A stretch of DNA of 64,000 nt from Spirochaetia bacterium. Its GTDB lineage: Bacteria > Spirochaetota > Spirochaetia > UBA9216. Numbering within the stretch: the stretch's first letter is position 1; the number at the start of each line of letters is the position of its first letter. The position numbers and the translations under genes are program-made. The stretch covers positions 544,001-608,000 of the forward strand of contig OY776510.1 of the NCBI GenBank assembly GCA_963675665.1. The letters run 5' to 3'. Below, piece by piece: positions 1 to 64,000 of this stretch. The notes below the pieces were generated by a model, which saw only the letters and a program-made list of their open reading frames with translations, was not told the DNA's origin and made no database searches.

Positions 1-1202
1 TCCTTCTTTTCAAAAGGGAAATTTTCTTTTATTGATACATTTGTTTCAGCAGGCACTTCGTTAACTTCCACGGTAAATCTGTTACCGGCTTCCGTTATTA
101 TTGTGCCTGTCTCTTTATCAAAATAATCAAATTCCGGGACACCTATACTGACTCCGCCGGTATTATCCGCTCTGTATACCCATTGAATTGTTTTGACTCC
201 GGAAAACCCTGCTTTACTTTGACTGTATCCATTAATTTCATCAGAAGAAACAAGCAGACAGCCTTCTGTTTCAGGAACCGGCATCTTCAGATAATTCAGA
301 TTTCCGTCTCCTTCAACCGTACATGTCAACAGAATTTCTCCGCCGGCATCAACTGCAGCCCGGTCTATGCTGCAGCTGAATTTGAATTTCCCGACCGCTC
401 CGCTTTTCAGCTCCGAAGGCAGCTTCTTCACATTAAGAAGAAGGTCTTCGGCCCAGCCTGTTATCCCTTCAAAATCAACTCCGGCAGCAGGGATCTTGAC
501 CCTGCCGGCAACAGGCGAAGTATAAATATAGACGGCGGCGGGGACATCATAAAGAACGATATCCCCTTCGGTTGCTGAGGTAATATCTCCCAAACCGCCG
601 GCTTCTTCAAAAAAACCGTCGCGCGGATACGCGACGCGTATTTTATCAAAAAGAGTAACTATTTCCTGTCGTTTTACAGTAAGATAAAGAGGTATTGCTT
701 CTCCGGCATAAATATCATCAAACCCTGCCTGCCATTCTACTTCCAGCGGCATATAAAGCTGTCTGTTTTTATATAATCCGACCTTGAGAAGTACAGGAGA
801 CGTAACCAGCCGCCTTGAATCTGCAATAACGGAAAGGGAAGGTATTATCAGCCGTCCGGATTTTCGGGCTTTAAAAGTTGTTGTTATTCTGACCTTTCTG
901 ACGGATTCACCTTCTTTACTGTTTTCAATAAAACTTCTGATATAAGGCCCGCGCCATAACTGAAGCCAGTCGGGTTGTTCCTTCAAGGGAAAATCAACCT
1001 CTGTTGAATTATTATGATTTACAACAATTGTCATTGTGAAAAGATCGCCGAGGCCGACCGGGTTTGGGGCAATCCCGATGCTTTCTATCGTGGGTTGAAT
1101 TGAACTGAATACTTCCAGCTTCTTCTCTTCAGCCTGCAGCAACGCAACAGCCGACAGCAGAAGGAAAGAAACTGTCAGACATTTAAAGATTTTGGCTGTC
1201 AC
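1..1202 (-). CDS. batD: BatD-family protein (3' end runs off the window; absent from the ORF track)
   Basis: GTG at 1202 overlaps the TGA of the TPR gene (GTGA). The frame stays open to the window edge: MTAKIFKCLTVSFLLLSAVALLQAEE (signal peptide)...SGAVGKFKF...LTCTVEGDGNL...PEFDYFD, typical BatD repeat motifs. Position in the bat operon fits. Confidence 0.8.
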   Translation of the reverse strand, partial: MTAKIFKCLTVSFLLLSAVALLQAEEKKLEVFSSIQPTIESIGIAPNPVGLGDLFTMTIVVNHNNSTEVDFPLKEQPDWLQLWRGPYIRSFIENSKEGESVRKVRITTTFKARKSGRLIIPSLSVIADSRRLVTSPVLLKVGLYKNRQLYMPLEVEWQAGFDDIYAGEAIPLYLTVKRQEIVTLFDKIRVAYPRDGFFEEAGGLGDITSATEGDIVLYDVPAAVYIYTSPVAGRVKIPAAGVDFEGITGWAEDLLLNVKKLPSELKSGAVGKFKFSCSIDRAAVDAGGEILLTCTVEGDGNLNYLKMPVPETEGCLLVSSDEINGYSQSKAGFSGVKTIQWVYRADNTGGVSIGVPEFDYFDKETGTIITEAGNRFTVEVNEVPAETNVSIKENFPFEKK

Positions 1203-1792
1203 CAGTCATTCTCCGTTGTCTCTATATTTTCTTCCCCGTTAGCTCTCCAGATACCGGCATCTTTTTTTCTTATAAACTCAAGTATCCGCTGTATTTCATC
1301 AGGAACCTCTTTCTTTTCGGACGCCTGTGCTCCGGCAGCAGAACCTTCAACCGCATTTGATCCGGCATTCATACGTCTCAGGCTGTATTCCAGATTTATC
1401 TTGGCATTCATGCTTTCCGGCTTTATCTGAAGCGCTTTTTTGAAAGATTCAAACGCATCCTGGTATTTGCCGGTTTCAAAATCAAGAACACCTTTATTAT
1501 ACATTGTCCTGAAAAGCAGTTCCGGGTTGCCGGAAAACGCGGCATTCTTCCATTCTCCGGCTGCAGCTTCACCTTCTCCGAGAGCATAATAAACATTTGC
1601 AAGATTATAGCTGATGTAATCAGTATGCACATTTTTTTTCATTGCTTCCAGATATTCAGTATTGGCAGTCTGATAATCTCCGCTGACAAAAGAATTGTTT
1701 CCGACCCAAACCGACAGATATGCGGACGGATTCGAACAGGAAGCGATCAGAATTACCGATGAGGCTATTATGGTTAAAAATATCTTTTCCAT
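1199..1792 (-). CDS. batC: TPR-repeat lipoprotein (BatC-like)
   Basis: Lipobox-like LIASC; TPR motifs YNLANVYYALG, YNKGVLDFETGKYQDAFESFKKALQIKP, AKINLE; bat operon context. Confidence 0.75.
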   Translation of the reverse strand: MEKIFLTIIASSVILIASCSNPSAYLSVWVGNNSFVSGDYQTANTEYLEAMKKNVHTDYISYNLANVYYALGEGEAAAGEWKNAAFSGNPELLFRTMYNKGVLDFETGKYQDAFESFKKALQIKPESMNAKINLEYSLRRMNAGSNAVEGSAAGAQASEKKEVPDEIQRILEFIRKKDAGIWRANGEENIETTENDW

Positions 1793-2757
1793 TTTACAAC
1801 CTTTACATATTTGGCAGTTAAAAGACCCAGCAGTGCTATAATGAGAAAAAACCGGTAATTTTCCTTTACAACAATTTTATATCCGCTGCTTTTTTCGTCT
1901 ACAGTTCCTGATGCAATTCTGATCAAATCAGGCAACATGGCGCTGTCGTCAACCGGGAAGTATTTTCCGCCTGTGGCTGCCGCAACAGTTTTCAAAGACT
2001 GCTCGTCCAGACGGGAAATCACAATACTTCCCGATGAATCCGTAAGCGACGAGCCGTCCGCTGTAGGGATTTCCGCGCCCTCTGAGGTTCCTGCACCAAT
2101 GCAGAATATTGATACTTCGTTATCCGCTGCCAGGGCAAGAACAGGGTCAAGTTCTCCGCTTAATGCTTCACCGTCGGTAATAAGAATAATGTACTTCTTT
2201 CTTTCCTCAACTTCCGAAAAGGCTGAAAGAGCCGTTGAAATACCTGCCTCAAGATTACTCCCCGGAACAGTCAGAAGATCGGTTCCCAGAAATTCAAGAA
2301 AACTGTATATTGATTCGAGGTCCTCGGTAGACGGTATCATTTTAACACCCTTGCCTTTAAAAACAACAATACCGAACCTTCCTCCGGGCGTATTTTCACA
2401 AACTGAACGTATTATTTTCGCCGCGGAATCAAGCCGTGACGGGGTGATATCACGCGCTTTCATGCTCTCTGAAATATCAACTGCAAAAACAATGTCCGTT
2501 CCCGCCGGCTCATAGCTGACTGGATATTCCTTTCCGGGAAATCCCGAGAGCGCCAAAACGGCAAAAACAATAAATACAAGCAATCCGAGCGATGAAAAAA
2601 AGTTTTTGACCATATACAGATCGTAAAAATTGTCGGGACGCCAGTTGCCTGCGGTATGAACAAGACTGTTTCGCCCGGTACGGTAATTTCTTATCATAAC
2701 AATCAGAACCGGTACGAGAAAGGCAAACAGCCTGAAAAACTCGGGTCGTAAAGGCAT
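1774..2757 (-). CDS. batB: vWA-domain membrane protein BatB
   Basis: MIDAS DISESM, PSRLDSAAK, LITDGE; N- and C-terminal TM segments. Confidence 0.85.
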   Translation of the reverse strand: MPLRPEFFRLFAFLVPVLIVMIRNYRTGRNSLVHTAGNWRPDNFYDLYMVKNFFSSLGLLVFIVFAVLALSGFPGKEYPVSYEPAGTDIVFAVDISESMKARDITPSRLDSAAKIIRSVCENTPGGRFGIVVFKGKGVKMIPSTEDLESIYSFLEFLGTDLLTVPGSNLEAGISTALSAFSEVEERKKYIILITDGEALSGELDPVLALAADNEVSIFCIGAGTSEGAEIPTADGSSLTDSSGSIVISRLDEQSLKTVAAATGGKYFPVDDSAMLPDLIRIASGTVDEKSSGYKIVVKENYRFFLIIALLGLLTAKYVKVVKWKRYF

Positions 2758-3759
2758 CTAAAATACCTCCCGAAACAGAAGTTTTTTTAGAAAGAAATCA
2801 GCAAGGATCAGTATAATCGACAGAAGGATAAACTGCCGGTACATCGGCGTCAGACTTGTTTTTATCTTTATCCTTCTTTCTGTACTTTCAAGTGAATCAA
2901 TGGCCTCCATAACGCCGCTCAGGGCATTAAATGAAGAGGCATAAAAGTATTTCCCGTCTGTTTTTTCCGAAATTTCAAGAAGCAGTTCCTCGTCGAAATC
3001 ACTGAGAAACTGACCGGTTATTATCTTGCCGGAATCAGGATCCGTATATTCTATCGGAACTTCACCCTTCGAACCTATTCCTATCGTATAAATTCTTATG
3101 CCCATTCCGGCTGCTATATCCGCCGCTGATTCCGGAACAATTTCTCCCGCATTATTCTCTCCGTCGGTTATGAGTACTATTACCTTCTCCTCCGCCGTCG
3201 AGTCCTGAAGATGAAGCGCCGCTATTGCAATTCCCAGCCCTACCGCTGTTCCGTTTCCAAGCTCCATCAGCCTGAGGCTTTCCAGCTCTTTCAGAAAACC
3301 GTTTTTATCAAGGGTCGGAGGAATCCGAAGCGCTGCTTCCTCTGCAAAGGTAACAAGCCCTACGGGATCATTTTCACGGGTCGAAACAAACTTGCTGATA
3401 ACCTCCTTTGCCGCCTCAAAGCGGTTAACAGGAGTAAAATCCATAGCAGCCATACTCGGCGATTCGTCCAGAACAAAAACAATATCGATTCCGCGCGACA
3501 GGTATATTTTTTCTTTTTTCACGGAGGAAGGCCCGGCCAACGCCAGAATTACACAAATAACCCCTATCCAGAACGCAAAATTTGAAATAAATAAAACCAG
3601 GCGGATAAAGTGGTTTTTGGGTGTAAATCTACTGCTGTTCCACAGCCCGGTGGAAGCGGGGACAACTCCCCCGCGGCCTTTGTACAGATGAGTAAAATAA
3701 ACCGAGGGAATAATCAGTGTAAGCAGCAGCAGCAAAGCCGGACGTTCAAATATCCACAT
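2758..3759 (-). CDS. batA: vWA-domain membrane protein BatA
   Basis: FERP..LLLL start, GIDIVFVLDESPSM (MIDAS), NRFEAAK, GTAVGLG, LITDGENNAG; start set at ATG 3759 behind GGAGG. Confidence 0.9.
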   Translation of the reverse strand: MWIFERPALLLLLTLIIPSVYFTHLYKGRGGVVPASTGLWNSSRFTPKNHFIRLVLFISNFAFWIGVICVILALAGPSSVKKEKIYLSRGIDIVFVLDESPSMAAMDFTPVNRFEAAKEVISKFVSTRENDPVGLVTFAEEAALRIPPTLDKNGFLKELESLRLMELGNGTAVGLGIAIAALHLQDSTAEEKVIVLITDGENNAGEIVPESAADIAAGMGIRIYTIGIGSKGEVPIEYTDPDSGKIITGQFLSDFDEELLLEISEKTDGKYFYASSFNALSGVMEAIDSLESTERRIKIKTSLTPMYRQFILLSIILILADFFLKKLLFREVF

Positions 3760-4639
3760 GTTCCACACCTCCGGCATCAGCTTTTTCTATCTCGTCTGCT
3801 GTGCTTCGAACAGCTTCAATATCTTCCTCACGCCGGCGGATCATCACCCTCCGGCCCCCGAACCTGACCTCATCGGAAAGCTTGAAAACATTAATCAGGT
3901 TCCCGCTGCCGGAGACCTTCCCGAAGTCGGAAGCTATCATGCGGGCGCCTTCACGCGCAGTTGCTGCTGAATAATCAATACTTCCCCGGGCCGTAAGATA
4001 TATTCTGAGCTCGCTTACAAGCAGGGAATAAAACTCATTGCCCTTTTTATCGTTTACAGTCTCTTCAAGTTCATTCAGAACCTTCAGAAGCCGCCGGTAA
4101 GGTTTCTTTCTCCGCTGTTCATGAATATATAAGTAAATTGCGTTTTTCAGCTTCGCCCAGAAAAAGATGAAGAATACGGGAAGCATGAAAACCAGCCCGA
4201 TAATCAACGCTATATAATATACAGTTCCGGGCAGCAGCATCTGTTCCGCCGGAGGAGCAAACGCCGAAGCTTCCTGTTCCAGAACCGATTTCGTCTGTAT
4301 TTTTATGTCCCTCAGAAGCACATCACCGAATTGAAGCGCAGGCAGAGTTCTGATTCCCGGAGCAAACGGCCGTAAAAAAACACGCAGTTCATACTCATCT
4401 TCAAGCTTTGTGACAACAGTATTTTCTATCCTGACCCAGTATGAATCAGGAAAACTTTCAGGCTTTTTTACTTCTGCACCCTTTTCAGGGGTTATCATAA
4501 CGCGCATCTCTACCAGGTCTCCGACATAAAATTCCTGCGGAAGAAATACGACTTTATCGCTGGTATAATTTTTCTCGGCGACAGCGGAAAACGAAAAAAT
4601 AAAAAACAGAACAAAAACCAGAGAACAGACTTTTCTCAC
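3746..4639 (-). CDS. Bat-operon membrane protein (signal peptide, Ig-like domain, single TM)
   Basis: Signal peptide, TM at YYIALIIGLVFMLPVFFIFFW, C-terminal LRIYL...SDEVRF helical domain typical of the gene between DUF58 and batA. Confidence 0.75.
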   Translation of the reverse strand: MRKVCSLVFVLFFIFSFSAVAEKNYTSDKVVFLPQEFYVGDLVEMRVMITPEKGAEVKKPESFPDSYWVRIENTVVTKLEDEYELRVFLRPFAPGIRTLPALQFGDVLLRDIKIQTKSVLEQEASAFAPPAEQMLLPGTVYYIALIIGLVFMLPVFFIFFWAKLKNAIYLYIHEQRRKKPYRRLLKVLNELEETVNDKKGNEFYSLLVSELRIYLTARGSIDYSAATAREGARMIASDFGKVSGSGNLINVFKLSDEVRFGGRRVMIRRREEDIEAVRSTADEIEKADAGGVEHVDI

Positions 4640-5508
4640 CTTCCCTTTCTCCTCCTGAAAAAGGAAAGCAGGGCTTTCGCAGGATCATCCTCGGTATCAA
4701 TTACAATCGTATCAATTCCGCGCCGCCGGCATTCACGCTGCCAGAAGATATGTTCCGTATGCCAGAAGTCCCTGTATTCCTTTCTGTACCTGGAAGAAAA
4801 ACCGAAAGAAGATGTTATTCTGCCGGATTCTGCATCCTGAAGCTCAAGAAGCCCCGTAGGGGGTATCTTTCTATCTGACGGGTCGGTCACCTTTACTGCT
4901 ATCAGATCGTGCTTTCGTCCCAGCATCGACATCTGCCTGTAGGCCGGTTTGATCCTGAAATCAGAAACAATAGTACAGATTCCCCGGCGCTTCATCGACT
5001 GCTCAACACATGCAATAGCCAGTGAAAGATCAGATCCACGGCCTTTCGGTTCAAGCGATGCCATATCCTGCACCAGTCTCATCAGGTGGTTACGTCCTTT
5101 CATTGGGGGTACCCATTTCTCAATCCGGTCGGAAAAAAATACCGCCCCTACCCTGTCGTTATTATGAACCGCCGAATGCGCAAGAAGTGCTGCCACAATA
5201 GCGGCAGTGTCCGCTTTTCGGTAGGTACCGCTTCCAATCTGAAGAGAGGCTGAAACATCTATCATCAGAAGCAGCGCCATTTCCCTTTCCTCACGGAAAG
5301 TCTTAACATAGGGAGAACCCATCCGGGAAGTAACGTTCCAGTCTATGGCCCTGATATCGTCGCCTTCCGAATATTCACGGACTTCGTCAAATTCCAGTCC
5401 GGGACCGCGGAAAACCGTCCGATAGTTTCCGGATAAAAAACCTTCCACAAGCCGCGATGATACAAGGGGTATATTACGTATTCTGGAAAGCAGCTGAAGA
5501 CTATCCAT
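4636..5508 (-). CDS. DUF58 domain protein
   Basis: GNYRTVFRGPGLEFDEVREYSEGDDIRAIDWNVTSR, FREERE, DVSAS. Confidence 0.95.
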   Translation of the reverse strand: MDSLQLLSRIRNIPLVSSRLVEGFLSGNYRTVFRGPGLEFDEVREYSEGDDIRAIDWNVTSRMGSPYVKTFREEREMALLLMIDVSASLQIGSGTYRKADTAAIVAALLAHSAVHNNDRVGAVFFSDRIEKWVPPMKGRNHLMRLVQDMASLEPKGRGSDLSLAIACVEQSMKRRGICTIVSDFRIKPAYRQMSMLGRKHDLIAVKVTDPSDRKIPPTGLLELQDAESGRITSSFGFSSRYRKEYRDFWHTEHIFWQRECRRRGIDTIVIDTEDDPAKALLSFFRRRKGR

Positions 5509-6488
5509 TATGGAACCGGAATTATTTTCAGTATTCGATCTATTACATCGTCAGTTGTCAATTCTTCGGATTCGGCCTCATAAGAAAGCACGATTCTGTG
5601 ACGCATTACATCATGAACAACCGTTTTAACATCATCAGGTATTACATAGCTTCGGCCTTCAAACAAAGCCTGAATTTTTGCGCAGCGGTATAAATAAATG
5701 CTGGCCCTCGGAGAAGCGCCGAATTCGATGTATTTTGCGTAAGGCACTACTATCTTGTCCTGTTCACGGGTAGCCGCGGTTATTGATACAATATATTTTT
5801 CTATTCTCTCGTCTATTCTGATTTTCTCGGCCGTCCTGCGCAGATCCTTCAGCGCAGTAGGAGTCAAGGCTTTCTTTACCGAAATATTTCCTTCAATCCC
5901 CATACGCCTGAGAATCTCAAGCTCTTCATCCGGCGACGGATATTCTATTTTCAGTTTAAGAATAAACCGGTCAAGCTGGGCTTCGGGAAGAGGGTATGTT
6001 CCTTCGCTCTCTATCGGGTTCTGTGTAGCCAGGACAAAAAACGGATCAGGAAGATTGTGAGTCTGGCTACCGATTGTCACCTGGCGTTCCTGCATGGCCT
6101 CAAGCAGCGCCGACTGAACCTTTGCGGGAGCGCGGTTAATTTCATCGGCAAGAACGATATTTGCAAAAACCGGCCCTTTTCTGACGACGAATTCGCCGCC
6201 CTGCTGCTTGTAAATCATTGTACCGACAATATCCGCCGGAAGTAAATCCGGTGTAAACTGTATTCTCGAAAAAGTTGCGTCGATTACCTCCGACGCGGTC
6301 TTTACCGAAAGGGTTTTCGCAAGGCCCGGTACACCTTCAATCAGAACATGTCCGCCTGCGAGAAGGCCCATAAGAATGCCGTCCACCATAGATTTCTGTC
6401 CGATTACCCGCGCCGCTATCTCTTTTCTGCACTTATCCAGCTGTGCATGCGCTTTTTCAATAAGTTCGTCTATATTTTCGTTTGCCAT
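5508..6488 (-). CDS. moxR: MoxR-family AAA+ ATPase
   Basis: Walker A EGVPGLAKT, RIQFTPDLLPAD, LADEINRAPAKVQSALLEAMQE, ATQNPIESEGTYPLPEAQLDRF, GASPRA. Confidence 0.97.
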   Translation of the reverse strand: MANENIDELIEKAHAQLDKCRKEIAARVIGQKSMVDGILMGLLAGGHVLIEGVPGLAKTLSVKTASEVIDATFSRIQFTPDLLPADIVGTMIYKQQGGEFVVRKGPVFANIVLADEINRAPAKVQSALLEAMQERQVTIGSQTHNLPDPFFVLATQNPIESEGTYPLPEAQLDRFILKLKIEYPSPDEELEILRRMGIEGNISVKKALTPTALKDLRRTAEKIRIDERIEKYIVSITAATREQDKIVVPYAKYIEFGASPRASIYLYRCAKIQALFEGRSYVIPDDVKTVVHDVMRHRIVLSYEAESEELTTDDVIDRILKIIPVP

Positions 6489-6497
6489 AACTTGTCC

Positions 6498-7790
6498 TCA
6501 GGTTCTATAGTCTGCGTTCTCTCTGACATATTCATGCGTGAGGTCGCTGCCGATAATTGTTGATCGGGATTTCCCCATCCCTATATTAATATCAATGTTT
6601 ACAGTTTTTTCATGAACCGGCCAGCCTTTATGCTCGGGAATTGTTCCGCAGTCGTTAAGATACGCCGCCAGTCTTTTTTCTTTTTCCGGATTAAGGTCAA
6701 AACTTCCGTTTGAAAAAATTATCTCTCCGCCAAGTTTGATTTCCATCCTTTCGACAGCAAGCTCAACCCCGTGATTGCCACAGAAATCGCCAATTGACGA
6801 AACAAACCTCCCGACGTTCGGATCATTTCCCGCTATCGCGGTTTTTACCAGCGGCGAATTAACAAGTGCCTTGCCGATTGCCGAAGCTTCGGCCTCGCTT
6901 GAGGCATTGCCGACTGTAACCTTTATCACATGCCCGGTGCCCTCGCCGTTTCTCACTATATCCTCGGCAAGTTCCGAACACACTTGCTTAAGCCCCGTCC
7001 GAAATGCTTCAGCATCATCGCATGGTTTGATTTTGGAACTTGAGACTATAACCATATCGGATGTGCTCTGATCGCTGTCAACCGATATCCGGTTGAATGT
7101 TATATCCACAATACCCGGCAGCATTTCCCTGAGCCTGTCGCGTCCGATATCAAGATCGGTCATAATGAAGCACAGCATTGTGGCCATGTTCGGTTCGATC
7201 ATTCCGGCGCCCTTCGCAATTGCGATTATCTTTCCGCCGCAGACATTCCTGCTTCTGAGCTTGGCAAAACTGTCGGTAGTCATTATCCGTTCAGAAAGAA
7301 GCACCGCGTTTCGCTCAGTATCGTTCTTCGCGGCGCCGACCATTCCGGGAACGGCAGCTATCATCTGCGATACCGGAAGACGCCAGCCGATAACGCCCGT
7401 CGACGAGCCCATCAGTTCTTCAGGACTGCATCCGATATGTTCGGCCGCCGCGGCAAGAACCCTCTCGGAATCATCGACCCCGGTTTCTATGCATACATTG
7501 GCAATCTTGTTATTTATAACTATTCCACGAAAAAGCTTGTTTTCCAGACGCCGGCGACACAGTTTAACCGGAGCACCGGGAAAAATGTTCCTTGTAAAGG
7601 TTCCTGCAAAAGTATCGGTAGGCTTATCAAGCAGAAGCAGCGACAGATTCATTTTCATCAGCTTACCCGTCCCGAGTTCTGCCGGAGAGAATTGCAGCTG
7701 CGTACAACCGGTTGAAAAACCGGCGGGCAAAGCTCCGCGGCTTTCAAGTTCTTTTCTGTAATCCGTTGCACAACTGATTTTGTTCACCAT
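6498..7790 (-). CDS. argJ: Ornithine acetyltransferase / N-acetylglutamate synthase
   Basis: SSTGVIG, IMTTD, AKGAGMIEPNMATML (autocleavage site), VDSDQSTSD, NSPLVKTA, DLTHEYVRENADYRT. Confidence 0.96.
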   Translation of the reverse strand: MVNKISCATDYRKELESRGALPAGFSTGCTQLQFSPAELGTGKLMKMNLSLLLLDKPTDTFAGTFTRNIFPGAPVKLCRRRLENKLFRGIVINNKIANVCIETGVDDSERVLAAAAEHIGCSPEELMGSSTGVIGWRLPVSQMIAAVPGMVGAAKNDTERNAVLLSERIMTTDSFAKLRSRNVCGGKIIAIAKGAGMIEPNMATMLCFIMTDLDIGRDRLREMLPGIVDITFNRISVDSDQSTSDMVIVSSSKIKPCDDAEAFRTGLKQVCSELAEDIVRNGEGTGHVIKVTVGNASSEAEASAIGKALVNSPLVKTAIAGNDPNVGRFVSSIGDFCGNHGVELAVERMEIKLGGEIIFSNGSFDLNPEKEKRLAAYLNDCGTIPEHKGWPVHEKTVNIDINIGMGKSRSTIIGSDLTHEYVRENADYRT

Positions 7791-7996
7791 ATCTTTATAT
7801 AACGGATTTTAATAATACTCAACACAATGAGAAATAACCGCTATACCTGAACGCTCATTACCGAAAAAAACGGCTTCGCTTTGCTGCAGATGTTTTTCCC
7901 GGCAACAAGCGTTCAGGCACACCACTTACCGCATGGTGTTGAGTATTTTTCAATTTGGCAGTGTTTTTAACCGCAGCCGGGGGCTCCTGCGCAGGG

Positions 7997-8025
7997 TTGA
8001 AAATTTTACATCCCGCGCCTATTAT
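7997..8025 (+). promoter_or_regulatory. sigma70 promoter, leaderless arrangement
   Basis: TTGAAA-17 bp-TATTAT, 6 nt before ATG 8032; no SD. Confidence 0.55.
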
Positions 8026-8031
8026 CACTGC

Positions 8032-8877
8032 ATGATACTTACAAATTACCACTCGCATTTTAACCTTGACGACGGACGCGGAGAGCTTAACGAATATGCC
8101 GACTCGGCACTTGAAAGGGGATTGTCCATAATAGGTATTTCGCCTCATGCGCCGCTCTTTTTTGAAAACGAATGGACCCTGAACGAAGCAGGTCTTGAAG
8201 AATACCTTGAGATGATGCCGGCCTTTAAATCAGCATACAGGGGGCGTCTGGAAATATATACCGGCCTGGAAATTGATTTTATTCCCGGAAAAATGGGTCC
8301 CTCAGACAGCCGCTGGAACAGCCTCGGCCTTGAGTACCGGATTGGTTCAGTGCACTCCATGGAAGACCCCGTCAGCGGAGCTGAACTTTCAGTTGACGGG
8401 CCGCTGGAAGAAATGATTCAGCTGCTTCACAACCGCTTTGGCAATAATATTAAAAGACTGGTAAAAGAGTACTTTGAAAGACAATCGGACATGCTGTGCA
8501 AGGGCGGTTTCGACATTCTGGGTCATTGTGATTTGATAAAAAAACGAAATACAGACGACCGGTTCTTTAACCAGGATGAAGACTGGTACCGGAAAGAAGC
8601 TTTTAACATGCTCAGAACAGCCGCGGAAAAAGATGTTGTGGTTGAAGTAAACACCGGCGGGATGTCCCGCGGAGCAACAACCGAAGCTTATCCTTCACCG
8701 TGGATACTTCAGAAATGTTACGAATTGAATTTGCCGGTAACCCTGTCGGCTGATGCACACAGCCCGGATCATATCGATTTTAAGTTCGCCGAGTCGATTG
8801 AGCTGCTGAAAAACACCGGATACGGTGAAATTTATTTTTTTTCAGGAGGAAAATGGCAATCTCAGCCGATTTATTAG
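8032..8877 (+). CDS. hisJ: Histidinol-phosphatase, PHP family
   Basis: NYHSHFNLDDG, GISPHAP, GLEIDF, IGSVH, GHCDL, EVNTGG, SADAHSP; start moved to ATG 8032. Confidence 0.85.
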   Translation: MILTNYHSHFNLDDGRGELNEYADSALERGLSIIGISPHAPLFFENEWTLNEAGLEEYLEMMPAFKSAYRGRLEIYTGLEIDFIPGKMGPSDSRWNSLGLEYRIGSVHSMEDPVSGAELSVDGPLEEMIQLLHNRFGNNIKRLVKEYFERQSDMLCKGGFDILGHCDLIKKRNTDDRFFNQDEDWYRKEAFNMLRTAAEKDVVVEVNTGGMSRGATTEAYPSPWILQKCYELNLPVTLSADAHSPDHIDFKFAESIELLKNTGYGEIYFFSGGKWQSQPIY

Positions 8878-8890
8878 GTAGGGACAGGCC

Positions 8891-9724
8891 ATGACGGAAG
8901 AAGAACTTTTAAATGTAGAAAAACTCAAAGCAGAGATAAAGAGATTAAAGGGTATAAAAAAGACCCTGCGACGCAATTTTCAGGATATGGTAGGACTGCT
9001 GACCACGACTATTTCACAGTCAAATAATTTTCTCGGCGGTCATATAAAAAGAACCGCAGTGCTTGCAAAAGCATTTGCGGAATATATGAGATATGACAAA
9101 GACACTATATATCGAATCTATTACGGGGCGCTGCTTCACGACCTGGGAATGGTAGGCCTTCCGGAAAAGCTGATTATTTCTCCGGCAGAATCGCTTTCGG
9201 AAGCGGAAACTGAACTTTTCAGACGTCACACGCTTATCGGCGAAAAAATGATCTCTTCAGCCTATGACTTGCGCCAGACAGCAAAGATTATCCGAAGTCA
9301 CCACGAAGAATTCAGTGGCGACGGTTTTCCCGACGGTCTTGCCGGCTCGGAAATACCTCTGGGAGCAAGAATAACAAGGCTATCAAACGATTACGACAAT
9401 TTCATATATAAAAACAAGATTCAGGCGACCGAAGCTGTTAAACGCCTTAAAGAAAGATCAGGCTATATTTACGACCCAAAATTATGTACGTATTTTATCA
9501 AATTCATTAAAACCAATGTTGAAAAACATGATAATGCATCCGAATCCACCGGAATACTGCTCCGTGATCTTAAAAAAGGAATGTATATCTCGGAAGATAT
9601 ATGCCTTCAGAACGGAATGCTACTTATTCCGAAGGGAGTAATTCTGGACAGTTCGATGCTGGATAAAATCAATTCGTTTGAATCACTGCTTGAAATGGAC
9701 CGTATTGTTTCAGTAGTCGGTTGA
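8891..9724 (+). CDS. HD-GYP domain protein (c-di-GMP phosphodiesterase-like)
   Basis: LLHDLG, HHEEFSGDGFPDGL, IPLGARI; N-terminal coiled coil. Confidence 0.9.
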   Translation: MTEEELLNVEKLKAEIKRLKGIKKTLRRNFQDMVGLLTTTISQSNNFLGGHIKRTAVLAKAFAEYMRYDKDTIYRIYYGALLHDLGMVGLPEKLIISPAESLSEAETELFRRHTLIGEKMISSAYDLRQTAKIIRSHHEEFSGDGFPDGLAGSEIPLGARITRLSNDYDNFIYKNKIQATEAVKRLKERSGYIYDPKLCTYFIKFIKTNVEKHDNASESTGILLRDLKKGMYISEDICLQNGMLLIPKGVILDSSMLDKINSFESLLEMDRIVSVVG

Positions 9725-9808
9725 TTACCAAATATGGGAACCTCTGATATGATGTGACCCATGTCAAGTTAAAATATCCAGGTTTTATCTATAAGATCCC
9801 CCCCCTGT

Positions 9809-10007
9809 CCAGGACAGGAAGAAAGATAGAACAACGTTTATGCGGCGATAGACCACTCTGATATTCGCGGATTGGTTACCGCAGGTCAATGGGATCGTCG
9901 GGAGCTGCCTCTGTCTAAAACCGAGGATCAATATTATTATTGCCTCATAGAGGTGCCGAGGGTTCTCCTTTATCACTGTTGTTGTTCTATCCATCCTTCT
10001 GTCCTGG
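9809..10007 (-). ncRNA. Predicted bridge RNA (seekRNA) of the IS110 element
   Basis: Closing stem (9809-9817 with 9999-10007; 9825-9835 with 9981-9991) encloses two internal-loop hairpins. Target loop carries GGCACCTCTA and GGTTTTAGA; donor loop carries ATTGACCT and ATATCAGA. Ends approximate. Confidence 0.85.
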
Positions 10008-10031
10008 TAGCTTATTAACCAACTATCGAAG

Positions 10032-11135
10032 TCATGCGACTTCTGTTCTACCTACCATCATTCCCCAAATAAATCCTGATAATTCTCTGGCAACTGCCGT
10101 AACAGTTTTCTGAGGGCATACCCCTCTACGAATCATCCTGAAATATTTCTTACTCAACCTTCTGCCGGCTTTATCAGCATAAGCTATTGTTTCAGCAGAT
10201 TGTCCTTTCCTTCTCGCTGTCAGTCGTTTCGATGGCGAATACCTTTGGTAATGCCAGCTTGATTCCACTAACAGCCGTCGTAGCCTGGAGTTGCCGGCCT
10301 TCGTAATCCCGCCAAGCTTCCGGCCCTCTCCGCTTGAGTATTCTGACGGCACAAGTCCAAGATACGCCATGAAGGATTCCGCTTTTTTAAATCTTCTGAA
10401 ATCTCCTATCTCGCATACAAATGTTAATGCTGTTAATGTCTCTATACCTTTGAAACATCGAAGCCGGGATACCCTTTCTTTATATCTGTCTTCAGCAGCA
10501 ATCTCTTCTATTTTTTCCTGCAACCGTTCAATCTTTTCCTCTAATTCCACAATCGCAAGATAATATTCTTTTAAAACTTCTTTATGCATTACCTGTTCAA
10601 ACTGCAAGTTTTTCAACCAGGTTCGATGCGCCCCTGTCCAGTACTTTTTCCCAATATCATATTTCTTCCCGTTCCTTAGCAGAAACTGTAAGAGCCTCTG
10701 TTTCTGTTTCCTCAAATCAATTTTCATATCGTTACACATCCTCATGTAATCACGAACTGATTCATCTGTGCGTGTCGGTATATTCACCGGTGTTATTTCC
10801 TGATTCCTTAATGCTCTGGCTAATTTGACTGCATCCCTCTTGTCTGTCTTTATTCGGTCTCCGGGTTTCCTCGGCAATAATGATGGTGCTGCTACGTAAC
10901 AGATAATTCCCATATCTTCAAGTAATCTATAAAGTGTAAATCCTGTAGGGCCTGCTTCGTAACAACACAGAATATTTTCTCCATTCTCTTTAAGTCGCTT
11001 GAAGAATCTTTTAATATTTCCGGGTTCGTTCCTGAGCTCTCTTTCAAACTCAGGATTCTGATAATTATCTCTGAATACCGCTACTGCGATTGATTCCTTG
11101 TGGACATCCATCCCTACATAAATTACACTATTCAT
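10032..11135 (-). CDS. IS110-family recombinase/transposase (DEDD RuvC + Tnp domain)
   Basis: VGMDVHKE, CYEAGPTG, KTDKRDA, AYLGLVPSEYSSG, GGITKAGN; ATG 11135 preceded by GGAGG. Confidence 0.97.
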   Translation of the reverse strand: MNSVIYVGMDVHKESIAVAVFRDNYQNPEFERELRNEPGNIKRFFKRLKENGENILCCYEAGPTGFTLYRLLEDMGIICYVAAPSLLPRKPGDRIKTDKRDAVKLARALRNQEITPVNIPTRTDESVRDYMRMCNDMKIDLRKQKQRLLQFLLRNGKKYDIGKKYWTGAHRTWLKNLQFEQVMHKEVLKEYYLAIVELEEKIERLQEKIEEIAAEDRYKERVSRLRCFKGIETLTALTFVCEIGDFRRFKKAESFMAYLGLVPSEYSSGEGRKLGGITKAGNSRLRRLLVESSWHYQRYSPSKRLTARRKGQSAETIAYADKAGRRLSKKYFRMIRRGVCPQKTVTAVARELSGFIWGMMVGRTEVA

Positions 11136-11314
11136 AGTGGCCTCCGTTCCTTTGTATGTGGCGTGTCTGCGCTTTGCCATTAGCCATTGTGTAGGCTAAT
11201 CCACGATTTTGCAAACACGGCGGTCACTTCATATTGTCTAAAACCCCCAATTTAGGGTTTTTAGAGGTCTCCATATATTATTAATTCGATATAATAAAAA
11301 AAAGGATTTTGACA

Positions 11315-13084
11315 ATGTTGTGCGAAATATGTGAATTTGAATGTGATATTCCTGAAAAAGGTACCGGAAAATGCGGAATGTATGAAATAAGAAATGGAGT
11401 CATACAGGAGAGATATCCTGATATGTATCTTATTTCAGTACCCGCCCCAATTGAAGCAATGCCTTTGCTGCATTATTATCCTAATACAAAATTCCTGCAG
11501 GTATGTACTATCGGTTGTAATTTCCGTTGCACCGGATGCGTTTCGTGGCTGTTAACGGAAAATGCCGAATCCATTGATGGAGTAATTGAGACAATAAGTC
11601 CTGATCAACTTATAAAGAAAGCTCTTGATCAGGGATGCTCCGGAATAATGTTCTGCTTTAATGAACCGGCGGTTTCCTTCTTCACTTTTAAGAGAACGGC
11701 AAAACTTGCAAGAGAAAAAGGCCTTTTCACAGGATGCGCTACAAACGGTTATTTTACGGAAAAATCTTTCGTGGAGCTTCTTGAGTATATTGATTTCATT
11801 AACATCGGGTTAAAAGGACATTCGGATAAAGCTTATAGAATTCACGGGGCCTTATCATATAAGCCCATATACCGGAACCTTGAGCTCAGTATAAAAAGCA
11901 AAGTTCATACCGAGGTTTCCCTGGTATATATAAAGGGAATGGAAGATGAAGTCATTGAAACAGTAAAACATATTGCTTCCATATCAAAAGAGACTCCTGT
12001 ACAGCTTATGCGATTTCTGCCCCTTTGCGACACTGATTATGATGACGAGCCTTCAATTAAAGAAGCAGAAATACTTTGTGACGAATTAAGGAAACTACTT
12101 GATTTTGTGTATCTGTTTAATTCCCCCGGCACCGAGTATCTAAACAGTGATTGTCTCCGTTGCGGCAAGCCGGTAATAAGAAGGGGGTTCAACGGCCCCA
12201 TGAACTCAAACGTGACTGAGACCCGGGAAGAAGCGATCTGTGAATGCGGTTACGGCCTGCCGATTAAGGGACAAATCTGCAAGGATAACGGACTGGAGGC
12301 CCTGGGGTTTTCCGGCGGATACAAGAATATAATGGCCCTTGAATTTATTCGGATAATTCTGGCGTTTCTGGGAGAGAACAACAGCAGTACGATAAGCAGG
12401 GTTCTGCTTGAAATAATCAAAACCGATTATATTAAAGACCTGTATTCCAGAATGAAAAAACCGGGAACATATCTCGATACAGTAGATCATTATGCAAGGC
12501 TGGCAGGCAGAGAAAAGGAAGCAGGGAATTTAAGAGCTTTTATTGAAGAAAATGTTGCGGAAATATCTGCTCAGGTTTTAAAAGCAGAAAATCCCCGTGT
12601 ATTTTTTGCTCTTAATCATCCCCTTATAGCTGTTTTCGGGGATAAATTTGACTGCAACCTTGTCGAGATTGCCGGAGGATACAACCTGAACAAGGACATA
12701 AAGCGCGAAGAAATACCGGGAGTGATGATTCCTGTTGAGACGCTAAATAAACTCAACCCCGAAATAATACTGGTATCCGGATCAAACGGGTATCCCGCTT
12801 CGGACGTTTATTCGTTCTATATTGACAAGGGAATGACAGCGGATGCAGTAAAAAACAAAAGAATATACAATGTTCACCCCTATAATACATCGGCTTCCCC
12901 TGACTGGATATTGGGATTAATGTATATTGCCAATATCATTCATCCTGAAATATTCAGTTTCGATCTCGAAAAAACAGCAGATCAGCTTTATCAACAACTT
13001 TTCGGAATCAATTATGATACATTGAACCATAACAGAAGCTTTGACGTATTACGCCTGGAAAGAATAAAAGCGGTACAAAAATAA
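11315..13084 (+). CDS. Radical SAM enzyme (AmmeMemoRadiSam/PflA-like) fused to a C-terminal periplasmic-binding-protein-type domain
   Basis: N-terminal CEIC...C...C, PIEAMPLLHYYP, GCNFRCTGC (CX3CX2C), FNEP, TNGY, C..CG; C-terminal PRVFF...LVEIAGGYN...LNPEIIL...AVKNKRIY...WILGLMYIANIIHPE, resembling the SBP at 16512-17648; no signal peptide. Confidence 0.88.
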   Translation: MLCEICEFECDIPEKGTGKCGMYEIRNGVIQERYPDMYLISVPAPIEAMPLLHYYPNTKFLQVCTIGCNFRCTGCVSWLLTENAESIDGVIETISPDQLIKKALDQGCSGIMFCFNEPAVSFFTFKRTAKLAREKGLFTGCATNGYFTEKSFVELLEYIDFINIGLKGHSDKAYRIHGALSYKPIYRNLELSIKSKVHTEVSLVYIKGMEDEVIETVKHIASISKETPVQLMRFLPLCDTDYDDEPSIKEAEILCDELRKLLDFVYLFNSPGTEYLNSDCLRCGKPVIRRGFNGPMNSNVTETREEAICECGYGLPIKGQICKDNGLEALGFSGGYKNIMALEFIRIILAFLGENNSSTISRVLLEIIKTDYIKDLYSRMKKPGTYLDTVDHYARLAGREKEAGNLRAFIEENVAEISAQVLKAENPRVFFALNHPLIAVFGDKFDCNLVEIAGGYNLNKDIKREEIPGVMIPVETLNKLNPEIILVSGSNGYPASDVYSFYIDKGMTADAVKNKRIYNVHPYNTSASPDWILGLMYIANIIHPEIFSFDLEKTADQLYQQLFGINYDTLNHNRSFDVLRLERIKAVQK

Positions 13085-13097
13085 AAGGAAATCAAGA

Positions 13098-13733
13098 ATG
13101 AAGAAGCAAATGGAAAAATTCAATAAAAAAACAGGCACGGATTTCGACAAGATCTCAAAAACAGTTTTTGCCCCTATATACCCGGTAATTGTCGACCAAT
13201 TGGTAGAACGATGTGAAATCAGCAGGGGAGTTTGCATAGACATCGGAAGCGGAACGGGGCAGCTCGGCATGGCGCTGGCAAAAGCCTACGCTTTTAAGGT
13301 TTACGGCCTTGATTTTTCAGAAGAAATTAACACCATAGCCCTTGAAAATATAAAATCTGAAGGGCTGGAAGGCCGGATGTTGCCGACGTATGGCAGTGTA
13401 GATAAGATTCCTTTCGATGATAATTTTGCGGATATAATAATAAGCCGAGGCTCCCTGTTTTTCTGGAATGATATCGATAAAGCTTTTAAAGAAATTTACA
13501 GGGTATTAAAACCGGGCGGAAAAACATATATTGGCGGCGGCTTCGGAAACGCCGGGCTGCGCGAACAAATTACTGCGGAAATGCGAAAAAAGGATCCCGA
13601 CTGGGAATGCCAGGGCAGCAGGCCGGAGGGGAAAAGCAAGGTGGAAGAATCACGAAAGGCACTGGATAAAATGGATCTGGATTATAAAGTAGTAGATGAT
13701 GAAACCGGTCTGTGGTTTATGATAAGAAAATAA
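13098..13733 (+). CDS. Class I SAM-dependent methyltransferase
   Basis: IDIGSGTG, IPFDDNFADIIISRGS, EIYRVLKPGG, IGGGFG. Confidence 0.93.
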   Translation: MKKQMEKFNKKTGTDFDKISKTVFAPIYPVIVDQLVERCEISRGVCIDIGSGTGQLGMALAKAYAFKVYGLDFSEEINTIALENIKSEGLEGRMLPTYGSVDKIPFDDNFADIIISRGSLFFWNDIDKAFKEIYRVLKPGGKTYIGGGFGNAGLREQITAEMRKKDPDWECQGSRPEGKSKVEESRKALDKMDLDYKVVDDETGLWFMIRK

Positions 13734-13739
13734 AACAAT

Positions 13740-14534
13740 TCAGTTCATCAATTTTGGTACACAGAGTTTCAGCTCGCGGTTTGTATCGGGCTCATCCACG
13801 GTCAAAAGACTTACCTCCATATCATAAACCTCAGACAGAGAACTGTCCGTCATCACCTCGGACGGTCTTCCCGTATCAATAAACCGACCGTTTTTCATTA
13901 AAGCAACACGGCTGGAGTAAAGCAGGGCATGATCCGGATAGTGAGAAGTCATCAAGACGGTAATCCCCTGCCGGGCCAGTTGATTAACAATCTGCAGGAT
14001 ATTTGTCTGGTTTTTAAAATCAAGATGTGACGTCGGTTCATCCAGCAGTATTACCTCAGGTTCCTGTGTAAGGGTTCTGGCGATAAGAACCAACTGCCTT
14101 TCTCCTCCGCTGATCTGGGTATATCGATGGTCGCGGTAGTGATACATGCCGACCCTTTCGAGGGCTTCTTCAGCAATTTCAATATCTTCCTGTGAGGGTG
14201 TGGAAAAAAGTTTTAAATGAGGCGCTCTTCCCATAGATACTACATCTATTACTGAGTATGGAAAAGGTGCGCTATGTTCCTGAAAAATATATCCAATCTT
14301 GCGGGCTATTTCAGTTATACTCATACAGGAGATATTGTTACCGTCCAGCATAACTTCACCTGTTTTAAGCTTTAGAGTACCGTTAATACAATTGAGCAAT
14401 GTTGTTTTGCCGCTTCCGTTGGAACCCAAAAGACAGAAGATTTCTCCGGAAGATACGCTCAACTCAAGATTACTGAAAATATTTTTTTCATCATAGCTGA
14501 AAGAGGCATTTTTCAATGCAATTTTAGCTTCCAT
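13740..14534 (-). CDS. Fe-chelate/cobalamin-type ABC ATPase (FecE/BtuD-like)
   Basis: GSNGSGKT, ISGGERQ, LLDEPTSHLD, SHYPDHA; start at ATG 14534. Confidence 0.93.
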   Translation of the reverse strand: MEAKIALKNASFSYDEKNIFSNLELSVSSGEIFCLLGSNGSGKTTLLNCINGTLKLKTGEVMLDGNNISCMSITEIARKIGYIFQEHSAPFPYSVIDVVSMGRAPHLKLFSTPSQEDIEIAEEALERVGMYHYRDHRYTQISGGERQLVLIARTLTQEPEVILLDEPTSHLDFKNQTNILQIVNQLARQGITVLMTSHYPDHALLYSSRVALMKNGRFIDTGRPSEVMTDSSLSEVYDMEVSLLTVDEPDTNRELKLCVPKLMN

Positions 14535-14535
14535 T

Positions 14536-15555
14536 TTATCCTGCGCCCCCTTTTGTCTTCCGTAGTATATAGGCAAAATACGGCGCTCCGACAATTGCGG
14601 TCAGTATTCCCAGCGGGATTTCCGCCGCCATCACGGTTCTTGCCAGATCATCAATAAACAGAAGATAAGCGCCGCCGAGAACCAGGGATGCAGGAAGCAG
14701 AACCCGGTGATCCGGCCCAACCAGCATTCGGGCCACATGCGGCATAATCAGCCCTACCCAGCCGATAATGCCGCTGACACATACCGCTGAAGCAGAAACT
14801 ACACTGGAACAGATTATTATAACGCCCTTGATAATTTCTGTATTGATTCCAAGGGCGCGGGCTTCCCTGTCCCCCATCGAAAGGATATTTATCCGCCATC
14901 TTAAAAGTAGAAGTCCGGTTGAACCCAGGAACATCGGCGGGGTTACGGTTATCAAGTCCTTGAAAGAGCTGCCGCTGAGACTTCCCATAAGCCAGAAAAC
15001 AATAGCCGGCAGTTTTTCATGCGGATCAGCAACATATTTTGTAAGTGAAATAAATGCTGAAAAGAGCGCTGTAACAATTGTACCGGCAAGCACCAGCATA
15101 AGCGTTGGGGTAGTTTTATATATACGGCTTACAGAGTATGTAATCGCTACCGCTGCCAGGCCGAACAGCATTGCGAGTCCCTGGATAATAAACCCGCTGC
15201 CGGAAAGCAGGATTCCCAAAGCCGCCCCGAACCCGGCCCCTGCGCAGACACCCAGAATATGGGGACTGACCAGAGGATTCTGGAACATTCCCTGAAAAGA
15301 TGCGCCGCTGATTGAAAGACCTGCTCCTACAAAAAGCGCCAGAATTATCCGCGGCAGGCGGACCTTGAAGATAACTGTTTCTACCGTATCCGCCCAACAG
15401 GGTTCAATAGGGAATATTTTTGAAGCGATAACCTTGATAACCGTCAGAGGAGTTATCGGGTACCGCCCCCAAAAAAGAGAAACAAAAAAAAGAAGCAGGG
15501 GTAATAAAATGAAAAATACTATATTTTTCCTGGACATACAGTTTCTCTGCTTCAC
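14536..15555 (-). CDS. FecCD-family ABC permease
   Basis: VRLPRI, FQNPLVSPHILG, FWLMGSL, GIIGWVGL, EIPLGILT. Confidence 0.95.
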   Translation of the reverse strand: MKQRNCMSRKNIVFFILLPLLLFFVSLFWGRYPITPLTVIKVIASKIFPIEPCWADTVETVIFKVRLPRIILALFVGAGLSISGASFQGMFQNPLVSPHILGVCAGAGFGAALGILLSGSGFIIQGLAMLFGLAAVAITYSVSRIYKTTPTLMLVLAGTIVTALFSAFISLTKYVADPHEKLPAIVFWLMGSLSGSSFKDLITVTPPMFLGSTGLLLLRWRINILSMGDREARALGINTEIIKGVIIICSSVVSASAVCVSGIIGWVGLIMPHVARMLVGPDHRVLLPASLVLGGAYLLFIDDLARTVMAAEIPLGILTAIVGAPYFAYILRKTKGGAG

Positions 15556-16433
15556 CTGACAATCCCGGATGATAAAAATCTTTCCCGCATTCCATCCAGA
15601 CTGTTTTTATTTTTTTCAGCTGAATAAATCGTCGAGAAAAAAGGACTGAAACCGTTAGCTCCCGCCCTGAGCCCCCAGGGAGCAGTATCGGGAGAAACAA
15701 ACAAATCTACATCCGTCATATATATCCTGGTAATAGCGATTATCTTCGACCATTCATAAATATTCGGCGGGGTTATTCTTTCAAGATCGGTATTGGCTCT
15801 CGGCTGAAACATTTGAATCGTAACTGATGATACGCCGAGACTTTTCATCAATTCCAGACCATAAATTATATCATCCTGTGTTTCTCCCAAACCTGTAATA
15901 AAGCTGCTCCAGGTTTTCATTCCCAGATCACGGGCGTTCTTCAGAGTTTCAAGCCTTGCCACAAAATTATCGCCGGGCCTTATCTCCTTAAAAATCTTTA
16001 TATTCGGCATTTCGATACCGCACCAATAACCTTCCATACCGCAGCTTCTCAGCAACTCAAGAGTTTTCCTGCTTAACGGACCAAAGAACCCGTAAACCTC
16101 AAAATTTGCAGTATCTTTTATCAGTTTCAGGTAATCATAAAAATAATCAGGAAGCTCATATCCCATCCATCCCGAAACCATATGTACCCTGTGAATTCCC
16201 TGCTTATTTCCATTCAGAACTCTCTCAATGATGTTTTCTTTTGGATTTATTCTGTTATATTCATCATCCAATGGAGACAGGGATTTCCATGTACAATGCC
16301 GACAGAGCGGTTTGATATTGCAAACGGTTGTAACCGGCATTGGAGAACAGTATACAGTTTCCTTTTTCTCAGCTACTTCTCTTGCCCTTTTAAAAAGAGA
16401 ATCGGCATCTTCTTGAAACAGACTCTTTAGCAT
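15552..16433 (-). CDS. BioB/HydE-fold radical SAM with CX5CX2C motif (HcgA/HmdB-like)
   Basis: TTVCNIKPLCRHC, GIE...IRPGD...RLETL, ITGLGET, FQPRANT, IAITRI, GLRAGAN; ATG 16433 preferred because the upstream GTG lies inside a hairpin. Confidence 0.85.
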   Translation of the reverse strand: MLKSLFQEDADSLFKRAREVAEKKETVYCSPMPVTTVCNIKPLCRHCTWKSLSPLDDEYNRINPKENIIERVLNGNKQGIHRVHMVSGWMGYELPDYFYDYLKLIKDTANFEVYGFFGPLSRKTLELLRSCGMEGYWCGIEMPNIKIFKEIRPGDNFVARLETLKNARDLGMKTWSSFITGLGETQDDIIYGLELMKSLGVSSVTIQMFQPRANTDLERITPPNIYEWSKIIAITRIYMTDVDLFVSPDTAPWGLRAGANGFSPFFSTIYSAEKNKNSLDGMRERFLSSGIVR

Positions 16434-16469
16434 ATCGTATTCAATCCTTAAAAATTTAACTTTCAAACA

Positions 16470-16502
16470 ACTCACCGGGGTAAGACTGGTTACCCGGTGA
16501 GT
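16470..16502 (-). other. Intergenic stem-loop after SBP gene (mRNA stabiliser or partial terminator)
   Basis: ACTCACCGGGGTAA-gactgg-TTACCCGGTGAGT. Confidence 0.6.
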
Positions 16503-16511
16503 AATCCGTTG

Positions 16512-17648
16512 TTATACTGTTGTTTCCGGCCCCAGGTGCTTCAGGATCCTGTCAGTTTCCTCATCACTGAGTTTGTAATTGTAAAACCTGGAATAGAATT
16601 CCTGTATCTCTTTTTCAATATTTAGATCTTTAAACTTATCCGGGTGAAGAATCTTGGCCATCCACATCACCTCAAGAATCACTTCTGAACCGGCGTCCCA
16701 GAAAAAAGCTCCCATCGGAGTTACATAAATTTCTCCGTTTTTTACAGCGCTTACTTTATCGAACCTGCCGTCTTCCTCGATTAGTGATATAAATGATTCA
16801 AGAGGTGATTCCGAGCTTTCTCCGGAATGCTCCAGAATAATAACTTCGGGATCCCATTTCATGAAATCTTCGTAATTAACATCTGCCGGCCATGTACCGG
16901 GCAGCTCCTTATGAACACAGAGGCCTCCCGCTTTATCTATCAAACTGGGAGTATTTGAATACTTTGTCTGAGCTTTCATCAAAGATCCATGGGCGCAATA
17001 CACCCGGGGCCTTTCACTATTCGGAATCTGTTCGGTAACAGTAGTAATCATTGCCAGTTTCTCATCGAAATAATCACAATATTCCCGGCCGATTTTTATC
17101 TCTGCTTCACCCAGAGTTTCCGCATATACCATAACCTGATCTTTCATATTAGCCAGGTCCTGTACGGCATCTTCCCCGGGATAAACACCAACTACTGATA
17201 TGCCGATGTTCTGCATTTCTTCAACGGCATCGACATTCGTCCAGAAGAAAACAACATCCGGATCAATTTTTAAAAGTTCTTCAACATTTACCTGTTTTGC
17301 TTTCGCGATTGTTGTAGGAACTTCATCTATTCGTGAACACATTACACTCAACCATGGCCAGTAAGTTTTGTGAAATCCCGAACAAAGAACTATCTTGTCC
17401 TCAGCCCCCAGCAGCGCAACCTTTTCATATGCACAGCCGTAAAGGGCTGCAACCCTGTCTACTTCATAGGGGATGGTGAGAATATCACCGTCGAGATTTG
17501 TAACTTCTCTGGTTGTCGGTAACTGCTCTTCCTCTGCCGCCGGAGCTGAAGCCGGGGCTTCTTCTTTGGCACTGCAGCCAAGGATTGTATTTATAATTAG
17601 AACAGATATGATGATTATTAAACATGATTTATTATTTCTTTTAAACAT
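16512..17648 (-). CDS. ABC substrate-binding lipoprotein, FecB/BtuF (Peripla_BP_2) type
   Basis: Lipobox TILGC, VNVEELLKIDPDVVF, WDPEVII, AVKNGEIY, WMAKILHPDKF; ATG 17648. Confidence 0.92.
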   Translation of the reverse strand: MFKRNNKSCLIIIISVLIINTILGCSAKEEAPASAPAAEEEQLPTTREVTNLDGDILTIPYEVDRVAALYGCAYEKVALLGAEDKIVLCSGFHKTYWPWLSVMCSRIDEVPTTIAKAKQVNVEELLKIDPDVVFFWTNVDAVEEMQNIGISVVGVYPGEDAVQDLANMKDQVMVYAETLGEAEIKIGREYCDYFDEKLAMITTVTEQIPNSERPRVYCAHGSLMKAQTKYSNTPSLIDKAGGLCVHKELPGTWPADVNYEDFMKWDPEVIILEHSGESSESPLESFISLIEEDGRFDKVSAVKNGEIYVTPMGAFFWDAGSEVILEVMWMAKILHPDKFKDLNIEKEIQEFYSRFYNYKLSDEETDRILKHLGPETTV

Positions 17649-17831
17649 TATCTTCACTCCATAATTTCCTGATATAAAAATAAAAAACATTTCTTTTTCT
17701 GCCTGAGGGTTTTAGATCAACCCACCCTAATCCGTCACCGGAAAAAAATGAGACAGTGAATAAAGAACAGAGACAATTCGATATAATATGGATAAAAAAT
17801 AATGACTAAGAGCTGTCTATATACATTCAGA

Positions 17832-17930
17832 ATCTCCTTTCCAAACACGGGAGGCTATGTCGTTTCCAACAGAACCCTATCGACGCAAGATCCATGGTGT
17901 AACCGGTAGGACGCAAGCGCTCGGAGTTAT
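17832..17930 (-). promoter_or_regulatory. Moco RNA motif riboswitch, P3-less (Tuco-type) variant
   Basis: Minus strand: ACTCCGAGC...CCTA..GGTTACACCATGG...AGGGTTCTGTTGGAAACGACATAGCCTCCCGTGTTTGGAAAGGAG. Has the P4 GAAA tetraloop, P5 and the SD-containing P1 strand; only CGAT where P3 would be. Confidence 0.85.
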
Positions 17931-17939
17931 TACAAATAA

Positions 17940-17968
17940 ATTAAACACGATTTCAACTGATATGTCAA
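17940..17968 (-). promoter_or_regulatory. sigma70 promoter for the riboswitch/ABC operon
   Basis: TTGACA-17 bp-TTTAAT immediately 5' of the riboswitch. Confidence 0.75.
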
Positions 17969-18000
17969 AGAGTTTCTTTTTTTTAACATGTTTGGTTTAA

Positions 18001-18029
18001 TTGACAGCGAGGTTTGTTTTCATTACTAT
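18001..18029 (+). promoter_or_regulatory. sigma70 promoter for tRNA
   Basis: TTGACA-17 bp-TACTAT. Confidence 0.75.
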
Positions 18030-18042
18030 ATGTTCACATCAT

Positions 18043-18116
<74 letters not shown>

Positions 18117-18117
18117 G

Positions 18118-18149
18118 AAAAGGGATTGCCGGCGGCAATCCCTTTTTTT
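18118..18149 (+). terminator. Intrinsic (bidirectional) terminator
   Basis: AAAAGGGATTGCC-ggc-GGCAATCCCTTTTTTT. Confidence 0.9.
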
Positions 18150-18190
18150 ATTCTCAGAACGTTTCGATGGAGTTTTTGAGAAAAGACATA

Positions 18191-19657
18191 TCAGACCGAA
18201 TCAAATCTCAATCGGACTGTTGTTCCTTTTCCGGATTCACTCAATATTTCCAGTGTTCCGTCGTTTTCACTGGTAAATTTCTGTATCAGGTATAATCCCA
18301 GTCCTACCCCTTTCTCTCCGGAGGTTCCTCTTGAAGATTTGTTTAGTGGCGACTGAAGCATTCTTTGATCCACTATCATGCCGCGACCATTATCAATTAC
18401 GCTTAAAACAATATCATCTTCTGTATTTTCGCAAACGACCCTGATCTCACCTGATTTATCGGAGAATTTCAACGCATTGGAAAGAATGTTCCGCATTACA
18501 ACTTTAAAGGTGTCCGGGTCAACATTAATATACACATCAGATTCTGACTCAATATTTACTATAATGTCCTTGTCATCAAACATCGACTGCAATTCAAGAA
18601 TGTTTTCATTTATCAAATCTACAGGATTACAACGTTGTTTTCTTATTTTATGACCAGCCAGTTCCAGCCTGGACCATTCAAGCAGATTATTAAGCAGCAT
18701 ATCCGTATTTTCAAGCGCCTTTCTTAATTCAGAAATATACTCTTTTCTGAGGTCATCCTGCAGCGTATCGAATTCATTATCTACCGTTTTTGCAATTGAG
18801 GTTATTCCTGCCATTGGACCTGTCAAATCATGTGCGATAATTGAGAAAAGATGGGTCTTTAGCTGGTTTGCTTCATTCAGCTCTTTAAAAATACTGTCGT
18901 GAGGCTCTATTATATTTTTCCTGATTATCGCACGGTAAATGAAGTAAAACGAAACAATTTTTGCAAAATGACCGACCATATTTGAAACGCCGTAATTATC
19001 AATGTAAAAAATAAAAGCAAACTCGGACAATATTGTAAAGAATACGGACAAAGTCATATAAATGAATGTATCTTTATCAAAAAACTTCTTTTTTCTTATA
19101 AAATTTATCATTGTTAAAGACAATATTAAAATGATGATATACTCGGATATGATTTTAAATTGTGTCTGACCCATACCCTCTATAAAACATTCCGGGAAAA
19201 TATCCGAAAACAGTATTGAATATGTAAAGAGTACCGTAACAGCTGTATATAGAATGATTGTGAAATTAGTGGATATTTTAACTTTTCGATTGATGAAAAT
19301 TGAACCGCTTAGCAAAGTAACCGACTCAATCATTCTGCCGGCAATCCAGAACTGGTTTGCATAATAATCATAGTCTCTGAAAATCGACATGCCCTTATAC
19401 CCGAAGGTGTGAAGCAAATCGATAAATCCTATGAACAGGTATGCTATGCCGTATAATAAAAGATAATTATCTTTTAGATAGCTTCTTCCGTTCCAGACAA
19501 TTATAAATACGCTGAATGCAATTACAATACTGAATATTTCAGCAAAAAGATGAAAAAGAAGATAGTTACCGAGTTGGATAATATATAGAATCGAAAAAAT
19601 AATTGCCGTAAGTATAAGCAGTTTAATGTTTGAATCAAGCTTTGTACCGGTTTTCAT
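18191..19657 (-). CDS. MASE3-domain sensor histidine kinase
   Basis: NYLLFHLFAEIFSIVIA...DLLHTFGYKGM (MASE3); IIAHDLTGP H-box, RNILSNALKF, DNGRGM, GLGL. Confidence 0.92.
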   Translation of the reverse strand: MKTGTKLDSNIKLLILTAIIFSILYIIQLGNYLLFHLFAEIFSIVIAFSVFIIVWNGRSYLKDNYLLLYGIAYLFIGFIDLLHTFGYKGMSIFRDYDYYANQFWIAGRMIESVTLLSGSIFINRKVKISTNFTIILYTAVTVLFTYSILFSDIFPECFIEGMGQTQFKIISEYIIILILSLTMINFIRKKKFFDKDTFIYMTLSVFFTILSEFAFIFYIDNYGVSNMVGHFAKIVSFYFIYRAIIRKNIIEPHDSIFKELNEANQLKTHLFSIIAHDLTGPMAGITSIAKTVDNEFDTLQDDLRKEYISELRKALENTDMLLNNLLEWSRLELAGHKIRKQRCNPVDLINENILELQSMFDDKDIIVNIESESDVYINVDPDTFKVVMRNILSNALKFSDKSGEIRVVCENTEDDIVLSVIDNGRGMIVDQRMLQSPLNKSSRGTSGEKGVGLGLYLIQKFTSENDGTLEILSESGKGTTVRLRFDSV

Positions 19658-19754
19658 ATTTAAATATTAATAGATTGAACAAAAGAATGCAAATACCGGC
19701 AGGAATTATATATCACTACTTTATCTATTCATAACGGCAAGCCGGAGAACCGAT

Positions 19755-20837
19755 TTACAACAGATTCAGTTCGGTTACAGCATACTCTACCAACCATTTG
19801 ATCTCGGACCATTTTATTTTAAAAGGCCTGTCGGTATCTACCCTGTGTACAATCACAATCTCATATTCGGGCAGAACCAATAACATATGAACCCCAAGCC
19901 CGTTATGGTAAAAGGCATGTCCATACCCGGCTTCTTCGGGCACAATCCGCCATAAATATCCGTAAGGGTCTCCTGCGGGGTTTTCTACGGGCCGAATCTG
20001 GGTGCTTTCTGCAATCCATTCTTCAGGTACAATTTGCCGGCCATTCCATAAACCGCCCTTCGAATACAATTCCCCGAACAGGGCAAGGTCCCTGCTGGAC
20101 ATGCGGAAAAAATACGAAGGATGCATCGAACGGGTTTCTTCAACAACATACGTACCGTCGGACGGGACAAAATCCTCCATCCCCAACGGGACCGCAATTT
20201 CACGATAAAACGCTTCAAAGATATCTTCACCTGTGAGCCTCCGAAATATCGTTCCAAGCACATTAAAGTCCCAATTATTATAGTAGAAATAAGTTCCGGG
20301 ACTGTGGCTTCCCCGCGGAGGCCGGGCGTCAATCATCGATTGAGCTTCACCGCCGGCCGGATGGTACACCCCCGATCTGGACAAAAGCAAATCCTGAACA
20401 GTTGCCTGCTGCTCTTTTTGTGTTAATGCCGGTTCAATATCGTTAATTCCAAGATCTGCCAAAGTCAGATTCAGATCGATCATTCCCCGTTCCCTGTAGA
20501 TTCCGTAAAGGGCTCCCAAAAACGGTTTTCTGATTGAGTGGCACATATATTTTTTTGATAAATCTCCGTAAGAAAAAACTTCGCGGCCGCCTTTTTTTAT
20601 AAGAAGCACTGCTGTTCCGATTTTCTCAGCTTCGTTAGCAATCCGGTTATTTACAGTCATACTTTCTTTATCCGGACCAGTTTGAACTTCAGAGGTATCC
20701 GATTTTGAACATGCTAAAAGTAAAAATCCAAAGAGAAAAATACAGTTCAACAAGAAATACCGGGGAGTTTTGGAAAATTTATTTTTAATTTGTCTCATTA
20801 ATAATACTATACCCGTACTATCCATTTCTTCAAACAA
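19755..20837 (-). CDS. Serine hydrolase, beta-lactamase/AmpC-like family (probable lipoprotein)
   Basis: HSIRK (SxxK), FYYNNWDF, YGYLW; LLACS lipobox; start uncertain. Confidence 0.85.
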   Translation of the reverse strand: MFEEMDSTGIVLLMRQIKNKFSKTPRYFLLNCIFLFGFLLLACSKSDTSEVQTGPDKESMTVNNRIANEAEKIGTAVLLIKKGGREVFSYGDLSKKYMCHSIRKPFLGALYGIYRERGMIDLNLTLADLGINDIEPALTQKEQQATVQDLLLSRSGVYHPAGGEAQSMIDARPPRGSHSPGTYFYYNNWDFNVLGTIFRRLTGEDIFEAFYREIAVPLGMEDFVPSDGTYVVEETRSMHPSYFFRMSSRDLALFGELYSKGGLWNGRQIVPEEWIAESTQIRPVENPAGDPYGYLWRIVPEEAGYGHAFYHNGLGVHMLLVLPEYEIVIVHRVDTDRPFKIKWSEIKWLVEYAVTELNLL

Positions 20838-20930
20838 TATTATTTATATTTTCTGAACAACGAAAAATCAGCATTTTCCAAAAACGTTCTTGCTGAAAAT
20901 GGAATATAGTGTATCCTTAAAAAGAAAACA

Positions 20931-23555
20931 GTGAATATTCCGATTATGCAATCAAGTTTATATATCCCGAAATCAAGAGCTGATTTGCTGGAACGACCCC
21001 GGTTATCGGAAAAACTTGATAACGCCCTCCCTCTCAGGCTTATCCTGATTTCCGCGCCGGCAGGGTTCGGAAAAACCAGCCTGATAAGTTCCTGGACGGC
21101 AAAACTTCCTTATAAATGCTGCTGGTTATCATTAAACGACAGCATTACCGATTCCATCCAGTTTCTGCGTTATTTTATTTCAGCGCTGAGAACAATCAAA
21201 CCCGATGTATGCAATTCGGTATTATCTGCAATCGAGTCTCCGAAAACGCCCGATGCCCTTTCGGTTTTTCCTTTCGTTGTTGATGAATTAGCCGGAATGC
21301 CGGAGCTGGTATTCGTTCTTGATGATTATCACCTGATCAATGATCAGAATACGGATTTTATACTGGAAAAGCTTATAAAAGTAATGCCGCCGCATTTTCA
21401 TCTGGTAATATCCACCAGGTCTGATCCTCTGTTCTCTCTTTCGCTTTTAAGAGGTCGAAGGGAACTGTGTGAAATCCGGGCCGATCAGCTGCGCTTTTCA
21501 AGAGAAGAAACTTTTTATCTTCTGACAGAACTTCATCACCAGGAACTGCAAAGAACTGAAACCGATTCACTCTACCGTAAAACCGAGGGCTGGATTACCG
21601 GATTGCAGATGGCCCTTCTTTCCCTTGAAGAACGTGAGAATAAAAACGACTTTATAAAGGATTTCTCCGCAAGCAACATTTATATTCTCGACTACCTGAT
21701 GGAACAGGTTCTGAGCAGCCAAAAAGCCGAAATGAGGGAATTCCTTCTCTGCACCTCGGTTCTTAACCGGATGTCTGCAGAACTCTGTAAAGAGGTAACC
21801 GAAAATAAAAATGCCGGAATCCTGCTTGAAGAAGCTGTCCGCTCCAATATGTTCATACAGCCGCTGGATTCAAATGGCGAATGGTTCAGATACCACCATC
21901 TTTTCAGAGAGCTGCTTTTAAACAGATTGAAGATTAATGATAATACGCGCATTTCGGTCCTTCATAAAAATGCCATGCGGTGGTTCAGGTCTAAAGGAGA
22001 TTTGTACGATGCGATTAATCACGGCATTGCTTCAAAGGAATTCGATTCAGTTCTGGATCTCCTGTCAAAATATATTAAGGAGATCTGGAGCAAAGGCGAG
22101 CAACAGCAGTTGTCGATATGGAGCTCAAGAATACCGACAGAAAAACTTCATTCCCGGCCCGATATTCTCGCTCAATACGCTTTAACGCTCTCGTTTGCCG
22201 GACGTTTTTCTGAAGCGGAAGAATTGATTAACGTTTTGAATCAAGCCTCTGAAAACAGAATTACCCCGGGCCTTTTTTCTTTGATAAAGGCTTTTCACGC
22301 AATATGGAGGGGGGAAATTGAAGAAGCCAGATTGTACAATAAAGAAGGAATGAAAAAGCTGGCGGAAAATGACCATATTTACCAGACGCTGGCATATTCA
22401 CTGTACGGCGATATTTGTGTTTTCGACGGACTCATGAAAGATTGCGAAACCGTATGGATTAAAGCTATGGACCATGCCATGAAAGCTGAAAATATTTTTC
22501 TTTCACACTGGGCCGGGGCCAAGGTGATCATCAGCAGGAAACGCCTTGGTAAACTGGCAGAAGCCGGGCAGACGTACAATTTGCTCACCACCGAAAGAAT
22601 CGGTATATCCGATTCAGCGGTAAGCGGGGCATATTATTCCGTAGCGGGAGATATTTTTCTTGAATGGCTGAATACCGACAAGGCCCTGAACCTTTTTAAA
22701 AAAGGCCTCTTTCTAAGTGAGCGCCAGGATTATACCGGAGGGATTGCCTGGAGCTCGCTGTCTTTAATTCACGCAAGGTATCTTCTTTCCGAATATGAGC
22801 TTGTTGAAAAAGGAATTGAGACTCTCGAAAGCAGAATCGCCGGCGGAAGGCTCCCCGACTGGACCAACTCCTGGCTTTCTGCCTGGAAGATCAGGTTTTA
22901 TCTCTATTCGGGCGAAATAAAAAAAGCGGAAAATATTCTCAGAGACAGAAAGATTGAGATATCCGGAAAGATAAGTTATCCGCGGGAAATTGAGCACCTT
23001 GAGCTGGCAAGGTATTATCTTGCAAAAGAACCGGAAAAAGCGTCCGGGGTGATCTCCGTATTAAAAAAAAGATTCAGGGAAATTTGCTGGATTGATCGCT
23101 GGTATGAAGCATGCCTTCTTGAAATCCTGCATCTTAAAATAACCGGGAATCAGGCCGACGCTGTTGACAAGCTGAACTCTCTTCTATCGGCAACAGCTCC
23201 GGAAAAATATTCAAGGCTTTATATTATTGAACGACAGCCTGTCGCTGAACTTTTATACAGCCTGATAGAGCAGAAAAAATCAACAGAAGAAGCGGGAAGG
23301 CTGCTCGAATTGGCGCCGCGCTATGCCGGTGAAAAAAAGCATCAGAACTCCGGTATTGAAGAACCGCTCAGCGAAAGAGAGCTTGCAGTACTGGCAGTTA
23401 TAGCTTCCGGCAAAACAAACAAGGAAGCTGCCGACGAACTTTTCATTTCAGAAGGAACAGTAAAAAATCATTTGAAAAGTATCTTCAAAAAAATGAATGT
23501 CGGCAGCAGAACGCAGGCTGCAGCGCACGCAAGAGCTCTGGGACTGATAAAATAG
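20931..23555 (+). CDS. MalT-like large ATP-binding LuxR regulator (STAND)
   Basis: RPRL, SAPAGFGKT, VLDDYH, TEGW, FRYHHLF, TPR-like helices, LSERELAVL...NKEAA..LFISEGTVKNH HTH. Confidence 0.93.
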   Translation: MNIPIMQSSLYIPKSRADLLERPRLSEKLDNALPLRLILISAPAGFGKTSLISSWTAKLPYKCCWLSLNDSITDSIQFLRYFISALRTIKPDVCNSVLSAIESPKTPDALSVFPFVVDELAGMPELVFVLDDYHLINDQNTDFILEKLIKVMPPHFHLVISTRSDPLFSLSLLRGRRELCEIRADQLRFSREETFYLLTELHHQELQRTETDSLYRKTEGWITGLQMALLSLEERENKNDFIKDFSASNIYILDYLMEQVLSSQKAEMREFLLCTSVLNRMSAELCKEVTENKNAGILLEEAVRSNMFIQPLDSNGEWFRYHHLFRELLLNRLKINDNTRISVLHKNAMRWFRSKGDLYDAINHGIASKEFDSVLDLLSKYIKEIWSKGEQQQLSIWSSRIPTEKLHSRPDILAQYALTLSFAGRFSEAEELINVLNQASENRITPGLFSLIKAFHAIWRGEIEEARLYNKEGMKKLAENDHIYQTLAYSLYGDICVFDGLMKDCETVWIKAMDHAMKAENIFLSHWAGAKVIISRKRLGKLAEAGQTYNLLTTERIGISDSAVSGAYYSVAGDIFLEWLNTDKALNLFKKGLFLSERQDYTGGIAWSSLSLIHARYLLSEYELVEKGIETLESRIAGGRLPDWTNSWLSAWKIRFYLYSGEIKKAENILRDRKIEISGKISYPREIEHLELARYYLAKEPEKASGVISVLKKRFREICWIDRWYEACLLEILHLKITGNQADAVDKLNSLLSATAPEKYSRLYIIERQPVAELLYSLIEQKKSTEEAGRLLELAPRYAGEKKHQNSGIEEPLSERELAVLAVIASGKTNKEAADELFISEGTVKNHLKSIFKKMNVGSRTQAAAHARALGLIK

Positions 23556-23638
23556 CCCTTAAATGTCCCTTATGGGATATTCCGCTTTTTCATGGAACCT
23601 TTATAATTTAAAAACACTAAAGAGATTGGTATTGAGGT

Positions 23639-23860
23639 TTGCTGAAAAACTACAGGATAACAATAAAAGAAACACTTGATGATGATTACAGAAAAAGATT
23701 CGAGGACTGGAATTTATTTGTTAATGACAACGGAAGCTCTGAATTGACCGGACCAGCAATAGACCAGTCCGGGTTATACGGGGTTCTGAATTTAATCCAG
23801 AGATTAAACCTGACCTTAATATCGATAACTTCAGAAAAAGAAGAAAATTCAGGAGAATGA
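23639..23860 (+). CDS. Small ACT-like protein associated with MalT-like regulators
   Basis: YRITIK...LTGPAIDQSGLYGVLNLIQRLNLTLIS; GAGG before TTG. Confidence 0.75.
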   Translation: MLKNYRITIKETLDDDYRKRFEDWNLFVNDNGSSELTGPAIDQSGLYGVLNLIQRLNLTLISITSEKEENSGE

Positions 23861-24045
23861 TTATGAAAACATCCAAAATTATTAACACAATACTTCAGGC
23901 AGTCGGTTTCGGAATGGGCGTCGCCGTACTTGTGCTGCATATTATGTCGGTGATCACCCCGGAAGCAGCAGTAAGCATGCTCGCAATAGGACTTGTAGCA
24001 ATGGGACTATCAGGGCTGAAACAAGTTGAAACGGAGAAGGAATGA
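23857..24045 (+). CDS. Small two-TM membrane protein
   Basis: AVGFGMGVAVLVL and MLAIGLVAMGL; ATGA overlaps at both ends; AGGAG RBS. Confidence 0.7.
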   Translation: MIMKTSKIINTILQAVGFGMGVAVLVLHIMSVITPEAAVSMLAIGLVAMGLSGLKQVETEKE

Positions 24046-24842
24046 ATCGTTATCTTTTTAAAGGAATTCTTTTTGCATTAATACTGAATGCGGCAGGATG
24101 GGCATCATGGTTTCTGGGCGAAGCGGGAATGATGCTCTGGCTTGTCTCTCCGCTTCTTGTTTCTGTTGTTTTCAGATTGGTACAAAAAAACCGGAAGGGA
24201 ACCGGGATTAGGTTAATGTTCAGAGGGAACCTGTTCTCATATTTATTCGGAGTATTATATTTTCCGGCAGCTGTGGCTGTTGTAATCGCAGTCGGAGCAG
24301 TAACAGGGTTGATATTTCTGCGGGATTTCAGGGGTGACATTTTTCTTCAGGCCGCAGCAGCAGGATTCCTGTTCACCTTTGTTAAAAATATTTTCGAGGA
24401 ATTTGCATGGCGCGGTTTTCTGACCCCGACCTTTATTGAAGCAGGTCTTCATCCTCTTGCAAACCATCTGTTAACCGGACTTATCTGGGGAAGCTGGCAC
24501 CTCCCCTATTATCTGGGGCTGCTTGATTCTTCGGTAATTTCAGTTTATTCATCTTTACAATTGCCGGTTTTTGTAATAATCACCCTGGTCAGCATGCTTC
24601 CTGCTGCTATATTGTTTGGTGAATTAAGATTGCTCTCGGGTTCAACCTGGCCTGCCGTGCTGCTTCACACTTTCAGCAATATAATCATCATGAATCTTCT
24701 AACCGGAGGACAACTTGTCTTCAACGGGCCCGGCGAATTATTGTTGAGTCCTGGCTGGCACGGAATAGTAATGATGATTCTTATACTGGCTTCAGGTCTT
24801 GCACTTTACAGGCATAGAACCAAAAAGGAACTATACACCTAG
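24042..24842 (+). CDS. CPBP (Abi/CAAX-type) intramembrane metalloprotease
   Basis: FEEFAWRGFL, WGSWHLP, WPAVLLH. Confidence 0.9.
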   Translation: MNRYLFKGILFALILNAAGWASWFLGEAGMMLWLVSPLLVSVVFRLVQKNRKGTGIRLMFRGNLFSYLFGVLYFPAAVAVVIAVGAVTGLIFLRDFRGDIFLQAAAAGFLFTFVKNIFEEFAWRGFLTPTFIEAGLHPLANHLLTGLIWGSWHLPYYLGLLDSSVISVYSSLQLPVFVIITLVSMLPAAILFGELRLLSGSTWPAVLLHTFSNIIIMNLLTGGQLVFNGPGELLLSPGWHGIVMMILILASGLALYRHRTKKELYT

Positions 24843-24863
24843 AAGCTGTGCGTGCTACAAGCT

Positions 24864-24894
24864 GTTAATCCGGAAAAAATTTTTCCGGATTAAC
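24864..24894. terminator. Hairpin between convergent genes
   Basis: GTTAATCCGGAAAAA-a-TTTTTCCGGATTAAC, perfect 15-bp arms. Confidence 0.7.
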
Positions 24895-24895
24895 T

Positions 24896-26389
24896 TCAGG
24901 CCCAGTTCAGGCTTCTGCCGACAGCTTTTTTCCACCCCGAGTAAAGAAGCTCCCGTTCATCTTCCGGCATAGCAGGTTCAAAAACCCTGTCCACCTTCCA
25001 CTGTTTTGAAAGCTCATCCGTGTCTTTCCAGAACCCTGTTCCGAGCCCGGAAAAGTATGCAGCGCCCCTTGCCGCCATCTCGGTAATTTTAGGACGCTCA
25101 ACAGGAACCCCCAGTATATCGGCCTGAAACTGCATCAGCAGATCACTTTTTGTTGCTCCGCCGTCTACTCTCAGCATGCTGCACTTTCGGCTGAAATCTC
25201 CTTCCATAGCATCCACAACGTCACGGGTCTGATAAGCCAGCGAATCAAGGCAGGCCCGGGCTATCTGCTCTCTTGAGGAGCCCCTTGTAAGCCCGATTAT
25301 CAAACCTCTTGCATACATGTCCCAGTAAGGGGCACAAAGACCTGTAAAAGCCGGGACAAAATATATTTCATTTGTCGGTTTGACTTTCCGGGCCATGGTA
25401 TTTACCTCGTCCGAACTTTTTATTATTCCCAACCCGTCACGCAGCCACTGGATGGCCGCTCCACCGTTGAAAACAACACCTTCAAGCGCGTATTCAGTCC
25501 TGCCTTTCACCGACCATCCCAAATCAGTAGTCAGCCCGTGTTTTGAGTTAACGATCTCTTCTCCGGTGTTTATAAATAAAGCAAGAGACGTTCCATATGT
25601 GTTCTTGACCATCCCCGGAGAAAAACAGCACTGTCCGAATGTTGCGGCATGCTGATCTCCTGCAACGCCTGCAACCGGAAGAACTTTTTCAAGGAAATCT
25701 CCCTTTACGGTTTCTGCCAGGATGCCGGATGACGGCTTAATCTCCGGCAAAATTTTTTCAGGAATATTCATTATTTCCAGCAGCTCTTTATCCCATTCTT
25801 TCGTATGAATATTAAAAAGCAGAGTCCTTGATGCATTTGTATAGTCAGTAACATGATATCCGCCTCCGGACAGGTTCCAGATCAGCCAGGTATCAATTGT
25901 CCCCATCAAAATTTCCCCGTTTTCCATTCTCCGGCGCAATCCCTTGATATTTTCCATAAGCCAGATGATCTTTGTTCCGGAAAAATAAGCATCAATCAGC
26001 AAGCCTGTTTTCCTGTTTATAATTTCAGAATGCCCCTCCTCTTTCAGCCTCTCGCATATGGAAGCGGAGCGCCTGCACTGCCAAACAATTGCATTATATA
26101 CAGGGCGGCCGGTCTTCTTTTCCCACAGGATAATTGTTTCCCTCTGGTTGGTTATGCCGATTGAATCTATCTCGTCAGCCGTGACCGGACCTTTCATAAT
26201 TCTGTCTATGCATTCACGGAGTGAAGACAGATACTCCATCGGATCATGCTCAACCCAGCCCGGATTCGGGTAAATCTGGTTTATTTCAATGTACTCATTT
26301 GCAAATACCGCCCCGGAACGATCAAAAAGAATTACCCTGGTCCCGGTTGTTCCCTGGTCGATTGCCATAATATATTTTTTATCACTCAT
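24896..26389 (-). CDS. glpK: Glycerol kinase (FGGY family; exact substrate not certain)
   Basis: IDQGTTGTR, GITNQRET, WQCRR, YFSGTK, TNASRT, GDQ, KNTYGT, YALEG, DGG. Confidence 0.85.
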   Translation of the reverse strand: MSDKKYIMAIDQGTTGTRVILFDRSGAVFANEYIEINQIYPNPGWVEHDPMEYLSSLRECIDRIMKGPVTADEIDSIGITNQRETIILWEKKTGRPVYNAIVWQCRRSASICERLKEEGHSEIINRKTGLLIDAYFSGTKIIWLMENIKGLRRRMENGEILMGTIDTWLIWNLSGGGYHVTDYTNASRTLLFNIHTKEWDKELLEIMNIPEKILPEIKPSSGILAETVKGDFLEKVLPVAGVAGDQHAATFGQCCFSPGMVKNTYGTSLALFINTGEEIVNSKHGLTTDLGWSVKGRTEYALEGVVFNGGAAIQWLRDGLGIIKSSDEVNTMARKVKPTNEIYFVPAFTGLCAPYWDMYARGLIIGLTRGSSREQIARACLDSLAYQTRDVVDAMEGDFSRKCSMLRVDGGATKSDLLMQFQADILGVPVERPKITEMAARGAAYFSGLGTGFWKDTDELSKQWKVDRVFEPAMPEDERELLYSGWKKAVGRSLNWA

Positions 26390-26397
26390 TTCTTACC

Positions 26398-27441
26398 TCA
26401 AGGTTTTACTATTGCTTTAAAAATCGGCTCTGTTTTAATGTCCTCAAATGCTTTATTAATATCATCCAGACTATAGATTCTGCTTATGTATTTCTTCAGA
26501 TTAAGTTTCCCGCTTTCAACCAGCCCGAGAATCTTTCTGTTTTGCTCCGCAGTAGAAGCATGAACTCCGAACACGCCCAATTCCCTGTAATGAATAAGAT
26601 TACTGTCGAGATATCCGCTTGAAGGCTCCGGCAAACCTCCAAAAAGGCTGATTCTGCCTCTATGCGCTGCAGCCTGCAAAGCCTGTGAATGTGTAATTCC
26701 GGCTGAGCATGCGGTAATCAAAACATCTGCACCGATGCCTTCTGTTAATTCCATGATTTTATTTACAACTTCTGTTTTGCCCGGATCTATTATGGAAATA
26801 CCAGGAATCGTTCTTTCAGCCTGTTCAGCACGGTAACCGGAAAACTCAACCATAATTATGTTCCTGACGCCCTTCAACCCGGCAAGCTCGGCATGAATAC
26901 AGCCTATAAAACCCGCGCCGAAAATAACAACGGTATCGTCAGGGCTTATTTTCAGCAGCTGCTGCCCGTTAAATGCACATGCTACAGGCTCACAGAGAAT
27001 CACATCCTCTACTTCAAGAGGCTCAGAAACAGGAATAACATTTCCCATTCTGAAAGCCTGCAGCGGAATCTCCATAATTTCGGCGAATCCCCCGTCATAC
27101 TGAAACCCCAGAGTCTTCAAATTCGTACAGAGGTTTGTATAACCCTTTCTGCAGGGTGCACATTCGCCGCAACCTATTGCCGGAGCAATCAGGACCCGTT
27201 GCCCCACCGAAAAACCGTTCAACCGCACTGAATCACCAATATGTACAATCTCGGCGCATATTTCGTGGCCGATAATCCTGGGCGGTTCAATCTTGCTGCT
27301 GCCGTTTGCATAAATTCTTATATCCGTACCGCATATTGAACAGGCAAGTACTTTGGATATCACATTCTGCGAAGTCGGCTCCGGCACCTGAACCTCTTTC
27401 AGTTCAGGTTTTCCATTTCCTTCATAAACAAATGCTTTCAT
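26398..27441 (-). CDS. Zn-dependent polyol/sugar-alcohol dehydrogenase
   Basis: CGTD, GHE, CGECAPCRKGYTNLC, GAGFIG; ATG 27441. Confidence 0.9.
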   Translation of the reverse strand: MKAFVYEGNGKPELKEVQVPEPTSQNVISKVLACSICGTDIRIYANGSSKIEPPRIIGHEICAEIVHIGDSVRLNGFSVGQRVLIAPAIGCGECAPCRKGYTNLCTNLKTLGFQYDGGFAEIMEIPLQAFRMGNVIPVSEPLEVEDVILCEPVACAFNGQQLLKISPDDTVVIFGAGFIGCIHAELAGLKGVRNIIMVEFSGYRAEQAERTIPGISIIDPGKTEVVNKIMELTEGIGADVLITACSAGITHSQALQAAAHRGRISLFGGLPEPSSGYLDSNLIHYRELGVFGVHASTAEQNRKILGLVESGKLNLKKYISRIYSLDDINKAFEDIKTEPIFKAIVKP

Positions 27442-27445
27442 CAGC

Positions 27446-28201
27446 TTAATCCATATAATAACCGCCATTAATATTGATGGTTTCTCCGTTAATAAATCCC
27501 GCCTGGTCCGAGGCAAGAAAACACATTAGCCATGACATATCCTGTTCAGTGCCCAGTCTCCCGACAGGGATCTTTTCAGCCATTGCTTTTTTCTTTTCTT
27601 CAGGCCAGTACTGCATCATCGCGGTCATAACTGCATGGGGGGCAATCGCGTTGCACGTCACGCCGAACGGCCCCAGCTGTCTTGCAACTGATCTTGTAAG
27701 GCTTATTACCGCCCCCTTGGTTGCTCCGTAAACAAAGACGGTAGAATTGTCGCCGTTTTTACCGGTTATGGAAGCAACGTTTATAATTCTTCCGTAACGG
27801 GCTTTCTTCATATGGGGAGTTACCGCTCTTACGGTATACAGGACCCCTTTCAGGTTAATTGCAACAGTATTGTCAATTATTTCGTCGGTTGTTTCCTCGA
27901 TTGTTCCGGGAAGAAGAAGCCCTGCATTGTTTATGAGTATATCCAGGCTGCCGGAGCTTTTAACAATTCTGTCAATCAGTTTTTCAACCCGGATTCTGTC
28001 TGAAACATCACAGACTGCTGTTTCAAAACTGTATCCTGCCGACGCGAATTCCTTCTCTGCAGCATCGAGCCCTTCCCGATCAATGTCAGAAATTATTACA
28101 TGGGCCCCTTCTTTTGCCAAATCCAAAGCTGCCTGTTTTCCCATGCCTTTTGCTGCTCCCGTAACCAGAGCAGTCCGCTTTTCAAATCTTTTATCCGGCA
28201 T
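27446..28201 (-). CDS. Short-chain dehydrogenase/reductase
   Basis: TGAAKGMG, NNAG, YGATK, NAIAP. Confidence 0.93.
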   Translation of the reverse strand: MPDKRFEKRTALVTGAAKGMGKQAALDLAKEGAHVIISDIDREGLDAAEKEFASAGYSFETAVCDVSDRIRVEKLIDRIVKSSGSLDILINNAGLLLPGTIEETTDEIIDNTVAINLKGVLYTVRAVTPHMKKARYGRIINVASITGKNGDNSTVFVYGATKGAVISLTRSVARQLGPFGVTCNAIAPHAVMTAMMQYWPEEKKKAMAEKIPVGRLGTEQDMSWLMCFLASDQAGFINGETININGGYYMD

Positions 28202-28361
28202 AAGTACTCCCTTGATGTATTGTATTTAATCATTTGATGTTATTATTTTCACATGTTGTTGTTAATTTGTCAAGTTGTAGTTGTTTTAGCAACAAACCGA
28301 AATACAATATTCCCTTAAACCGGTTCCATACAAAGAGATAAAAAATGATTTTCTGTTGTAA

Positions 28362-29147
28362 TTAAACAATTATAAGATCAATGCCCTTGTTCGTCAGATA
28401 CTCAACATATTTCCCGGGGATTTTATCATCGGTAATGACAGTATCTATATCGTCTATATCACAATAATAGGCCGACAGTACCTTGTCGAATTTTGAAGAA
28501 TCTATAAGAAGTATTTTCTGCTGACTGGTTTCAAGCGCAGCTTTTTTCATTTCAATTTCATAGGAGTCCGCGGTTGTCACTCCAAGGCGGTCACTTACCC
28601 CCCTTGCAGACAGGAACACCTTGTTTGCCCGGTTTTTTTTAATCAGTTCAACCCCTTCCGAAGATTCAAACATAAGCGTATTCTCATGGAAGTACCCGCC
28701 GCCGAAAACAAGTTTGTAGTCTTTTTTCCTGTAAACCGAGATCAGTATATTCAGAGCGTAACATATTATTGCGGAAGGATTTGAACTCTGTATAAATTCT
28801 CCCATAATTTCAGTGGTAGATCCGGAATCTATTATAATAATATCATTATCTTCTATCAGCGAAACAGCCTTTTCAGCAATCCTTCTCTTTTCACTCAGGC
28901 GGGTTGATTCTTCCCGCGGAAGGCTGTATTTATTTCCGGATGAATCTTCAGTGTTCAGTCCCGCACTCTTGTATATTGCTCCGCCGTGGATTAATTTTAC
29001 AATATTCTTTTCTTCGAGTATTGCAAGATCCCTTCTGATTGTCATTTCCGACACATCAAAAGCCGAAGCCATTTCCCTGACGGTCCCTGCATTCTTGAGT
29101 TTTAAGAAATTGATCAGTTCCTTTAGACGAAAATGTCTTGAATCCAT
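28362..29147 (-). CDS. DeoR/GlpR-family transcriptional regulator
   Basis: VSEMTIRRDL, HGGA, EKRRIA, IDSGSTT, DSSKF. Confidence 0.95.
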   Translation of the reverse strand: MDSRHFRLKELINFLKLKNAGTVREMASAFDVSEMTIRRDLAILEEKNIVKLIHGGAIYKSAGLNTEDSSGNKYSLPREESTRLSEKRRIAEKAVSLIEDNDIIIIDSGSTTEIMGEFIQSSNPSAIICYALNILISVYRKKDYKLVFGGGYFHENTLMFESSEGVELIKKNRANKVFLSARGVSDRLGVTTADSYEIEMKKAALETSQQKILLIDSSKFDKVLSAYYCDIDDIDTVITDDKIPGKYVEYLTNKGIDLIIV

Positions 29148-29248
29148 GTTATTAAATTACCATATTGTTAATTATATAGCAATGCAAAGAACAAGACTCC
29201 GTATAACGAACTTTACATTCATGCTCTCAGAGTATACAGTTAACAATT

Positions 29249-30187
29249 GTGTACAACAAAGATTATATCCTGATAATAGGCGGCAGCAATGCCGACATCA
29301 CAGGTTTTCCGAATTCCAGGTTTATCCCCCGCGACTCAAATCCGGGAGCAGTTGGAATTTCAGCCGGCGGTGTGGGCCGGAACATAGCTGAAAATATTGC
29401 CAGGCTTCAAATCCCGGTCAAACTGCTGTCGGTAGTAGGGAACGACGCTTTCGGCGATTTAATACTTAATGAAAGCTCGGCTGCCGGCATAGACACTTCG
29501 ACTGTTATACGGTCAAAGACCATGCCTACATCTGCATATCTTTGTATTATGGATGAGGCCCGTGATTTATTTGCAGCAGTCTCGGATATGAAGATAATGA
29601 GTGAACTTACTTCCGAACTGATTCATAAAAACAGCTTTACCCTGAAAAATGCCGCTTCAGTAATAATTGATAACAATATCGATCCGGAAACAATTGCCGC
29701 AGTTAAAAAGGAAAATCCCCGGCGGATCTTGTTTGATGCTGTTTCAGGAAAAAAACTTCGCCGTTCAATAGAACAAATTCGGGATATCGACACCGTAAAA
29801 CTGAACGAAATCGAAGCTGAAATACTGTCAGGCATTAAAATTACCTGCCGGAACGATGCGGAAGAAGCTTCTGCAATTATTTTCGACAGGTGTATAGATA
29901 ATATCTTCATCACCCTCGGCGCAGGCGGTGCTCATTACCGATGCACAAACGGCAGCTATTTCTGCGAGCCGTACAACCTGCCGCTGAAGAATACCACGGG
30001 AGCCGGAGATGCTTTTCTTGCAGGAATAGCCTACGGATATTACAATGAGATTACAGGAAAAGAACTGCTTGAATACGGCAATGCGTGTGCAGCAGCGGCG
30101 GCAGCTTCGGAGGAAACTGTTTCGGACAGGATAACTCCGGAATTAATCAGGCAGATTATTGAAGGAGATAATGATGAAATACAATAA
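29249..30187 (+). CDS. psuK: PfkB-family kinase, pseudouridine kinase-like
   Basis: [30 protein letters not shown]; adjacent to psuG. Confidence 0.85.
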
Positions 30188-31094
30188 ATATCTTGACATA
30201 AAAGCTGATGTCGCAAATGCACTTGAAAACGGAAAGGCTGTTGTTGCGCTTGAATCCACCATAATATCCCACGGAATGCCATATCCACAAAATATAGAAA
30301 CGGCAAAAAACGTGGAGCAGATTATTCGCAGCAACGGGGCGGTTCCTGCAACCATAGCAATTATAGGCGGGAAAATAAAACTTGGGCTTGATAACGAAGA
30401 ACTGGAATACCTCGGCACAGCCGATAATATATTGAAAGCATCACGCAGGGACCTCGGCCATATAATTTCAAACGGTCTCAACGGGGCCACAACCGTTGCC
30501 GCTACCATGATTGCCGCAAACCTGGCAGGCATCAGGATCTTTGTTACAGGCGGAATAGGCGGCGTCCATCGCGGGGCTGAAAACTCCTTTGACATATCGG
30601 CTGATTTACAGGAACTTTCGTCTACCAGCGTGGCAGTAATCTGCGCAGGGGCCAAATCAATCCTCGACATAGGCCTTACTCTCGAATACCTCGAGACAAT
30701 GGGCGTGCCGGTTGCCGGTTTCGGCACCGATGAACTGCCGGCCTTTTACACACGGCGCAGCGGGTTCAAGGTCGATTACAGATACGACAATGCAGCCGCA
30801 GTTGCGGCTGCATTGAAAGCCAAGTGGGACCTCGGCCTGTCCGGCGGAATGGTAATTGCCAACCCGATTCCGGAAGGATACGAAATGGATCACAAGATTA
30901 TCGACGGCGCAATAAACCAGGCGCTTAATGAAGCAGACGCCCGCGGCATCAAGGGCAAGGAAACAACACCGTTTCTCCTGGACCGTATAAAACAGCTTAC
31001 CGAAGGTGATTCTCTTGAATCCAATATCCAGCTTGTTTACAACAATGCACGCGTCGGATCGGCAATAGCTGTCGCGCTTTCAAAGCCCGGTTGA
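30174..31094 (+). CDS. psuG: Pseudouridine-5'-phosphate glycosidase
   Basis: [51 protein letters not shown]. Confidence 0.97.
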
Positions 31095-31095
31095 T

Positions 31096-32043
31096 TTAAC
31101 CCTGCTTGCTTTTCTTTGCCAGCGTATCAAATACAACGGCAATAAGAAGCACAAGCCCTTTTGTAATCTGCTGTGAATACTCGCTTACATCGATAAGAAT
31201 CATTCCGTTTGACAGCACCCCGGTAATCAGTACTCCTATCAATACCCCGAAAAGAGAACCCTCTCCTCCCATAATACTGACCCCGCCCAATACTACAGCG
31301 GTGATTACATCCATTTCATACCCCGTACCGATCTTGGGTTGGCCGGTGTTTATTCTCGAAAGCATAATTATACCGGCAATTCCCGTCAGAAACGACGAAA
31401 TTACAAAAACAAGAGTCTCAATCTTTGCCGTGTTTACCCCCGAAAGCCTGACTGCTTCCTTGTTCCCGCCGAGACCGTATATATACCTGCCGGTTTTGGT
31501 TCTGTTAAGGAAAATCCAGCCTACAATAAAGATACAGAGCATAACGATAACGGGAATAGGAATTGCCCCTACATAACCCTGGCCCAGCACTTTAAAGGAT
31601 TCCGGAAGGCCCCATACGGGCATTCCCTCACAAAGTACAAACGACAGCCCCCGAAGAATCGTCATCATCGCAAGGGTTGTAATAAGCGCCGGCACTCCGA
31701 CGTACGCGACAAGCAAACCGTTTATCAGCCCTATCGACGCCGCTATCAGAAGGGTAATTACTACTGCCGGAAAAATTGGCATCCCTGCGTTTACCATCAG
31801 CATTGAACCGGCTACATTGGTAATTGCCATGACGGAACCTACCGACAGATCAATACCGGATGTTAGAATGACACAAGTCATTCCCACAGCTGAAATTCCG
31901 AGCATTGCCACCTGTCGGGTAACATTAAGCAGGTTGCCGGCTGTAAGAAACGATTCCGAAGCTATCGTAAAAAATAATACAATTGCAAGCAGCACTCCTA
32001 CAATTGCGTATCTTTTTAAAAATATTTTATATTGATTAATCAT
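31096..32043 (-). CDS. Sugar ABC permease (RbsC family)
   Basis: GIDLSVGS, GRYIYGLGGN..AVRLSG, YEMDVITAVVLGG. Confidence 0.95.
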   Translation of the reverse strand: MINQYKIFLKRYAIVGVLLAIVLFFTIASESFLTAGNLLNVTRQVAMLGISAVGMTCVILTSGIDLSVGSVMAITNVAGSMLMVNAGMPIFPAVVITLLIAASIGLINGLLVAYVGVPALITTLAMMTILRGLSFVLCEGMPVWGLPESFKVLGQGYVGAIPIPVIVMLCIFIVGWIFLNRTKTGRYIYGLGGNKEAVRLSGVNTAKIETLVFVISSFLTGIAGIIMLSRINTGQPKIGTGYEMDVITAVVLGGVSIMGGEGSLFGVLIGVLITGVLSNGMILIDVSEYSQQITKGLVLLIAVVFDTLAKKSKQG

Positions 32044-33540
32044 CTAATATTCTCCTGAAGCCAAATGTAATATCCGTTCCTGGTTTGCTTCTTCTTTTTG
32101 CAGCTCACCGGCCACTACGCCCTCATGCATTACGATTATTCGATCCGACATCCCGATAAGTTCGGGCATCTCTGAAGAGATAAGAACAATCCCTTTGCCG
32201 CTTTCTGCAAGCCTGGTAATAAGCTCATATATCTCCTGCTTGGCCCCCACATCAATTCCCCGGGTCGGCTCATCAAAAAGAATAATGTCGCAATCGGTAG
32301 CCAGCCACCGGGCAAGAACCACCTTCTGCTGATTTCCTCCGGACAACTCCTTTATCTTCTTTTCAATACCGGGACATACGATATTAAGCATTTTGCGGTA
32401 TTTTTCCGCAACTTCTCTCATTTTTTGGGGAACAAGAAGATGCATTTTGCTGACACGACCGAAAGAGCTGTATGATATATTCTCCTTTATTGAAAGTTCC
32501 GAAATAATCCCGTGTTGTTTGCGGTCTTCCGGAAGCAGACCCAATCCCTGCCTGACGGCTTCCATGGGATGCCCTATCTTTACCGTTTTTCCTTTCACTT
32601 TTATTTCGCCGCCGGAAACCGGATCCGCACCGAACACGGCACGGACCAGCTCGGTCCTGCCGGCGCCGACAAGACCGCCGAACCCGACAATCTCGCCGGA
32701 TCTCAATATAAATGATACGTTCTTTACGTTCTTTGCGGCGCTCAAATTGTTTACTTCAAGAAGAACATCTCCCAAACGTGTCTTTCTTTCAGGATAGGTT
32801 TCCAGAAGCTCACGGCCGACCATGCTTTTTATCAATTCATTTTTGTTTGTTTCCGAGGTTATATAAGTGGTAATTAATTTTCCGTCCCGGAAAACCGAAA
32901 CCCGGTCTGAAAGCTCAAAAATCTCGGCCATACGATGAGAAATATAGATAACAGTTACACCCCTTTTTTTCAGGTTCTTTACAAGATCAAAGAGTTTGTC
33001 CACCTCGCTTTGGGTCAGCGGGGCGGAAGGCTCATCCATTATCAGTATTTTTACATTATGCGAGATGGCCTTTGCTATCTCGACAATCTGCTGATATGCA
33101 ACCGTAAGATGCTGCACTTTCATTTTCGGGTCCATCTCGATACCGAGGCTTTTCAACGCTTCTGCCGCTTTCTTATTCATCGTCTTTATATCAAGCAGCC
33201 CGTTGGGCAGCTTTAACTCATTACCGAGAAAGATATTTTCAGCGATACTCAGATAGGGTATCAGGTTAAATTCCTGATAGATTGCAGCTATTCCGTATTT
33301 AAACATTGCCTCATACGGAGAAAAGGTTTTGCCGACAGCCCCCTCAATGGAAATCTCCCCGCTGTCTGCCTTTATTGCTCCTGTCAGAATCTTTATTAAA
33401 GTTGATTTGCCGGCCCCGTTTTCTCCACAGATTGCATGGATCTCGTTTTTAAAGAAATCAAGGTTAATGTCATCCAATGCAACAACACCGGGATACGTCT
33501 TTGTTATCCCGGCTACCGACAGCGCAGATTCGTTCTGCAT
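32044..33540 (-). CDS. Sugar ABC ATPase (RbsA/MglA family, two NBDs)
   Basis: GENGAGKST, DEP, SHR, PEDRK, LSGGNQQK, DEPTRGIDVGAK. Confidence 0.96.
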   Translation of the reverse strand: MQNESALSVAGITKTYPGVVALDDINLDFFKNEIHAICGENGAGKSTLIKILTGAIKADSGEISIEGAVGKTFSPYEAMFKYGIAAIYQEFNLIPYLSIAENIFLGNELKLPNGLLDIKTMNKKAAEALKSLGIEMDPKMKVQHLTVAYQQIVEIAKAISHNVKILIMDEPSAPLTQSEVDKLFDLVKNLKKRGVTVIYISHRMAEIFELSDRVSVFRDGKLITTYITSETNKNELIKSMVGRELLETYPERKTRLGDVLLEVNNLSAAKNVKNVSFILRSGEIVGFGGLVGAGRTELVRAVFGADPVSGGEIKVKGKTVKIGHPMEAVRQGLGLLPEDRKQHGIISELSIKENISYSSFGRVSKMHLLVPQKMREVAEKYRKMLNIVCPGIEKKIKELSGGNQQKVVLARWLATDCDIILFDEPTRGIDVGAKQEIYELITRLAESGKGIVLISSEMPELIGMSDRIIVMHEGVVAGELQKEEANQERILHLASGEY

Positions 33541-33553
33541 AATTAACTCCCTT

Positions 33554-33587
33554 AAAAAAAATCTCCCGCCTTTTTGACAGGCGGGAG
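33554..33587 (-). terminator. Hairpin plus U-tract after SBP gene
   Basis: CTCCCGCCT...AGGCGGGAG followed by a T-run on the minus strand. Confidence 0.7.
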
Positions 33588-33595
33588 TTCCCTGT

Positions 33596-34549
33596 TCAGT
33601 TCATGTATTTTGCTACATTTGCAATAGTAATTGCTTCGTTTACAATCTTCTGATGGGCCTCAACAGATTCTCCATTGATCAACTTGTAAAGTATCTCCAT
33701 CTCCTGTTTTCCCGATTCGTAGGGAGCCATGCTGACTGAAGCCCTGTACATGCCGCCTTCACTGATAAGCTTCAAAGCCTGATCAACGCCGTCGGTACCG
33801 CCGATCCAGGTTTTTGCCGGGTCTTTCTTGGCGGCCATCATTGCCTCGTATGCACCGAGAGCCCCGTCGTCATTCAGACAACCTATTACCGCCAAATCCG
33901 GGTGTGCCTGCAGAATGGATTCGGTCACTTCCATCCCCGTGTCGGTCTGGAAAGCGTCCTGCCTGGCAACCAGTTCGGCATCGGGAGCTTCGGAAAGAAT
34001 ACCGTCTCTGATACCGTCTGTTCGCGGAATTACAAACGGGGTACAATCTGCTGCGAGCAGGGCAAATTTGGCCTTTCCGCCGAGTTCACTCTTGATAAAC
34101 TTGCCCGCTTCAACACCCTCGAGAAATCCGTAATGGTATTCATCGTTTGAAAGCGATCCCGAAGCGCCTTCCAGAGGGTGTACAGCCGCCATTACCTCTA
34201 TTCCTGCTGCCTGCGCTTTTTTGCAGTATTCCTTACTGGCTTTCTCGTCAACACAGGAAATCATGATTCCGTCTACCTTACTGGTAATCAGGTTTTCCCA
34301 GGTATTGATCTCTTTGGCAGGATCTACCTGCAAATCGACAACAGTCAGCTTCACACCAAGCTGTTCAGCCATTTCTTCAGCGCCTTTCGCCTGAGACGCC
34401 CAGAACGGGTTCCCCAAATCATGGACCATAAAAGTAACTCTGAGCTGATCAGGCTCTGCCGATTCCTGCTGACCTCCCGCAAAAACCGGTACTGCCGCAA
34501 ATACTACAAGCAGTACTGCAGCTGCTAATAATAGGACTTTTTTGTTCAT
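33596..34549 (-). CDS. Sugar ABC substrate-binding protein (RbsB family)
   Basis: MNKKVLL...VFAGGQQE leader, NPFW, RTDG, NDDGALGA, GTDG; ATG 34549 with GGAGG. Confidence 0.93.
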   Translation of the reverse strand: MNKKVLLLAAAVLLVVFAAVPVFAGGQQESAEPDQLRVTFMVHDLGNPFWASQAKGAEEMAEQLGVKLTVVDLQVDPAKEINTWENLITSKVDGIMISCVDEKASKEYCKKAQAAGIEVMAAVHPLEGASGSLSNDEYHYGFLEGVEAGKFIKSELGGKAKFALLAADCTPFVIPRTDGIRDGILSEAPDAELVARQDAFQTDTGMEVTESILQAHPDLAVIGCLNDDGALGAYEAMMAAKKDPAKTWIGGTDGVDQALKLISEGGMYRASVSMAPYESGKQEMEILYKLINGESVEAHQKIVNEAITIANVAKYMN

Positions 34550-34580
34550 ACGAACCTCCAAATATATTTTGCTGTCTTTA

Positions 34581-34596
34581 TGCAGGTTGCGTGCCA
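34581..34596 (-). promoter_or_regulatory. sigma54 (-24/-12) promoter
   Basis: TGGCACGCAACCTGCA versus consensus TGGCACG-N4-TTGCW; GG and GC correctly spaced. Confidence 0.7.
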
Positions 34597-34752
34597 AAAT
34601 TGTTATCGGGCAATAACAGAGGTATCTCTTTTATATATCAAATTTTATTATATATGTAGAATTTTAGATGTTTGAATTAATCAATACCCAGTTTTACCCG
34701 TTTACACGGAATGAGTAAATTCGGGGAGTGTTAAATATCGGGGAATTCTACA

Positions 34753-35526
34753 TTAATCCCACGGAAGTTTTGCCTTTCTGCGTACCGAGATTTCATCAAT
34801 CATCGCATTTCCTTTCATGGCAAGCAGAAATGTTATCGTCTCGGCAATTTCTTCAGGAGGGATCATCTCAGAGGCATCAATATCAGGCCTGACATTACGG
34901 ATGAGATCAGTATTGACTCCTCCGGGATTTATTGCATGCACTCGTATTGATGTGTCCTTCAAATCACGGGCTGCAGCCTTGGTAAAACCGAGCAGGGCAT
35001 GCTTCGACGCTGAATAAAGAGCCTGATTTTCATATCCCTTGTACGCAACAACCGAACCGATATTGATTATAAAACCGGGGTCGGCCTTTTCCAGCAGGGG
35101 GACTGCATGTTGCATCAAAAAAAAGGGCGTGCGGGCATTAATATTCATTGTTCTTTCCCAGTCTTCCGCCGTGTATTCACCTGTTCTTTTGGGGATAACA
35201 ATTCCGGCATTATTTACCAGAAGATCCAGCCTGTCAAAACTTTTTACAAAAGCACCAAACAGCCTGTCGGCGGCATCGGGCCGCGAGAGATCTTCAGTCT
35301 GTATAACAACAAGGGGGCCTTCGCCGCAGCCGAACTGTTCGTCGGACGAAGCTGCTGCTGCCTTGCGAACAAGGGCGGCAGTTTCTTCAAGGGCTTTCTC
35401 ATCCCGGCCCGTCAAAAAATAATCATAGCCGAAACCCGCCGCTGCAACCGCTATCGCCCGCCCTATACCGCGCGAAGCTCCTGTGATCAGCGCTACTTTT
35501 CTTTCAACATCGGTTTTTATTTTCAA
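34753..35526 (-). CDS. Short-chain dehydrogenase/reductase
   Basis: TGASRGIG, NNAG, YSASK, INPGG. Confidence 0.92.
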   Translation of the reverse strand: MKIKTDVERKVALITGASRGIGRAIAVAAAGFGYDYFLTGRDEKALEETAALVRKAAAASSDEQFGCGEGPLVVIQTEDLSRPDAADRLFGAFVKSFDRLDLLVNNAGIVIPKRTGEYTAEDWERTMNINARTPFFLMQHAVPLLEKADPGFIINIGSVVAYKGYENQALYSASKHALLGFTKAAARDLKDTSIRVHAINPGGVNTDLIRNVRPDIDASEMIPPEEIAETITFLLAMKGNAMIDEISVRRKAKLPWD

Positions 35527-36008
35527 CTCCGTCCCTCCTCAGCTTTTTCCAGCACCTTTACAGCTTTCGGCACAGTATCGCCGGGCTTAACCTTATACCA
35601 GCTTTCAATAATTTTGCCGCCGGGACCAATCAGAAAAGAAGAGCGGATTATCCCGTAATATTTTTTACCGTACATTGATTTTTCACCCCAGACACCGAAC
35701 GCTTCAGCAACTGAGTGATCCTCATCACAAAGCAGCGGGAATTGCAGGTCATACTTTTCTTCAAATTTTTTCTGTTTTGCCCGGTTGTCGGGGCTTATCC
35801 CGACAGTTGAGCAGTTCAGCTTTTCAAAATCGTCCCGGGCCTCGCTTACCGCACAGCTCTGAGCTGTACAACCCGGGGTCAGCGCTTTGGGATAAAAATA
35901 AACCAGAAGAAATTTCCCCGCATAATCGGACAACTTGTGCTCTTTACCGTTCTGATCTGATAAAGAGAACTCCGGACATGCATCGCCGCTTTTTAATGTA
36001 TTCCCCAT
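35523..36008 (-). CDS. bcp: Thioredoxin-dependent peroxiredoxin Bcp/PrxQ
   Basis: YFYPKALTPGCTAQSC, GISPD, FPLL, RSSFLI. Confidence 0.93.
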   Translation of the reverse strand: MGNTLKSGDACPEFSLSDQNGKEHKLSDYAGKFLLVYFYPKALTPGCTAQSCAVSEARDDFEKLNCSTVGISPDNRAKQKKFEEKYDLQFPLLCDEDHSVAEAFGVWGEKSMYGKKYYGIIRSSFLIGPGGKIIESWYKVKPGDTVPKAVKVLEKAEEGRS

Positions 36009-36046
36009 ATTTTATACTCCTTAAAAAGAAAGCATATATCCCGCAT

Positions 36047-36724
36047 TCAGTCCCAAACTGAAATTCCCGCTGTATTCATAGATCCCAAAACACCAAGACT
36101 GAAGTTTTTATAAGAAAATGTATATCCGGCTGAGGCCCCGGCTTTGCTTCCTCCAAACAGATTTCCGCCGAATTCGAATCTGTTCAAAAATACGTTTTCA
36201 TCATCCGAAACTGCCCCGGTTAAATAAGCAACCGGAGCCATACCGGTTTCGTCATACATAATATCCACAGATATCCCAAGGTAAAAACTTCCGTAAACGT
36301 TGAACAGCCCGGCAAAACCGGCATAAGGGACCGTTTACTCCCGGCCGAAATCATAGTATCCGCCAACCTCCAGAGAGAACAACAATGCCTTGTTCTCTGA
36401 TGATTTGCCTGATAAAAATGCCAGTCCGCCTCCGGATAAACCGAGTGAAAGTTTTTGGTTACTTAAACAGTATACACCCACCAGGCCTGCCTGAAAATTG
36501 TTAATTCCCAAATCATACCTGATAACGCCGAACCCGTCCGAATACGGTAAATACATGCCGCTGAACCTGTGGATCAGGTTTTTGCGGTTTACGGCAACGG
36601 AAAACATGGGCCCAGGATAAACCCCGTACCCGCCCCAAAAGAAATCAGCTGATATTCCTGCATAAAAATTATCAAAAAAATTATACAATACGTCTACTTC
36701 AGGAGTTCCGTAAAACGCGGTTTG
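36047..36724 (-). pseudogene. In-frame continuation (repeats 3-4) of the upstream large gene, beyond TAG 36725-27 and containing TAA 36335-37
   Basis: ORFs 36335-36688 and 36047-36268 are in the same frame as 36725-39394; the linkers translate as QTAFYGTPEVDVLYNFF and TVPYAGFAGLFNVYGSFYLG, continuing the repeat pattern. Confidence 0.7.
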
Positions 36725-39394
36725 CTAATCATCTGTATCTCCGAACAGCATTCCAAAACCTGCCGGAACCATCCATTTGCCCCTATGCTCAGGGACAGTT
36801 GCAACTTCTTCCCCGGGTTCTTCGATTTCCGCAAGTTCTTCAGTTTTATCGGATTTTTTTCCGGGCATAAATGTATATCCGCCGGTGAGGCCGATACCAT
36901 ATCCCATAATTTCTTCATCTGTTTGATGTGCCATGACCCCGTAAAGACCTATATAAAAATTTTTATAGATAAAATTATATTTAACTGCGGCCATGCCCAA
37001 ATCAACCGGTAGATATATACCGGCTATCAAATGCGAAACAGATCTGTTCTCATTGGAAAAAACGACAGCCGGTAACGGCACCAGAAATCTACTGTTACCC
37101 GAGAAAATCAGATCCAGGACTGCACCCAGATAAATATCTCCAAAAAAATTATAGAGCACTCCGGATCCTGCCACCAAACCTGATCCAAGATAATATAAAC
37201 CGTATATTCCGCCCGCTCCTACAGGAACCATCCATTTCCCGCCGGTTTCAGAGGGATATACTGTCTCTTCCTCAGGCTCTTCGGTTTTCGCAATTTCTAC
37301 AGTTTTACCGGATTTTTTCCCGGGCATGAATGTATATCCGCCGGATATTCCAAGGTCAAAGGTTTCATCACCGATATGCCAGCAGCCCAGAACTCCGAGA
37401 TCAAAATTGTGGAAACCGAAATCATAAGCAAAAGCCGCGATTCCGGACCATGCCGGCAAATAAATGCCGCTGATTCTATGGGACATTGTCTGCTCATCAT
37501 TGATAAATGCCATGGACAACAACGGGAGGGGATAGAGTGAATTTATAATAGCTAATCCAATATCTCCTCCTGCATAAACATTACCAAAAAAATTGTACAG
37601 AACACCTGTCTTGATTAATATTCCGTGGTAATCATCATTAATCAGTCCGAATATTGTTCCGGCACTTACCGGAATCATCCACCGACTCTTTTCTGCTTCA
37701 ACCTCGACAGGTTCGTGAAAATTCATTTCCGGATGCTCACGAACGGCCGTATATTCGATCTCCAACGCTGCCTTATAGGCTTCCAGCCGCCCCTCTATAA
37801 ATTCAATTTTGTCGGCCGGAGTGTTTAATTCCGACAAGGCTTCCTTAAGCGGGATATATCCTGATTTAATCAAGTCAATATTCTCATAAAATTCGGATAT
37901 TCCCGTATTCGCATTGCATATCATTCCGGTTATTCCTAAACCGATTAATAAAGGCCCGCCGACTGCGCCTCCCCATTTTGTCCATTCAAGAATATTGGCC
38001 GTCAGGTAATTTTTTTCAATCAGTCTGTGCAGTTCTTCCAGTTCTACCGAGTCGACTGATGTCTGATAAACTTCATATGCCGCATCAGCCTCAGAAATCA
38101 GGTCTGCTGCCGGATTATCAATAAACATCCAGCTGCTTAAACCGGAAAGAGCAACTCCGGACAGAACCGATGACCAGGGCAGAAGATTGCCCGGTTTATC
38201 AGCCCGCTTCTTTCCGTATTCAAAAACGGCATCATTGAAGAAATAATATTCATCGATAAACTTTCTCCTGAATGCATTGCTGCAGCCTGGCAGATAATTT
38301 TCAGAAATCAGGTATGTTCCAACGCCCGATTCAAGCTCTTTTTCTGAAAATAAATCAAAAGCGGAAGCCCGCTGCAGATAAACGGCCAAATCAAAAGCCG
38401 AACTCTGATCTGCCTGCGACATGCTGTTGTCTTTTTCAAGCACAGGTAACATCCCGGCTTCGTATCCTTCAATCAACGAAAGTTTTGATTCAAAAAGCCT
38501 CCAGCTGTCGATCTTTTTCATTTTTTCTTTACCGTACCCGTTAAGACCGGTACAGAAATCTGTTTTGCTGAACAGTTTCTTTAATTCTGCCGCAGATGTT
38601 TCAGCTTCAGGATAATCTGCAATCCCTGTCATTCTTGCGTCCAAAACAGATTCAAGATTTTTGATCCGCGCCTCTTCTTCCGGCAATAAAAAAGGTATTT
38701 TAAACTCACCCTGGGCGGTCTGGTTTTCCAGTACTATAACCGGTTCTTCATGAATGATTACCTCATTGCCGAACCGGTGCTGCTTTACCTGCAATAAGTA
38801 CTCGCCGTTAAGAATGTTCTCAAAATAAAACTTGCCGCTGCCGAGGGTCAGATCATCAAGGAAGACAGTAAAAGACCCCTTTTCACCGGTATTCTCAAGC
38901 AGAAGATTTCCGTAGCCTATGTGTATCCCCGTGAGGGATTCAAGCATGGCCGTTACCGAATCATCCATCACGTCAAAAATGTCGAAAACGCTGACAATCG
39001 TTTCGGTGCGGCTTATTTCCACTTCTCCGCCTGAGAAATTATATACGTTTATATTGAATAATGTATTCCTGCCGACAGACTTGAGGTTTCCGTATATCAT
39101 TTTGTCTATCGAGTTTTCCCCGGCAAACTTTTCGATATCCGCTGATGTAATTCTCCGATCCGATTCAGGCATCTGATACATATCATAATCGCCTATAATT
39201 CTAAGCGTCATGTCTATCTGGCTGTCTATGAAACTGCATAATGAATCATATTCATACCGGCCGGTATCATTTGAAATTGGAACAGTGAGGATACGAAGAT
39301 TGAGGTCGGAAGGTTCGGAGTATATCGATAAACCGGTAAAAAACAGGTTTATTAAACTTAAAAAAAGAACCATGGAATATTTATTATGCTTCAT
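36725..39394 (-). CDS. Large secreted/membrane protein: TolB-N/CsgG-like and PEGA-like N-terminus, helical hairpins, tandem beta-rich C-terminal repeats
   Basis: Signal peptide; repeats of ~130 aa running WM(I/V)P...GVLYNFFG..Y.G...SH...G.YLP...NF..G..G...GGYTFMPGKKS. Confidence 0.75.
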   Translation of the reverse strand: MKHNKYSMVLFLSLINLFFTGLSIYSEPSDLNLRILTVPISNDTGRYEYDSLCSFIDSQIDMTLRIIGDYDMYQMPESDRRITSADIEKFAGENSIDKMIYGNLKSVGRNTLFNINVYNFSGGEVEISRTETIVSVFDIFDVMDDSVTAMLESLTGIHIGYGNLLLENTGEKGSFTVFLDDLTLGSGKFYFENILNGEYLLQVKQHRFGNEVIIHEEPVIVLENQTAQGEFKIPFLLPEEEARIKNLESVLDARMTGIADYPEAETSAAELKKLFSKTDFCTGLNGYGKEKMKKIDSWRLFESKLSLIEGYEAGMLPVLEKDNSMSQADQSSAFDLAVYLQRASAFDLFSEKELESGVGTYLISENYLPGCSNAFRRKFIDEYYFFNDAVFEYGKKRADKPGNLLPWSSVLSGVALSGLSSWMFIDNPAADLISEADAAYEVYQTSVDSVELEELHRLIEKNYLTANILEWTKWGGAVGGPLLIGLGITGMICNANTGISEFYENIDLIKSGYIPLKEALSELNTPADKIEFIEGRLEAYKAALEIEYTAVREHPEMNFHEPVEVEAEKSRWMIPVSAGTIFGLINDDYHGILIKTGVLYNFFGNVYAGGDIGLAIINSLYPLPLLSMAFINDEQTMSHRISGIYLPAWSGIAAFAYDFGFHNFDLGVLGCWHIGDETFDLGISGGYTFMPGKKSGKTVEIAKTEEPEEETVYPSETGGKWMVPVGAGGIYGLYYLGSGLVAGSGVLYNFFGDIYLGAVLDLIFSGNSRFLVPLPAVVFSNENRSVSHLIAGIYLPVDLGMAAVKYNFIYKNFYIGLYGVMAHQTDEEIMGYGIGLTGGYTFMPGKKSDKTEELAEIEEPGEEVATVPEHRGKWMVPAGFGMLFGDTDD
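36849..37344. repeat. ~37-bp near-identical direct repeat marking repeat-unit ends (36849-36885 and 37308-37344)
   Basis: CGGATTTTTT(T/C)CCGGGCAT(A/G)AATGTATATCCGCCGG, encoding GGYTFMPGKKS. Confidence 0.8.
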
Positions 39395-39442
39395 CGATGC
39401 CTCTTAACTTCACAGTTGTTATTCTTGCAATACAAATTCAAT

Positions 39443-40204
39443 TTAAAAAACAGCCCAATCCATTTCCCAGACGGAATCGGAAACCATAAAATTTCCGGAG
39501 CCGCCGCCCCCGCTTTGCTGATAAGCCAATGTTGTAAAACCTGCGTCATGATAGTAGACAAGATAAAGCAGGCCGCTCGGGTATCCGTCATGAAAAACCA
39601 TAAACCCTGAGCCGCCCAGGAATTCATTGCTGCTGGTAACAGTAAAGTCTACTTTGGCTATTGTTCCCGGCTCGATATCCAGATAATCAGCATTAAGTAC
39701 TGATGTAGAAGGATGATGAATGCCCCCCTGGGCTTCAAAAGGAAGCACTATATCCGACGGATGTGTAGTAGACCATGAAACAGAGTACGAACCTTCAAAT
39801 TCAGCACTGAATGACCCTGAAGCCCCATCGCTTAAAGAGATTGGCTCCGCCGCAAGAAGGCCCAGATAAAAACCAAGCATATAAAACGGCATTGCAGAAG
39901 TTTGTACAGCCGTTCCAAAACCTGGCAACACTCCGCCTGTACTGTTTTCGGTTATCTGAAGTTCTTCGGCGGAATAAACGTAGTTAAAAGAGCCTGAAGC
40001 ATTTTCATGTTCTTCCTGAAGTTCAGTATCAGTAACATTAATTGTTGTTTTTATAATTACAGCGCTATCCAGTCTTTCAGAGATAAAAAGAGGATCTTTG
40101 GGATTATTCAGCAGCGGCATTTGATAAAAACAGCTTATCATCAGAAATCCAGATATTATGGTTAGTCCAAGAAGTATATACAAATGTTGTCTTTTAAATG
40201 CCAT
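39443..40204 (-). CDS. Hypothetical lipoprotein
   Basis: LMISC lipobox followed by NNPKDP; beta-rich body. Confidence 0.7.
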   Translation of the reverse strand: MAFKRQHLYILLGLTIISGFLMISCFYQMPLLNNPKDPLFISERLDSAVIIKTTINVTDTELQEEHENASGSFNYVYSAEELQITENSTGGVLPGFGTAVQTSAMPFYMLGFYLGLLAAEPISLSDGASGSFSAEFEGSYSVSWSTTHPSDIVLPFEAQGGIHHPSTSVLNADYLDIEPGTIAKVDFTVTSSNEFLGGSGFMVFHDGYPSGLLYLVYYHDAGFTTLAYQQSGGGGSGNFMVSDSVWEMDWAVF

Positions 40205-40359
40205 TCATTATCCTGAAGCCGTTAATATTATCCATGAACATTATGAATTACTGAAGAGTCATGGTCAAGCAAAAAAGTTTATTAGTAATTGTTCTATTCA
40301 GAAACATGCGTTATAATTCCGTTTATAAAAAACAATCTGTTTATTAACAAGGATATAAG

Positions 40360-42687
40360 ATGTTATTTCTCAAAAAAATCCCATTATTTTTAATACTGAT
40401 ATTCTTATTATTTTCATGCGGTAATGAGAACAAGATTATAACAGAGCAAAATAACATTCAGGAACCAGTATTTTCATCGGAAGAACCAAAACAACCCGAC
40501 AATCCTCCTGTTGAGGTAACAACCGAAAAGCAACAGGCAATTATTACCTTTCTGACCGGCGACGTGACAAGACTGTCCGACAGCGAACAGGTTTTCGCAG
40601 AGATAGGGGACCAATTGTCGTTAAATGATACAATCCGGGTTAACGCTGATTCATACTGTGAAATTCAATTCGGGAACCGCGCCGTAATCAGGGTTGAAGA
40701 AAACACGGACCTTGCTTTAAGCTCGCTTCACCTTGAACAGGGGTATTCAAAAATCGGCATTGAACTTACAGCAGGCTCCATTCTCTGCAAGGTTGAAAAA
40801 CTGGCCAAAGACGAACGCTTCAGGGTTTCTACCGAAACAGCGGTATGCGGGGTCCGCGGGACTGAATTCAGAGTAAGCAGCAGCCCGGTAAAAACCGGGA
40901 GCTCCGTAAAGAAAACCGTTCTTTCCGTACAGGAAGGGGCTGTAGCCGTCACACCTCCCGCACTTGACGTTGAAAAGCTTGTCGCTTCCGTGAACGAAAA
41001 AACCGAAGCGGTTACAGAAATGCTTGAAAAAATCGAATCGTCAGCTGTTGTTGTTCAGGCAGATGAAGAAATTGATCTCACTGAAGACGTATTTGAACAG
41101 GTCGCGGAAACAGTTGAAAAAATAACCGAAGTTATCAGTATTATAGCAGCTTCCGAAGAAGAAACCGTAGTTTCAGAAAAACTGCTTGAACTTCAAAATC
41201 ACACGGAAGAGGCTTCAGCAGCTGTAAAAGCCCCGCCGGCTGAAATCAGGAAAATATCGGTAGAGAATTCCGAAAAGCTGAAAGCTCTCAAGGATGTAAG
41301 GATAATTAATCTTCCTGTAAAGACGATTTCGGAAAATGAAAAAACAGAAATCCCCGTCGTAAAGACGACTTCCGTATATACGCTGAACGTGACGGTGGAA
41401 CCCGCCGATTCCAATATAATATTTAATTCAAAACCGATTGGAACAGGCAGTTTTTCCGGTATTTTTGAGGAAGGGGAAACCCTTGTTATTGATTTTACCC
41501 ATGAAGGATATGAAAACCGGCATTATGAGATAACGGTATCCGCCGCAACCGAAGGACACCACAGAATCATTCTCGACCGGCTTCCTGAGGTTGAAAAGAC
41601 ACAGACGAAGCCCGGGCCCGTTGAAATTAAACCTGAAACTTCCCAAATTAAACCTTCGCCTGTCGCTGTCGAATCGGTTGAACCGGAACCTGAGCCCGAG
41701 CCGGAACCAATCGAAGCATTCATCACTGTTTCATCAGGCACCCTTACAGGTTCAGTCTCAGCAGATTCTGATTTGTTTTATGTTGCCGATTACAACGGAA
41801 CAGTCACAGCAATAACGCCTGAAGGCAATATTGCCTGGAAAATAAAAACGGAAAACAACTCTGTGGAAAATTCCTTCCCGTCTGCCGGCGAAGGATTGCT
41901 GTGCTTTTCAGGCGCTGCCGAATATATAATCCTGAACGGATCCTCAGGCCGGGTAATAAGCAAAAAACCCCTTGATGCGGAATCAGCTCATATTTTCGGA
42001 AGGCGCCTGGTGCCTACAAAAATCGGGCTGCTTCTTCCGACGAACAACAGCATCAGGATCCTTAACCCTTCAGACGGCAGTGAGACAAAAACAATCACGC
42101 TGCCTTCCGCCTCCGGAATGACTCCCGCTTTTTATAACGGGAAACTTCTTTCCGTTGATGTACATGGAACCTTTATTGTAATAAATCCTGCCGACGGAAG
42201 TATCTTAAGCAGCATTCCCACCGGGGCCGACCAGCCGATTGCACTGAGCATAACAATAAACAACGGTTCAGCTTTTTTTGCGGGAAGAAAGGGGACTGTT
42301 GTCTGTATAGATTTAAACAGCAACCGAGTCTTATGGGAAAAACAATTGCCGGGAGACAACCAGGTTTTCACAGATATTATCTGCAGCAGAACGGCAGCTC
42401 ATGTCTTCTCAAAAGGAAAGATATTCAGTCTTGATCTTAAAACCGGAAAAGAAATATTCAATGCCGCTGAAGACGCTTCCGCACCTGCGACCGTTTATAA
42501 AAACAACCTGGTTTACGGAAGCAATAAGGGAAAAATTATCCTGGCCGATGCATCCAACGGTGTCATCGTAAAAGAGCTGGATATAGATGGAATAATATCA
42601 ACACGGCCGGCAGTACTTGACGACAGAATTGCAGCGGGAACAGAAAGCGGAAAGTTTTTGATAATCAACCCTGAGGCTGTTCACTGA
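40360..42687 (+). CDS. Lipoprotein with FecR domain, PEGA-like domain, EP linker and PQQ-like (BamB-type) beta-propeller
   Basis: LLFSC lipobox; TETAVCGVRGTEFRV (FecR); LNVTVEPADS...GYEN; EPEPEPEPEP; repeated G...W propeller blades. Confidence 0.8.
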   Translation: MLFLKKIPLFLILIFLLFSCGNENKIITEQNNIQEPVFSSEEPKQPDNPPVEVTTEKQQAIITFLTGDVTRLSDSEQVFAEIGDQLSLNDTIRVNADSYCEIQFGNRAVIRVEENTDLALSSLHLEQGYSKIGIELTAGSILCKVEKLAKDERFRVSTETAVCGVRGTEFRVSSSPVKTGSSVKKTVLSVQEGAVAVTPPALDVEKLVASVNEKTEAVTEMLEKIESSAVVVQADEEIDLTEDVFEQVAETVEKITEVISIIAASEEETVVSEKLLELQNHTEEASAAVKAPPAEIRKISVENSEKLKALKDVRIINLPVKTISENEKTEIPVVKTTSVYTLNVTVEPADSNIIFNSKPIGTGSFSGIFEEGETLVIDFTHEGYENRHYEITVSAATEGHHRIILDRLPEVEKTQTKPGPVEIKPETSQIKPSPVAVESVEPEPEPEPEPIEAFITVSSGTLTGSVSADSDLFYVADYNGTVTAITPEGNIAWKIKTENNSVENSFPSAGEGLLCFSGAAEYIILNGSSGRVISKKPLDAESAHIFGRRLVPTKIGLLLPTNNSIRILNPSDGSETKTITLPSASGMTPAFYNGKLLSVDVHGTFIVINPADGSILSSIPTGADQPIALSITINNGSAFFAGRKGTVVCIDLNSNRVLWEKQLPGDNQVFTDIICSRTAAHVFSKGKIFSLDLKTGKEIFNAAEDASAPATVYKNNLVYGSNKGKIILADASNGVIVKELDIDGIISTRPAVLDDRIAAGTESGKFLIINPEAVH

Positions 42688-42703
42688 TCAGCCGGTTCCG
42701 GCA

Positions 42704-44326
42704 TTAATTCCCGTTTATCCTGTTCAGCTCTTCGTTGAGGATTTCTATCTGGGCTTTATTCTCTGCTCCTATGGCTTCAAGTCCGGATGATTCCTCTACA
42801 ATTATTTCACCGAGTCTTTTTAACGATTCTATATTCTCTTTTGTCTGATCAACAGCTTTTTTAATATCATCAATACTCTGGTTGCCGTTGTCTATTTCAT
42901 CTTTCATCGATGAAAGCGATTGTTGAACGATATCATTCGAATTACGCAGGTTCGTTACTGAATCGGATATCGAATCGGTACCGGCTGACAGTTCAACCAT
43001 GCTTCGGACAATATCCGACAGAGATTGTCCCATATTGGTAATCTCATTTATCAGGCCGGAAAAAACCTTCTGCATTTCATGAGCGGCCTGATTTGAATCT
43101 TCGAAATGTTCATTATTGCTGGTAATACTTTTTCTTATTGCTTCCGAGTTATGCGCTGTCTCCTCGGACAGTTTTCGGATCTCCTCGGCTACAACAGCAA
43201 ACCCCTTGCCCGCCTCACCGGCGTGGGCGGCTTCAATAGCGGCGTTCATTGCAAGCATATTCGTCCTGCTTGAAATTACTTCGATTACTTCTATAATTTC
43301 AAGAATGTCGTCCGTCGATTCCGACAGTCTGTTCAGGGAATTCAGCGAATCTTCAAGCTTGCCTTCACCTTTCCGTGCAGCTTCATTCAGACGGTCCACC
43401 TGCCCCAGTTTCTGTTCTGCAAGCCGGCTTACAAAGGAGATCTGGGCCAGAATCTGTTCTACCGCTGCCGACGACTGGTTTATTGCCTCGGTCTGAAGCT
43501 GACTTTTTTCGCTTACCTTTTTCCCGGATTCCATTATCTGCATATTGGAACTGCCGCCCCGGTCGGTTGAGTTTTTAAGATCTTCTACAATTTTTCCAAT
43601 ATTGCCCAATTTGGCAGAAATATCTCCGGCGCTTCTGCTTGTTGACTCTGCTGCAGACATCAGTTTTTCACCGACATCAAATGAGGCTCTCATTTCATCA
43701 ATAACACCGTTTATCCGTTTAAAACTTTCTTCGGCCTTAACTTTTTCAGTCTGAGCCGCAGATATTGATCTGAGCTGCATTCTGAATACAAGAATCGCAA
43801 ACAGCGCCGCCATGAAAAGAAAAGTGATCGAAATAATAAACTGCCCGGTTATGTCCGTTTCACCATGTTCTTCGGCAAAAGGCATAAGCAGAATAAAAAA
43901 GAACAGGGCCTGCCCGGCAAGGCCCGCGCCTGCAACTATTATCATCTGCCAGATATTATAAGCCAGCAACGGAGCGACGCAAATGACGGATATTATATAG
44001 GTCGAAAACTTGTAAAGATCATCAAGTTCATTATGTTCCTGAATCATGAACATAATGAAAGCGGCTGCCGTGAAAAGTACTATGCTTACTATACTGCTGA
44101 TTTTATATTTTCCACGATACAGAATAATAATATTGACCGCAAGGATGGCAGATACTACAGCCTCTCCTGCCGCCACAGTATAGCTTGATTCAAGCAGGCG
44201 GATTGTTGCAAACATTATAAAGAATATCCCAAGAATAAAGTTTATCACCAACAGGGTGACTGCCTTTTCCTGAAAATTGCTGTTCTCAATTCTGTAAACG
44301 TCTTTAAGTCTGTTAATCGGGTTCAT
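42704..44326 (-). CDS. Methyl-accepting chemotaxis protein with multi-TM sensor
   Basis: [34 protein letters not shown]; about 6 N-terminal TMs; ATG 44326 lies 6 nt after TTGAAA-17-CATAAT. Confidence 0.93.
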
Positions 44327-44450
44327 ATATGAATTATGATTCATTGTCAAATTAATTTCAAATCAGATTGATAAAAAACCGGCTGTTTTTATCATGTCCC
44401 AAAAATAAAGACCTACTTTCAAACAGGCCTTTATTTTGTTTTTATGCTGC

Positions 44451-45443
44451 TCAGGCAGCCTGACTCTTCATATGCTGAATGTGGTCTATTGAAACAGCAA
44501 AAAGAAGGATCAAACCTTTGATAAGGTCCTGCCAGTAAACCGAAACATCAAGCAAAATAAGAGAACTGGTTATAATTGACAGAAGTGCTATCCCGAGAAT
44601 TGAACCGAAAACGGTGCCTTCTCCGCCGGTAAGACTCGCTCCGCCGATAACAGCGGCAGATATGGCAGTCATCTCGAGCCCTACGCCGAAACCGGGCGTT
44701 GATGCGCCGAAGCGGGACATATAGATAATGCCGGCAAGCCCGGACAGGGTACAACACAGAACGCTTACGCCTATCTTGACCTTTTTAACCCTGATGCCGG
44801 AGAAGATAGCTGCTTTTTCATTGCTTCCGGTATAAAAAACTTTTCTCAGAACCGTGGAATTCCGCAGCATATAATCGCTGACTACCACAATCACAAGAAA
44901 TATTATTATTACAAACGGAAAAGGTCCGATAGAACCCTGCCCTATAAACTTGAAACTCTGCGGCAGGGTAAAAAGGGACAATGGAGTTCCCTGGGTTATA
45001 ACAAAACATGCCCCGCGGGCTATCCCCATAAATGCCAGTGTCGTGATAAAATGCACCAGCCCTATTTTTGTAACAAGCAGCCCCTGGATTGCGCCTATAC
45101 CCGCACAAACAACCAGGGCAATGACACTTGCAACCCACGGATTAACCCCCACCAAAAAGAGTTTTCCCGCAATACACATAGCCAGACACATTACCGCGCC
45201 GACGGACAAGTCGATTCCGCCCAGAACCAGGATTACAGTCATTCCTACAACGACGATTCCTTCGGTTGCGAATGAAAGGAAAATAGCCTTCCAGTTGCTC
45301 CAGGTCATAAAATAAGGGGAAAGGAAGCTCATAAGAATACAGACAGCAGCGATGATCAGAATCAGCGTGCCTTCCCTGAAATTCTTAAATCTGTTGAACA
45401 GACTGATAATTCCGCCTGTTTTCATCTTAATATTTTCAACCAT
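44451..45443 (-). CDS. Sugar ABC permease (RbsC family)
   Basis: GGIDLSVGA, FITTL, GSNEKAAIFSGI, AAVIGGASL. Confidence 0.95.
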   Translation of the reverse strand: MVENIKMKTGGIISLFNRFKNFREGTLILIIAAVCILMSFLSPYFMTWSNWKAIFLSFATEGIVVVGMTVILVLGGIDLSVGAVMCLAMCIAGKLFLVGVNPWVASVIALVVCAGIGAIQGLLVTKIGLVHFITTLAFMGIARGACFVITQGTPLSLFTLPQSFKFIGQGSIGPFPFVIIIFLVIVVVSDYMLRNSTVLRKVFYTGSNEKAAIFSGIRVKKVKIGVSVLCCTLSGLAGIIYMSRFGASTPGFGVGLEMTAISAAVIGGASLTGGEGTVFGSILGIALLSIITSSLILLDVSVYWQDLIKGLILLFAVSIDHIQHMKSQAA

Positions 45444-45458
45444 AATTTATATTCTCCC

Positions 45459-46967
45459 TTATGCTCCGATCTTTTCCAGGCCGGAAGCCATGTGGATTAT
45501 TTTCTTTTCGTTTATATCGTTACCGGTAATAATACCGCAGTTGTCGCCTTCATGCATAACAAGCACGCGATCGCTCATCCCGATAAGTTCCGGCAGTTCG
45601 GAGGATATCATTATCACCCCTATTCCCTGACAGGTCAATTCGCGAATCAGCTTATGGATTTCTGCTTTTGCTCCGACATCAATACCCCGTGTAGGTTCAT
45701 CCATGATAACGACCTTCGGGTTTACCGACAACAGCTTTCCGATTAAAACCTTCTGCTGATTTCCACCCGACAGGGACGAAACATCCTGCCCCAGAGAACT
45801 GAATTTTACATTCAGTTTCTTCGTATATTCATCAGCCAGCTTTCTTTCCCTGCCGTTATCCACCATTCCGTTCACAGAGACGGCTTCCAGATTCAGGGCT
45901 GAAACATTCTTCTGAATTGACATCTCAAGAAATACACCCTCTACCTTTCGGTCCTCCGAGAGATATACTATTCCGTTTTCAATTGCATCACGGTAATCTC
46001 CGATACCGATACTATTTCCCTTAAAATAAATTTCTCCGCTTATTCTGGGGAAAAGACCGCATATGGATTTAACAACCTCGCTTCTTCCCGCGCCTATCAG
46101 ACCTGAAAGTCCCAGAATTTCTCCTTCATGAAGAGTAAACGATATATCCCTGAACCGATTTCCATCGGAAAAATTTTCTATTCTTAAAAGTTCTTCCTGC
46201 TCAGTACAATTGCCTTCAAATTTGGGCGGGTAAAGATCACTTATCTCCCGTCCGACCATCCTGCTGACGACCTCTTTTGAATTCGTCTTGTCGATATCCA
46301 GGCTTCCGCAGTATGTTCCGTCGCGCAGTATTGAAACCCTGTCGCATTGAGAAAAAATCTCAGCCATTCTATGGCTGATGTAAATCATGCTGATGCCATT
46401 TTTCTTAAGTTCATGCATGATCTTGAAAAGCGCTGTTGTCTCACTCTCGGTAAGCGCAGCAGTTGGTTCATCCAGAATGAGGATCTTGCAATTCAGCGAA
46501 AGAGCTTTTGCAATTTCAACTATCTGCTGATTCGAAATCGAAAGCTCACTGACCTTTTTCCTCGGATCAATATCGCCGAGCGGGGCAAGCGCCGTTCCGG
46601 CCCTCTTGTAGAGGTCCCTGTAATTTATAAAATTTTTTTCAGTACGGTTTATCTCCGACATGAATACATTTTCGGCCACCGTTACATGCTGACAAAGAGC
46701 AATCTCCTGGTGAACAAAGCCGATTCCGTACTGCTGTGCATCAAGCGGATTCCTGATGTTGACTTCTTCCCCGTTAATAAAGATCTGCCCCTCATCGGGC
46801 AGGTGAACACCGTCTATTATATTCATAAGAGTCGATTTACCTGCACCGTTCTCGCCGACCAGGGCGAGAACTTCTCCCTTCTTCAGAGTCAAATCAACCT
46901 TATCAAGGGCCCTTGTTCCGGGAAAATCCTTTACAATCCCTCTGACCTCTAATACAAATTCACTCAA
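45459..46967 (-). CDS. Sugar ABC ATPase (RbsA/MglA family)
   Basis: GENGAGKST, LILDEPT, SHR, SEDRK, LSGGNQQK; TTG 46967 with GGAGG. Confidence 0.96.
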   Translation of the reverse strand: MSEFVLEVRGIVKDFPGTRALDKVDLTLKKGEVLALVGENGAGKSTLMNIIDGVHLPDEGQIFINGEEVNIRNPLDAQQYGIGFVHQEIALCQHVTVAENVFMSEINRTEKNFINYRDLYKRAGTALAPLGDIDPRKKVSELSISNQQIVEIAKALSLNCKILILDEPTAALTESETTALFKIMHELKKNGISMIYISHRMAEIFSQCDRVSILRDGTYCGSLDIDKTNSKEVVSRMVGREISDLYPPKFEGNCTEQEELLRIENFSDGNRFRDISFTLHEGEILGLSGLIGAGRSEVVKSICGLFPRISGEIYFKGNSIGIGDYRDAIENGIVYLSEDRKVEGVFLEMSIQKNVSALNLEAVSVNGMVDNGRERKLADEYTKKLNVKFSSLGQDVSSLSGGNQQKVLIGKLLSVNPKVVIMDEPTRGIDVGAKAEIHKLIRELTCQGIGVIMISSELPELIGMSDRVLVMHEGDNCGIITGNDINEKKIIHMASGLEKIGA

Positions 46968-46999
46968 TTTGTTCCTCCAGAAACGCTGTAGCAATGCTT

Positions 47000-47028
47000 A
47001 AAAAGGCCGCAGGCTTCTCTGCGGCCTT
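47000..47028 (-). terminator. Hairpin after SBP gene
   Basis: AAGGCCGCAG-gcttct-CTGCGGCCTT plus short U-tract. Confidence 0.65.
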
Positions 47029-47041
47029 AATCAGACAAAAA

Positions 47042-48121
47042 CTATTCGTTTATACCTTTGGTGCCTCTTTTCTTGAGATATTTATCCCAATAGAAGTAAT
47101 CAGCATTGTCTTTGGTTACAACTGCAAGTCCGTTATCAACAAAAGGTATTCCCATCGGGTTGTAACCGGCTGCTTCGAAATCATTCATCGGTTCAATCAT
47201 GTTCGGATGTGCTGCAAGATAAAGCATCAGCATTCCGTAGTAACCCTGTGTGCCCTGATTCGGGTTAAGAGCTGCATAGATATCGCCTTCTTTAAGCATA
47301 TCGAGAACCTTGGCATTGATGTCTACACACATTACCTTGATGCCGGTTCCGAGTTCCTTGGCCGCCTGTGCAGCGCCCATTCCTGAACTTGCTTCCGGCA
47401 TGAAAATACCACCGAGTTTCGGATGGGCCTGTGCCATGGTCATTACAGCCTGGTATGCCTTGTTCGGATCCTGGTTTGTTGCAGCTCTGGCAACTACCTT
47501 CATATTCGGATAAGTGCTTTCAATTCTGCTTACGAAAGATTTTACTCTCAGATCGTGGTTGTCCTGTCCCGGATTTTCAAGTACGGCTACTTCACCTTTC
47601 TCACCAAGAGCCTTGGCAATAGTATCGGCTGCATATTCACCTTCACGAACATTATCGGAAGTGATGTAGGAAACTCTCTTTGAGTTCGGAGAATCAGCGG
47701 CAAATGTAACAACAGGAATACCCATTTCGGCTGCTCTGTTGATAGGTTCAATAAATGCATCCGGATTCATCGGGTGAAGAAGAATACCGGCCGGTTTCTT
47801 TGCAAGAATCTGCTCAAATACTGCAAGCTGCTTGTTAACATCATACTCGGGAGTACCTGTATATACAGTTTTTACACCAAGCTGCCATGCACATTCTTTC
47901 ATCATTTCGTATACCGGGAACCAATATTCTACACCGGATACCATAACACACATATAGTAAGTTTCTGAAGGATCCCCGACAAACGGTGAATCTACACCTT
48001 CAGCCTCTGCGGCCGCGGAGGCTGCAGCTTCTTCTTTTGCACAGCCGGAAAACGCAAATGTTGCAATGATTGCCAGTATGATTAGAACAACAATCATACT
48101 TTTAGTTCTCATGTTTTTCAT
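47042..48121 (-). CDS. Sugar ABC substrate-binding lipoprotein
   Basis: FSGC lipobox, EYW, GIPVVTFAADSP..R..YI.SDN; ATG 48121 with GGAG. Confidence 0.93.
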   Translation of the reverse strand: MKNMRTKSMIVVLIILAIIATFAFSGCAKEEAAASAAAEAEGVDSPFVGDPSETYYMCVMVSGVEYWFPVYEMMKECAWQLGVKTVYTGTPEYDVNKQLAVFEQILAKKPAGILLHPMNPDAFIEPINRAAEMGIPVVTFAADSPNSKRVSYITSDNVREGEYAADTIAKALGEKGEVAVLENPGQDNHDLRVKSFVSRIESTYPNMKVVARAATNQDPNKAYQAVMTMAQAHPKLGGIFMPEASSGMGAAQAAKELGTGIKVMCVDINAKVLDMLKEGDIYAALNPNQGTQGYYGMLMLYLAAHPNMIEPMNDFEAAGYNPMGIPFVDNGLAVVTKDNADYFYWDKYLKKRGTKGINE

Positions 48122-48163
48122 AAACTCTCCTTTAAAGTTTTTCATGACATTCGTTAATTATAT

Positions 48164-48179
48164 TGCAACTATCGTGCCA
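48164..48179 (-). promoter_or_regulatory. sigma54 (-24/-12) promoter
   Basis: TGGCACGATAGTTGCA, an exact match to TGGCACG-N4-TTGCW. Confidence 0.88.
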
Positions 48180-48252
48180 ATCATGCCGATTCAGGATAAG
48201 TTACCGTTTTGAAAGAACTTAGCAGAACGGAATTTTCCTGATTAACAGAATG

Positions 48253-48303
48253 TGTTCAGATTTTGGACAAAAGGCCGGGTTTACACTGTACAATTGAAGT
48301 ACA
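48253..48303. promoter_or_regulatory. Candidate enhancer (UAS) pair
   Basis: Two 17-bp TGT-N11-ACA dyads: TGTTCAGATTTTGGACA (48253-48269) and TGTACAATTGAAGTACA (48287-48303). Confidence 0.5.
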
Positions 48304-48358
48304 CTTGAACGTTTTCGCTTTAATGCTTTTTGTATCCATGGTAAAGTATTGCCAGACA

Positions 48359-49654
48359 ATGAATAGAATTCTTATTATAGATGATAACCGGAAAATACTC
48401 GACACGCTTTCACGAAATTTCCTTTCGGAGGGCATTGAATGCCGCACGGCTGCCAATACCGCCGAAGGCATTGAAGCGCTGCAATGCTGCCCGATAGATC
48501 TGGCGCTTGTCGATATACGCATAGGAGATGAAAGCGGAATTGATGCGCTTATCGAAATAAAAAAACTGATACCTGATATCCCGGTTTTAATGATAACCGG
48601 GTTCGGTACAATTGAAACAGCTGTTGAAGCCATAAAACTGGGCGCCAGCGAATATATAAAAAAACCTGTTCGTTTTCCGGAGCTTCTGAAACAGGTAAAA
48701 CTCTTTCTTAAGGACGAACCGAGCGAGCTGCCTGCAATTCCGAACCTGCAGACGAAAAATCCGCAGATGATAGCATTGATAAAAAAAGCGATCAAACTTG
48801 CCCAGTCGAATCTTTCGGTACTGATACTCGGAGAAAGCGGAACCGGAAAAGAGGTTTTCGCCGATCTTATTCACCGAAATTCTCCGCGAACTGACAATCC
48901 CTTTCTGAGGGTAAACTGCGCAGCTTTTCCCGATACCCTTCTGGATAATGAGCTTTTCGGGCATGAAAAAGGGGCCTATACAGGCGCTGATGATAAATTC
49001 CAGGGTGTTTTTGAACGTGCTGATACAGGGACCCTCTTTCTTGATGAACTCGGCGACATGCCGCTGGCCATTCAGGCCAAAATCCTCAGGGCAATACAGG
49101 AACATGAAATAAGAAGACTGGGCGGCAAGGATATTATTAATATAGATGTAAGGTTTATAGGCGCAACTAATCATAATCTAGAGCAGATGGTAGCTGAAAA
49201 AAAATTCCGTCAGGATCTTTACTACAGGCTTAACTGTGCCGCCCTTAAGCTTCCGGCTTTACGGGAACGAAAAGAAGACATACCTATTCTGACGGAATAT
49301 ATTCTCAACCAGGTCACAACACCGGAACGGCGGGTAAGCCTTGCTCCGGAAACCATGGAGACGCTTCTGTCATATGACTGGCCGGGAAATATTCGTGAGC
49401 TTAAGGCCGCACTGAATTACGGAGCGACAATCTGCACCAACTCGGTAATAAGACCGGAAGATCTTCCCATGGGTGATCATCCGGTAAAAATGGCAAGCAG
49501 CGGACTTTCTCCCGGGCAGGCTGTCGAGAGAGAGCTTTTTTTAAAAACCCTGATAAAACACGGGTTTAATAAAAAAAAGGCGGCTGAAGAGCTTGGAATC
49601 TCACGAACGACATTATACAGCAAAATGAACAAATACGGTATCAATGACCAGTAA
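48359..49654 (+). CDS. NtrC-family sigma54-dependent response regulator (REC-AAA+-Fis HTH)
   Basis: ILIIDD, LVDIRI, ITGFG, KP; GESGTGKE, GAYTGA, LFLDE, FRQDLYYRL, WPGNIREL, AAEELGISRTTLY; ATG 48359. Confidence 0.95.
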   Translation: MNRILIIDDNRKILDTLSRNFLSEGIECRTAANTAEGIEALQCCPIDLALVDIRIGDESGIDALIEIKKLIPDIPVLMITGFGTIETAVEAIKLGASEYIKKPVRFPELLKQVKLFLKDEPSELPAIPNLQTKNPQMIALIKKAIKLAQSNLSVLILGESGTGKEVFADLIHRNSPRTDNPFLRVNCAAFPDTLLDNELFGHEKGAYTGADDKFQGVFERADTGTLFLDELGDMPLAIQAKILRAIQEHEIRRLGGKDIINIDVRFIGATNHNLEQMVAEKKFRQDLYYRLNCAALKLPALRERKEDIPILTEYILNQVTTPERRVSLAPETMETLLSYDWPGNIRELKAALNYGATICTNSVIRPEDLPMGDHPVKMASSGLSPGQAVERELFLKTLIKHGFNKKKAAEELGISRTTLYSKMNKYGINDQ

Positions 49655-51482
49655 CGAACATGAGAACATAATAAAACTGAATAATATTTCCCTTAAATAC
49701 GGCCAGTTCAACGCTCTTAAAAACATAGACTTCACAATCAGAAAATCGGAGATTCACGCTGTAATAGGAGAACACGGGGCCGGAAAATCATCTCTGGCAC
49801 AGATTCTCAGCGGATACATAAAACCCGACGACGGTATTTTTCTTTGGAAAAATAATCCGGTCCAGCTGTCTTCACCCCAGGAAGCCAAGGAACTTGGTAT
49901 TGAGATTGTGATGCAGGAAATTGAACAGTATGAGCGTCTTTCCCTGTCGCAGAATCTCTTTGGAAACAGCCCGGATTTTTTTAAAAAGAAGTTTTTCACA
50001 CGCAAGGAGCTGAACAGAAAAACCGATGAATATTTCGGTTCGCTGGGTTTTTCATCCTTTTCCGGCGCCCAGAAAATTTACAGCCTCAAGGATACCGAAA
50101 AAGTTCTGCTTGAATTGTTAAAACACCTGCTGCCCCGACCCGATCTGCTGATACTGGACGAGACCTTCGAAAAAATGACCGCAGTGGATCTTAACAAGAT
50201 GATTCCTGTTCTGAAAGAACGAAAGGCTGAAGGTCTTGGAATCCTCTTTATTACTCACCGAATCGATGATGTTTACACCTTTGCCGATCGCGTTACCGTT
50301 ATACGAAACGGCAGAATTCTGACAACAGAATCGGTTAAAAACATCGATAAAATCAATCTTATCAAACTGGCCTACACCCAGGTTGTTCAGGAAAGCAGTC
50401 TCGATACGACAACACAGGAGTTCTACCAGCTTCTTAAATACAACAGGGCAATTCTTGAAACCCTGCCCGTTAACCTTATTGTCGTGGATGAAAACAGGAT
50501 TCTCAGACTGCTTAACAATAACGCTAAAAACTATTTCAGCATCGGAGACACCCCGGCTCTCGGCATACCTCTTAAAAAGCTTGATATCATCACTTCAAAT
50601 GATAAATTATACGAACAGATCCGGGCATCAATGGACAAGCGCAGGCTTGAGACCTTTACTACAAGACTGAAACATCACGACGGAAGGGAAACAATAAATT
50701 TTGTCACCGTCTACCCTATTTATGACGGTGTTTTGTTTATAGGCAGTATGATAATAATAAGCGACATTACGGAACAGGAGAGCCTGCGCGAAAAGCTTGA
50801 TTTTTCCGAACGCCTTGGATCCGTCGGACTGCTGGCGGCAGGAGTTTCGCATGAAATAAATAATCCTCTTGAAATCATAATGAACGAGGTAGATTATCTT
50901 CGAAAGACCTTGCCCGAGGGCGAACAACAAACAGTGCTTGATAATATTGAAGAAGAAGTCGGCAGCATTGAACAGATCGTAAGCAGCCTTGCAACCTTTT
51001 CAGACAGCTCGGCGCCGAAAACTGAAGACCTTGATCTCACGCCTCTTCTTACGCACATCCTGAACCTTGTCAAACATAATGCCGTACACAGGAATATCAT
51101 AATCAGTTTCACCGCGCCGGATGAAAAGATGATGCTAAGCTGCAACAGAACCGAAATCAAACAGATAATACTCAACCTGATAAGAAACAGTTTTGAAGCA
51201 ATTCATACCGACGGTATGCTCGAAGCAAGTCTTTCAAAAACAGTAATTGACAACAAGTCCTGGATTATGCTGATTTTCAGAGACACCGGACCCGGCATTA
51301 ACGATGATGATGCAAAAAAAATCTTTCTTCCGTTCTTTTCGAAAAAAACCGCTTCCGGTAATAATATGGGCCTTGGACTTTCTGTTTCCTACGGCATTAT
51401 AAACAAAATGAACGGTAAAATCAGCGTAGAGAACCATCCCGATGGCGGCTGCAAATTCACCATTCTGCTTCCTGCATCATAA
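49644..51482 (+). CDS. Soluble histidine kinase with an N-terminal sugar-ABC ATPase domain (NBD-PAS-HisKA-HATPase)
   Basis: GEHGAGKS, GIEIVMQE, LLILDE, FITHRIDDV..FADRVTVIRNG; PAS-like ILETLPVNLIVVD; SHEINNPL, NLIRNS, DTGPGI, FLPFFS, GLGLS; no TM. Confidence 0.92.
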   Translation: MTSNEHENIIKLNNISLKYGQFNALKNIDFTIRKSEIHAVIGEHGAGKSSLAQILSGYIKPDDGIFLWKNNPVQLSSPQEAKELGIEIVMQEIEQYERLSLSQNLFGNSPDFFKKKFFTRKELNRKTDEYFGSLGFSSFSGAQKIYSLKDTEKVLLELLKHLLPRPDLLILDETFEKMTAVDLNKMIPVLKERKAEGLGILFITHRIDDVYTFADRVTVIRNGRILTTESVKNIDKINLIKLAYTQVVQESSLDTTTQEFYQLLKYNRAILETLPVNLIVVDENRILRLLNNNAKNYFSIGDTPALGIPLKKLDIITSNDKLYEQIRASMDKRRLETFTTRLKHHDGRETINFVTVYPIYDGVLFIGSMIIISDITEQESLREKLDFSERLGSVGLLAAGVSHEINNPLEIIMNEVDYLRKTLPEGEQQTVLDNIEEEVGSIEQIVSSLATFSDSSAPKTEDLDLTPLLTHILNLVKHNAVHRNIIISFTAPDEKMMLSCNRTEIKQIILNLIRNSFEAIHTDGMLEASLSKTVIDNKSWIMLIFRDTGPGINDDDAKKIFLPFFSKKTASGNNMGLGLSVSYGIINKMNGKISVENHPDGGCKFTILLPAS

Positions 51483-51612
51483 TCAAACTCATCCTGATAA
51501 CCTTTCATGGATAGATAATCACCGAAAAGTATAATTTTGTAATATAAAATTTGTTTTGTTATATAAATTCCTCTTTACGGTTTGTCGCTTCTGTTATATA
51601 CTGAAAATTGTC

Positions 51613-52518
51613 ATGGATATTGTCAACAACAAACTGAAACATATTCTGCCTACAGGTTTTCTCTGTGCGGAAGTTCCCTACTGGGTAAAAGAGGAAGGCG
51701 CTGTCTATTTCTCCGATACCGAAAACCCGAGAATTGCAAAATATACACCGAAAACTGAAGAGCTGGAAATCATCTATGTTCCGTATAATTTTCAATGTCT
51801 TGCCAAATGCGAAAACGGCAGCTGGATCGGAACGGTCACGAACGGCGTGGTCATATGGAACCAGAAGAAGAACACTTGCCGGTATCTCGGAAATCCTGAA
51901 TACGGAAAAGCATCATTTTATCTGAATGACGGAACGGTCGACAGGAAAGGACGGTTTCTCTTCGGCTCGTTTGACATGGACAACCTTGAAGGGCACGGCG
52001 GCTCCGTTTACATGGTCGATCAGAATCTTGAAATAAAACGGCTTGCATCAGGCTTTTCCGTCTGCAACGGAATGGTTTTCAGCCGCGACAATAGAAAATT
52101 TTATATGAGCGAACAATTCGGCGGCCGGATACTGGAGTTTGACTGGGATGAAGAAAGGTGTGAATTATCAAATCAAAAAGCCCTTTATAATTTGCCTGCA
52201 GACAAAGGGCTGCCTGACGGTCTGATAATGGATTCGGAGGGGATGCTCTGGGTTGCACACTGGTGGGGATGGCAGCTTTCAAGAATATCTCCCGAAGGCT
52301 CGGTACTGGCCGAAATACCGATGCCGGTAAAAACTCCTACCTGCATGGCATTTATCGGAGAGAAACTTGATAAATTATTTATAACCACTGCAATTAAAGC
52401 TGTTGATGAGCAGGACCTTAAAAAAGGACCGCAGGCGGGAGATATATTTCAAATTGAACTGGATGTACCCGGGATTGAAGAAACCCGGTTTAAATATCTG
52501 AACAACGGAGGAAAATAA
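51613..52518 (+). CDS. SMP-30/gluconolactonase family sugar lactonase
   Basis: AEVPYW, LNDGTVD, CNGMVFS, PDGL..DSEG, PT..AF.G. Confidence 0.9.
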   Translation: MDIVNNKLKHILPTGFLCAEVPYWVKEEGAVYFSDTENPRIAKYTPKTEELEIIYVPYNFQCLAKCENGSWIGTVTNGVVIWNQKKNTCRYLGNPEYGKASFYLNDGTVDRKGRFLFGSFDMDNLEGHGGSVYMVDQNLEIKRLASGFSVCNGMVFSRDNRKFYMSEQFGGRILEFDWDEERCELSNQKALYNLPADKGLPDGLIMDSEGMLWVAHWWGWQLSRISPEGSVLAEIPMPVKTPTCMAFIGEKLDKLFITTAIKAVDEQDLKKGPQAGDIFQIELDVPGIEETRFKYLNNGGK

Positions 52519-53264
52519 TGGGTGATTCATTAAAAGGAAAAGTTGCTGTAATCAGCGGTGTCGCATCCGGATTCGCAAAAGCAACAGCAGAACTTTTTGC
52601 AAAAAAGGACCAGTGCAGCCTTGTGCTTATCGACATCGACGAAAAAGGACTGGAGGCCACCACAGAGAACTGCAGAAAATCAGGATCTGATGTACTGGTT
52701 ATTCAGGGGGACGTAATAAAGAGCGGTTTCTTTGATGATGTTGCAGCACAGACAAAAAGCAAATTCGGCAAATGCGATTGCCTGATAAACTATGCCGGCG
52801 GAGCAGTGAGGCTGGAACCTATAGAAACCATGACGGATGAGATATATGACAAGGTCATGAATCTAAACATGAAAAGCACACTGAGCTCATGCCGTGCATT
52901 TACCCCATTGCTGAAAACCCAGGGATACGGAAGAATAGTTAATGTTTCTTCGGTATGCGACAGACGCTCATGGCCCACCTGGTCGGTATATTCGGCAGCC
53001 AAGGCCGCTGTTAATGCTTTCAGCAAATGCCTTTATACCGAATTAAGACCGCATGGTATCGGAGTAACTCTACTGGTTCCCGGCGGTTCAAATACGGGAT
53101 TTCAGAAGGCTGAAAATGTTGATAAATTCGAATGGGATGAATCAATGGCTGTCCGCCCGGAGCATTTCGCCGATATGGTCTATGCAGCATGCACCCTGAC
53201 TAAGGGAGGCTGCGTATCCGAGATGGCTGTCTACGGCCTTGCCCAGGATATATCGGGGTTCTAA
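52518..53264 (+). CDS. Short-chain dehydrogenase/reductase
   Basis: SGVASGFA (divergent Gly motif), NYAG, NVSS, YSAAK, PGG. Confidence 0.88.
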   Translation: MGDSLKGKVAVISGVASGFAKATAELFAKKDQCSLVLIDIDEKGLEATTENCRKSGSDVLVIQGDVIKSGFFDDVAAQTKSKFGKCDCLINYAGGAVRLEPIETMTDEIYDKVMNLNMKSTLSSCRAFTPLLKTQGYGRIVNVSSVCDRRSWPTWSVYSAAKAAVNAFSKCLYTELRPHGIGVTLLVPGGSNTGFQKAENVDKFEWDESMAVRPEHFADMVYAACTLTKGGCVSEMAVYGLAQDISGF

Positions 53265-53292
53265 GCCTTAACAATTTTGTCTGCCGACGATG

Positions 53293-53329
53293 ATAAAACC
53301 TGTTCCGATCTTGTGCGGACAGGTTTTAT
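53293..53329 (+). terminator. Intrinsic terminator
   Basis: ATAAAACCTGT...ACAGGTTTTAT followed by T-rich tail. Confidence 0.65.
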
Positions 53330-53353
53330 TTATTACAATCATCCGGACGAACA

Positions 53354-54136
53354 ATGAGTGAGCATAACGAAGGCAAAGGCAAATATATTATACCCAATCT
53401 CTGGAGAGCTATAGAGCTTCTTGAATATCTGGCGGATAATCCCGAAGGACTCACAATCAGCGAGCTTGCAGATGCGCTGAGCCTTCCGACTAATTCCGTT
53501 TTCAGAATTCTGCGAACATTATCTGCAAAAGAGTATGTTATTCAAAAGCACAAACGCTACAGTGTCAGCAGCAAATTGTTTGCCCTCGGCGCTCATGCAA
53601 TAGCAGAAGAATCGCTTTTTGAAAAAATAACTCCGGTCATGAGGGATCTGCGCGACGAGCTTAAGGAAACTGTGATATTTGGAAAACTTTCAGGTCATAA
53701 CGGCGTGATTCTTGAACAGATGCAGGGACTTTTCCCTGTAAAAGTCGTTGTAGAAGTAGGATACAATTTTCCGCTTCACTGTTCCGCACCTGCAAAGGCC
53801 ATTATGGCCTTTCTTCCCGAACCAGAAAAACAGACGGTACTTGAACATTGCACTTTTCAAAAATATACGGAAAACACAATCACTGACAGAAAAAGTTTAA
53901 TCCATGAACTTGAACAGGTTGCCTTAAACGGATACGCACTGGATATGGAAGAAGCCGATTATGACGTACGCTGTATAAGCGCTCCCATTCTGAACGTCAG
54001 AGGTTATCCGGTTGCAGCGTTGTGGATTACCGGCCCCGTATCACGCTTATGCACAGAAACATGCCGAAAGTATGCCGATATACTAAAAGTAACCTGCAGC
54101 GAGGTTTCCCGGTCCATAGGATTCACCCACGCATAA
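53354..54136 (+). CDS. IclR-family transcriptional regulator
   Basis: RAIELLEYL...SVFRILRTL HTH; PLHCSAPAKA; GYALD.EE...CISAPI. Confidence 0.94.
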   Translation: MSEHNEGKGKYIIPNLWRAIELLEYLADNPEGLTISELADALSLPTNSVFRILRTLSAKEYVIQKHKRYSVSSKLFALGAHAIAEESLFEKITPVMRDLRDELKETVIFGKLSGHNGVILEQMQGLFPVKVVVEVGYNFPLHCSAPAKAIMAFLPEPEKQTVLEHCTFQKYTENTITDRKSLIHELEQVALNGYALDMEEADYDVRCISAPILNVRGYPVAALWITGPVSRLCTETCRKYADILKVTCSEVSRSIGFTHA

Positions 54137-54139
54137 AAT

Positions 54140-55090
54140 TTAAATCAGCTTTTCTACAGCTTTTGCCGTTTGCTCATCAATAATAAGATAATCAAGTATA
54201 CCCGTCTTCAGCCCCGCGACTATCGAATACTGTTTTTCAATACCGGCGACAAGGCAAACCACTTTTTCCGTATTTCCAAGCTGTTCGGGGGTACATGCAA
54301 GCAACAGCTCCGAATCTGGCCCTTTCAGGAATTTGCCCTCTGCGGAAACAGGCCACCCGCAGATGTCTCCGATCGCGTTTTTAAATTCGGGTGAATCCCT
54401 GAATTTATCGCTATTTTTGCCGGATTCTCCAAGCACACTGCCGGAAGATTTTTCCCCGATTGAAATAACAGCGATATTAAGTTCACTCCACAACCGGCTT
54501 ATCCGCTGCATCATCGCGCTGCTTTTATACAGCTGCAAATCATCTTCAGAGTCCGCTATTGCCGGCGCGTGAAGGAAATGCGGCGTTGCATTAAGCTTTT
54601 CCGCAAAATCCCGTACCATTTCATTCAGCTGATAGCGCTTCATGGGTCTGTTGCTTCCTCCGATCAGCGGTACGGCATTTATTTTCAGATAATTATGATC
54701 ACTGTAATACTGAGACATAAATTCATAACATGTCCGGCCCCAGGCAACCCCGACCGTATCCTGTTCATTAAGCAAATCATTGAAAACATCTACTGCACGT
54801 TCAGCAACAAGCCGGATGAGCATTTCCGAATTTTTAACTGCAGTAGGTACTACATAGCAATGCTTAAGACCGAAGCATTGCTCAAAAAGACTGCTTAGCT
54901 CGTCATTATTTCCCATCGGGTTTCTTAATTTGATTTCAACAAGACCTTCGTTTCTTGCTTCAGTCAGAAACATGGAAATTGAGGATCTTGACCTGTTTAC
55001 TACTGCCGCTATCTCATCCTGTTTTTTACCTTCCAGGTAATACATCCTGGCAACATTATACAACAGCTGTTTATCAACTTTGGTTTTCAT
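54140..55090 (-). CDS. SorC/LsrR-type sugar-binding transcriptional regulator
   Basis: ARMYYLEG..QDEIA, GVAWGRT, PLIGG, GDICG, AGIEK, LIIDE. Confidence 0.92.
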   Translation of the reverse strand: MKTKVDKQLLYNVARMYYLEGKKQDEIAAVVNRSRSSISMFLTEARNEGLVEIKLRNPMGNNDELSSLFEQCFGLKHCYVVPTAVKNSEMLIRLVAERAVDVFNDLLNEQDTVGVAWGRTCYEFMSQYYSDHNYLKINAVPLIGGSNRPMKRYQLNEMVRDFAEKLNATPHFLHAPAIADSEDDLQLYKSSAMMQRISRLWSELNIAVISIGEKSSGSVLGESGKNSDKFRDSPEFKNAIGDICGWPVSAEGKFLKGPDSELLLACTPEQLGNTEKVVCLVAGIEKQYSIVAGLKTGILDYLIIDEQTAKAVEKLI

Positions 55091-55099
55091 AAGTTTCTC

Positions 55100-56572
55100 T
55101 CAAAGATTTTTCAGTGCATTAACATATTTTAAGAAATTATCATACTTTTGAGAATATATCTCTGCAAGTTCTGGATTAGGCTGTACAATCCGTGAGACTC
55201 GGACCATTTTATTTGTTGCCGCTTCAAAGCTTTCATACTCTCCGGCGCCTACAGCAGCTCCGATTGCAGCCCCGAGGGTACCAATCTCTTCAGCTTCGGT
55301 AATTTCTATAGGCATCTTCAGAATATCAGCAAACATCTGAACCCAGACATCGGATTTTGATACACCGCCTGAAATCCTGACGCTTCGGACCGGTCCCCTG
55401 TGAGGGAACAGCCTGTCGAGATGCAGTTTATGACCGAAAACAACCCCTTCATAGACAGCACGAAGCATATGTGCTTTTGTATGCCAGCCGTTAAGACCGA
55501 TAAAACATGACGAAAGATCTCCAACGCTGCTGGCAAACAGAAAAGGAAAAAACACGACAGCAGAATCTTCCGGCTTCATCGAATCAACAATCCTGTTGAT
55601 TTCATCATAGCTTTCACCGTTCATCAGGTTTTTTATAAACCACTCAAGGTTTGTGGCTGAGGTAGCGCTTGCCTCCGTCACAAGCCAGTATCCCGGAATT
55701 CCGTAAATACTCGTCATAAAAAGCTCTTTTGATCCAACCGGTTTCTTACTTATAAACTGGTTAATACTCCAGGTTCCTGCAACTATACTCAAATCCTGAT
55801 CATCCGTCAGACCGGTAGCTATTGCGCATGCGTCTATATCAAAAAACCCGCCCATTACCGGCGTGCCTGCAATCAACCCGGTTTGCCCGGCAACTTCTTC
55901 AGTTATTTTTCCGCAAATATCAGTAGATTTTCGCAGCGGTGGAAGTTTATCCTTAAATTCTCTGATTCCGAAATCATCCAGAAGCTCATCGTCGTAATCA
56001 ACTTTAATAACATTAACAAGATTTGTACCTGAATAATCAGTTATCTCGGCGAAAGCCTCTCCTGTAAGTTTAAAGCGGATAAAATCCTTGCACATCAGGA
56101 TCCAGCGTGTTTTTTGCAGATCCTCGGGCCTGTTCTCACGAAACCAGTTCAGAAGGGATACCGGCTGTGCGGCCCAGATAGACTGTAGGGTTTTTTTATT
56201 TATTTTTTCGAATGTTCCGTCACTGTACCATTTATCAACCCATTTCTTTGCCCGGCTGTCGGTAGAAATTATACCGTTACCTACTGAATTACCATCTGAA
56301 TCAACAAGGAACATTCCATTACCGTGACCTGTGGGGGCAATACCTGCAATATCTTCAGGATCAACTCCGCTGTTTCTGACAACCTCGGCAATTGCTTCAA
56401 GGTTTGCTGTCCAGAATTCTTTCATATCCTTTTCGGTATGACCGGGTTCAGGATATATCATTTCAATTTTTCTGCTTGCAAGAGCCAGCTCATTCCCTTT
56501 ATTATCATAAAGAGCAACCTTGCAGACGGTTCCTCCGTTATCAATTCCCATAAAATATCTGCTCATAAACAC
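55100..56572 (-). CDS. FGGY carbohydrate kinase (L-xylulokinase LyxK-like)
   Basis: GIDNGGT, GHGNG, STDSRA, CKDFIR, AGTWSIN, YEGVVF, SGG. Confidence 0.88.
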   Translation of the reverse strand: MFMSRYFMGIDNGGTVCKVALYDNKGNELALASRKIEMIYPEPGHTEKDMKEFWTANLEAIAEVVRNSGVDPEDIAGIAPTGHGNGMFLVDSDGNSVGNGIISTDSRAKKWVDKWYSDGTFEKINKKTLQSIWAAQPVSLLNWFRENRPEDLQKTRWILMCKDFIRFKLTGEAFAEITDYSGTNLVNVIKVDYDDELLDDFGIREFKDKLPPLRKSTDICGKITEEVAGQTGLIAGTPVMGGFFDIDACAIATGLTDDQDLSIVAGTWSINQFISKKPVGSKELFMTSIYGIPGYWLVTEASATSATNLEWFIKNLMNGESYDEINRIVDSMKPEDSAVVFFPFLFASSVGDLSSCFIGLNGWHTKAHMLRAVYEGVVFGHKLHLDRLFPHRGPVRSVRISGGVSKSDVWVQMFADILKMPIEITEAEEIGTLGAAIGAAVGAGEYESFEAATNKMVRVSRIVQPNPELAEIYSQKYDNFLKYVNALKNL

Positions 56573-56718
56573 TCCCGGATTTCAAGTAAATGTTGTTTAT
56601 ATTAACATATTTCATGACATTCTTCAAGTAAACATTTACATTCAAACTATTTAGCCGGGTCATGAACAGAGAACCGCAGTATTCGGCAAGCTTATTTCAG
56701 ACTGGTTGATTACGGAAA

Positions 56719-57198
56719 TTACTTTATAAAATAGCCTTCGGTTATTCTAAGAAGCTTCCCCGCCTGCGGATTCATTTCCTTAAGCTTTTCCACTTCTTCT
56801 TCAGTAAGTAATTTAAAAGTGTCCCTTTTGCTGTTTACAGTACATAAAAAACCGAACGGCTCAAGGCCTGTATTTATCAGCTGATGCGCATGCCAGGCCG
56901 GAATTTTAATCATATCGAAAGGGTTAACGGTATAAATCTCGTTTTCAACAATTACTGTTCCGGTTCCCCTCAGAACAACAACAATATGAACATGCTCATG
57001 CTTTTCCAGCGTGGTGTGTCCTTCCAGTCCGCATTCAAAATATCTGACATCAAAAGCTGCAGCATCTTCGCCTTTAAAAATATTCTGGCGCATAACATTG
57101 TCGAATGTGGGCTTATCTTTTTCAGAAGACGGCTTATACTCAATTCTGTCAATTTTGTCCCATGTAAAATTATCACATTGAAAATAATTATCTTTCAT
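56719..57198 (-). CDS. Cupin, resembling methylthioxylulose-5-phosphate methylsulfurylase
   Basis: W....YK....F..V.RQ..F...RYFE....HTTLEKHEHVH....RG.G...P.D...IP.W..HQ.....GFLC.VN..RD. Confidence 0.75.
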   Translation of the reverse strand: MKDNYFQCDNFTWDKIDRIEYKPSSEKDKPTFDNVMRQNIFKGEDAAAFDVRYFECGLEGHTTLEKHEHVHIVVVLRGTGTVIVENEIYTVNPFDMIKIPAWHAHQLINTGLEPFGFLCTVNSKRDTFKLLTEEEVEKLKEMNPQAGKLLRITEGYFIK

Positions 57199-57256
57199 TT
57201 TTTCCCCTTGATTAATCAGAAAAAACGGCTGCCTGATTTCAAACAGCCGTGGACGG

Positions 57257-58318
57257 TTAATCTTCCGGATATAATATAATTTTTATTGCTTCCTTGTCTC
57301 TAACCATTTGAAAAGCTTTCCTGAATTCCGATATCCCCATCTTGTGAGAAATCATTGATTTCAGATCAATTGTCCCGGAAGAGACAAGCCTCATTGAATT
57401 TCTCCATGACAGCCAATCATATCCAAAATGACCTTTGATACTCACACCTTTATCAATTACAGGATCAAGAGAAAAACCCAGAGGACGTTCATCATAACCT
57501 ATCTTAACTATTTCCCCTCCGGCTCGTGTAATCTCTATTGCCTGTTCAAGTACTTTCGAAACCCCTGCACAGTCGACGGTAAGAGCAACTCCTTCTGCTG
57601 CAGTTATTTTTTTCACAACGGCAAAAAGGTCGTCCTTATCCGATTTAATAATATCAGTTGCACCAAGTTTAACAGCAAGATCAAACCTGTCTTTGTCGGC
57701 TTCGAGGCCGATTGCAATAATTCTTGAGGCACCTGCAGCCTTTAAGGCCTGGATACTGAAAAGCCCCAGCGGTCCGACTCCGAAAACCGCCCCGATTTCT
57801 CCCGGCATAAAATTCGCTTCCTGACACACCGCTTTATAACCGTTGCAGCACGGATCAAGTATGGCGGCTTCTTCGAAAGACATATTATCAGGAATCGCCA
57901 TCAAACTCTGCGGAAACTTCTCGAGGGTACTTCCGTGAATTTTAACATATTTCGCAAACCCGCCGTCCATACCGTAACCCAGACCCAGGCGATCCGGGCA
58001 AACAAGATAATTGGATGTACCACAGGCATAACACTTTCCACAGACATGACCGGTATTATCCGAAACAACACGGTCGCCCATGTTCCAGTCAAAAACATTT
58101 TTCCCTTTTTCAGCAATAATCCCCGAGAATTCATGACCCAAAACAACGGGAGGTTTCAACAGGTTTTCATGCCCGCCGTCGTCAAAACCAATATCTGATC
58201 CGCAGACACCGGCAGCCTTGACTTCCAGAAGAATATCATTATCGCCTATTTCCGGAACAGGAACATCTCTCAGTTCCGTCTCACCTTTCCCGTATCCGTA
58301 TTTTACTACTGCTTTCAT
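57257..58318 (-). CDS. Zn-dependent dehydrogenase (YdjL-like)
   Basis: GVCGSD, GHEFSG, CGKCYAC...C, GVGPLG. Confidence 0.92.
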   Translation of the reverse strand: MKAVVKYGYGKGETELRDVPVPEIGDNDILLEVKAAGVCGSDIGFDDGGHENLLKPPVVLGHEFSGIIAEKGKNVFDWNMGDRVVSDNTGHVCGKCYACGTSNYLVCPDRLGLGYGMDGGFAKYVKIHGSTLEKFPQSLMAIPDNMSFEEAAILDPCCNGYKAVCQEANFMPGEIGAVFGVGPLGLFSIQALKAAGASRIIAIGLEADKDRFDLAVKLGATDIIKSDKDDLFAVVKKITAAEGVALTVDCAGVSKVLEQAIEITRAGGEIVKIGYDERPLGFSLDPVIDKGVSIKGHFGYDWLSWRNSMRLVSSGTIDLKSMISHKMGISEFRKAFQMVRDKEAIKIILYPED

Positions 58319-58353
58319 ATTTCATTCCTATAGAGTAATTACCCAAAACCGGA

Positions 58354-58382
58354 ATCCATACCTGAAAAAATCAGGTATGGAT
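58354..58382 (-). other. Stem-loop after SBP gene
   Basis: ATCCATACCTGA-aaaaa-TCAGGTATGGAT. Confidence 0.65.
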
Positions 58383-58390
58383 AATCCAGA

Positions 58391-59344
58391 TTATTTGTTG
58401 AAAGCAGCCAGATACGGAGCTACATTTGCTTTGGTCAAACCGATCATGTTAATGTAGTTTTCCTTGATCTCAGGGGTTCCGCCGTTAATCAGCGTTAATG
58501 CGGCATCAAATGCAAGACTTCCTTCAAGTACAGCATCCTGAAATACCGTATATTCCATCTTGCCGGTGTCGATCGCAACACATGCGTCATAAATTGCATC
58601 AATTCCTGTAACTATAACATCATCAAGCATACCTTCGGCTTCAAGTGCCTGAATTGCGCCAAGGGCCATTTCATCATTGTGTGCTATAACAGCATCGATT
58701 TTGCTTCCGAAATCCTGAATATAGTTCTCCATCAGTTCAAGTGCGCCTTCTCTGGTCCAGTTTGCTGTTTTGATATCAAGAGCATTAACTCCGGGATTGG
58801 CATCAAGCATGTTTTTCACACCTTCTCTTCTGTCGACAGTTGCGGAATATCCTTCAGCACCTTCAAGAACTATACAGTTGAATTTTTCTCCAAGCTGTTC
58901 AATAGCATACTCAACCATCATTTCACCTGCCCTTACATCATCCGGACCGGCATAGGCATCAATTTTTTCAGAAGGAATACGCATGTTTACACCGACAAAG
59001 GGGATACCGGCTTCATTAGCCATTTCCACACCCTGTACCATTGAGTAAACATCGGCTGCCCCGACTATAATTGCGTCAACATCCTGGTTGATAAAATTCT
59101 GCACATGATCAAGCTGAGCTACAGCGTCCCACTGAGCATCAAGAACAATAAGCTTGATTCCTTCAGCATCCGCTTTTTCCTGCATTGCTTCAGTCATCAG
59201 TGTTGCAAACTCGGAAAGCCAGTAAATCGAATAACCGATAACAATCTGCTCATCCTTTGCTTCCTGCTGTCCGTTGCTGAAGACAGCACCTACTGCACCA
59301 AAAATCATAACCAATGCAAGTACTAAAATAAGACCCTTTTTCAT
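58391..59344 (-). CDS. Sugar/polyol ABC substrate-binding protein
   Basis: Leader ...VFSNGQQE, ANWTR, HNDEMALGA, GIDA, TVFQD. Confidence 0.93.
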   Translation of the reverse strand: MKKGLILVLALVMIFGAVGAVFSNGQQEAKDEQIVIGYSIYWLSEFATLMTEAMQEKADAEGIKLIVLDAQWDAVAQLDHVQNFINQDVDAIIVGAADVYSMVQGVEMANEAGIPFVGVNMRIPSEKIDAYAGPDDVRAGEMMVEYAIEQLGEKFNCIVLEGAEGYSATVDRREGVKNMLDANPGVNALDIKTANWTREGALELMENYIQDFGSKIDAVIAHNDEMALGAIQALEAEGMLDDVIVTGIDAIYDACVAIDTGKMEYTVFQDAVLEGSLAFDAALTLINGGTPEIKENYINMIGLTKANVAPYLAAFNK

Positions 59345-59381
59345 AACTGTTAACTCCTAAACTACTAAATTGTTTTCTTTG

Positions 59382-59413
59382 CGGATCTACGATCCGTACG
59401 GATCGTAGATCCG
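59382..59413. repeat. Perfect 32-bp palindrome
   Basis: CGGATCTACGATCCGTACGGATCGTAGATCCG equals its own reverse complement. Confidence 0.95.
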
Positions 59414-59537
59414 TTTTTAACTCCTTTTTTGCTGCAACTACTTCAGCTAAGTCAAATAATCCAACCTCCTTAAAATAATTATGTTTTTTATCTCATCCGC
59501 ACCAGCCAACCCCGGCTTTGGGTTGCCTGATGCTCCA

Positions 59538-60563
59538 TTATGCAGCTTTGGTAAAAGCATCCTTAATAGCATTTGATATATCTTTCAGCAAATCACGGTC
59601 GTTTCTGACCGAATCAATCAGCACGGCAAATACAATCACGCACCCCTGAATTATCTGCTGGGTGTAGGACTGGATATTCATCAGGTCCATTCCGTTTGAG
59701 ATAAACCCTATTATAAGAACACCGATCAGGGTCCCCCAGATGCTTCCTTTTCCGCCCGCAAGGCTTGTTCCTCCTAGAACAACAGCGGCTATGGCGTCCA
59801 TTTCATAACCCTGGGCTACCTGGGGCAGTCCCGCACTTATACGTGAGGTCAGAACAACCGATGCTACACCTGTAAAAAACCCTGCGAGCACATAAACCCC
59901 CAGTTTAACAACCCGGACGTTTATTCCGGATATTCTTGCAGCGTTTTCATTGCCCCCGACCGCGTAAATATACCTGCCGAACGAGGTATACCTGAGTATA
60001 CAGAATGTGGCCAGAACCGCCACAAGAAGGATGATGCTCGGTAACGGCAGTCCAAGAAATGAACCCTTGCCTATTACCAGGAAAGCTTTATGAACTCCCG
60101 AAATTGGTTTTCCGTTTGAAAAGATGAATGCGCTTCCCCGGGCTATGGTCATCATCGCAAGCGTCATGATAAAAGGCGGTATTCTGAGAAAAGAGACAAA
60201 AAACCCGGAAATAAAACCGATCAGCACGGCAAGTCCGATAGCAACCGGTATTGCTATTACCCAGGCCGGGTTCGCTTCATTCGCAATCTTTGCAGCAACA
60301 ACACTGGAGAAAGCAATAACGGAACCGACGCTCAATTCAATTCCGCCGGTAAGTATTACAAGCGTCATACCGGTTGCCACAAGTCCGTTTATGCTGACCT
60401 GGCGAAGAACACTTAAAAGATTTTTTGCCTTAAAAAAAGTATCTCCCGTTGCCAGTGCGAAAAACAGAAAGATTACCGCAAGAACAACCACCATATTATA
60501 ATCAAGAAGCCATTGACTAATGGAATTCTTTTTAACCCTTAATTCATTTTCTACTCTGATCAT
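59538..60563 (-). CDS. Sugar ABC permease (RbsC family)
   Basis: GGIELSVGS, PPFIMTL, GRYIYAVGGN..AARISG, YEMDAIAAVVLGG. Confidence 0.95.
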   Translation of the reverse strand: MIRVENELRVKKNSISQWLLDYNMVVVLAVIFLFFALATGDTFFKAKNLLSVLRQVSINGLVATGMTLVILTGGIELSVGSVIAFSSVVAAKIANEANPAWVIAIPVAIGLAVLIGFISGFFVSFLRIPPFIMTLAMMTIARGSAFIFSNGKPISGVHKAFLVIGKGSFLGLPLPSIILLVAVLATFCILRYTSFGRYIYAVGGNENAARISGINVRVVKLGVYVLAGFFTGVASVVLTSRISAGLPQVAQGYEMDAIAAVVLGGTSLAGGKGSIWGTLIGVLIIGFISNGMDLMNIQSYTQQIIQGCVIVFAVLIDSVRNDRDLLKDISNAIKDAFTKAA

Positions 60564-60579
60564 TATTTCCTCCGTTTCC

Positions 60580-62088
60580 TCAAGCTAAAGTAGCAAGGTG
60601 CATAATATTTTCCTGGGAAATCTCCGCTCCCGATAATTCACCCGTTGCCTTGCCTTCCCTTAAAACCATAACCCTGTCGCACATTCCTATTACTTCTTCC
60701 ATTTCAGAAGAAATGAAAATTACAGCCTTGCCCTTTTCTGCAAGTCCTGATATGTGATGATAAAAATCCGATTTGGCCGCGATATCTATTCCCCTGGTCG
60801 GTTCATCAAATATCATGATTTTACAGTCTCTTGAAAGCCACTTTGAAAGAACTACCTTCTGCTGATTTCCCCCGCTGAGGTTCTCAACATCCTGCTTCAG
60901 CGATGGAGTCTTTATGTTCAGTAAGTCCCTGTATTTCACTGACTCAGCATTAATCTTTTTCCAGTCGAGAAATTTCATTATTACTGATTTGAATTTCAGC
61001 AGGTTGGAAAGTACGACATTATCCATAATGTCCATTCCCATAATAAGCCCCTTCAGCTTTCTGTCGTCGGTAATCAATCCAAGACCGTACTGAATCGCCT
61101 TAACAGGGTTATAAATATTCTTTTTGGTTTTATCTATGAAAATTTCACCTTTTTCAAGATCATTGATACCGAATATTGCTTCTACAATTTCAGTACGCCC
61201 TGATCCCATCAACCCGGCAAGTCCGAATATTTCACCCGCATGAGCCTTGAAGGAAATGCCTTCAAAAACATTGCTCATTTTCAGGTTTTTTACCTCAAGC
61301 AAAGCTTCACCGCGGATATTTATGTTGCGCTTCGGGTAAACATCCGTCACGTCCCTGTCGACCATATGCTTAATCAGAACGTCTCTCGGCACATCCGTAT
61401 CAGAAAAATGAGCCACTCTGTTGCCGTCGCGCAGAACTGTAATTTCATCAGCTATTTCGTAAATTTCATCAAGTTTGTGAGAAATATAAATAATTGAATG
61501 TCCCTTGCTTATGATTCTGCGAATCAGTCCGAAAAGAACCTCTGTTTCGCTTTCCGTGATAGCTGAAGTCGGTTCATCCATAATAAAGATTCTTGAATCA
61601 AAGGAAACAGCTTTTGCTATTTCACACATCTGCATTTCCGCAACAGTCAGCGTTTTCATAAGGCGGTTCGGAGCTATTTCCATGCCCACTTCAGCCAGAA
61701 GTCTCCCGGCTTCCTTGTTAACTTTATTTTTATCAATAATAACGCCGCCTTTTCGTTTAAACTCTCTTCCGAGAAACATATTCTCGGCTACCGTCATTTC
61801 AAGAACATTGATCATTTCCTGGTGAATGATTGAAACGCCGCATTCCATGGCGTGCTTTCTGCCCGTCAAATGCTGAACTTCACCGTCTATCAGGACCTCT
61901 CCCGCATCCGCACGGGTCTCTCCGGCAAGAACTTTCATCAGTGTTGATTTACCCGCCCCGTTTTCCCCGAGCAGAGCATGTACTGTTCCGGGCCTGAGCT
62001 TAATGGATACATCATTAAGCGCCTGAACGCCGATATATGCTTTTGAGATATTTCTCATCTCCAACAGATATTTTTTTTCTGATTTCAT
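60580..62088 (-). CDS. Sugar ABC ATPase (RbsA/MglA family)
   Basis: GENGAGKST, DEPT, SHK, LSGGNQQK, DEPTRGID. Confidence 0.96.
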   Translation of the reverse strand: MKSEKKYLLEMRNISKAYIGVQALNDVSIKLRPGTVHALLGENGAGKSTLMKVLAGETRADAGEVLIDGEVQHLTGRKHAMECGVSIIHQEMINVLEMTVAENMFLGREFKRKGGVIIDKNKVNKEAGRLLAEVGMEIAPNRLMKTLTVAEMQMCEIAKAVSFDSRIFIMDEPTSAITESETEVLFGLIRRIISKGHSIIYISHKLDEIYEIADEITVLRDGNRVAHFSDTDVPRDVLIKHMVDRDVTDVYPKRNINIRGEALLEVKNLKMSNVFEGISFKAHAGEIFGLAGLMGSGRTEIVEAIFGINDLEKGEIFIDKTKKNIYNPVKAIQYGLGLITDDRKLKGLIMGMDIMDNVVLSNLLKFKSVIMKFLDWKKINAESVKYRDLLNIKTPSLKQDVENLSGGNQQKVVLSKWLSRDCKIMIFDEPTRGIDIAAKSDFYHHISGLAEKGKAVIFISSEMEEVIGMCDRVMVLREGKATGELSGAEISQENIMHLATLA

Positions 62089-62173
62089 CTGGTTTTATAC
62101 TGCCTCCTGCACTACCTGCCGACTCCTGGAAATCTAAAGAAGATCTTCATAAACTGCAGTTTTTAAAGATCCC

Positions 62174-63103
62174 CTATATTAATTCTACAGCCAGTTCCTC
62201 ATCGATTATCAGGATATTAAAATAGTTATGTCTTGATCCCGACGTACATCTGATTACATCACTTTTCAACTTTCCGGCTGCAACGCAAATTATATTTTCC
62301 GCTTTATCAATAATTGAGATTGGAACCCCCATGTATAGATCATGTTTGCTCCAGTTAATTTCATCTCCGTTCTCATCAATGAAAACCCCTGCAATATCCC
62401 CAATAGCATTAAGCTTTTCCAGTTCGGAAAAATCTTCCTCGGTAATTACTCCCCATTTGGAAGTAGTTGATTCCTTGCTGAAGGCACTTGCACTTATAAT
62501 GTTGATATTGGCTTCACAGGCAAGCTTGATAAGATTTTTATTATTCTGATCTGCTTTCAATTCGTTTTTAGCCTCAAGACTCTGGACATAATATGGAGCA
62601 TTTAAAATCATATGCTCCGCCCTTATTTTCTGGCATATCTTTATGATAATTCCCGTAGGGGTTTTCATCTCGCCATTGCGTGCGTAAAACCCTCCGGTCA
62701 ATTCAATAACCGTGCTGTCTTCCCGGTTCTGATATTTGAGATATTCGGCGAACTGTCCGATTGTATATCCCCAGGAAACCCCTAATACACCGTTTTCAGG
62801 CAACAGATGCATTACATATTCAGCCAGAAACTTTGCTACAGTGTCAGCACCGTTTTCCGACGGAACATTTTCTACAACAACACAATCCTTGAACCCGTAT
62901 TTGTCTTTAATTCTCTTGCTTAATTCCAGATTGATTTTATTCGGCATTCTTATATCAATATTTACAATTCCCCGATCCTCAGCCTCTTTTATCATTCTTG
63001 AAATAACCATCGGGCTGGTATTAAACATATTTGCAATTTCTTTCTGTTTTATTTTATCAATGTAGTAAGACTTTGCGACCATCGCCAAAGTAAAATCATC
63101 CAT
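62174..63103 (-). CDS. SorC/LsrR-type sugar-binding transcriptional regulator
   Basis: AKSYYID...QKEIA, GVSWGYT, LTGG, GDIAG, AAGKLK, IIDE. Confidence 0.9.
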   Translation of the reverse strand: MDDFTLAMVAKSYYIDKIKQKEIANMFNTSPMVISRMIKEAEDRGIVNIDIRMPNKINLELSKRIKDKYGFKDCVVVENVPSENGADTVAKFLAEYVMHLLPENGVLGVSWGYTIGQFAEYLKYQNREDSTVIELTGGFYARNGEMKTPTGIIIKICQKIRAEHMILNAPYYVQSLEAKNELKADQNNKNLIKLACEANINIISASAFSKESTTSKWGVITEEDFSELEKLNAIGDIAGVFIDENGDEINWSKHDLYMGVPISIIDKAENIICVAAGKLKSDVIRCTSGSRHNYFNILIIDEELAVELI

Positions 63104-63123
63104 CTGAATTATCCTGTATCATA

Positions 63124-63211
63124 TGTTGTTATAAATAACGTAATAAATAGTTATTTATAACTAATTTGTTATTTATAACAACAGCATAATATATAATTCC
63201 TGTTCTGTCAA
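63124..63211 (-). promoter_or_regulatory. sigma70 promoter plus triple 12-bp operator-like boxes
   Basis: TTGACA (63206-63211)-17 bp-TATGCT; GTTATTTATAAC at 63150 and 63168 and its reverse complement at 63128. Confidence 0.65.
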
Positions 63212-63263
63212 ATTTTTCTTATAAATTTTGTCAGGAAGTTTGTCAAAATCCGGAATAATCAAT

Positions 63264-63304
63264 AAAAAAGGGGGGGGAATCTTTGAAAAAGACGCCCCCC
63301 CCTT
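63264..63304 (-). terminator. Intrinsic terminator
   Basis: AA-G8...C8-TT stem with a 6-U tract on the minus strand. Confidence 0.7.
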
Positions 63305-63343
63305 AACGGTACCGGAAAGTATCCGGTTAAAAACTACTGATCT

Positions 63344-64000
63344 TTATACCGATCCTATAGCGGCATGCATAACCATTTCCTGATCGGCCTCTTCCTTTAA
63401 CAGGTCAGCGGTCAGTTTTCCCTCATGCATTACAAGAATTCTGTCTGCAAGATGAAAAACTTCAGGCAGCTCGGAAGATATTACAATAATCGACATGCCG
63501 CGATCCGCTAGTTCTGAAATTATATTATGGACCTCGGCTTTGGCCCCTACATCAATTCCGCGTGTAGGCTCATCCAGAATGAGAAGATCCGGTTCAAGGG
63601 CAAGAGATTTTGCAATTACAACCTTCTGCTGATTCCCCCCCGACAGGGTTTCCACAACCTGCTCGCGGGAACTGACCTTGGTTTTAAGATCGGAAATGTA
63701 CCGATCGGTTATTTCCTTTTCAGCTGATGCATTTATAAGTTTCAACAGGCTGCTTACTTTATCATGGATACTGAGAGTTGTGTTCTCACGCACCGTCATC
63801 GGCAGAACCAAACCAAGGTTCTTTCGATCTTCGGGCAGATAAGCAATCCTGGCCGCAACAGAATCTCGCGGGGTTCTGATTGAGACCTCCCGTCCTTTTA
63901 CAAACATCCGGCCGCCGGTTTTTTTCTCAGCTCCTATTATCAGTTTGGCCAGCTCAGTCCGCCCTGCCCCTACCAGTCCGGCAAGCCCCACAATCTCTCC
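63344..64000 (-). CDS. Sugar ABC ATPase, C-terminal part (5' end outside the window)
   Basis: GEIVGLAGLVGAGRTE, PEDRK, LSGGNQQK, DEPTRGIDVGAK. Confidence 0.95.
   Translation of the reverse strand, partial: GEIVGLAGLVGAGRTELAKLIIGAEKKTGGRMFVKGREVSIRTPRDSVAARIAYLPEDRKNLGLVLPMTVRENTTLSIHDKVSSLLKLINASAEKEITDRYISDLKTKVSSREQVVETLSGGNQQKVVIAKSLALEPDLLILDEPTRGIDVGAKAEVHNIISELADRGMSIIVISSELPEVFHLADRILVMHEGKLTADLLKEEADQEMVMHAAIGSV

Follow-up and report, generated by a model that had tools for sequence, protein, structure and literature searches.

The IS1111 elements described with a seekRNA, or bridge RNA, 3' of the transposase gene include ISEc11, ISKpn4, ISPa11 and ISPst6 (Siddiquee 2024, PMC11187229; Durrant 2024, PMC11208160, Fig. 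6), and an RNA is predicted in RE of 93% of IS1111 elements according to the same reports. Publications of 2024 already cover how these systems work, that IS1111-type elements carry the RNA 3' of the gene, and that their guides are in reversed order as compared with IS110-type elements (Durrant 2024; Siddiquee 2024). For the recombinase of IS621, the roles of the catalytic residues are described by Hiraizumi 2024, where it is also reported that cognate handshake pairing inhibits strand exchange. A further IS110-family element, ISPpu9 of Pseudomonas putida, is described as inserting in REP palindromes, with the sRNA Ssr9 encoded 3' of its gene (PMC12288879).

Here an element of this kind is described in a 64-kb stretch of DNA, the whole of which is called the window below. 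The host is an uncultured Spirochaetota-like organism, unlike those of the IS1111 seekRNA elements described. Positions 9746-11239 of the window, minus strand, are occupied by an IS1111-type insertion sequence of the IS110 family that is structurally intact, with a DEDD/Ser recombinase gene, subterminal repeats and a two-loop RNA 3' of the gene. An intact IS110/IS1111 element with a 3' bridge RNA was what the original prediction had proposed, and protein families, RNA structure and guide covariation all agree with it. Existing knowledge is unchanged by the locus, which is a new and well-delimited natural example of the IS1111 type, with its four guides, its core, the handshake bases and both ends directly readable. 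It also provides a covariance model for the same RNA, adds an orthologue to the toolbox of bridge recombinases, and shows cleanly, as a worked example, how guides covary with flanks.

Extent of the element and its recombinase

The element, its ends and its gene were delimited as follows.

9746..11239, minus strand: whole element including the left 2-nt core copy, 1494 bp (about 1.49 kb); junctions read in the sequence
9746-11237, minus strand: element body minus the core, from the junction reading
11238..11239, minus strand: core dinucleotide AG (CT on the plus strand), left copy; both junctions carry AG, and the same AG bounds relatives
9744..9745, minus strand: core dinucleotide AG, right copy, from the junction reading and relatives
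11222..11232, minus strand: left subterminal inverted repeat, ATGAAGTGACC, complementary to 9749-9759 at 10 of 11 positions
9749..9759, minus strand: right subterminal inverted repeat, GGTCACATCAT, which pairs with 11222-11232
9762..9767, minus strand: TTGACA, a -35-like hexamer directed out of RE, read in the sequence; putative promoter element
10032..11135, minus strand: recombinase gene, 367 aa, with ATG at 11135 and GGAGG at 11141-11145, 5 nt upstream

The LE start (AG/ACAATATG) and the RE end (CATATC/AG) are conserved, given that they recur in relatives with unrelated flanks. The 2-nt core is the only repeat at the two junctions and terminal inverted repeats are absent, as at the ends of IS110-family elements. 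Common with IS1111 elements are a long downstream non-coding region (RE 286 nt, 3' of the gene, vs LE 102 nt), subterminal inverted repeats, which fall within the 7-17 bp used to define that type and covary among relatives, and a GL-P----SG motif in the protein. In a circle, TTGACA would sit 17 nt ahead of GACAAT, itself made by the core and LE. Of 50 distinct RE contexts, at least 34 have a TTGAC-like hexamer at the same spacing (+/-1 nt).

The recombinase matches Pfam PF01548 (E = 2.7e-13) and PF02371 (E = 3.5e-22), and NCBIfam NF033542, 'IS110 family RNA-guided transposase', at 240 bits against a cutoff of 140. The open reading frame has no interruption, and none of the 55 invariant columns of alignment A1 is changed in it; A1 comprises 34 sequences, the window's recombinase among them. 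The IS1111 motif GL-P----S(t)G is present as GLVPSEYSSG at residues 260-269, and G260, P263, S268 and G269 are invariant in A1. Similarity to IS621 (8wt6) is weak in sequence, with E = 2e-10 over the C-terminal domain, but a DEDD + Ser recombinase is common to both (Durrant 2024; Hiraizumi 2024, PDB 8wt6), and the five catalytic residues align, D10, E60, D98, D101 and S268 with D11, E60, D102, D105 and S241 of IS621. Transposases of the IS4321/IS5075 family are distant in sequence, aligning just over residues 198-293 with 37.5% identity. At 367 aa, or 382 aa if the alternative upstream in-frame ATG at 11180 is used, the protein is close to its relatives (363-368 aa) and longer than the 330-350 aa given for IS1111 transposases in PMC11187229, a range that describes the group and does not strictly define it.

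The best relative of the recombinase is metagenomic, with 77% identity, among metagenomic relatives at 70-77%, and the best named relative of a neighbouring gene is from a Spirochaetes MAG (73%); it is plausible that the host belongs to an under-sampled lineage. For comparison, 80 related loci were assembled, the best at 72% identity and none from the source genome itself. No second copy of the element was found within the 64-kb window, in which the RNA covariance model gave a single match. A 367-aa open reading frame at 47042-48145, equal in length to the recombinase, was considered as a second copy and ruled out as a periplasmic binding protein.

The two-loop RNA and its four guides

Every sequence quoted in the original prediction was recovered in its place on the minus strand, and the RNA can be laid out as follows.

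9809..10007, minus strand: bridge RNA (seekRNA-like), spanning both arms of the outer stem, about 199 nt, 3' of the gene stop at 10032
9840..9974, minus strand: two-loop conserved core of the RNA; covariance-model match, 149.2 bits, E = 2.2e-32
9968-9901, minus strand: target loop, with GGCACCTCTA at 9957-9948 and GGTTTTAGA at 9922-9914
9948..9957, minus strand: target loop 5' guide, GGCACCT-CT-A, complementary to the gene-sense strand over the right flank, the core and 1 nt
9912..9922, minus strand: target loop 3' guide, GGTTTT-AG-AC(A), in the same sense as the left flank and core, then 2-3 nt of the element start
9900-9843, minus strand: donor loop, with two guides, ATTGACCT and ATATCAGA
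9883..9890, minus strand: donor loop 5' guide, ATTGACCT, complementary to the LE start with a discontinuity (ATTG...CT vs ATTGT-CT)
9856..9864, minus strand: donor loop 3' guide, ATATC-AG-AG, in the same sense as the RE end and core; the 8-mer ATATCAGA at 9864-9857 is exact

An outer stem closing both loops had been proposed, and it is present, with 27-nt arms (9809-9835 and 9981-10007) that are 85% complementary. The two-loop fold is recovered by RNAfold at -75.8 kcal/mol (z = -2.65; 2 of 200 shuffles are as stable), and RNAalifold with 10 relatives finds compensatory changes in 28 of 58 pairs, many of them in the outer stem. In the RNAalifold fold the two donor guides pair with one another; since the donor site is a palindrome itself, they were kept unpaired in the covariance model. 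In the alignment to this model, which was built from 10 relatives, 94.3% of cells are paired and 10 pairs are changed on both sides. Sliding the pair partners leaves 32-46% of cells paired, and none of 500 shuffles reaches the observed value. Folding and covariance modelling with homologues had been suggested as a check, and the two-loop RNA is found in 75 of the 80 related loci, always directly 3' of the gene and on the same strand, in loci from many phyla. The window RNA, which helped to build the model, has the top score among all matches. Rfam gave no match to the window's element at the gathering score, and a permissive Rfam scan of 9650-11350 gave only two chance-level matches (E = 4-7), both on the opposite strand. 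Over the same interval, promoter scanning found 3 promoter-like sites vs 4.3 expected, none positioned to drive the RNA, and terminator scanning found none after the RNA and no U-tract terminator.

Both target guides are confirmed around the 2-nt core (AG in gene sense), which each of them includes. Of the 10 positions of the 5' guide, 9 agree with the reconstructed target; the exception is guide C vs target A at -5 from the core. The 3' guide is an exact 9-mer of left flank plus core and grows to an exact 11-mer with the left junction (9912-9922 = 11235-11245). This 11-nt repeat is best read as guide, core and a 2-nt "handshake" match to the element end.

Chance is only moderately excluded as the source of these matches in the window alone. 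When the 286-nt 3' non-coding region was compared with the 42-nt reconstructed target, a 9-nt match arose in 97 of 2000 mononucleotide shuffles (about 5%), and an unrelated 7-mer, TAAAACC at 9787-9781, likewise matches the target. The decisive control is covariation of guides with flanks among relatives, which had also been put forward as a check. The 5' guide matches its own right flank at a mean of 4.26 of 7 positions, vs 1.70 in cross-pairings (47 distinct pairs), and the 3' guide matches its left flank at 3.38 of 6, vs 1.88 (55 distinct pairs). For each guide, none of 10,000 permutations reaches the observed total. Match rates in the family from -1 to -5 are 0.91, 0.79, 0.79, 0.74 and 0.57 for the 5' guide; outward along the 3' guide they are 0.95, 0.89, 0.64 and 0.36 and then background. 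This covariation supports a probable reach beyond the core of about 5 nt for the 5' guide and 3-4 nt for the 3' guide, and the earlier suggestion that the right target guide may pair over 6 nt past the core is not borne out by the family. The first loop base is a near-invariant G and is therefore probably structural.

The donor guides had been matched to the circle junction. The 3' guide is indeed exact, the 5' guide is approximate, as originally described, and discontiguous, and both track variant ends among relatives: the 5' guide follows the LE variants ACTGTC, AGGGTC and ATGGTC, and the 3' guide follows the RE variants ATATAAG, ATAACAG, ATAGCAG and ATATGAG. The two bases after the core in the target loop agree with LE in 25/25 and 15/25 cases, and with the element's own target in just 4/22 and 5/22. 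They thus match the donor and not the target, as the handshake model predicts (Hiraizumi 2024). In the donor 3' guide the post-core AG is identical to the two bases with which the right target flank begins. Handshake covariation is weak for the donor loop, with 14/38 and 12/38, or 26 matches, vs 18.6 expected, and 251 of 10,000 permutations are as high. The first of the handshake bases (A) could pair with its own target as well.

Short guides to both target strands that overlap at the insertion point are common with IS1111 seekRNAs, and so is the guide order, in which the segment that is complementary to the gene-sense strand comes 5' (Siddiquee 2024, PMC11187229). The published seekRNAs are 82-96 nt and are described for their target matches, whereas here a second loop matches and covaries with the element ends. 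Common with IS621, as described, are the two-loop RNA, the CT core, one discontiguous donor guide, and two post-core bases of the 3' guides that match non-cognate DNA. Unlike in IS621, the RNA lies 3' rather than 5' of the gene, and the element has long subterminal inverted repeats. Since gene and RNA both come from the AG strand, the guides run in the opposite order to those of IS621 with respect to the gene. It is the 5' donor guide that is discontiguous here, whereas in IS621, as published, it is the RDG, on the 3' side. Both handshake dinucleotides are naturally complementary to non-cognate DNA, a configuration that improved IS621 in vitro.

Target hairpin, proposed mechanism and alternatives

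An HD-domain gene and a radical-SAM gene flank an intergenic hairpin, and the element sits in one of its arms.

9732..9745, plus strand: first part of the 5' arm of the target hairpin, which resumes at 11240-11246 beyond the interrupting element
11255..11276, plus strand: intact 3' arm of the target hairpin, from the fold of the rejoined site and an inverted-repeat scan

The hairpin starts 8 nt past the stop of the HD_5 gene (8891-9724), and the reconstructed empty site folds into a symmetrical hairpin of about 20 bp at -25.6 kcal/mol. Insertion in an extragenic palindrome with a small RNA gene downstream of the transposase is common with ISPpu9, a likeness drawn by description only (PMC12288879). 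When the 64-kb window was searched for the 15-nt target pattern, allowing 3 mismatches at most, there were 2 matches (1.85 expected), namely the other hairpin arm (11257-11271, 3 mismatches) and one chance site. Two relatives, L006 and L012, have the same 14-nt insertion sequence as the window, TTTT-AG-AGGTTCCC, in otherwise unrelated flanking sequence. The three recombinases are 46-51% identical and come from three different Spirochaetota-like genomes, and the 5' target guide is near-identical, with guide C facing target A 5 nt from the core in all three. Unless common ancestry and chance explain the shared target, it might reflect a conserved host motif read via a fixed non-Watson-Crick position, or guide modules swapped between distant elements, which seems improbable.

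The best explanation overall is very probably that of an intact IS1111-type element in a hairpin arm, with a bridge RNA that guides the DEDD/Ser recombinase to the target and the circle junction. The RNA would be transcribed from the element, and a circle would form, creating the candidate promoter TTGACA-17-GACAAT. The 5' side of the target loop (N7-CT-A) would pair with one target strand, right of the core, and the 3' side (N-AG-AC) with the other strand, left of the core. The two sides of the donor loop would pair likewise with the RE-core-LE junction of the excised circle, and the two post-core bases of each 3' guide may serve as handshake guides. The RNA-bound recombinase would then join target and circle and exchange strands at the CT/AG core, as known for IS621. 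The present copy is probably still mobile, and the system is predicted to be reprogrammable.

A genuine bridge-RNA element could nonetheless be immobile in this copy, as a fixed single insertion with suboptimal RNA or site pairing. The single copy in 64 kb points that way, as do the -5 mismatch, the discontiguous donor 5' guide and the first handshake base that can pair with its own target, and decayed relatives exist, such as L011 with a truncated gene and a truncated RNA. This reading is rather unlikely, given the uninterrupted reading frame with 55 of 55 invariant A1 columns kept in an alignment that includes it, the top-scoring RNA in the model it helped to build, and the intact ends and inverted repeats. 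The -5 mismatch is shared with L006 and L012 and the discontiguous donor guide with L001, L002, L004 and L041; therefore, these are clade features and not decay.

Two other explanations would give the RNA a smaller role. Protein recognition of the hairpin or palindrome could mainly set the target, such that RNA complementarity is a by-product of the element having copied part of its target. The target does lie within a hairpin of about 20 bp, and IS110/IS1111 elements are often described in palindromes, for example the REP-targeting ISPpu9 (PMC12288879) and attC- or IR-targeting elements. We consider this very unlikely, since the guides occupy set places in the structure, within internal loops, and covary, in the 47 and 55 distinct pairs, with unrelated flanks, no hairpin partner is obvious by eye in the flanks of L006 and L012, which have the same target sequence as the window, and reprogramming is published for both subfamilies (Durrant 2024, PMC11208160; Siddiquee 2024, PMC11187229). 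It is scarcely credible that the structured 3' region is merely a terminator or 3'-UTR stabiliser of the transposase mRNA. Its position directly after the stop codon, the lack of an Rfam family match and the lack of a separate promoter call for the RNA would fit such a role, but the U-tract terminator is absent and the variable parts are unpaired loop bases that track flanks and ends, which is not required of a terminator.

Relatives in Leptospira

IS110-family elements of Leptospira (plasmid NZ_CP136246.1; loci L010 and L013) are in the same clade by similarity, with 47% identity (below 50%) over the full-length protein. At L010 the RNA model match is 57 bits, with the target loop largely missing from the model alignment. 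The Leptospira elements share the CATATC/AG end with the window element. They are possibly members of the IS1533 group, IS1533 itself being what we take to be a Leptospira element. IS1533 is described as the most abundant IS1111 member (Siddiquee 2024, PMC11187229).

The element, its recombinase and its guide order

The original prediction of an IS110-family, IS1111-type element with readable RNA guides was essentially right in its interpretation, its sequences being as written there, and the element is a further example of an already known kind of system. The non-coding ends, left (LE) and right (RE) in gene sense, measure 102 and 286 nt, and the subterminal inverted repeats (11222-11232 and 9749-9759) show complementarity at 10 of 11 positions.

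Parts of the element (coordinates; strand; feature)
9746-11239; minus; compact element, junctions read from sequence
11240; left flank in gene sense, terminates ...GGGGGTTTT
11239-11238; minus; left core AG, then the conserved LE start ACAATATGAAGTGACC
10032-11135; minus; recombinase ORF, 367 aa, GGAGG 5 nt upstream of ATG
9957-9948; minus; 5' target guide GGCACCT-CT-A, reverse complement of T-AG-AGGTTCC at 9/10 positions
9922-9913; minus; 3' target guide GGTTTT-AG-AC, same as left flank and core
9890-9883; minus; 5' donor guide ATTGACCT, complementary to LE start
9864-9856; minus; 3' donor guide ATATC-AG-AG, same as RE end, core and first LE base
9767-9762; minus; TTGACA in RE
to 9746; minus; RE terminus ...GGGTCACATCATATC
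9745-9744; minus; right core AG, then the right flank AGGTTCCC

The recombinase contains the PF01548 (DEDD_Tnp_IS110) and PF02371 (Transposase_20) domains and reaches 240 bits with the NCBIfam model NF033542 ("IS110 family RNA-guided transposase"; cutoff 140). It can be aligned with the IS621 recombinase (PDB 8wt6; E = 2e-10), such that D10, E60, D98, D101 and S268 coincide with the composite active-site residues named by Hiraizumi et al., and its motif GLVPSEYSSG is consistent with GL-P----S(t)G, the signature of IS1111 transposases according to Siddiquee et al. (PMC11187229). The nearest relatives are metagenomic, at no more than 77% identity. In reference genomes the top relative is 72% identical and comes from a Vulcanimicrobiota MAG, followed mostly by Spirochaetota and then by many other phyla at 40-50%; on plasmids, it is a protein of a Leptospira interrogans plasmid (47% over full length). 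Alignment with IS4321/IS5075-family genes is confined to residues 198-293. Among 80 related loci fetched from genomes, a decayed relative (L011:2501-3360) has a recombinase match to residues 86-330 only, and its RNA is broken off inside the donor loop, with unrelated sequence beyond.

As in IS621, in the account of Durrant 2024, CT is found in the 5' guides and AG in the 3' guides. Unlike in IS621, gene and RNA are both read from the AG strand, and therefore the top-strand match comes first in gene sense. This guide order is the reversal between IS1111 and IS110 types described by Siddiquee et al. (PMC11187229), and Durrant et al. (PMC11208160) predicted, for 93% of IS1111 elements, a bridge RNA located in the RE.

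A predicted two-loop RNA downstream of the gene

The predicted two-loop RNA closed by an outer stem was recovered by single-sequence folding, by comparative folding and by a covariance model. Folded with RNAfold, 9790-10031 (minus strand) forms a long outer stem, which is repeat I1 of the window (27 nt, 85% complementary), around two stem-loops that both contain a large internal loop, at -75.8 kcal/mol (z = -2.65; 2 of 200 shuffles as good). RNAalifold on the window and nine relatives fetched from genomes yields the same architecture, with compensatory changes in 28 of 58 pairs. A trimmed-core alignment of these ten sequences (A3) was given 30 pairs set by hand, with the loops kept open. Standard pairs fill 94.3% of its cells, compared with 86.7% for shuffles and 32-46% after sliding of the partners, both sides have changed in 10 pairs, and the observed covariation is equalled in 0 of 500 shuffles, for a structure that was derived from those very sequences.

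The covariance model built from A3, at E <= 0.01, gives 76 hits, in the window and in 75 of the 80 related loci, all on the same strand as the recombinase gene and shortly 3' of its stop; across the 64-kb window the hit is single, at 149 bits. At this threshold there was no hit in L013, L016, L045, L051 or L069; in L013, L016 and L069 the sequence beyond the gene is no longer than 214 nt. No Rfam family matches the RNA.

Guides, flanks and element ends

The 9/10 match of the 5' target guide to the reconstructed target was borne out by reading the sequence, and the 5' donor guide pairs discontiguously with the LE start (ATTG..CT versus ATTGT-CT). Since 97 of 2000 shuffles also yield 9 matching nt between the 42-nt target and the 3' non-coding region, the guide matches as read in the window are, taken alone, moderate evidence. 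A 7-mer complementary to the target, TAAAACC (9781-9787, minus), is situated outside the loops, between RNA and RE, and is probably a chance match.

Covariation of guides with flanks, which the original prediction proposed as a check, was found for both target guides. Element ends were placed for each RNA hit by conserved end motifs only (LE, up to 2 substitutions; RE, up to 1), and loop columns were taken from the model alignment. Rows lacking a recognisable end within the span searched, or short of flank, were left out; after merging of identical guide and flank pairs, 47 (5' guide) and 55 (3' guide) of the 76 rows were kept. The 5' guide matches its own right flank at a mean of 4.26 of 7 positions (cross-pairings, 1.70; n = 47) and the 3' guide its own left flank at 3.38 of 6 (cross-pairings, 1.88; n = 55), with 0 of 10,000 permutations as high in either case. 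Outward from the core, match rates are 0.91, 0.79, 0.79, 0.74, 0.57, 0.23 and 0.21 for the 5' guide and 0.95, 0.89, 0.64, 0.36, 0.24 and 0.31 for the 3' guide, and therefore the reach beyond the core in this clade is about 5 nt and about 3-4 nt, respectively. The family thus does not support the suggested 6-nt pairing of the 3' guide, although such a reach may hold for the window element itself, whose guide matches its flank at 6/6 when the first loop base, a G in almost every row, is counted. Many individual loci score poorly (1-3), as would be expected if some copies occupy suboptimal sites or some ends are mis-set. OZ242357.1, a Pseudomonadales MAG, contains a related element in eight copies (L068, L071, L073-L078) whose RNAs are identical; most of the left flanks end in ..ACTT, in agreement with GAACTT, their 3' target guide.

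Donor guides also track the element ends, as judged by eye: the 3' guide mirrors the RE variants ATATAAG (L006), ATAACAG (L031), ATAGCAG (L076) and ATATGAG (L028), and the 5' guide mirrors the LE variants ACTGTC (L058), AGGGTC (L038) and ATGGTC (L060). Hiraizumi et al. showed that, once strands have been exchanged, the two bases past the core complement of each 3' guide pair with non-cognate DNA. In the window, the corresponding putative handshake bases are AC in the target loop, matching the first two bases of LE, and AG in the donor loop, matching the two that open the right target flank. On this reading, the exact 11-mer that the 3' target guide and its next bases share with the left junction (repeat D15) would be made up of guide, core and handshake bases. 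In distinct rows, the target-loop bases match LE in 25/25 and 15/25 cases and their own target in 4/22 and 5/22; the match to LE is mostly conservation, since the LE start is almost invariant, though covariation is seen in the two TC variants. The donor-loop signal is weak (14/38 and 12/38; 251 of 10,000 permutations as high). The first handshake base of the window can pair with its own target as well, and pairing of this kind is inhibitory in IS621, as described in the literature on that element.

Insertion site and surroundings

The rejoined flanks form a hairpin of about 20 bp (-25.6 kcal/mol), one arm of which is occupied by the element. One gene neighbouring the element has its top named relative, at 73%, in a Spirochaetes MAG. 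Together with the recombinase relatives, this points to a host that is probably an uncultured Spirochaetota-like bacterium.

Features around the element (coordinates; strand where noted; feature)
8891-9724; HD_5 gene, target hairpin begins 8 nt past its stop
11309-13084; plus; radical-SAM/Peripla_BP_2 gene, downstream of the target hairpin
17818-17938; minus; Moco (molybdenum/tungsten cofactor) riboswitch, 65 bits
18043-18116; plus; tRNA gene adjoining the Moco riboswitch

A promoter formed at the circle junction is a known feature of the IS110 family. In the circle of the window element, the TTGACA of RE would stand 17 nt ahead of GACAAT, made by the core and LE, and we infer a putative junction promoter from these hexamers. 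Of 50 distinct RE contexts, at least 34 have TTGAC-like hexamers at matching spacing (within 1 nt).

The target TTTT-AG-AGGTTCCC is common to the window (9743-9736 and 11240-11245) and two related loci, L006 (2096-2109 and 3573-3580) and L012, from a Treponema MAG (92-105 and 1562-1569), with recombinases 51% and 46% identical to that of the window. All three have a nearly identical 5' target guide, with a common mismatch 5 nt from the core (guide C versus target A), and their flanks are otherwise unrelated.

The product of 11309-13084 fuses a radical-SAM domain to a periplasmic-binding-protein domain (Peripla_BP_2), with full-length relatives in Spirochaetes, Geobacteraceae, Holophaga and methanogens. 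The 889-aa ORF at 36725-39394 (minus) has no Pfam match at E <= 0.001. At 49644-51482 (plus), a 612-aa protein joins an ABC-transporter ATPase domain to the PAS, HisKA and HATPase_c domains of a histidine kinase, which is an unusual fusion.

Follow-up and report, generated by a model that had tools for sequence, protein, structure and literature searches.

The locus at 44451..51482 of the window, by which is meant the whole 64-kb stretch of spirochaete DNA that was analysed, raises the question of whether a histidine kinase could read an ABC sugar importer through an ATPase domain fused to its own N-terminus. If the kinase reads the pump directly, sugar-uptake genes may be switched on by the state of the pump. 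An operon for a sugar-binding protein (SBP), an ATPase with two nucleotide-binding domains (NBDs) and a permease is divergent from a gene pair for an NtrC-type activator and the kinase (Table 1).

Table 1. Features of the locus, in positions of the window.
Feature	Position	Strand	Basis
RbsC-type ABC permease, 330 aa, final operon gene	44451..45443	-	Pfam BPD_transp_2 (1.4e-30)
RbsA/XylG-type ATPase, two NBDs, 511 aa	45459..46994	-	Pfam, two ABC_tran stretches
Sugar-binding protein (SBP)	47042..48121	-	Pfam Peripla_BP_4 (1.2e-55)
Sigma54 -24/-12 element, TGGCACGATAGTTGCA	48164-48179	-	Sole exact match in the window
Imperfect palindrome I1, TCAGGATAA ... TTTTCCTGA	48191..48241	.	9-nt arms, 89% complementary, 33 nt apart
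NtrC/AtoC-type sigma54 activator, REC-AAA+-HTH_8	48359..49654	+	Pfam Response_reg, Sigma54_activat (3.4e-67), AAA_lid_14, HTH_8
ABC-NBD/PAS/HisKA/HATPase_c fusion kinase	49644-51482	+	Single 612-aa frame, no interruption
Kinase NBD, RbsA NBD1 type, N-terminal, residues 1-244	49644..50375	+	Pfam ABC_tran 25-175 (1e-17), NCBIfam, pairwise scores, model
Kinase PAS domain, residues 271-379	50454..50780	+	Pfam PAS_4 271-379 (1e-6) and PAS
Kinase core, HisKA 395-455 and HATPase_c 502-611	50826..51476	+	Pfam HisKA (5e-11), HATPase_c (4e-20)

The initial annotation had described a kinase without a transmembrane segment, in which an NBD is followed by PAS, HisKA and HATPase domains, and the Pfam matches bear out this domain order. 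HisKA has H403 within SHEINNPL. The hydrophobicity peak (KD 1.77, 19-residue window) is at residues 354-372, which are PAS beta-strands in the predicted structure; the kinase is therefore predicted to be soluble, with no membrane helix. The AF2 model has a pLDDT of about 85-92 across residues 8-244 of the NBD, for which LptB and MJ1267 are the nearest folds. The PAS-HisKA-HATPase_c core has a fold like that of YF1 and other PAS-kinases, the ZraS cytoplasmic domain (9jfj) also being a neighbour, and its best NCBIfam matches are the AtoS/ZraS models (AtoS 198 bits against a cut-off of 646).

On re-reading, the NBD motifs reported previously are all correct: Walker A GEHGAGKS (42-49), Q-loop VMQE (Q91), Walker B LLILDE (168-173), followed by TF where PT is expected so that the D-loop reads DETF, and H-loop THR (204-206). 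The signature, on which the earlier reading was silent, is degenerate, with LKDTEK in place of LSGGQ. The A-loop, Walker A and B, Q-loop and H-loop are retained, and the canonical signature and D-loop are gone. The NBD aligns to positions ~2-250 of the YtfR, LsrA, AraG, AlsA, XylG, MglA and RbsA models of NCBIfam, with all scores far under the cut-offs (YtfR, for example, 143 against 850 bits). Compared with the two domains of the neighbouring ATPase, it reaches 114 bits for NBD1 and 59 bits for NBD2. The RbsA/MglA type proposed earlier can thus be narrowed, by sequence, to a resemblance to the first NBD, and the known partners of such a domain are therefore ATP, the coupling helix of the permease and NBD2. 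A non-canonical signature position is common to the kinase NBD and the NBD1 of RbsA/XylG/MglA ATPases. However, those ATPases have two NBDs where the kinase has one, their Walker A reads GENG rather than GEHG, and the PT after Walker B is lost in the kinase.

In the divergent operon, the SBP likely starts at ATG 48121, with GGAG 5 nt before it, rather than at the listed ORF start 48145. Its N-terminal hydrophobic stretch terminates in FSGC, which we take to be a lipobox, and the SBP is probably a lipoprotein. The ATPase matches the XylG and RbsA NCBIfam models over its full length, below their cut-offs, and has the Walker A GENGAGKS in NBD1 and GAGRS with the signature LSGGNQQ in NBD2. The permease has orthologues at 60-92% identity and is matched best, among NCBIfam models, by that of the ribose ABC permease, under its cut-off. 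A search of both strands of the window for TGGCAC-N5-TTGCW found one exact match where ~0.06 are expected at uniform base composition, and three sites with one mismatch or fewer where 1.57 are expected. The likely SBP start is ~43 nt downstream of the exact match, in keeping with the earlier assignment of an exact -24/-12 promoter to this operon. Upstream of the -24 element is the inverted repeat I1, which could be a binding site or enhancer for the activator. The activator likely begins at ATG 48359 (MNRIL...), not at the listed ORF start 48263, carries a GAYTGA loop as read from its translation, and matches the AtoC and ZraR NCBIfam models below their cut-offs (AtoC 389 against 714 bits). 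The overlap reported between its gene and that of the kinase is 11 nt, from the kinase ATG (49644) to the activator stop (49652-49654).

The fusion is found far beyond this genome. All 120 homologues of 594-635 aa among the matches listed carry PF00005, PF00512 and PF02518, and 124 of the best 150 representatives at 50% clustering are full-length fusions (570-660 aa). The representatives of ~600 aa align with the kinase without a break between about residues 8 and 611, at identities as low as 26%. These homologues, which bear on the domain-architecture search proposed with the initial annotation, show a real and conserved architecture. The joining of an ATPase fragment to a kinase gene by an assembly or frameshift artefact is refuted, and has practically no probability left, since the frame is intact and independent full-length homologues of the same size number in the hundreds, from many assemblies and phyla. 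Judged from these sequences, the fusion is real and old. No description of an NBD-PAS-HisKA-HATPase_c kinase was found in the literature searched, in agreement with the previous statement that no characterised kinase of this kind is known. The family is real, widespread and uncharacterised, its architecture common in databases yet apparently unstudied.

Conservation is uneven along the protein. In an alignment of 28 family members, H403, N511, D547, G549 and G551 are invariant, and the canonical LSGGQ signature is absent from all 28. The C-terminal helix of the NBD (IDKINLIKLAYTQ), which joins it to the PAS domain, is among the best-kept stretches of the kinase, with D235, K236, L239, I240, K241 and Y244 invariant or at least 90% conserved. 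Conservation is lowest in the PAS domain, with a mean pairwise identity of 0.29; the NBD has 0.36 and the kinase core 0.39. Within the clade of the window's kinase, little or no variation is seen in the A-loop Tyr, the Walker A Lys, the catalytic Glu and the H-loop His; these ATP-site residues point to a nucleotide-dependent step, which docking of the NBD on a permease would not require.

Elsewhere the ATPase motifs have decayed. Walker B DE is no longer followed by PT in any of the 9 kinases compared, and the P-loop is non-canonical in 42 of the 124 full-length representatives, although ABC_tran was still matched in both of the two that were scanned. Across the family, it appears from the sequences that the motifs for NBD-NBD contact have been lost and the fold kept. 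The Walker A reads GEHRAGKS in three related kinases (L013, L029a and L029b), and in another (L005) the Walker B Glu is replaced by Gln and the Q-loop Gln is missing; all four are nonetheless linked to SBP or ABC genes. Genomic linkage is therefore independent of ATPase competence, which fits a docking module.

Linkage was examined for 8 fusion kinases from 7 related loci. In all 8 systems the kinase directly follows a REC-sigma54-HTH_8 gene, and in 7 a complete operon of SBP, two-NBD ATPase and BPD_transp_2 permease adjoins it; in the eighth (L013), a sigma54 element and an SBP gene are visible before the contig ends. In 5 of 8 systems the adjacent ABC operon is preceded by a strict -24/-12 element (L001, L003, L013 and, with two sites, L029), and in two more by a weaker GG-N10-GC site (L002 and L004). 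In addition, kinase and permease orthologues had the same longest-contig size in 9 cases, some of just 9-26 kb. The neighbourhood check suggested previously thus finds that in other genomes, too, the kinase/activator pair is linked to RbsABC-type operons that have sigma54 promoters. Within the window there are four RbsABC-type loci, of which only the one described here has the kinase. DeoR or SorC-type regulator genes are near two of the others, and the fourth locus, which is partial, has no regulator beside it in the window. Vibrio, Hahella, Endozoicomonas and Mesorhizobium, genera absent among the named kinase-search matches listed, have close orthologues of the permease (62-70% identity), and so this transporter type does not need the kinase.

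It is possible, at a probability of about 0.42, that the input domain of this soluble histidine kinase is its single NBD, derived from RbsA NBD1, and that this domain works by docking on the permease. Competing with the transporter's ATPase, a kinase dimer would seat its two NBDs on the coupling helices at the cytoplasmic face of the RbsC-type permease dimer, and a minority of complexes, made up of SBP and the two dimers, would serve as sensors. Docking of sugar-loaded SBP would then shift the permease conformation and reposition the two NBDs, and the conserved C-terminal helix of the NBD would relay this change through the PAS domain to the DHp/CA core. Phosphorylation of the activator would open the sigma54 promoter and induce the SBP, ATPase and permease genes. 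ATP bound to the NBD would probably stabilise one signalling state and not drive transport.

Docking of the NBD on the permease, as originally proposed, was examined by co-folding and by covariation. Two permease copies were folded with kinase residues 1-250, alongside three controls. The score was 0.43 (runs 0.38, 0.45 and 0.43; best control 0.00), a band in which a guess is wrong more often than not unless it was likely to begin with. The runs concur in at least 81% of contacts, with a partner pLDDT of at least 76. Among 157 solved complexes 116 reach the pass mark, as do 2 of 215 mismatched pairs, and passes at 0.60 or below comprise only 18 of the 157 and both mismatches. As many NBD-permease complexes have already been solved, a pass may show likeness only, and the models lend docking weak support. 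Covariation was assessed in 8 systems at 30-45% identity, which gives little power, with L013 omitted (no permease visible) and only the right-hand operon of L001 used. NBD identity covaries with that of the activator (rho 0.63, p 0.001) and not, in these 8 systems, with that of the permease (rho 0.02, p 0.48), ATPase NBD1 (rho -0.01) or NBD2 (rho -0.32). The related proposal that a kinase has replaced NBD2 is consistent with a PAS-kinase part that starts where NBD2 would begin. However, none of the linked transporters lacks a complete two-NBD ATPase of its own; no docking site is therefore vacant, and the kinase would have to compete.

The transporter's own ATPase and the lack of NBD-permease covariation are also what would be seen if the kinase never touched the transporter, its PAS domain binding the imported sugar or a metabolite and its NBD being a nucleotide-state regulator captured from a neighbouring ATPase gene. 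The N-terminal Walker A/B domain of KdpD is reported to tune kinase/phosphatase activity to nucleotide state, and the ATP-binding residues kept in the window's clade would suit such a role. Identity in the variable PAS domain follows that of the SBP, though weakly (rho 0.41, p 0.007; 8 systems), as expected of a common ligand, and is also compatible with ligand sensing by PAS in the cytoplasm. However, sugar-binding PAS domains are uncommon, and nucleotide sensing cannot be the general function because members with degenerate motifs remain linked to ABC or SBP genes, the two scanned examples of P-loop loss keeping the ABC_tran fold. Neither the constant choice of NBD1 from one transporter family nor the persistence of linkage to that family across phyla is accounted for, and cytoplasmic sensing is unlikely, if far from negligible.

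Contact with the ATPase instead of the permease appears improbable. The kinase NBD would pair in trans with an RbsA-type NBD, for example by presenting its Walker A to the LSGGNQQ of NBD2, or bind the assembled ATPase and so report flux, in the manner of BceS with BceAB. It retains the half-site of Walker A, Walker B and H-loop without a canonical signature, the sole canonical signature nearby being that of ATPase NBD2, and the accessible part of PMC11466899 describes one consensus and one degenerate site in RbsA-type ATPases. Against this, none of the 9 kinases compared retains the D-loop region through which NBDs contact each other, neither ATPase NBD covaries with the kinase NBD in the 8 systems, and NBD1 would need displacing from NBD2, with which it forms one polypeptide. 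The decay of ATPase motifs in several lineages could also mark the NBD as a scaffold or dimerisation remnant without a sensing role, in a PAS-kinase/NtrC pair of the usual kind whose target happens to be a sugar transporter. This is very improbable, given a domain kept full-length in most representatives, a C-terminal helix among the best-conserved stretches and a structure model confident across the NBD.

Docking on the permease, the preferred reading, can be set beside known systems. By sequence the nearest to the kinase core and activator are AtoS/AtoC and ZraS/ZraR, at scores far below the cut-offs, but AtoS and ZraS sit in the membrane and have periplasmic portions, whereas this kinase has no predicted membrane helix. 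KdpD is likewise a histidine kinase with an N-terminal nucleotide-binding domain that regulates a transporter operon. However, it is membrane-bound and its Walker A/B domain is not an ABC NBD; no KdpD-family match is among the seven Pfam families listed for the kinase. MalK, the NBD subunit of a sugar ABC importer, ties transport state to regulon transcription by sequestering the activator MalT through an extra C-terminal regulatory domain. The importer NBD is there a signalling surface, as it may be here, with neither kinase nor fusion.

In PstSCAB-PhoU-PhoR, a PAS kinase without a periplasmic sensor is thought to read an ABC importer from the NBD side and controls the importer's own genes, as may be the case here. 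PhoR is membrane-anchored and acts through an OmpR-type regulator and sigma70-type promoters, and PstB, PhoU and the kinase are separate proteins, whereas here NBD and kinase are one chain and there is no PhoU-like gene. Flux sensing by BceAB-BceS involves a membrane-embedded kinase that contacts the permease of an exporter-like transporter, again as separate proteins. According to the accessible part of PMC3023708, BceS cannot sense its stimulus alone, relies on the ABC transporter BceAB and induces it, which is the dependence proposed here for a soluble kinase with an NBD in the same chain, whose gene is linked to those of an SBP-dependent importer. The initial annotation held that known transporter-coupled kinases use separate proteins, which overlooks CbrA/CrbS, described in the accessible parts of PMC13022988, PMC7096432 and PMC5715377 as fusions of an SLC5 transporter and a histidine kinase. 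These also join a transporter module and a kinase in one chain and work with an NtrC-type activator (CbrB). However, it is the membrane domain of a secondary transporter that is fused in CbrA/CrbS, whereas the kinase described here carries only a soluble ABC ATPase domain, and the membrane part would therefore have to be borrowed.

The fusion kinases constitute a real, widespread, and uncharacterised family and a putative new form of transporter-coupled signalling, the proposed mechanism of which is partly supported. A search of 5.8 billion proteins identified at least 120 homologues of 594 to 635 aa with 40 to 80% identity, all of those listed carrying PF00005, PF00512, and PF02518. When 1.84 billion representatives were searched exhaustively, the best 150 included 124 of 570 to 660 aa, and these proteins of about 600 aa are matched unbroken between residues of about 8 and 611, with identities as low as 26%; at least 124 clusters (50% identity) of the full-length fusion are among the best 150. 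An assembly or frameshift artefact was rejected on the grounds that both protein searches returned full-length homologues of like size, and the architecture that the initial annotation had read from the sequence alone is therefore genuine. Named members and loci are from Spirochaetota (Spirochaetales), KSB3 (Moduliflexus and Vecturithrix), Planctomycetota, and Desulfomarina. The kinase's own cluster in the Atlas search is 100% ABC_tran and 98% HisKA, with Spirochaetota the most frequent source. Members have labels such as 'ATP-binding cassette domain-containing protein' and 'signal transduction histidine kinase/ABC-type ... ATPase component', which shows that annotation pipelines recognise the domains and nothing beyond.

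Some related proteins fall outside this set. P0190, P0267, and P0264 (241 to 292 aa, NBD only) were left out and may represent either split versions of the protein or genes truncated by the end of a contig. In P0228 (851 aa), ABC_tran is combined with two HisKA stretches. Atlas clusters combining ABC_tran, GAF_2, and HisKA (with or without HATPase_c), of about 830 to 850 aa and mostly from Actinomycetota, have feature scores of 0.83 and are leads only.

Genes of the transporter, activator, and fusion kinase locus in the window
Feature	Coordinates	Strand	Evidence
Sugar-binding protein (SBP)	ORF 47042-48145; likely start ATG 48121	-	GGAG precedes ATG 48121
ATPase, 511 aa	45459-46994	-	Two ABC_tran domains
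BPD_transp_2 permease	44451-45443	-	Profile match
Activator	ORF 48263-49654	+	REC / Sigma54_activat / AAA_lid_14 / HTH_8 (Pfam)
Fusion kinase, 612 aa	49644-51482	+	ABC_tran 25-175, PAS_4 271-379, HisKA 395-455, HATPase_c 502-611 (Pfam)

The stop of the activator gene and the start codon of the fusion kinase lie in an 11 nt overlap. The sole exact TGGCAC-N5-TTGCW in the window, TGGCACGATAGTTGCA at 48164-48179 (-), is separated by about 43 nt from the ATG at 48121; its consensus, its GG-N10-GC, and its placement near an activator gene make it a predicted sigma54 promoter. Counting from the -12 GC at 48166/48165, transcription should start near 48153, in which case a ribosome site cannot fit ahead of the ATG at 48145, and the start of SBP translation is likely to be the downstream ATG. 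The SBP contains FSGC, which we take to be a lipobox, and the Cys is probably the first residue of the mature protein. With its REC, AAA+ sigma54-interaction, and C-terminal HTH_8 domains, the activator has the sequence features of an NtrC-family enhancer-binding protein. It most likely starts at ATG 48359 (MNRILIIDD), immediately ahead of the REC match, and its GAFTGA-type loop is GAYTGA, a Phe-to-Tyr variant expected to be functional. The promoter/terminator scan, which found 30 promoter-like sites (18.4 +/- 4.8 expected) and 13 terminator-like sites (10.3 +/- 3.6 expected), did not place a promoter for the activator/kinase pair.

Downstream of the kinase, 51556-56572 encodes an SMP-30/gluconolactonase-like protein, a short-chain dehydrogenase, IclR and SorC-type regulators, and an FGGY sugar kinase. 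These genes hint that the transporter may take up a sugar, sugar lactone, or sugar acid. The lactonase and dehydrogenase genes (51556-53264) may be co-transcribed with the kinase. A methyl-accepting chemotaxis protein (MCP) gene (42704-44350, -) is on the same strand as the permease gene and 100 nt downstream of it, and MCP genes are also found about 2 to 4 kb from the kinase in two other fusion loci (L003 and L004). The proximity may be fortuitous or may mark a chemoreceptor linked to the SBP.

The source genome is rich in RbsABC-type transporters. Three further such loci are in the window (31096-34597, 58391-62088, and 63344-64000, the last cut by the window end), the first two with DeoR or SorC-type regulator genes nearby (SorC-type, 62174-63103), so that the fusion kinase is at one of four. 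A second sigma54-like element with one mismatch, TGGCACGCAACCTGCA at 34581-34596 (-), is at the 5' end of an SBP ORF and heads the operon 33596-34597 / 32044-33540 / 31096-32043. No activator gene is adjacent to this operon; a DeoR gene is at 28362-29147. Elsewhere in the window, the 889-aa ORF at 36725-39394 (-) and the 253-aa ORF at 39443-40204 (-) lack Pfam matches at E <= 1e-5, and 40360-42687 (+) encodes a 775-aa protein with a FecR domain and a PQQ_2/BamB-like beta-propeller.

In the fusion kinase, ABC_tran (PF00005) scores 65.5 bits against a cut-off of 25, the nearest solved folds to the NBD are LptB and MJ1267 (target-normalised TM-scores 0.77 to 0.86), and residues 8-244 have a pLDDT of about 85 to 92 in an AF2 model built from 28 sequences. 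HisKA and HATPase_c score 42.9 and 72.8 bits (Pfam), and H403, N511, D547, G549, G551, G576, and G578 are invariant in 28 family members. The PDB matches listed in a fold search are PAS-kinases or NBDs, none of which covers both halves (best query-normalised TM-score 0.36). The most hydrophobic stretch of the protein (residues 354-372) forms two PAS beta-strands in the AF2 model, according to which the kinase has no membrane helix. Judged by its sequence, the protein is a bona fide HisKA (class I) kinase plus an ABC-fold NBD without dimer motifs.

Each NBD motif quoted in the initial annotation was found in the kinase, which has A-loop Y19, Walker A G42-K48-S49, Q-loop Q91, Walker B L169-D172-E173, and H-loop H205. 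A degenerate signature had been missed: LKDTEK occupies the LSGGQ position. The D-loop DEPTxxLD is replaced by DETFEKMT in this NBD and by DEALEKLS in the family, and the kinase NBD has neither the LSGGQ C-loop nor the SALD D-loop of an ATP-sandwich dimer.

Kinase residues from about 2 to 260 align with the first half (model positions about 2 to 250) of the NCBIfam models YtfR, LsrA, AraG, AlsA, XylG, MglA, and RbsA. In a comparison with the neighbouring ATPase, the kinase NBD reaches 114 bits (28% identity) for NBD1 and 59 bits for NBD2, which points to kinship with NBD1 rather than NBD2 of the RbsA/MglA-type ATPases. All RbsA-type models score the fusion kinase far under their family cut-offs; with these scores and a single NBD, where such ATPases have two in a chain of about 500 aa, it falls outside that ATPase family. 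With scores under the cut-offs there too, it is neither AtoS nor ZraS, and NCBIfam has no model specific to the fusion. A 2024 analysis of B. subtilis transporters describes RbsA as having one degenerate ATP site, in that one signature deviates and the second Walker A lacks the lysine (PMC11466899). The same pattern is seen in the window's ATPase, where NBD1 has GENGAGKS with the signature LSISNQQ and NBD2 has GAGRS with LSGGNQQ. By this pattern, the kinase NBD is the 'Walker A half' of the one consensus site, its canonical-signature partner being absent.

Among the 28 members, Y19, G42-E-H-G-x-G-K48, Q91, and L169-I-L-D-E173 are constant and T204-H-R nearly always so, the ATP-site motif residues being counted here as invariant or at least 90% conserved. 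The signature region is LNLSDR (the family consensus) or LKDTEK, and Walker B is followed by ALEKLS, not PTxxLD. The NBD-terminal helix that runs into the PAS domain, IDKINLIKLAYTQ, is among the most conserved stretches. A canonical Walker A is absent from 42 of the 124 representatives, many of which have GEHRAGKS and some of which are wholly degenerate; the two of these that were scanned, P0217 and P0221, still match ABC_tran.

The genome scan kept 80 loci, 73 of them with ordinary kinases (generic pattern GV[AS]HEINN), and the fusion was found in 7 loci with 8 kinases, a census that is small because one search pattern was generic. An NtrC-type gene directly precedes the kinase in all eight cases, and a complete operon of SBP, two-NBD ATPase, and BPD_transp_2 permease adjoins seven of the eight. 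At the remaining locus, L013, the contig breaks off after a -24/-12 element and the genes for an SBP and a cyclase. The ABC operon is closely preceded by a strict -24/-12 element in L001, L003, L013, and L029 (two sites), with weaker GG-N10-GC sites in L002 (9/11 consensus bases) and L004 (8/11) and no sigma54 element found in the L005 upstream search. The neighbourhood and sigma54 element noted in the initial annotation are conserved in related loci. In nine cases, kinase and permease orthologues are on longest contigs of equal size (including 8,983 and 17,067 nt), which extends the linkage indirectly. In the plasmid collection (tblastn), none of 670 matching records covers 80% or more of the query.

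Linkage is also retained by kinases with damaged motifs. In the L005 kinase (9941-11746), Walker B is LILDQ (Glu to Gln) and the Q-loop Gln is missing, and GEHRAGKS replaces GxxGxGKS in those of L013 (3832-5634) and L029 (4941-6752 (-) and 9977-11791); all of these still adjoin activator and SBP or ABC genes. Accessory genes vary by locus, being a lactonase and dehydrogenase in the window and an alcohol dehydrogenase, FGGY kinase, URO-D-like gene, or cyclase elsewhere, and the systems therefore probably serve different sugars. L029, from one Spirochaetota MAG, has two complete NBD-kinase/activator/ABC systems back to back (1284-15940), and a separate -24/-12 element belongs to each of the two ABC operons. 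As called, the activator ORF at 8082-9980 is extended at its N-terminus by about 195 residues. In L003 (Thalassospirochaeta), a URO-D-like gene (7215-8471, -) is first in the sigma54-driven operon, ahead of the ATPase gene. P0010, an orthologue of the window kinase (76% identical), is on a contig of the same size as that of L003 (535,156 nt), so that two or more paralogues are probably present in this genome.

The possible partners of an NBD1 are ATP, the permease coupling helix, and NBD2. Since the motifs facing NBD2 are lost throughout, some lineages can do without an intact ATP site, and the linkage to RbsABC-type operons does not vary, docking on the permease fits best, and it is put at somewhat short of even odds that the kinase NBD has been kept for this. 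The state of the ATP site, constant among the 28 members and dispensable elsewhere, also bears on a rival explanation, cytoplasmic sensing via the PAS domain with a nucleotide-tuned NBD, which is considered rather unlikely. Two permease copies co-folded with NBD residues 1-250 scored 0.43 (runs 0.38, 0.45, and 0.43) against 0.00 for the best of three controls, a result that the co-folding tool grades as weak support, the runs sharing at least 81% of contacts with partner pLDDT of 76 or more. In the tool's calibration, 116 of 157 solved complexes attain this mark, as do 2 of 215 mismatches; at scores of 0.60 or below, the figures are no more than 18 of the 157 and both passing mismatches. As many NBD-permease complexes have been solved, the score may reflect likeness only.

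Counting against docking, every linked transporter has its own full ATPase. That the kinase NBD contacts this ATPase instead is improbable. In a mirror-tree test on eight systems (L013 left out and L001 represented by its right-hand operon), which has low power and tells little about docking, covariation between NBD and permease was absent (rho 0.02); it was seen between NBD and activator (rho 0.63, p 0.001) and, weakly, between the PAS domain and the SBP (rho 0.41, p 0.007). Of the initial proposal, that a kinase has replaced the second NBD, docks on the permease, and induces the transporter through sigma54, the architecture, linkage, and promoter are borne out by their conservation, while the absent covariation and the retained ATPases weigh against the docking. 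If docking does occur, a soluble kinase would make use of an ABC importer's membrane core (permease dimer and SBP), its own NBD1-derived domains taking the position of the transport ATPase. One permease would then be shared between a transporting and a signalling complex, and through the latter extracellular sugar would be sensed without uptake. That the family is such a new route for a signal across the membrane is given a probability of roughly 0.35.

A handful of systems, Pho, Bce, Mal, and CbrA, are known to link gene regulation to transport, and for ABC importers the contact between transporter and regulator is hard to pin down. Here the presumed contact domain has already been fused to the kinase by evolution, so that the interface is named outright and can be tested with simple constructs. 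Several copies per genome are possible, each by a different sugar operon (L029, and the L003 contig with P0010), and with so large a family one experiment could annotate many regulators. The natural motif series, from intact through Glu-to-Gln to GEHRAGKS, lends itself to studying the role of ATP in a signalling NBD. Should the plugged-in NBD prove true, the Actinomycetota NBD-GAF-kinase clusters would mean wider use of the principle.

KdpD, a kinase with an N-terminal Walker domain, is functionally near the fusion kinase. The architecture was not found described in the full-text literature outside subscription journals, a provisional result, and the NBD-kinase fusion is absent from passages of PMC2853384, PMC13251363, and PMC1698476. 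Other systems are also functionally near. In PstSCAB-PhoU-PhoR and BceAB-BceS, separate proteins relay the state of the transporter to the kinase, and in MalK-MalT an NBD serves as the signalling surface. In CbrA/CrbS, it is a secondary transporter that is fused to the kinase (PMC13022988, PMC7096432, PMC5715377).
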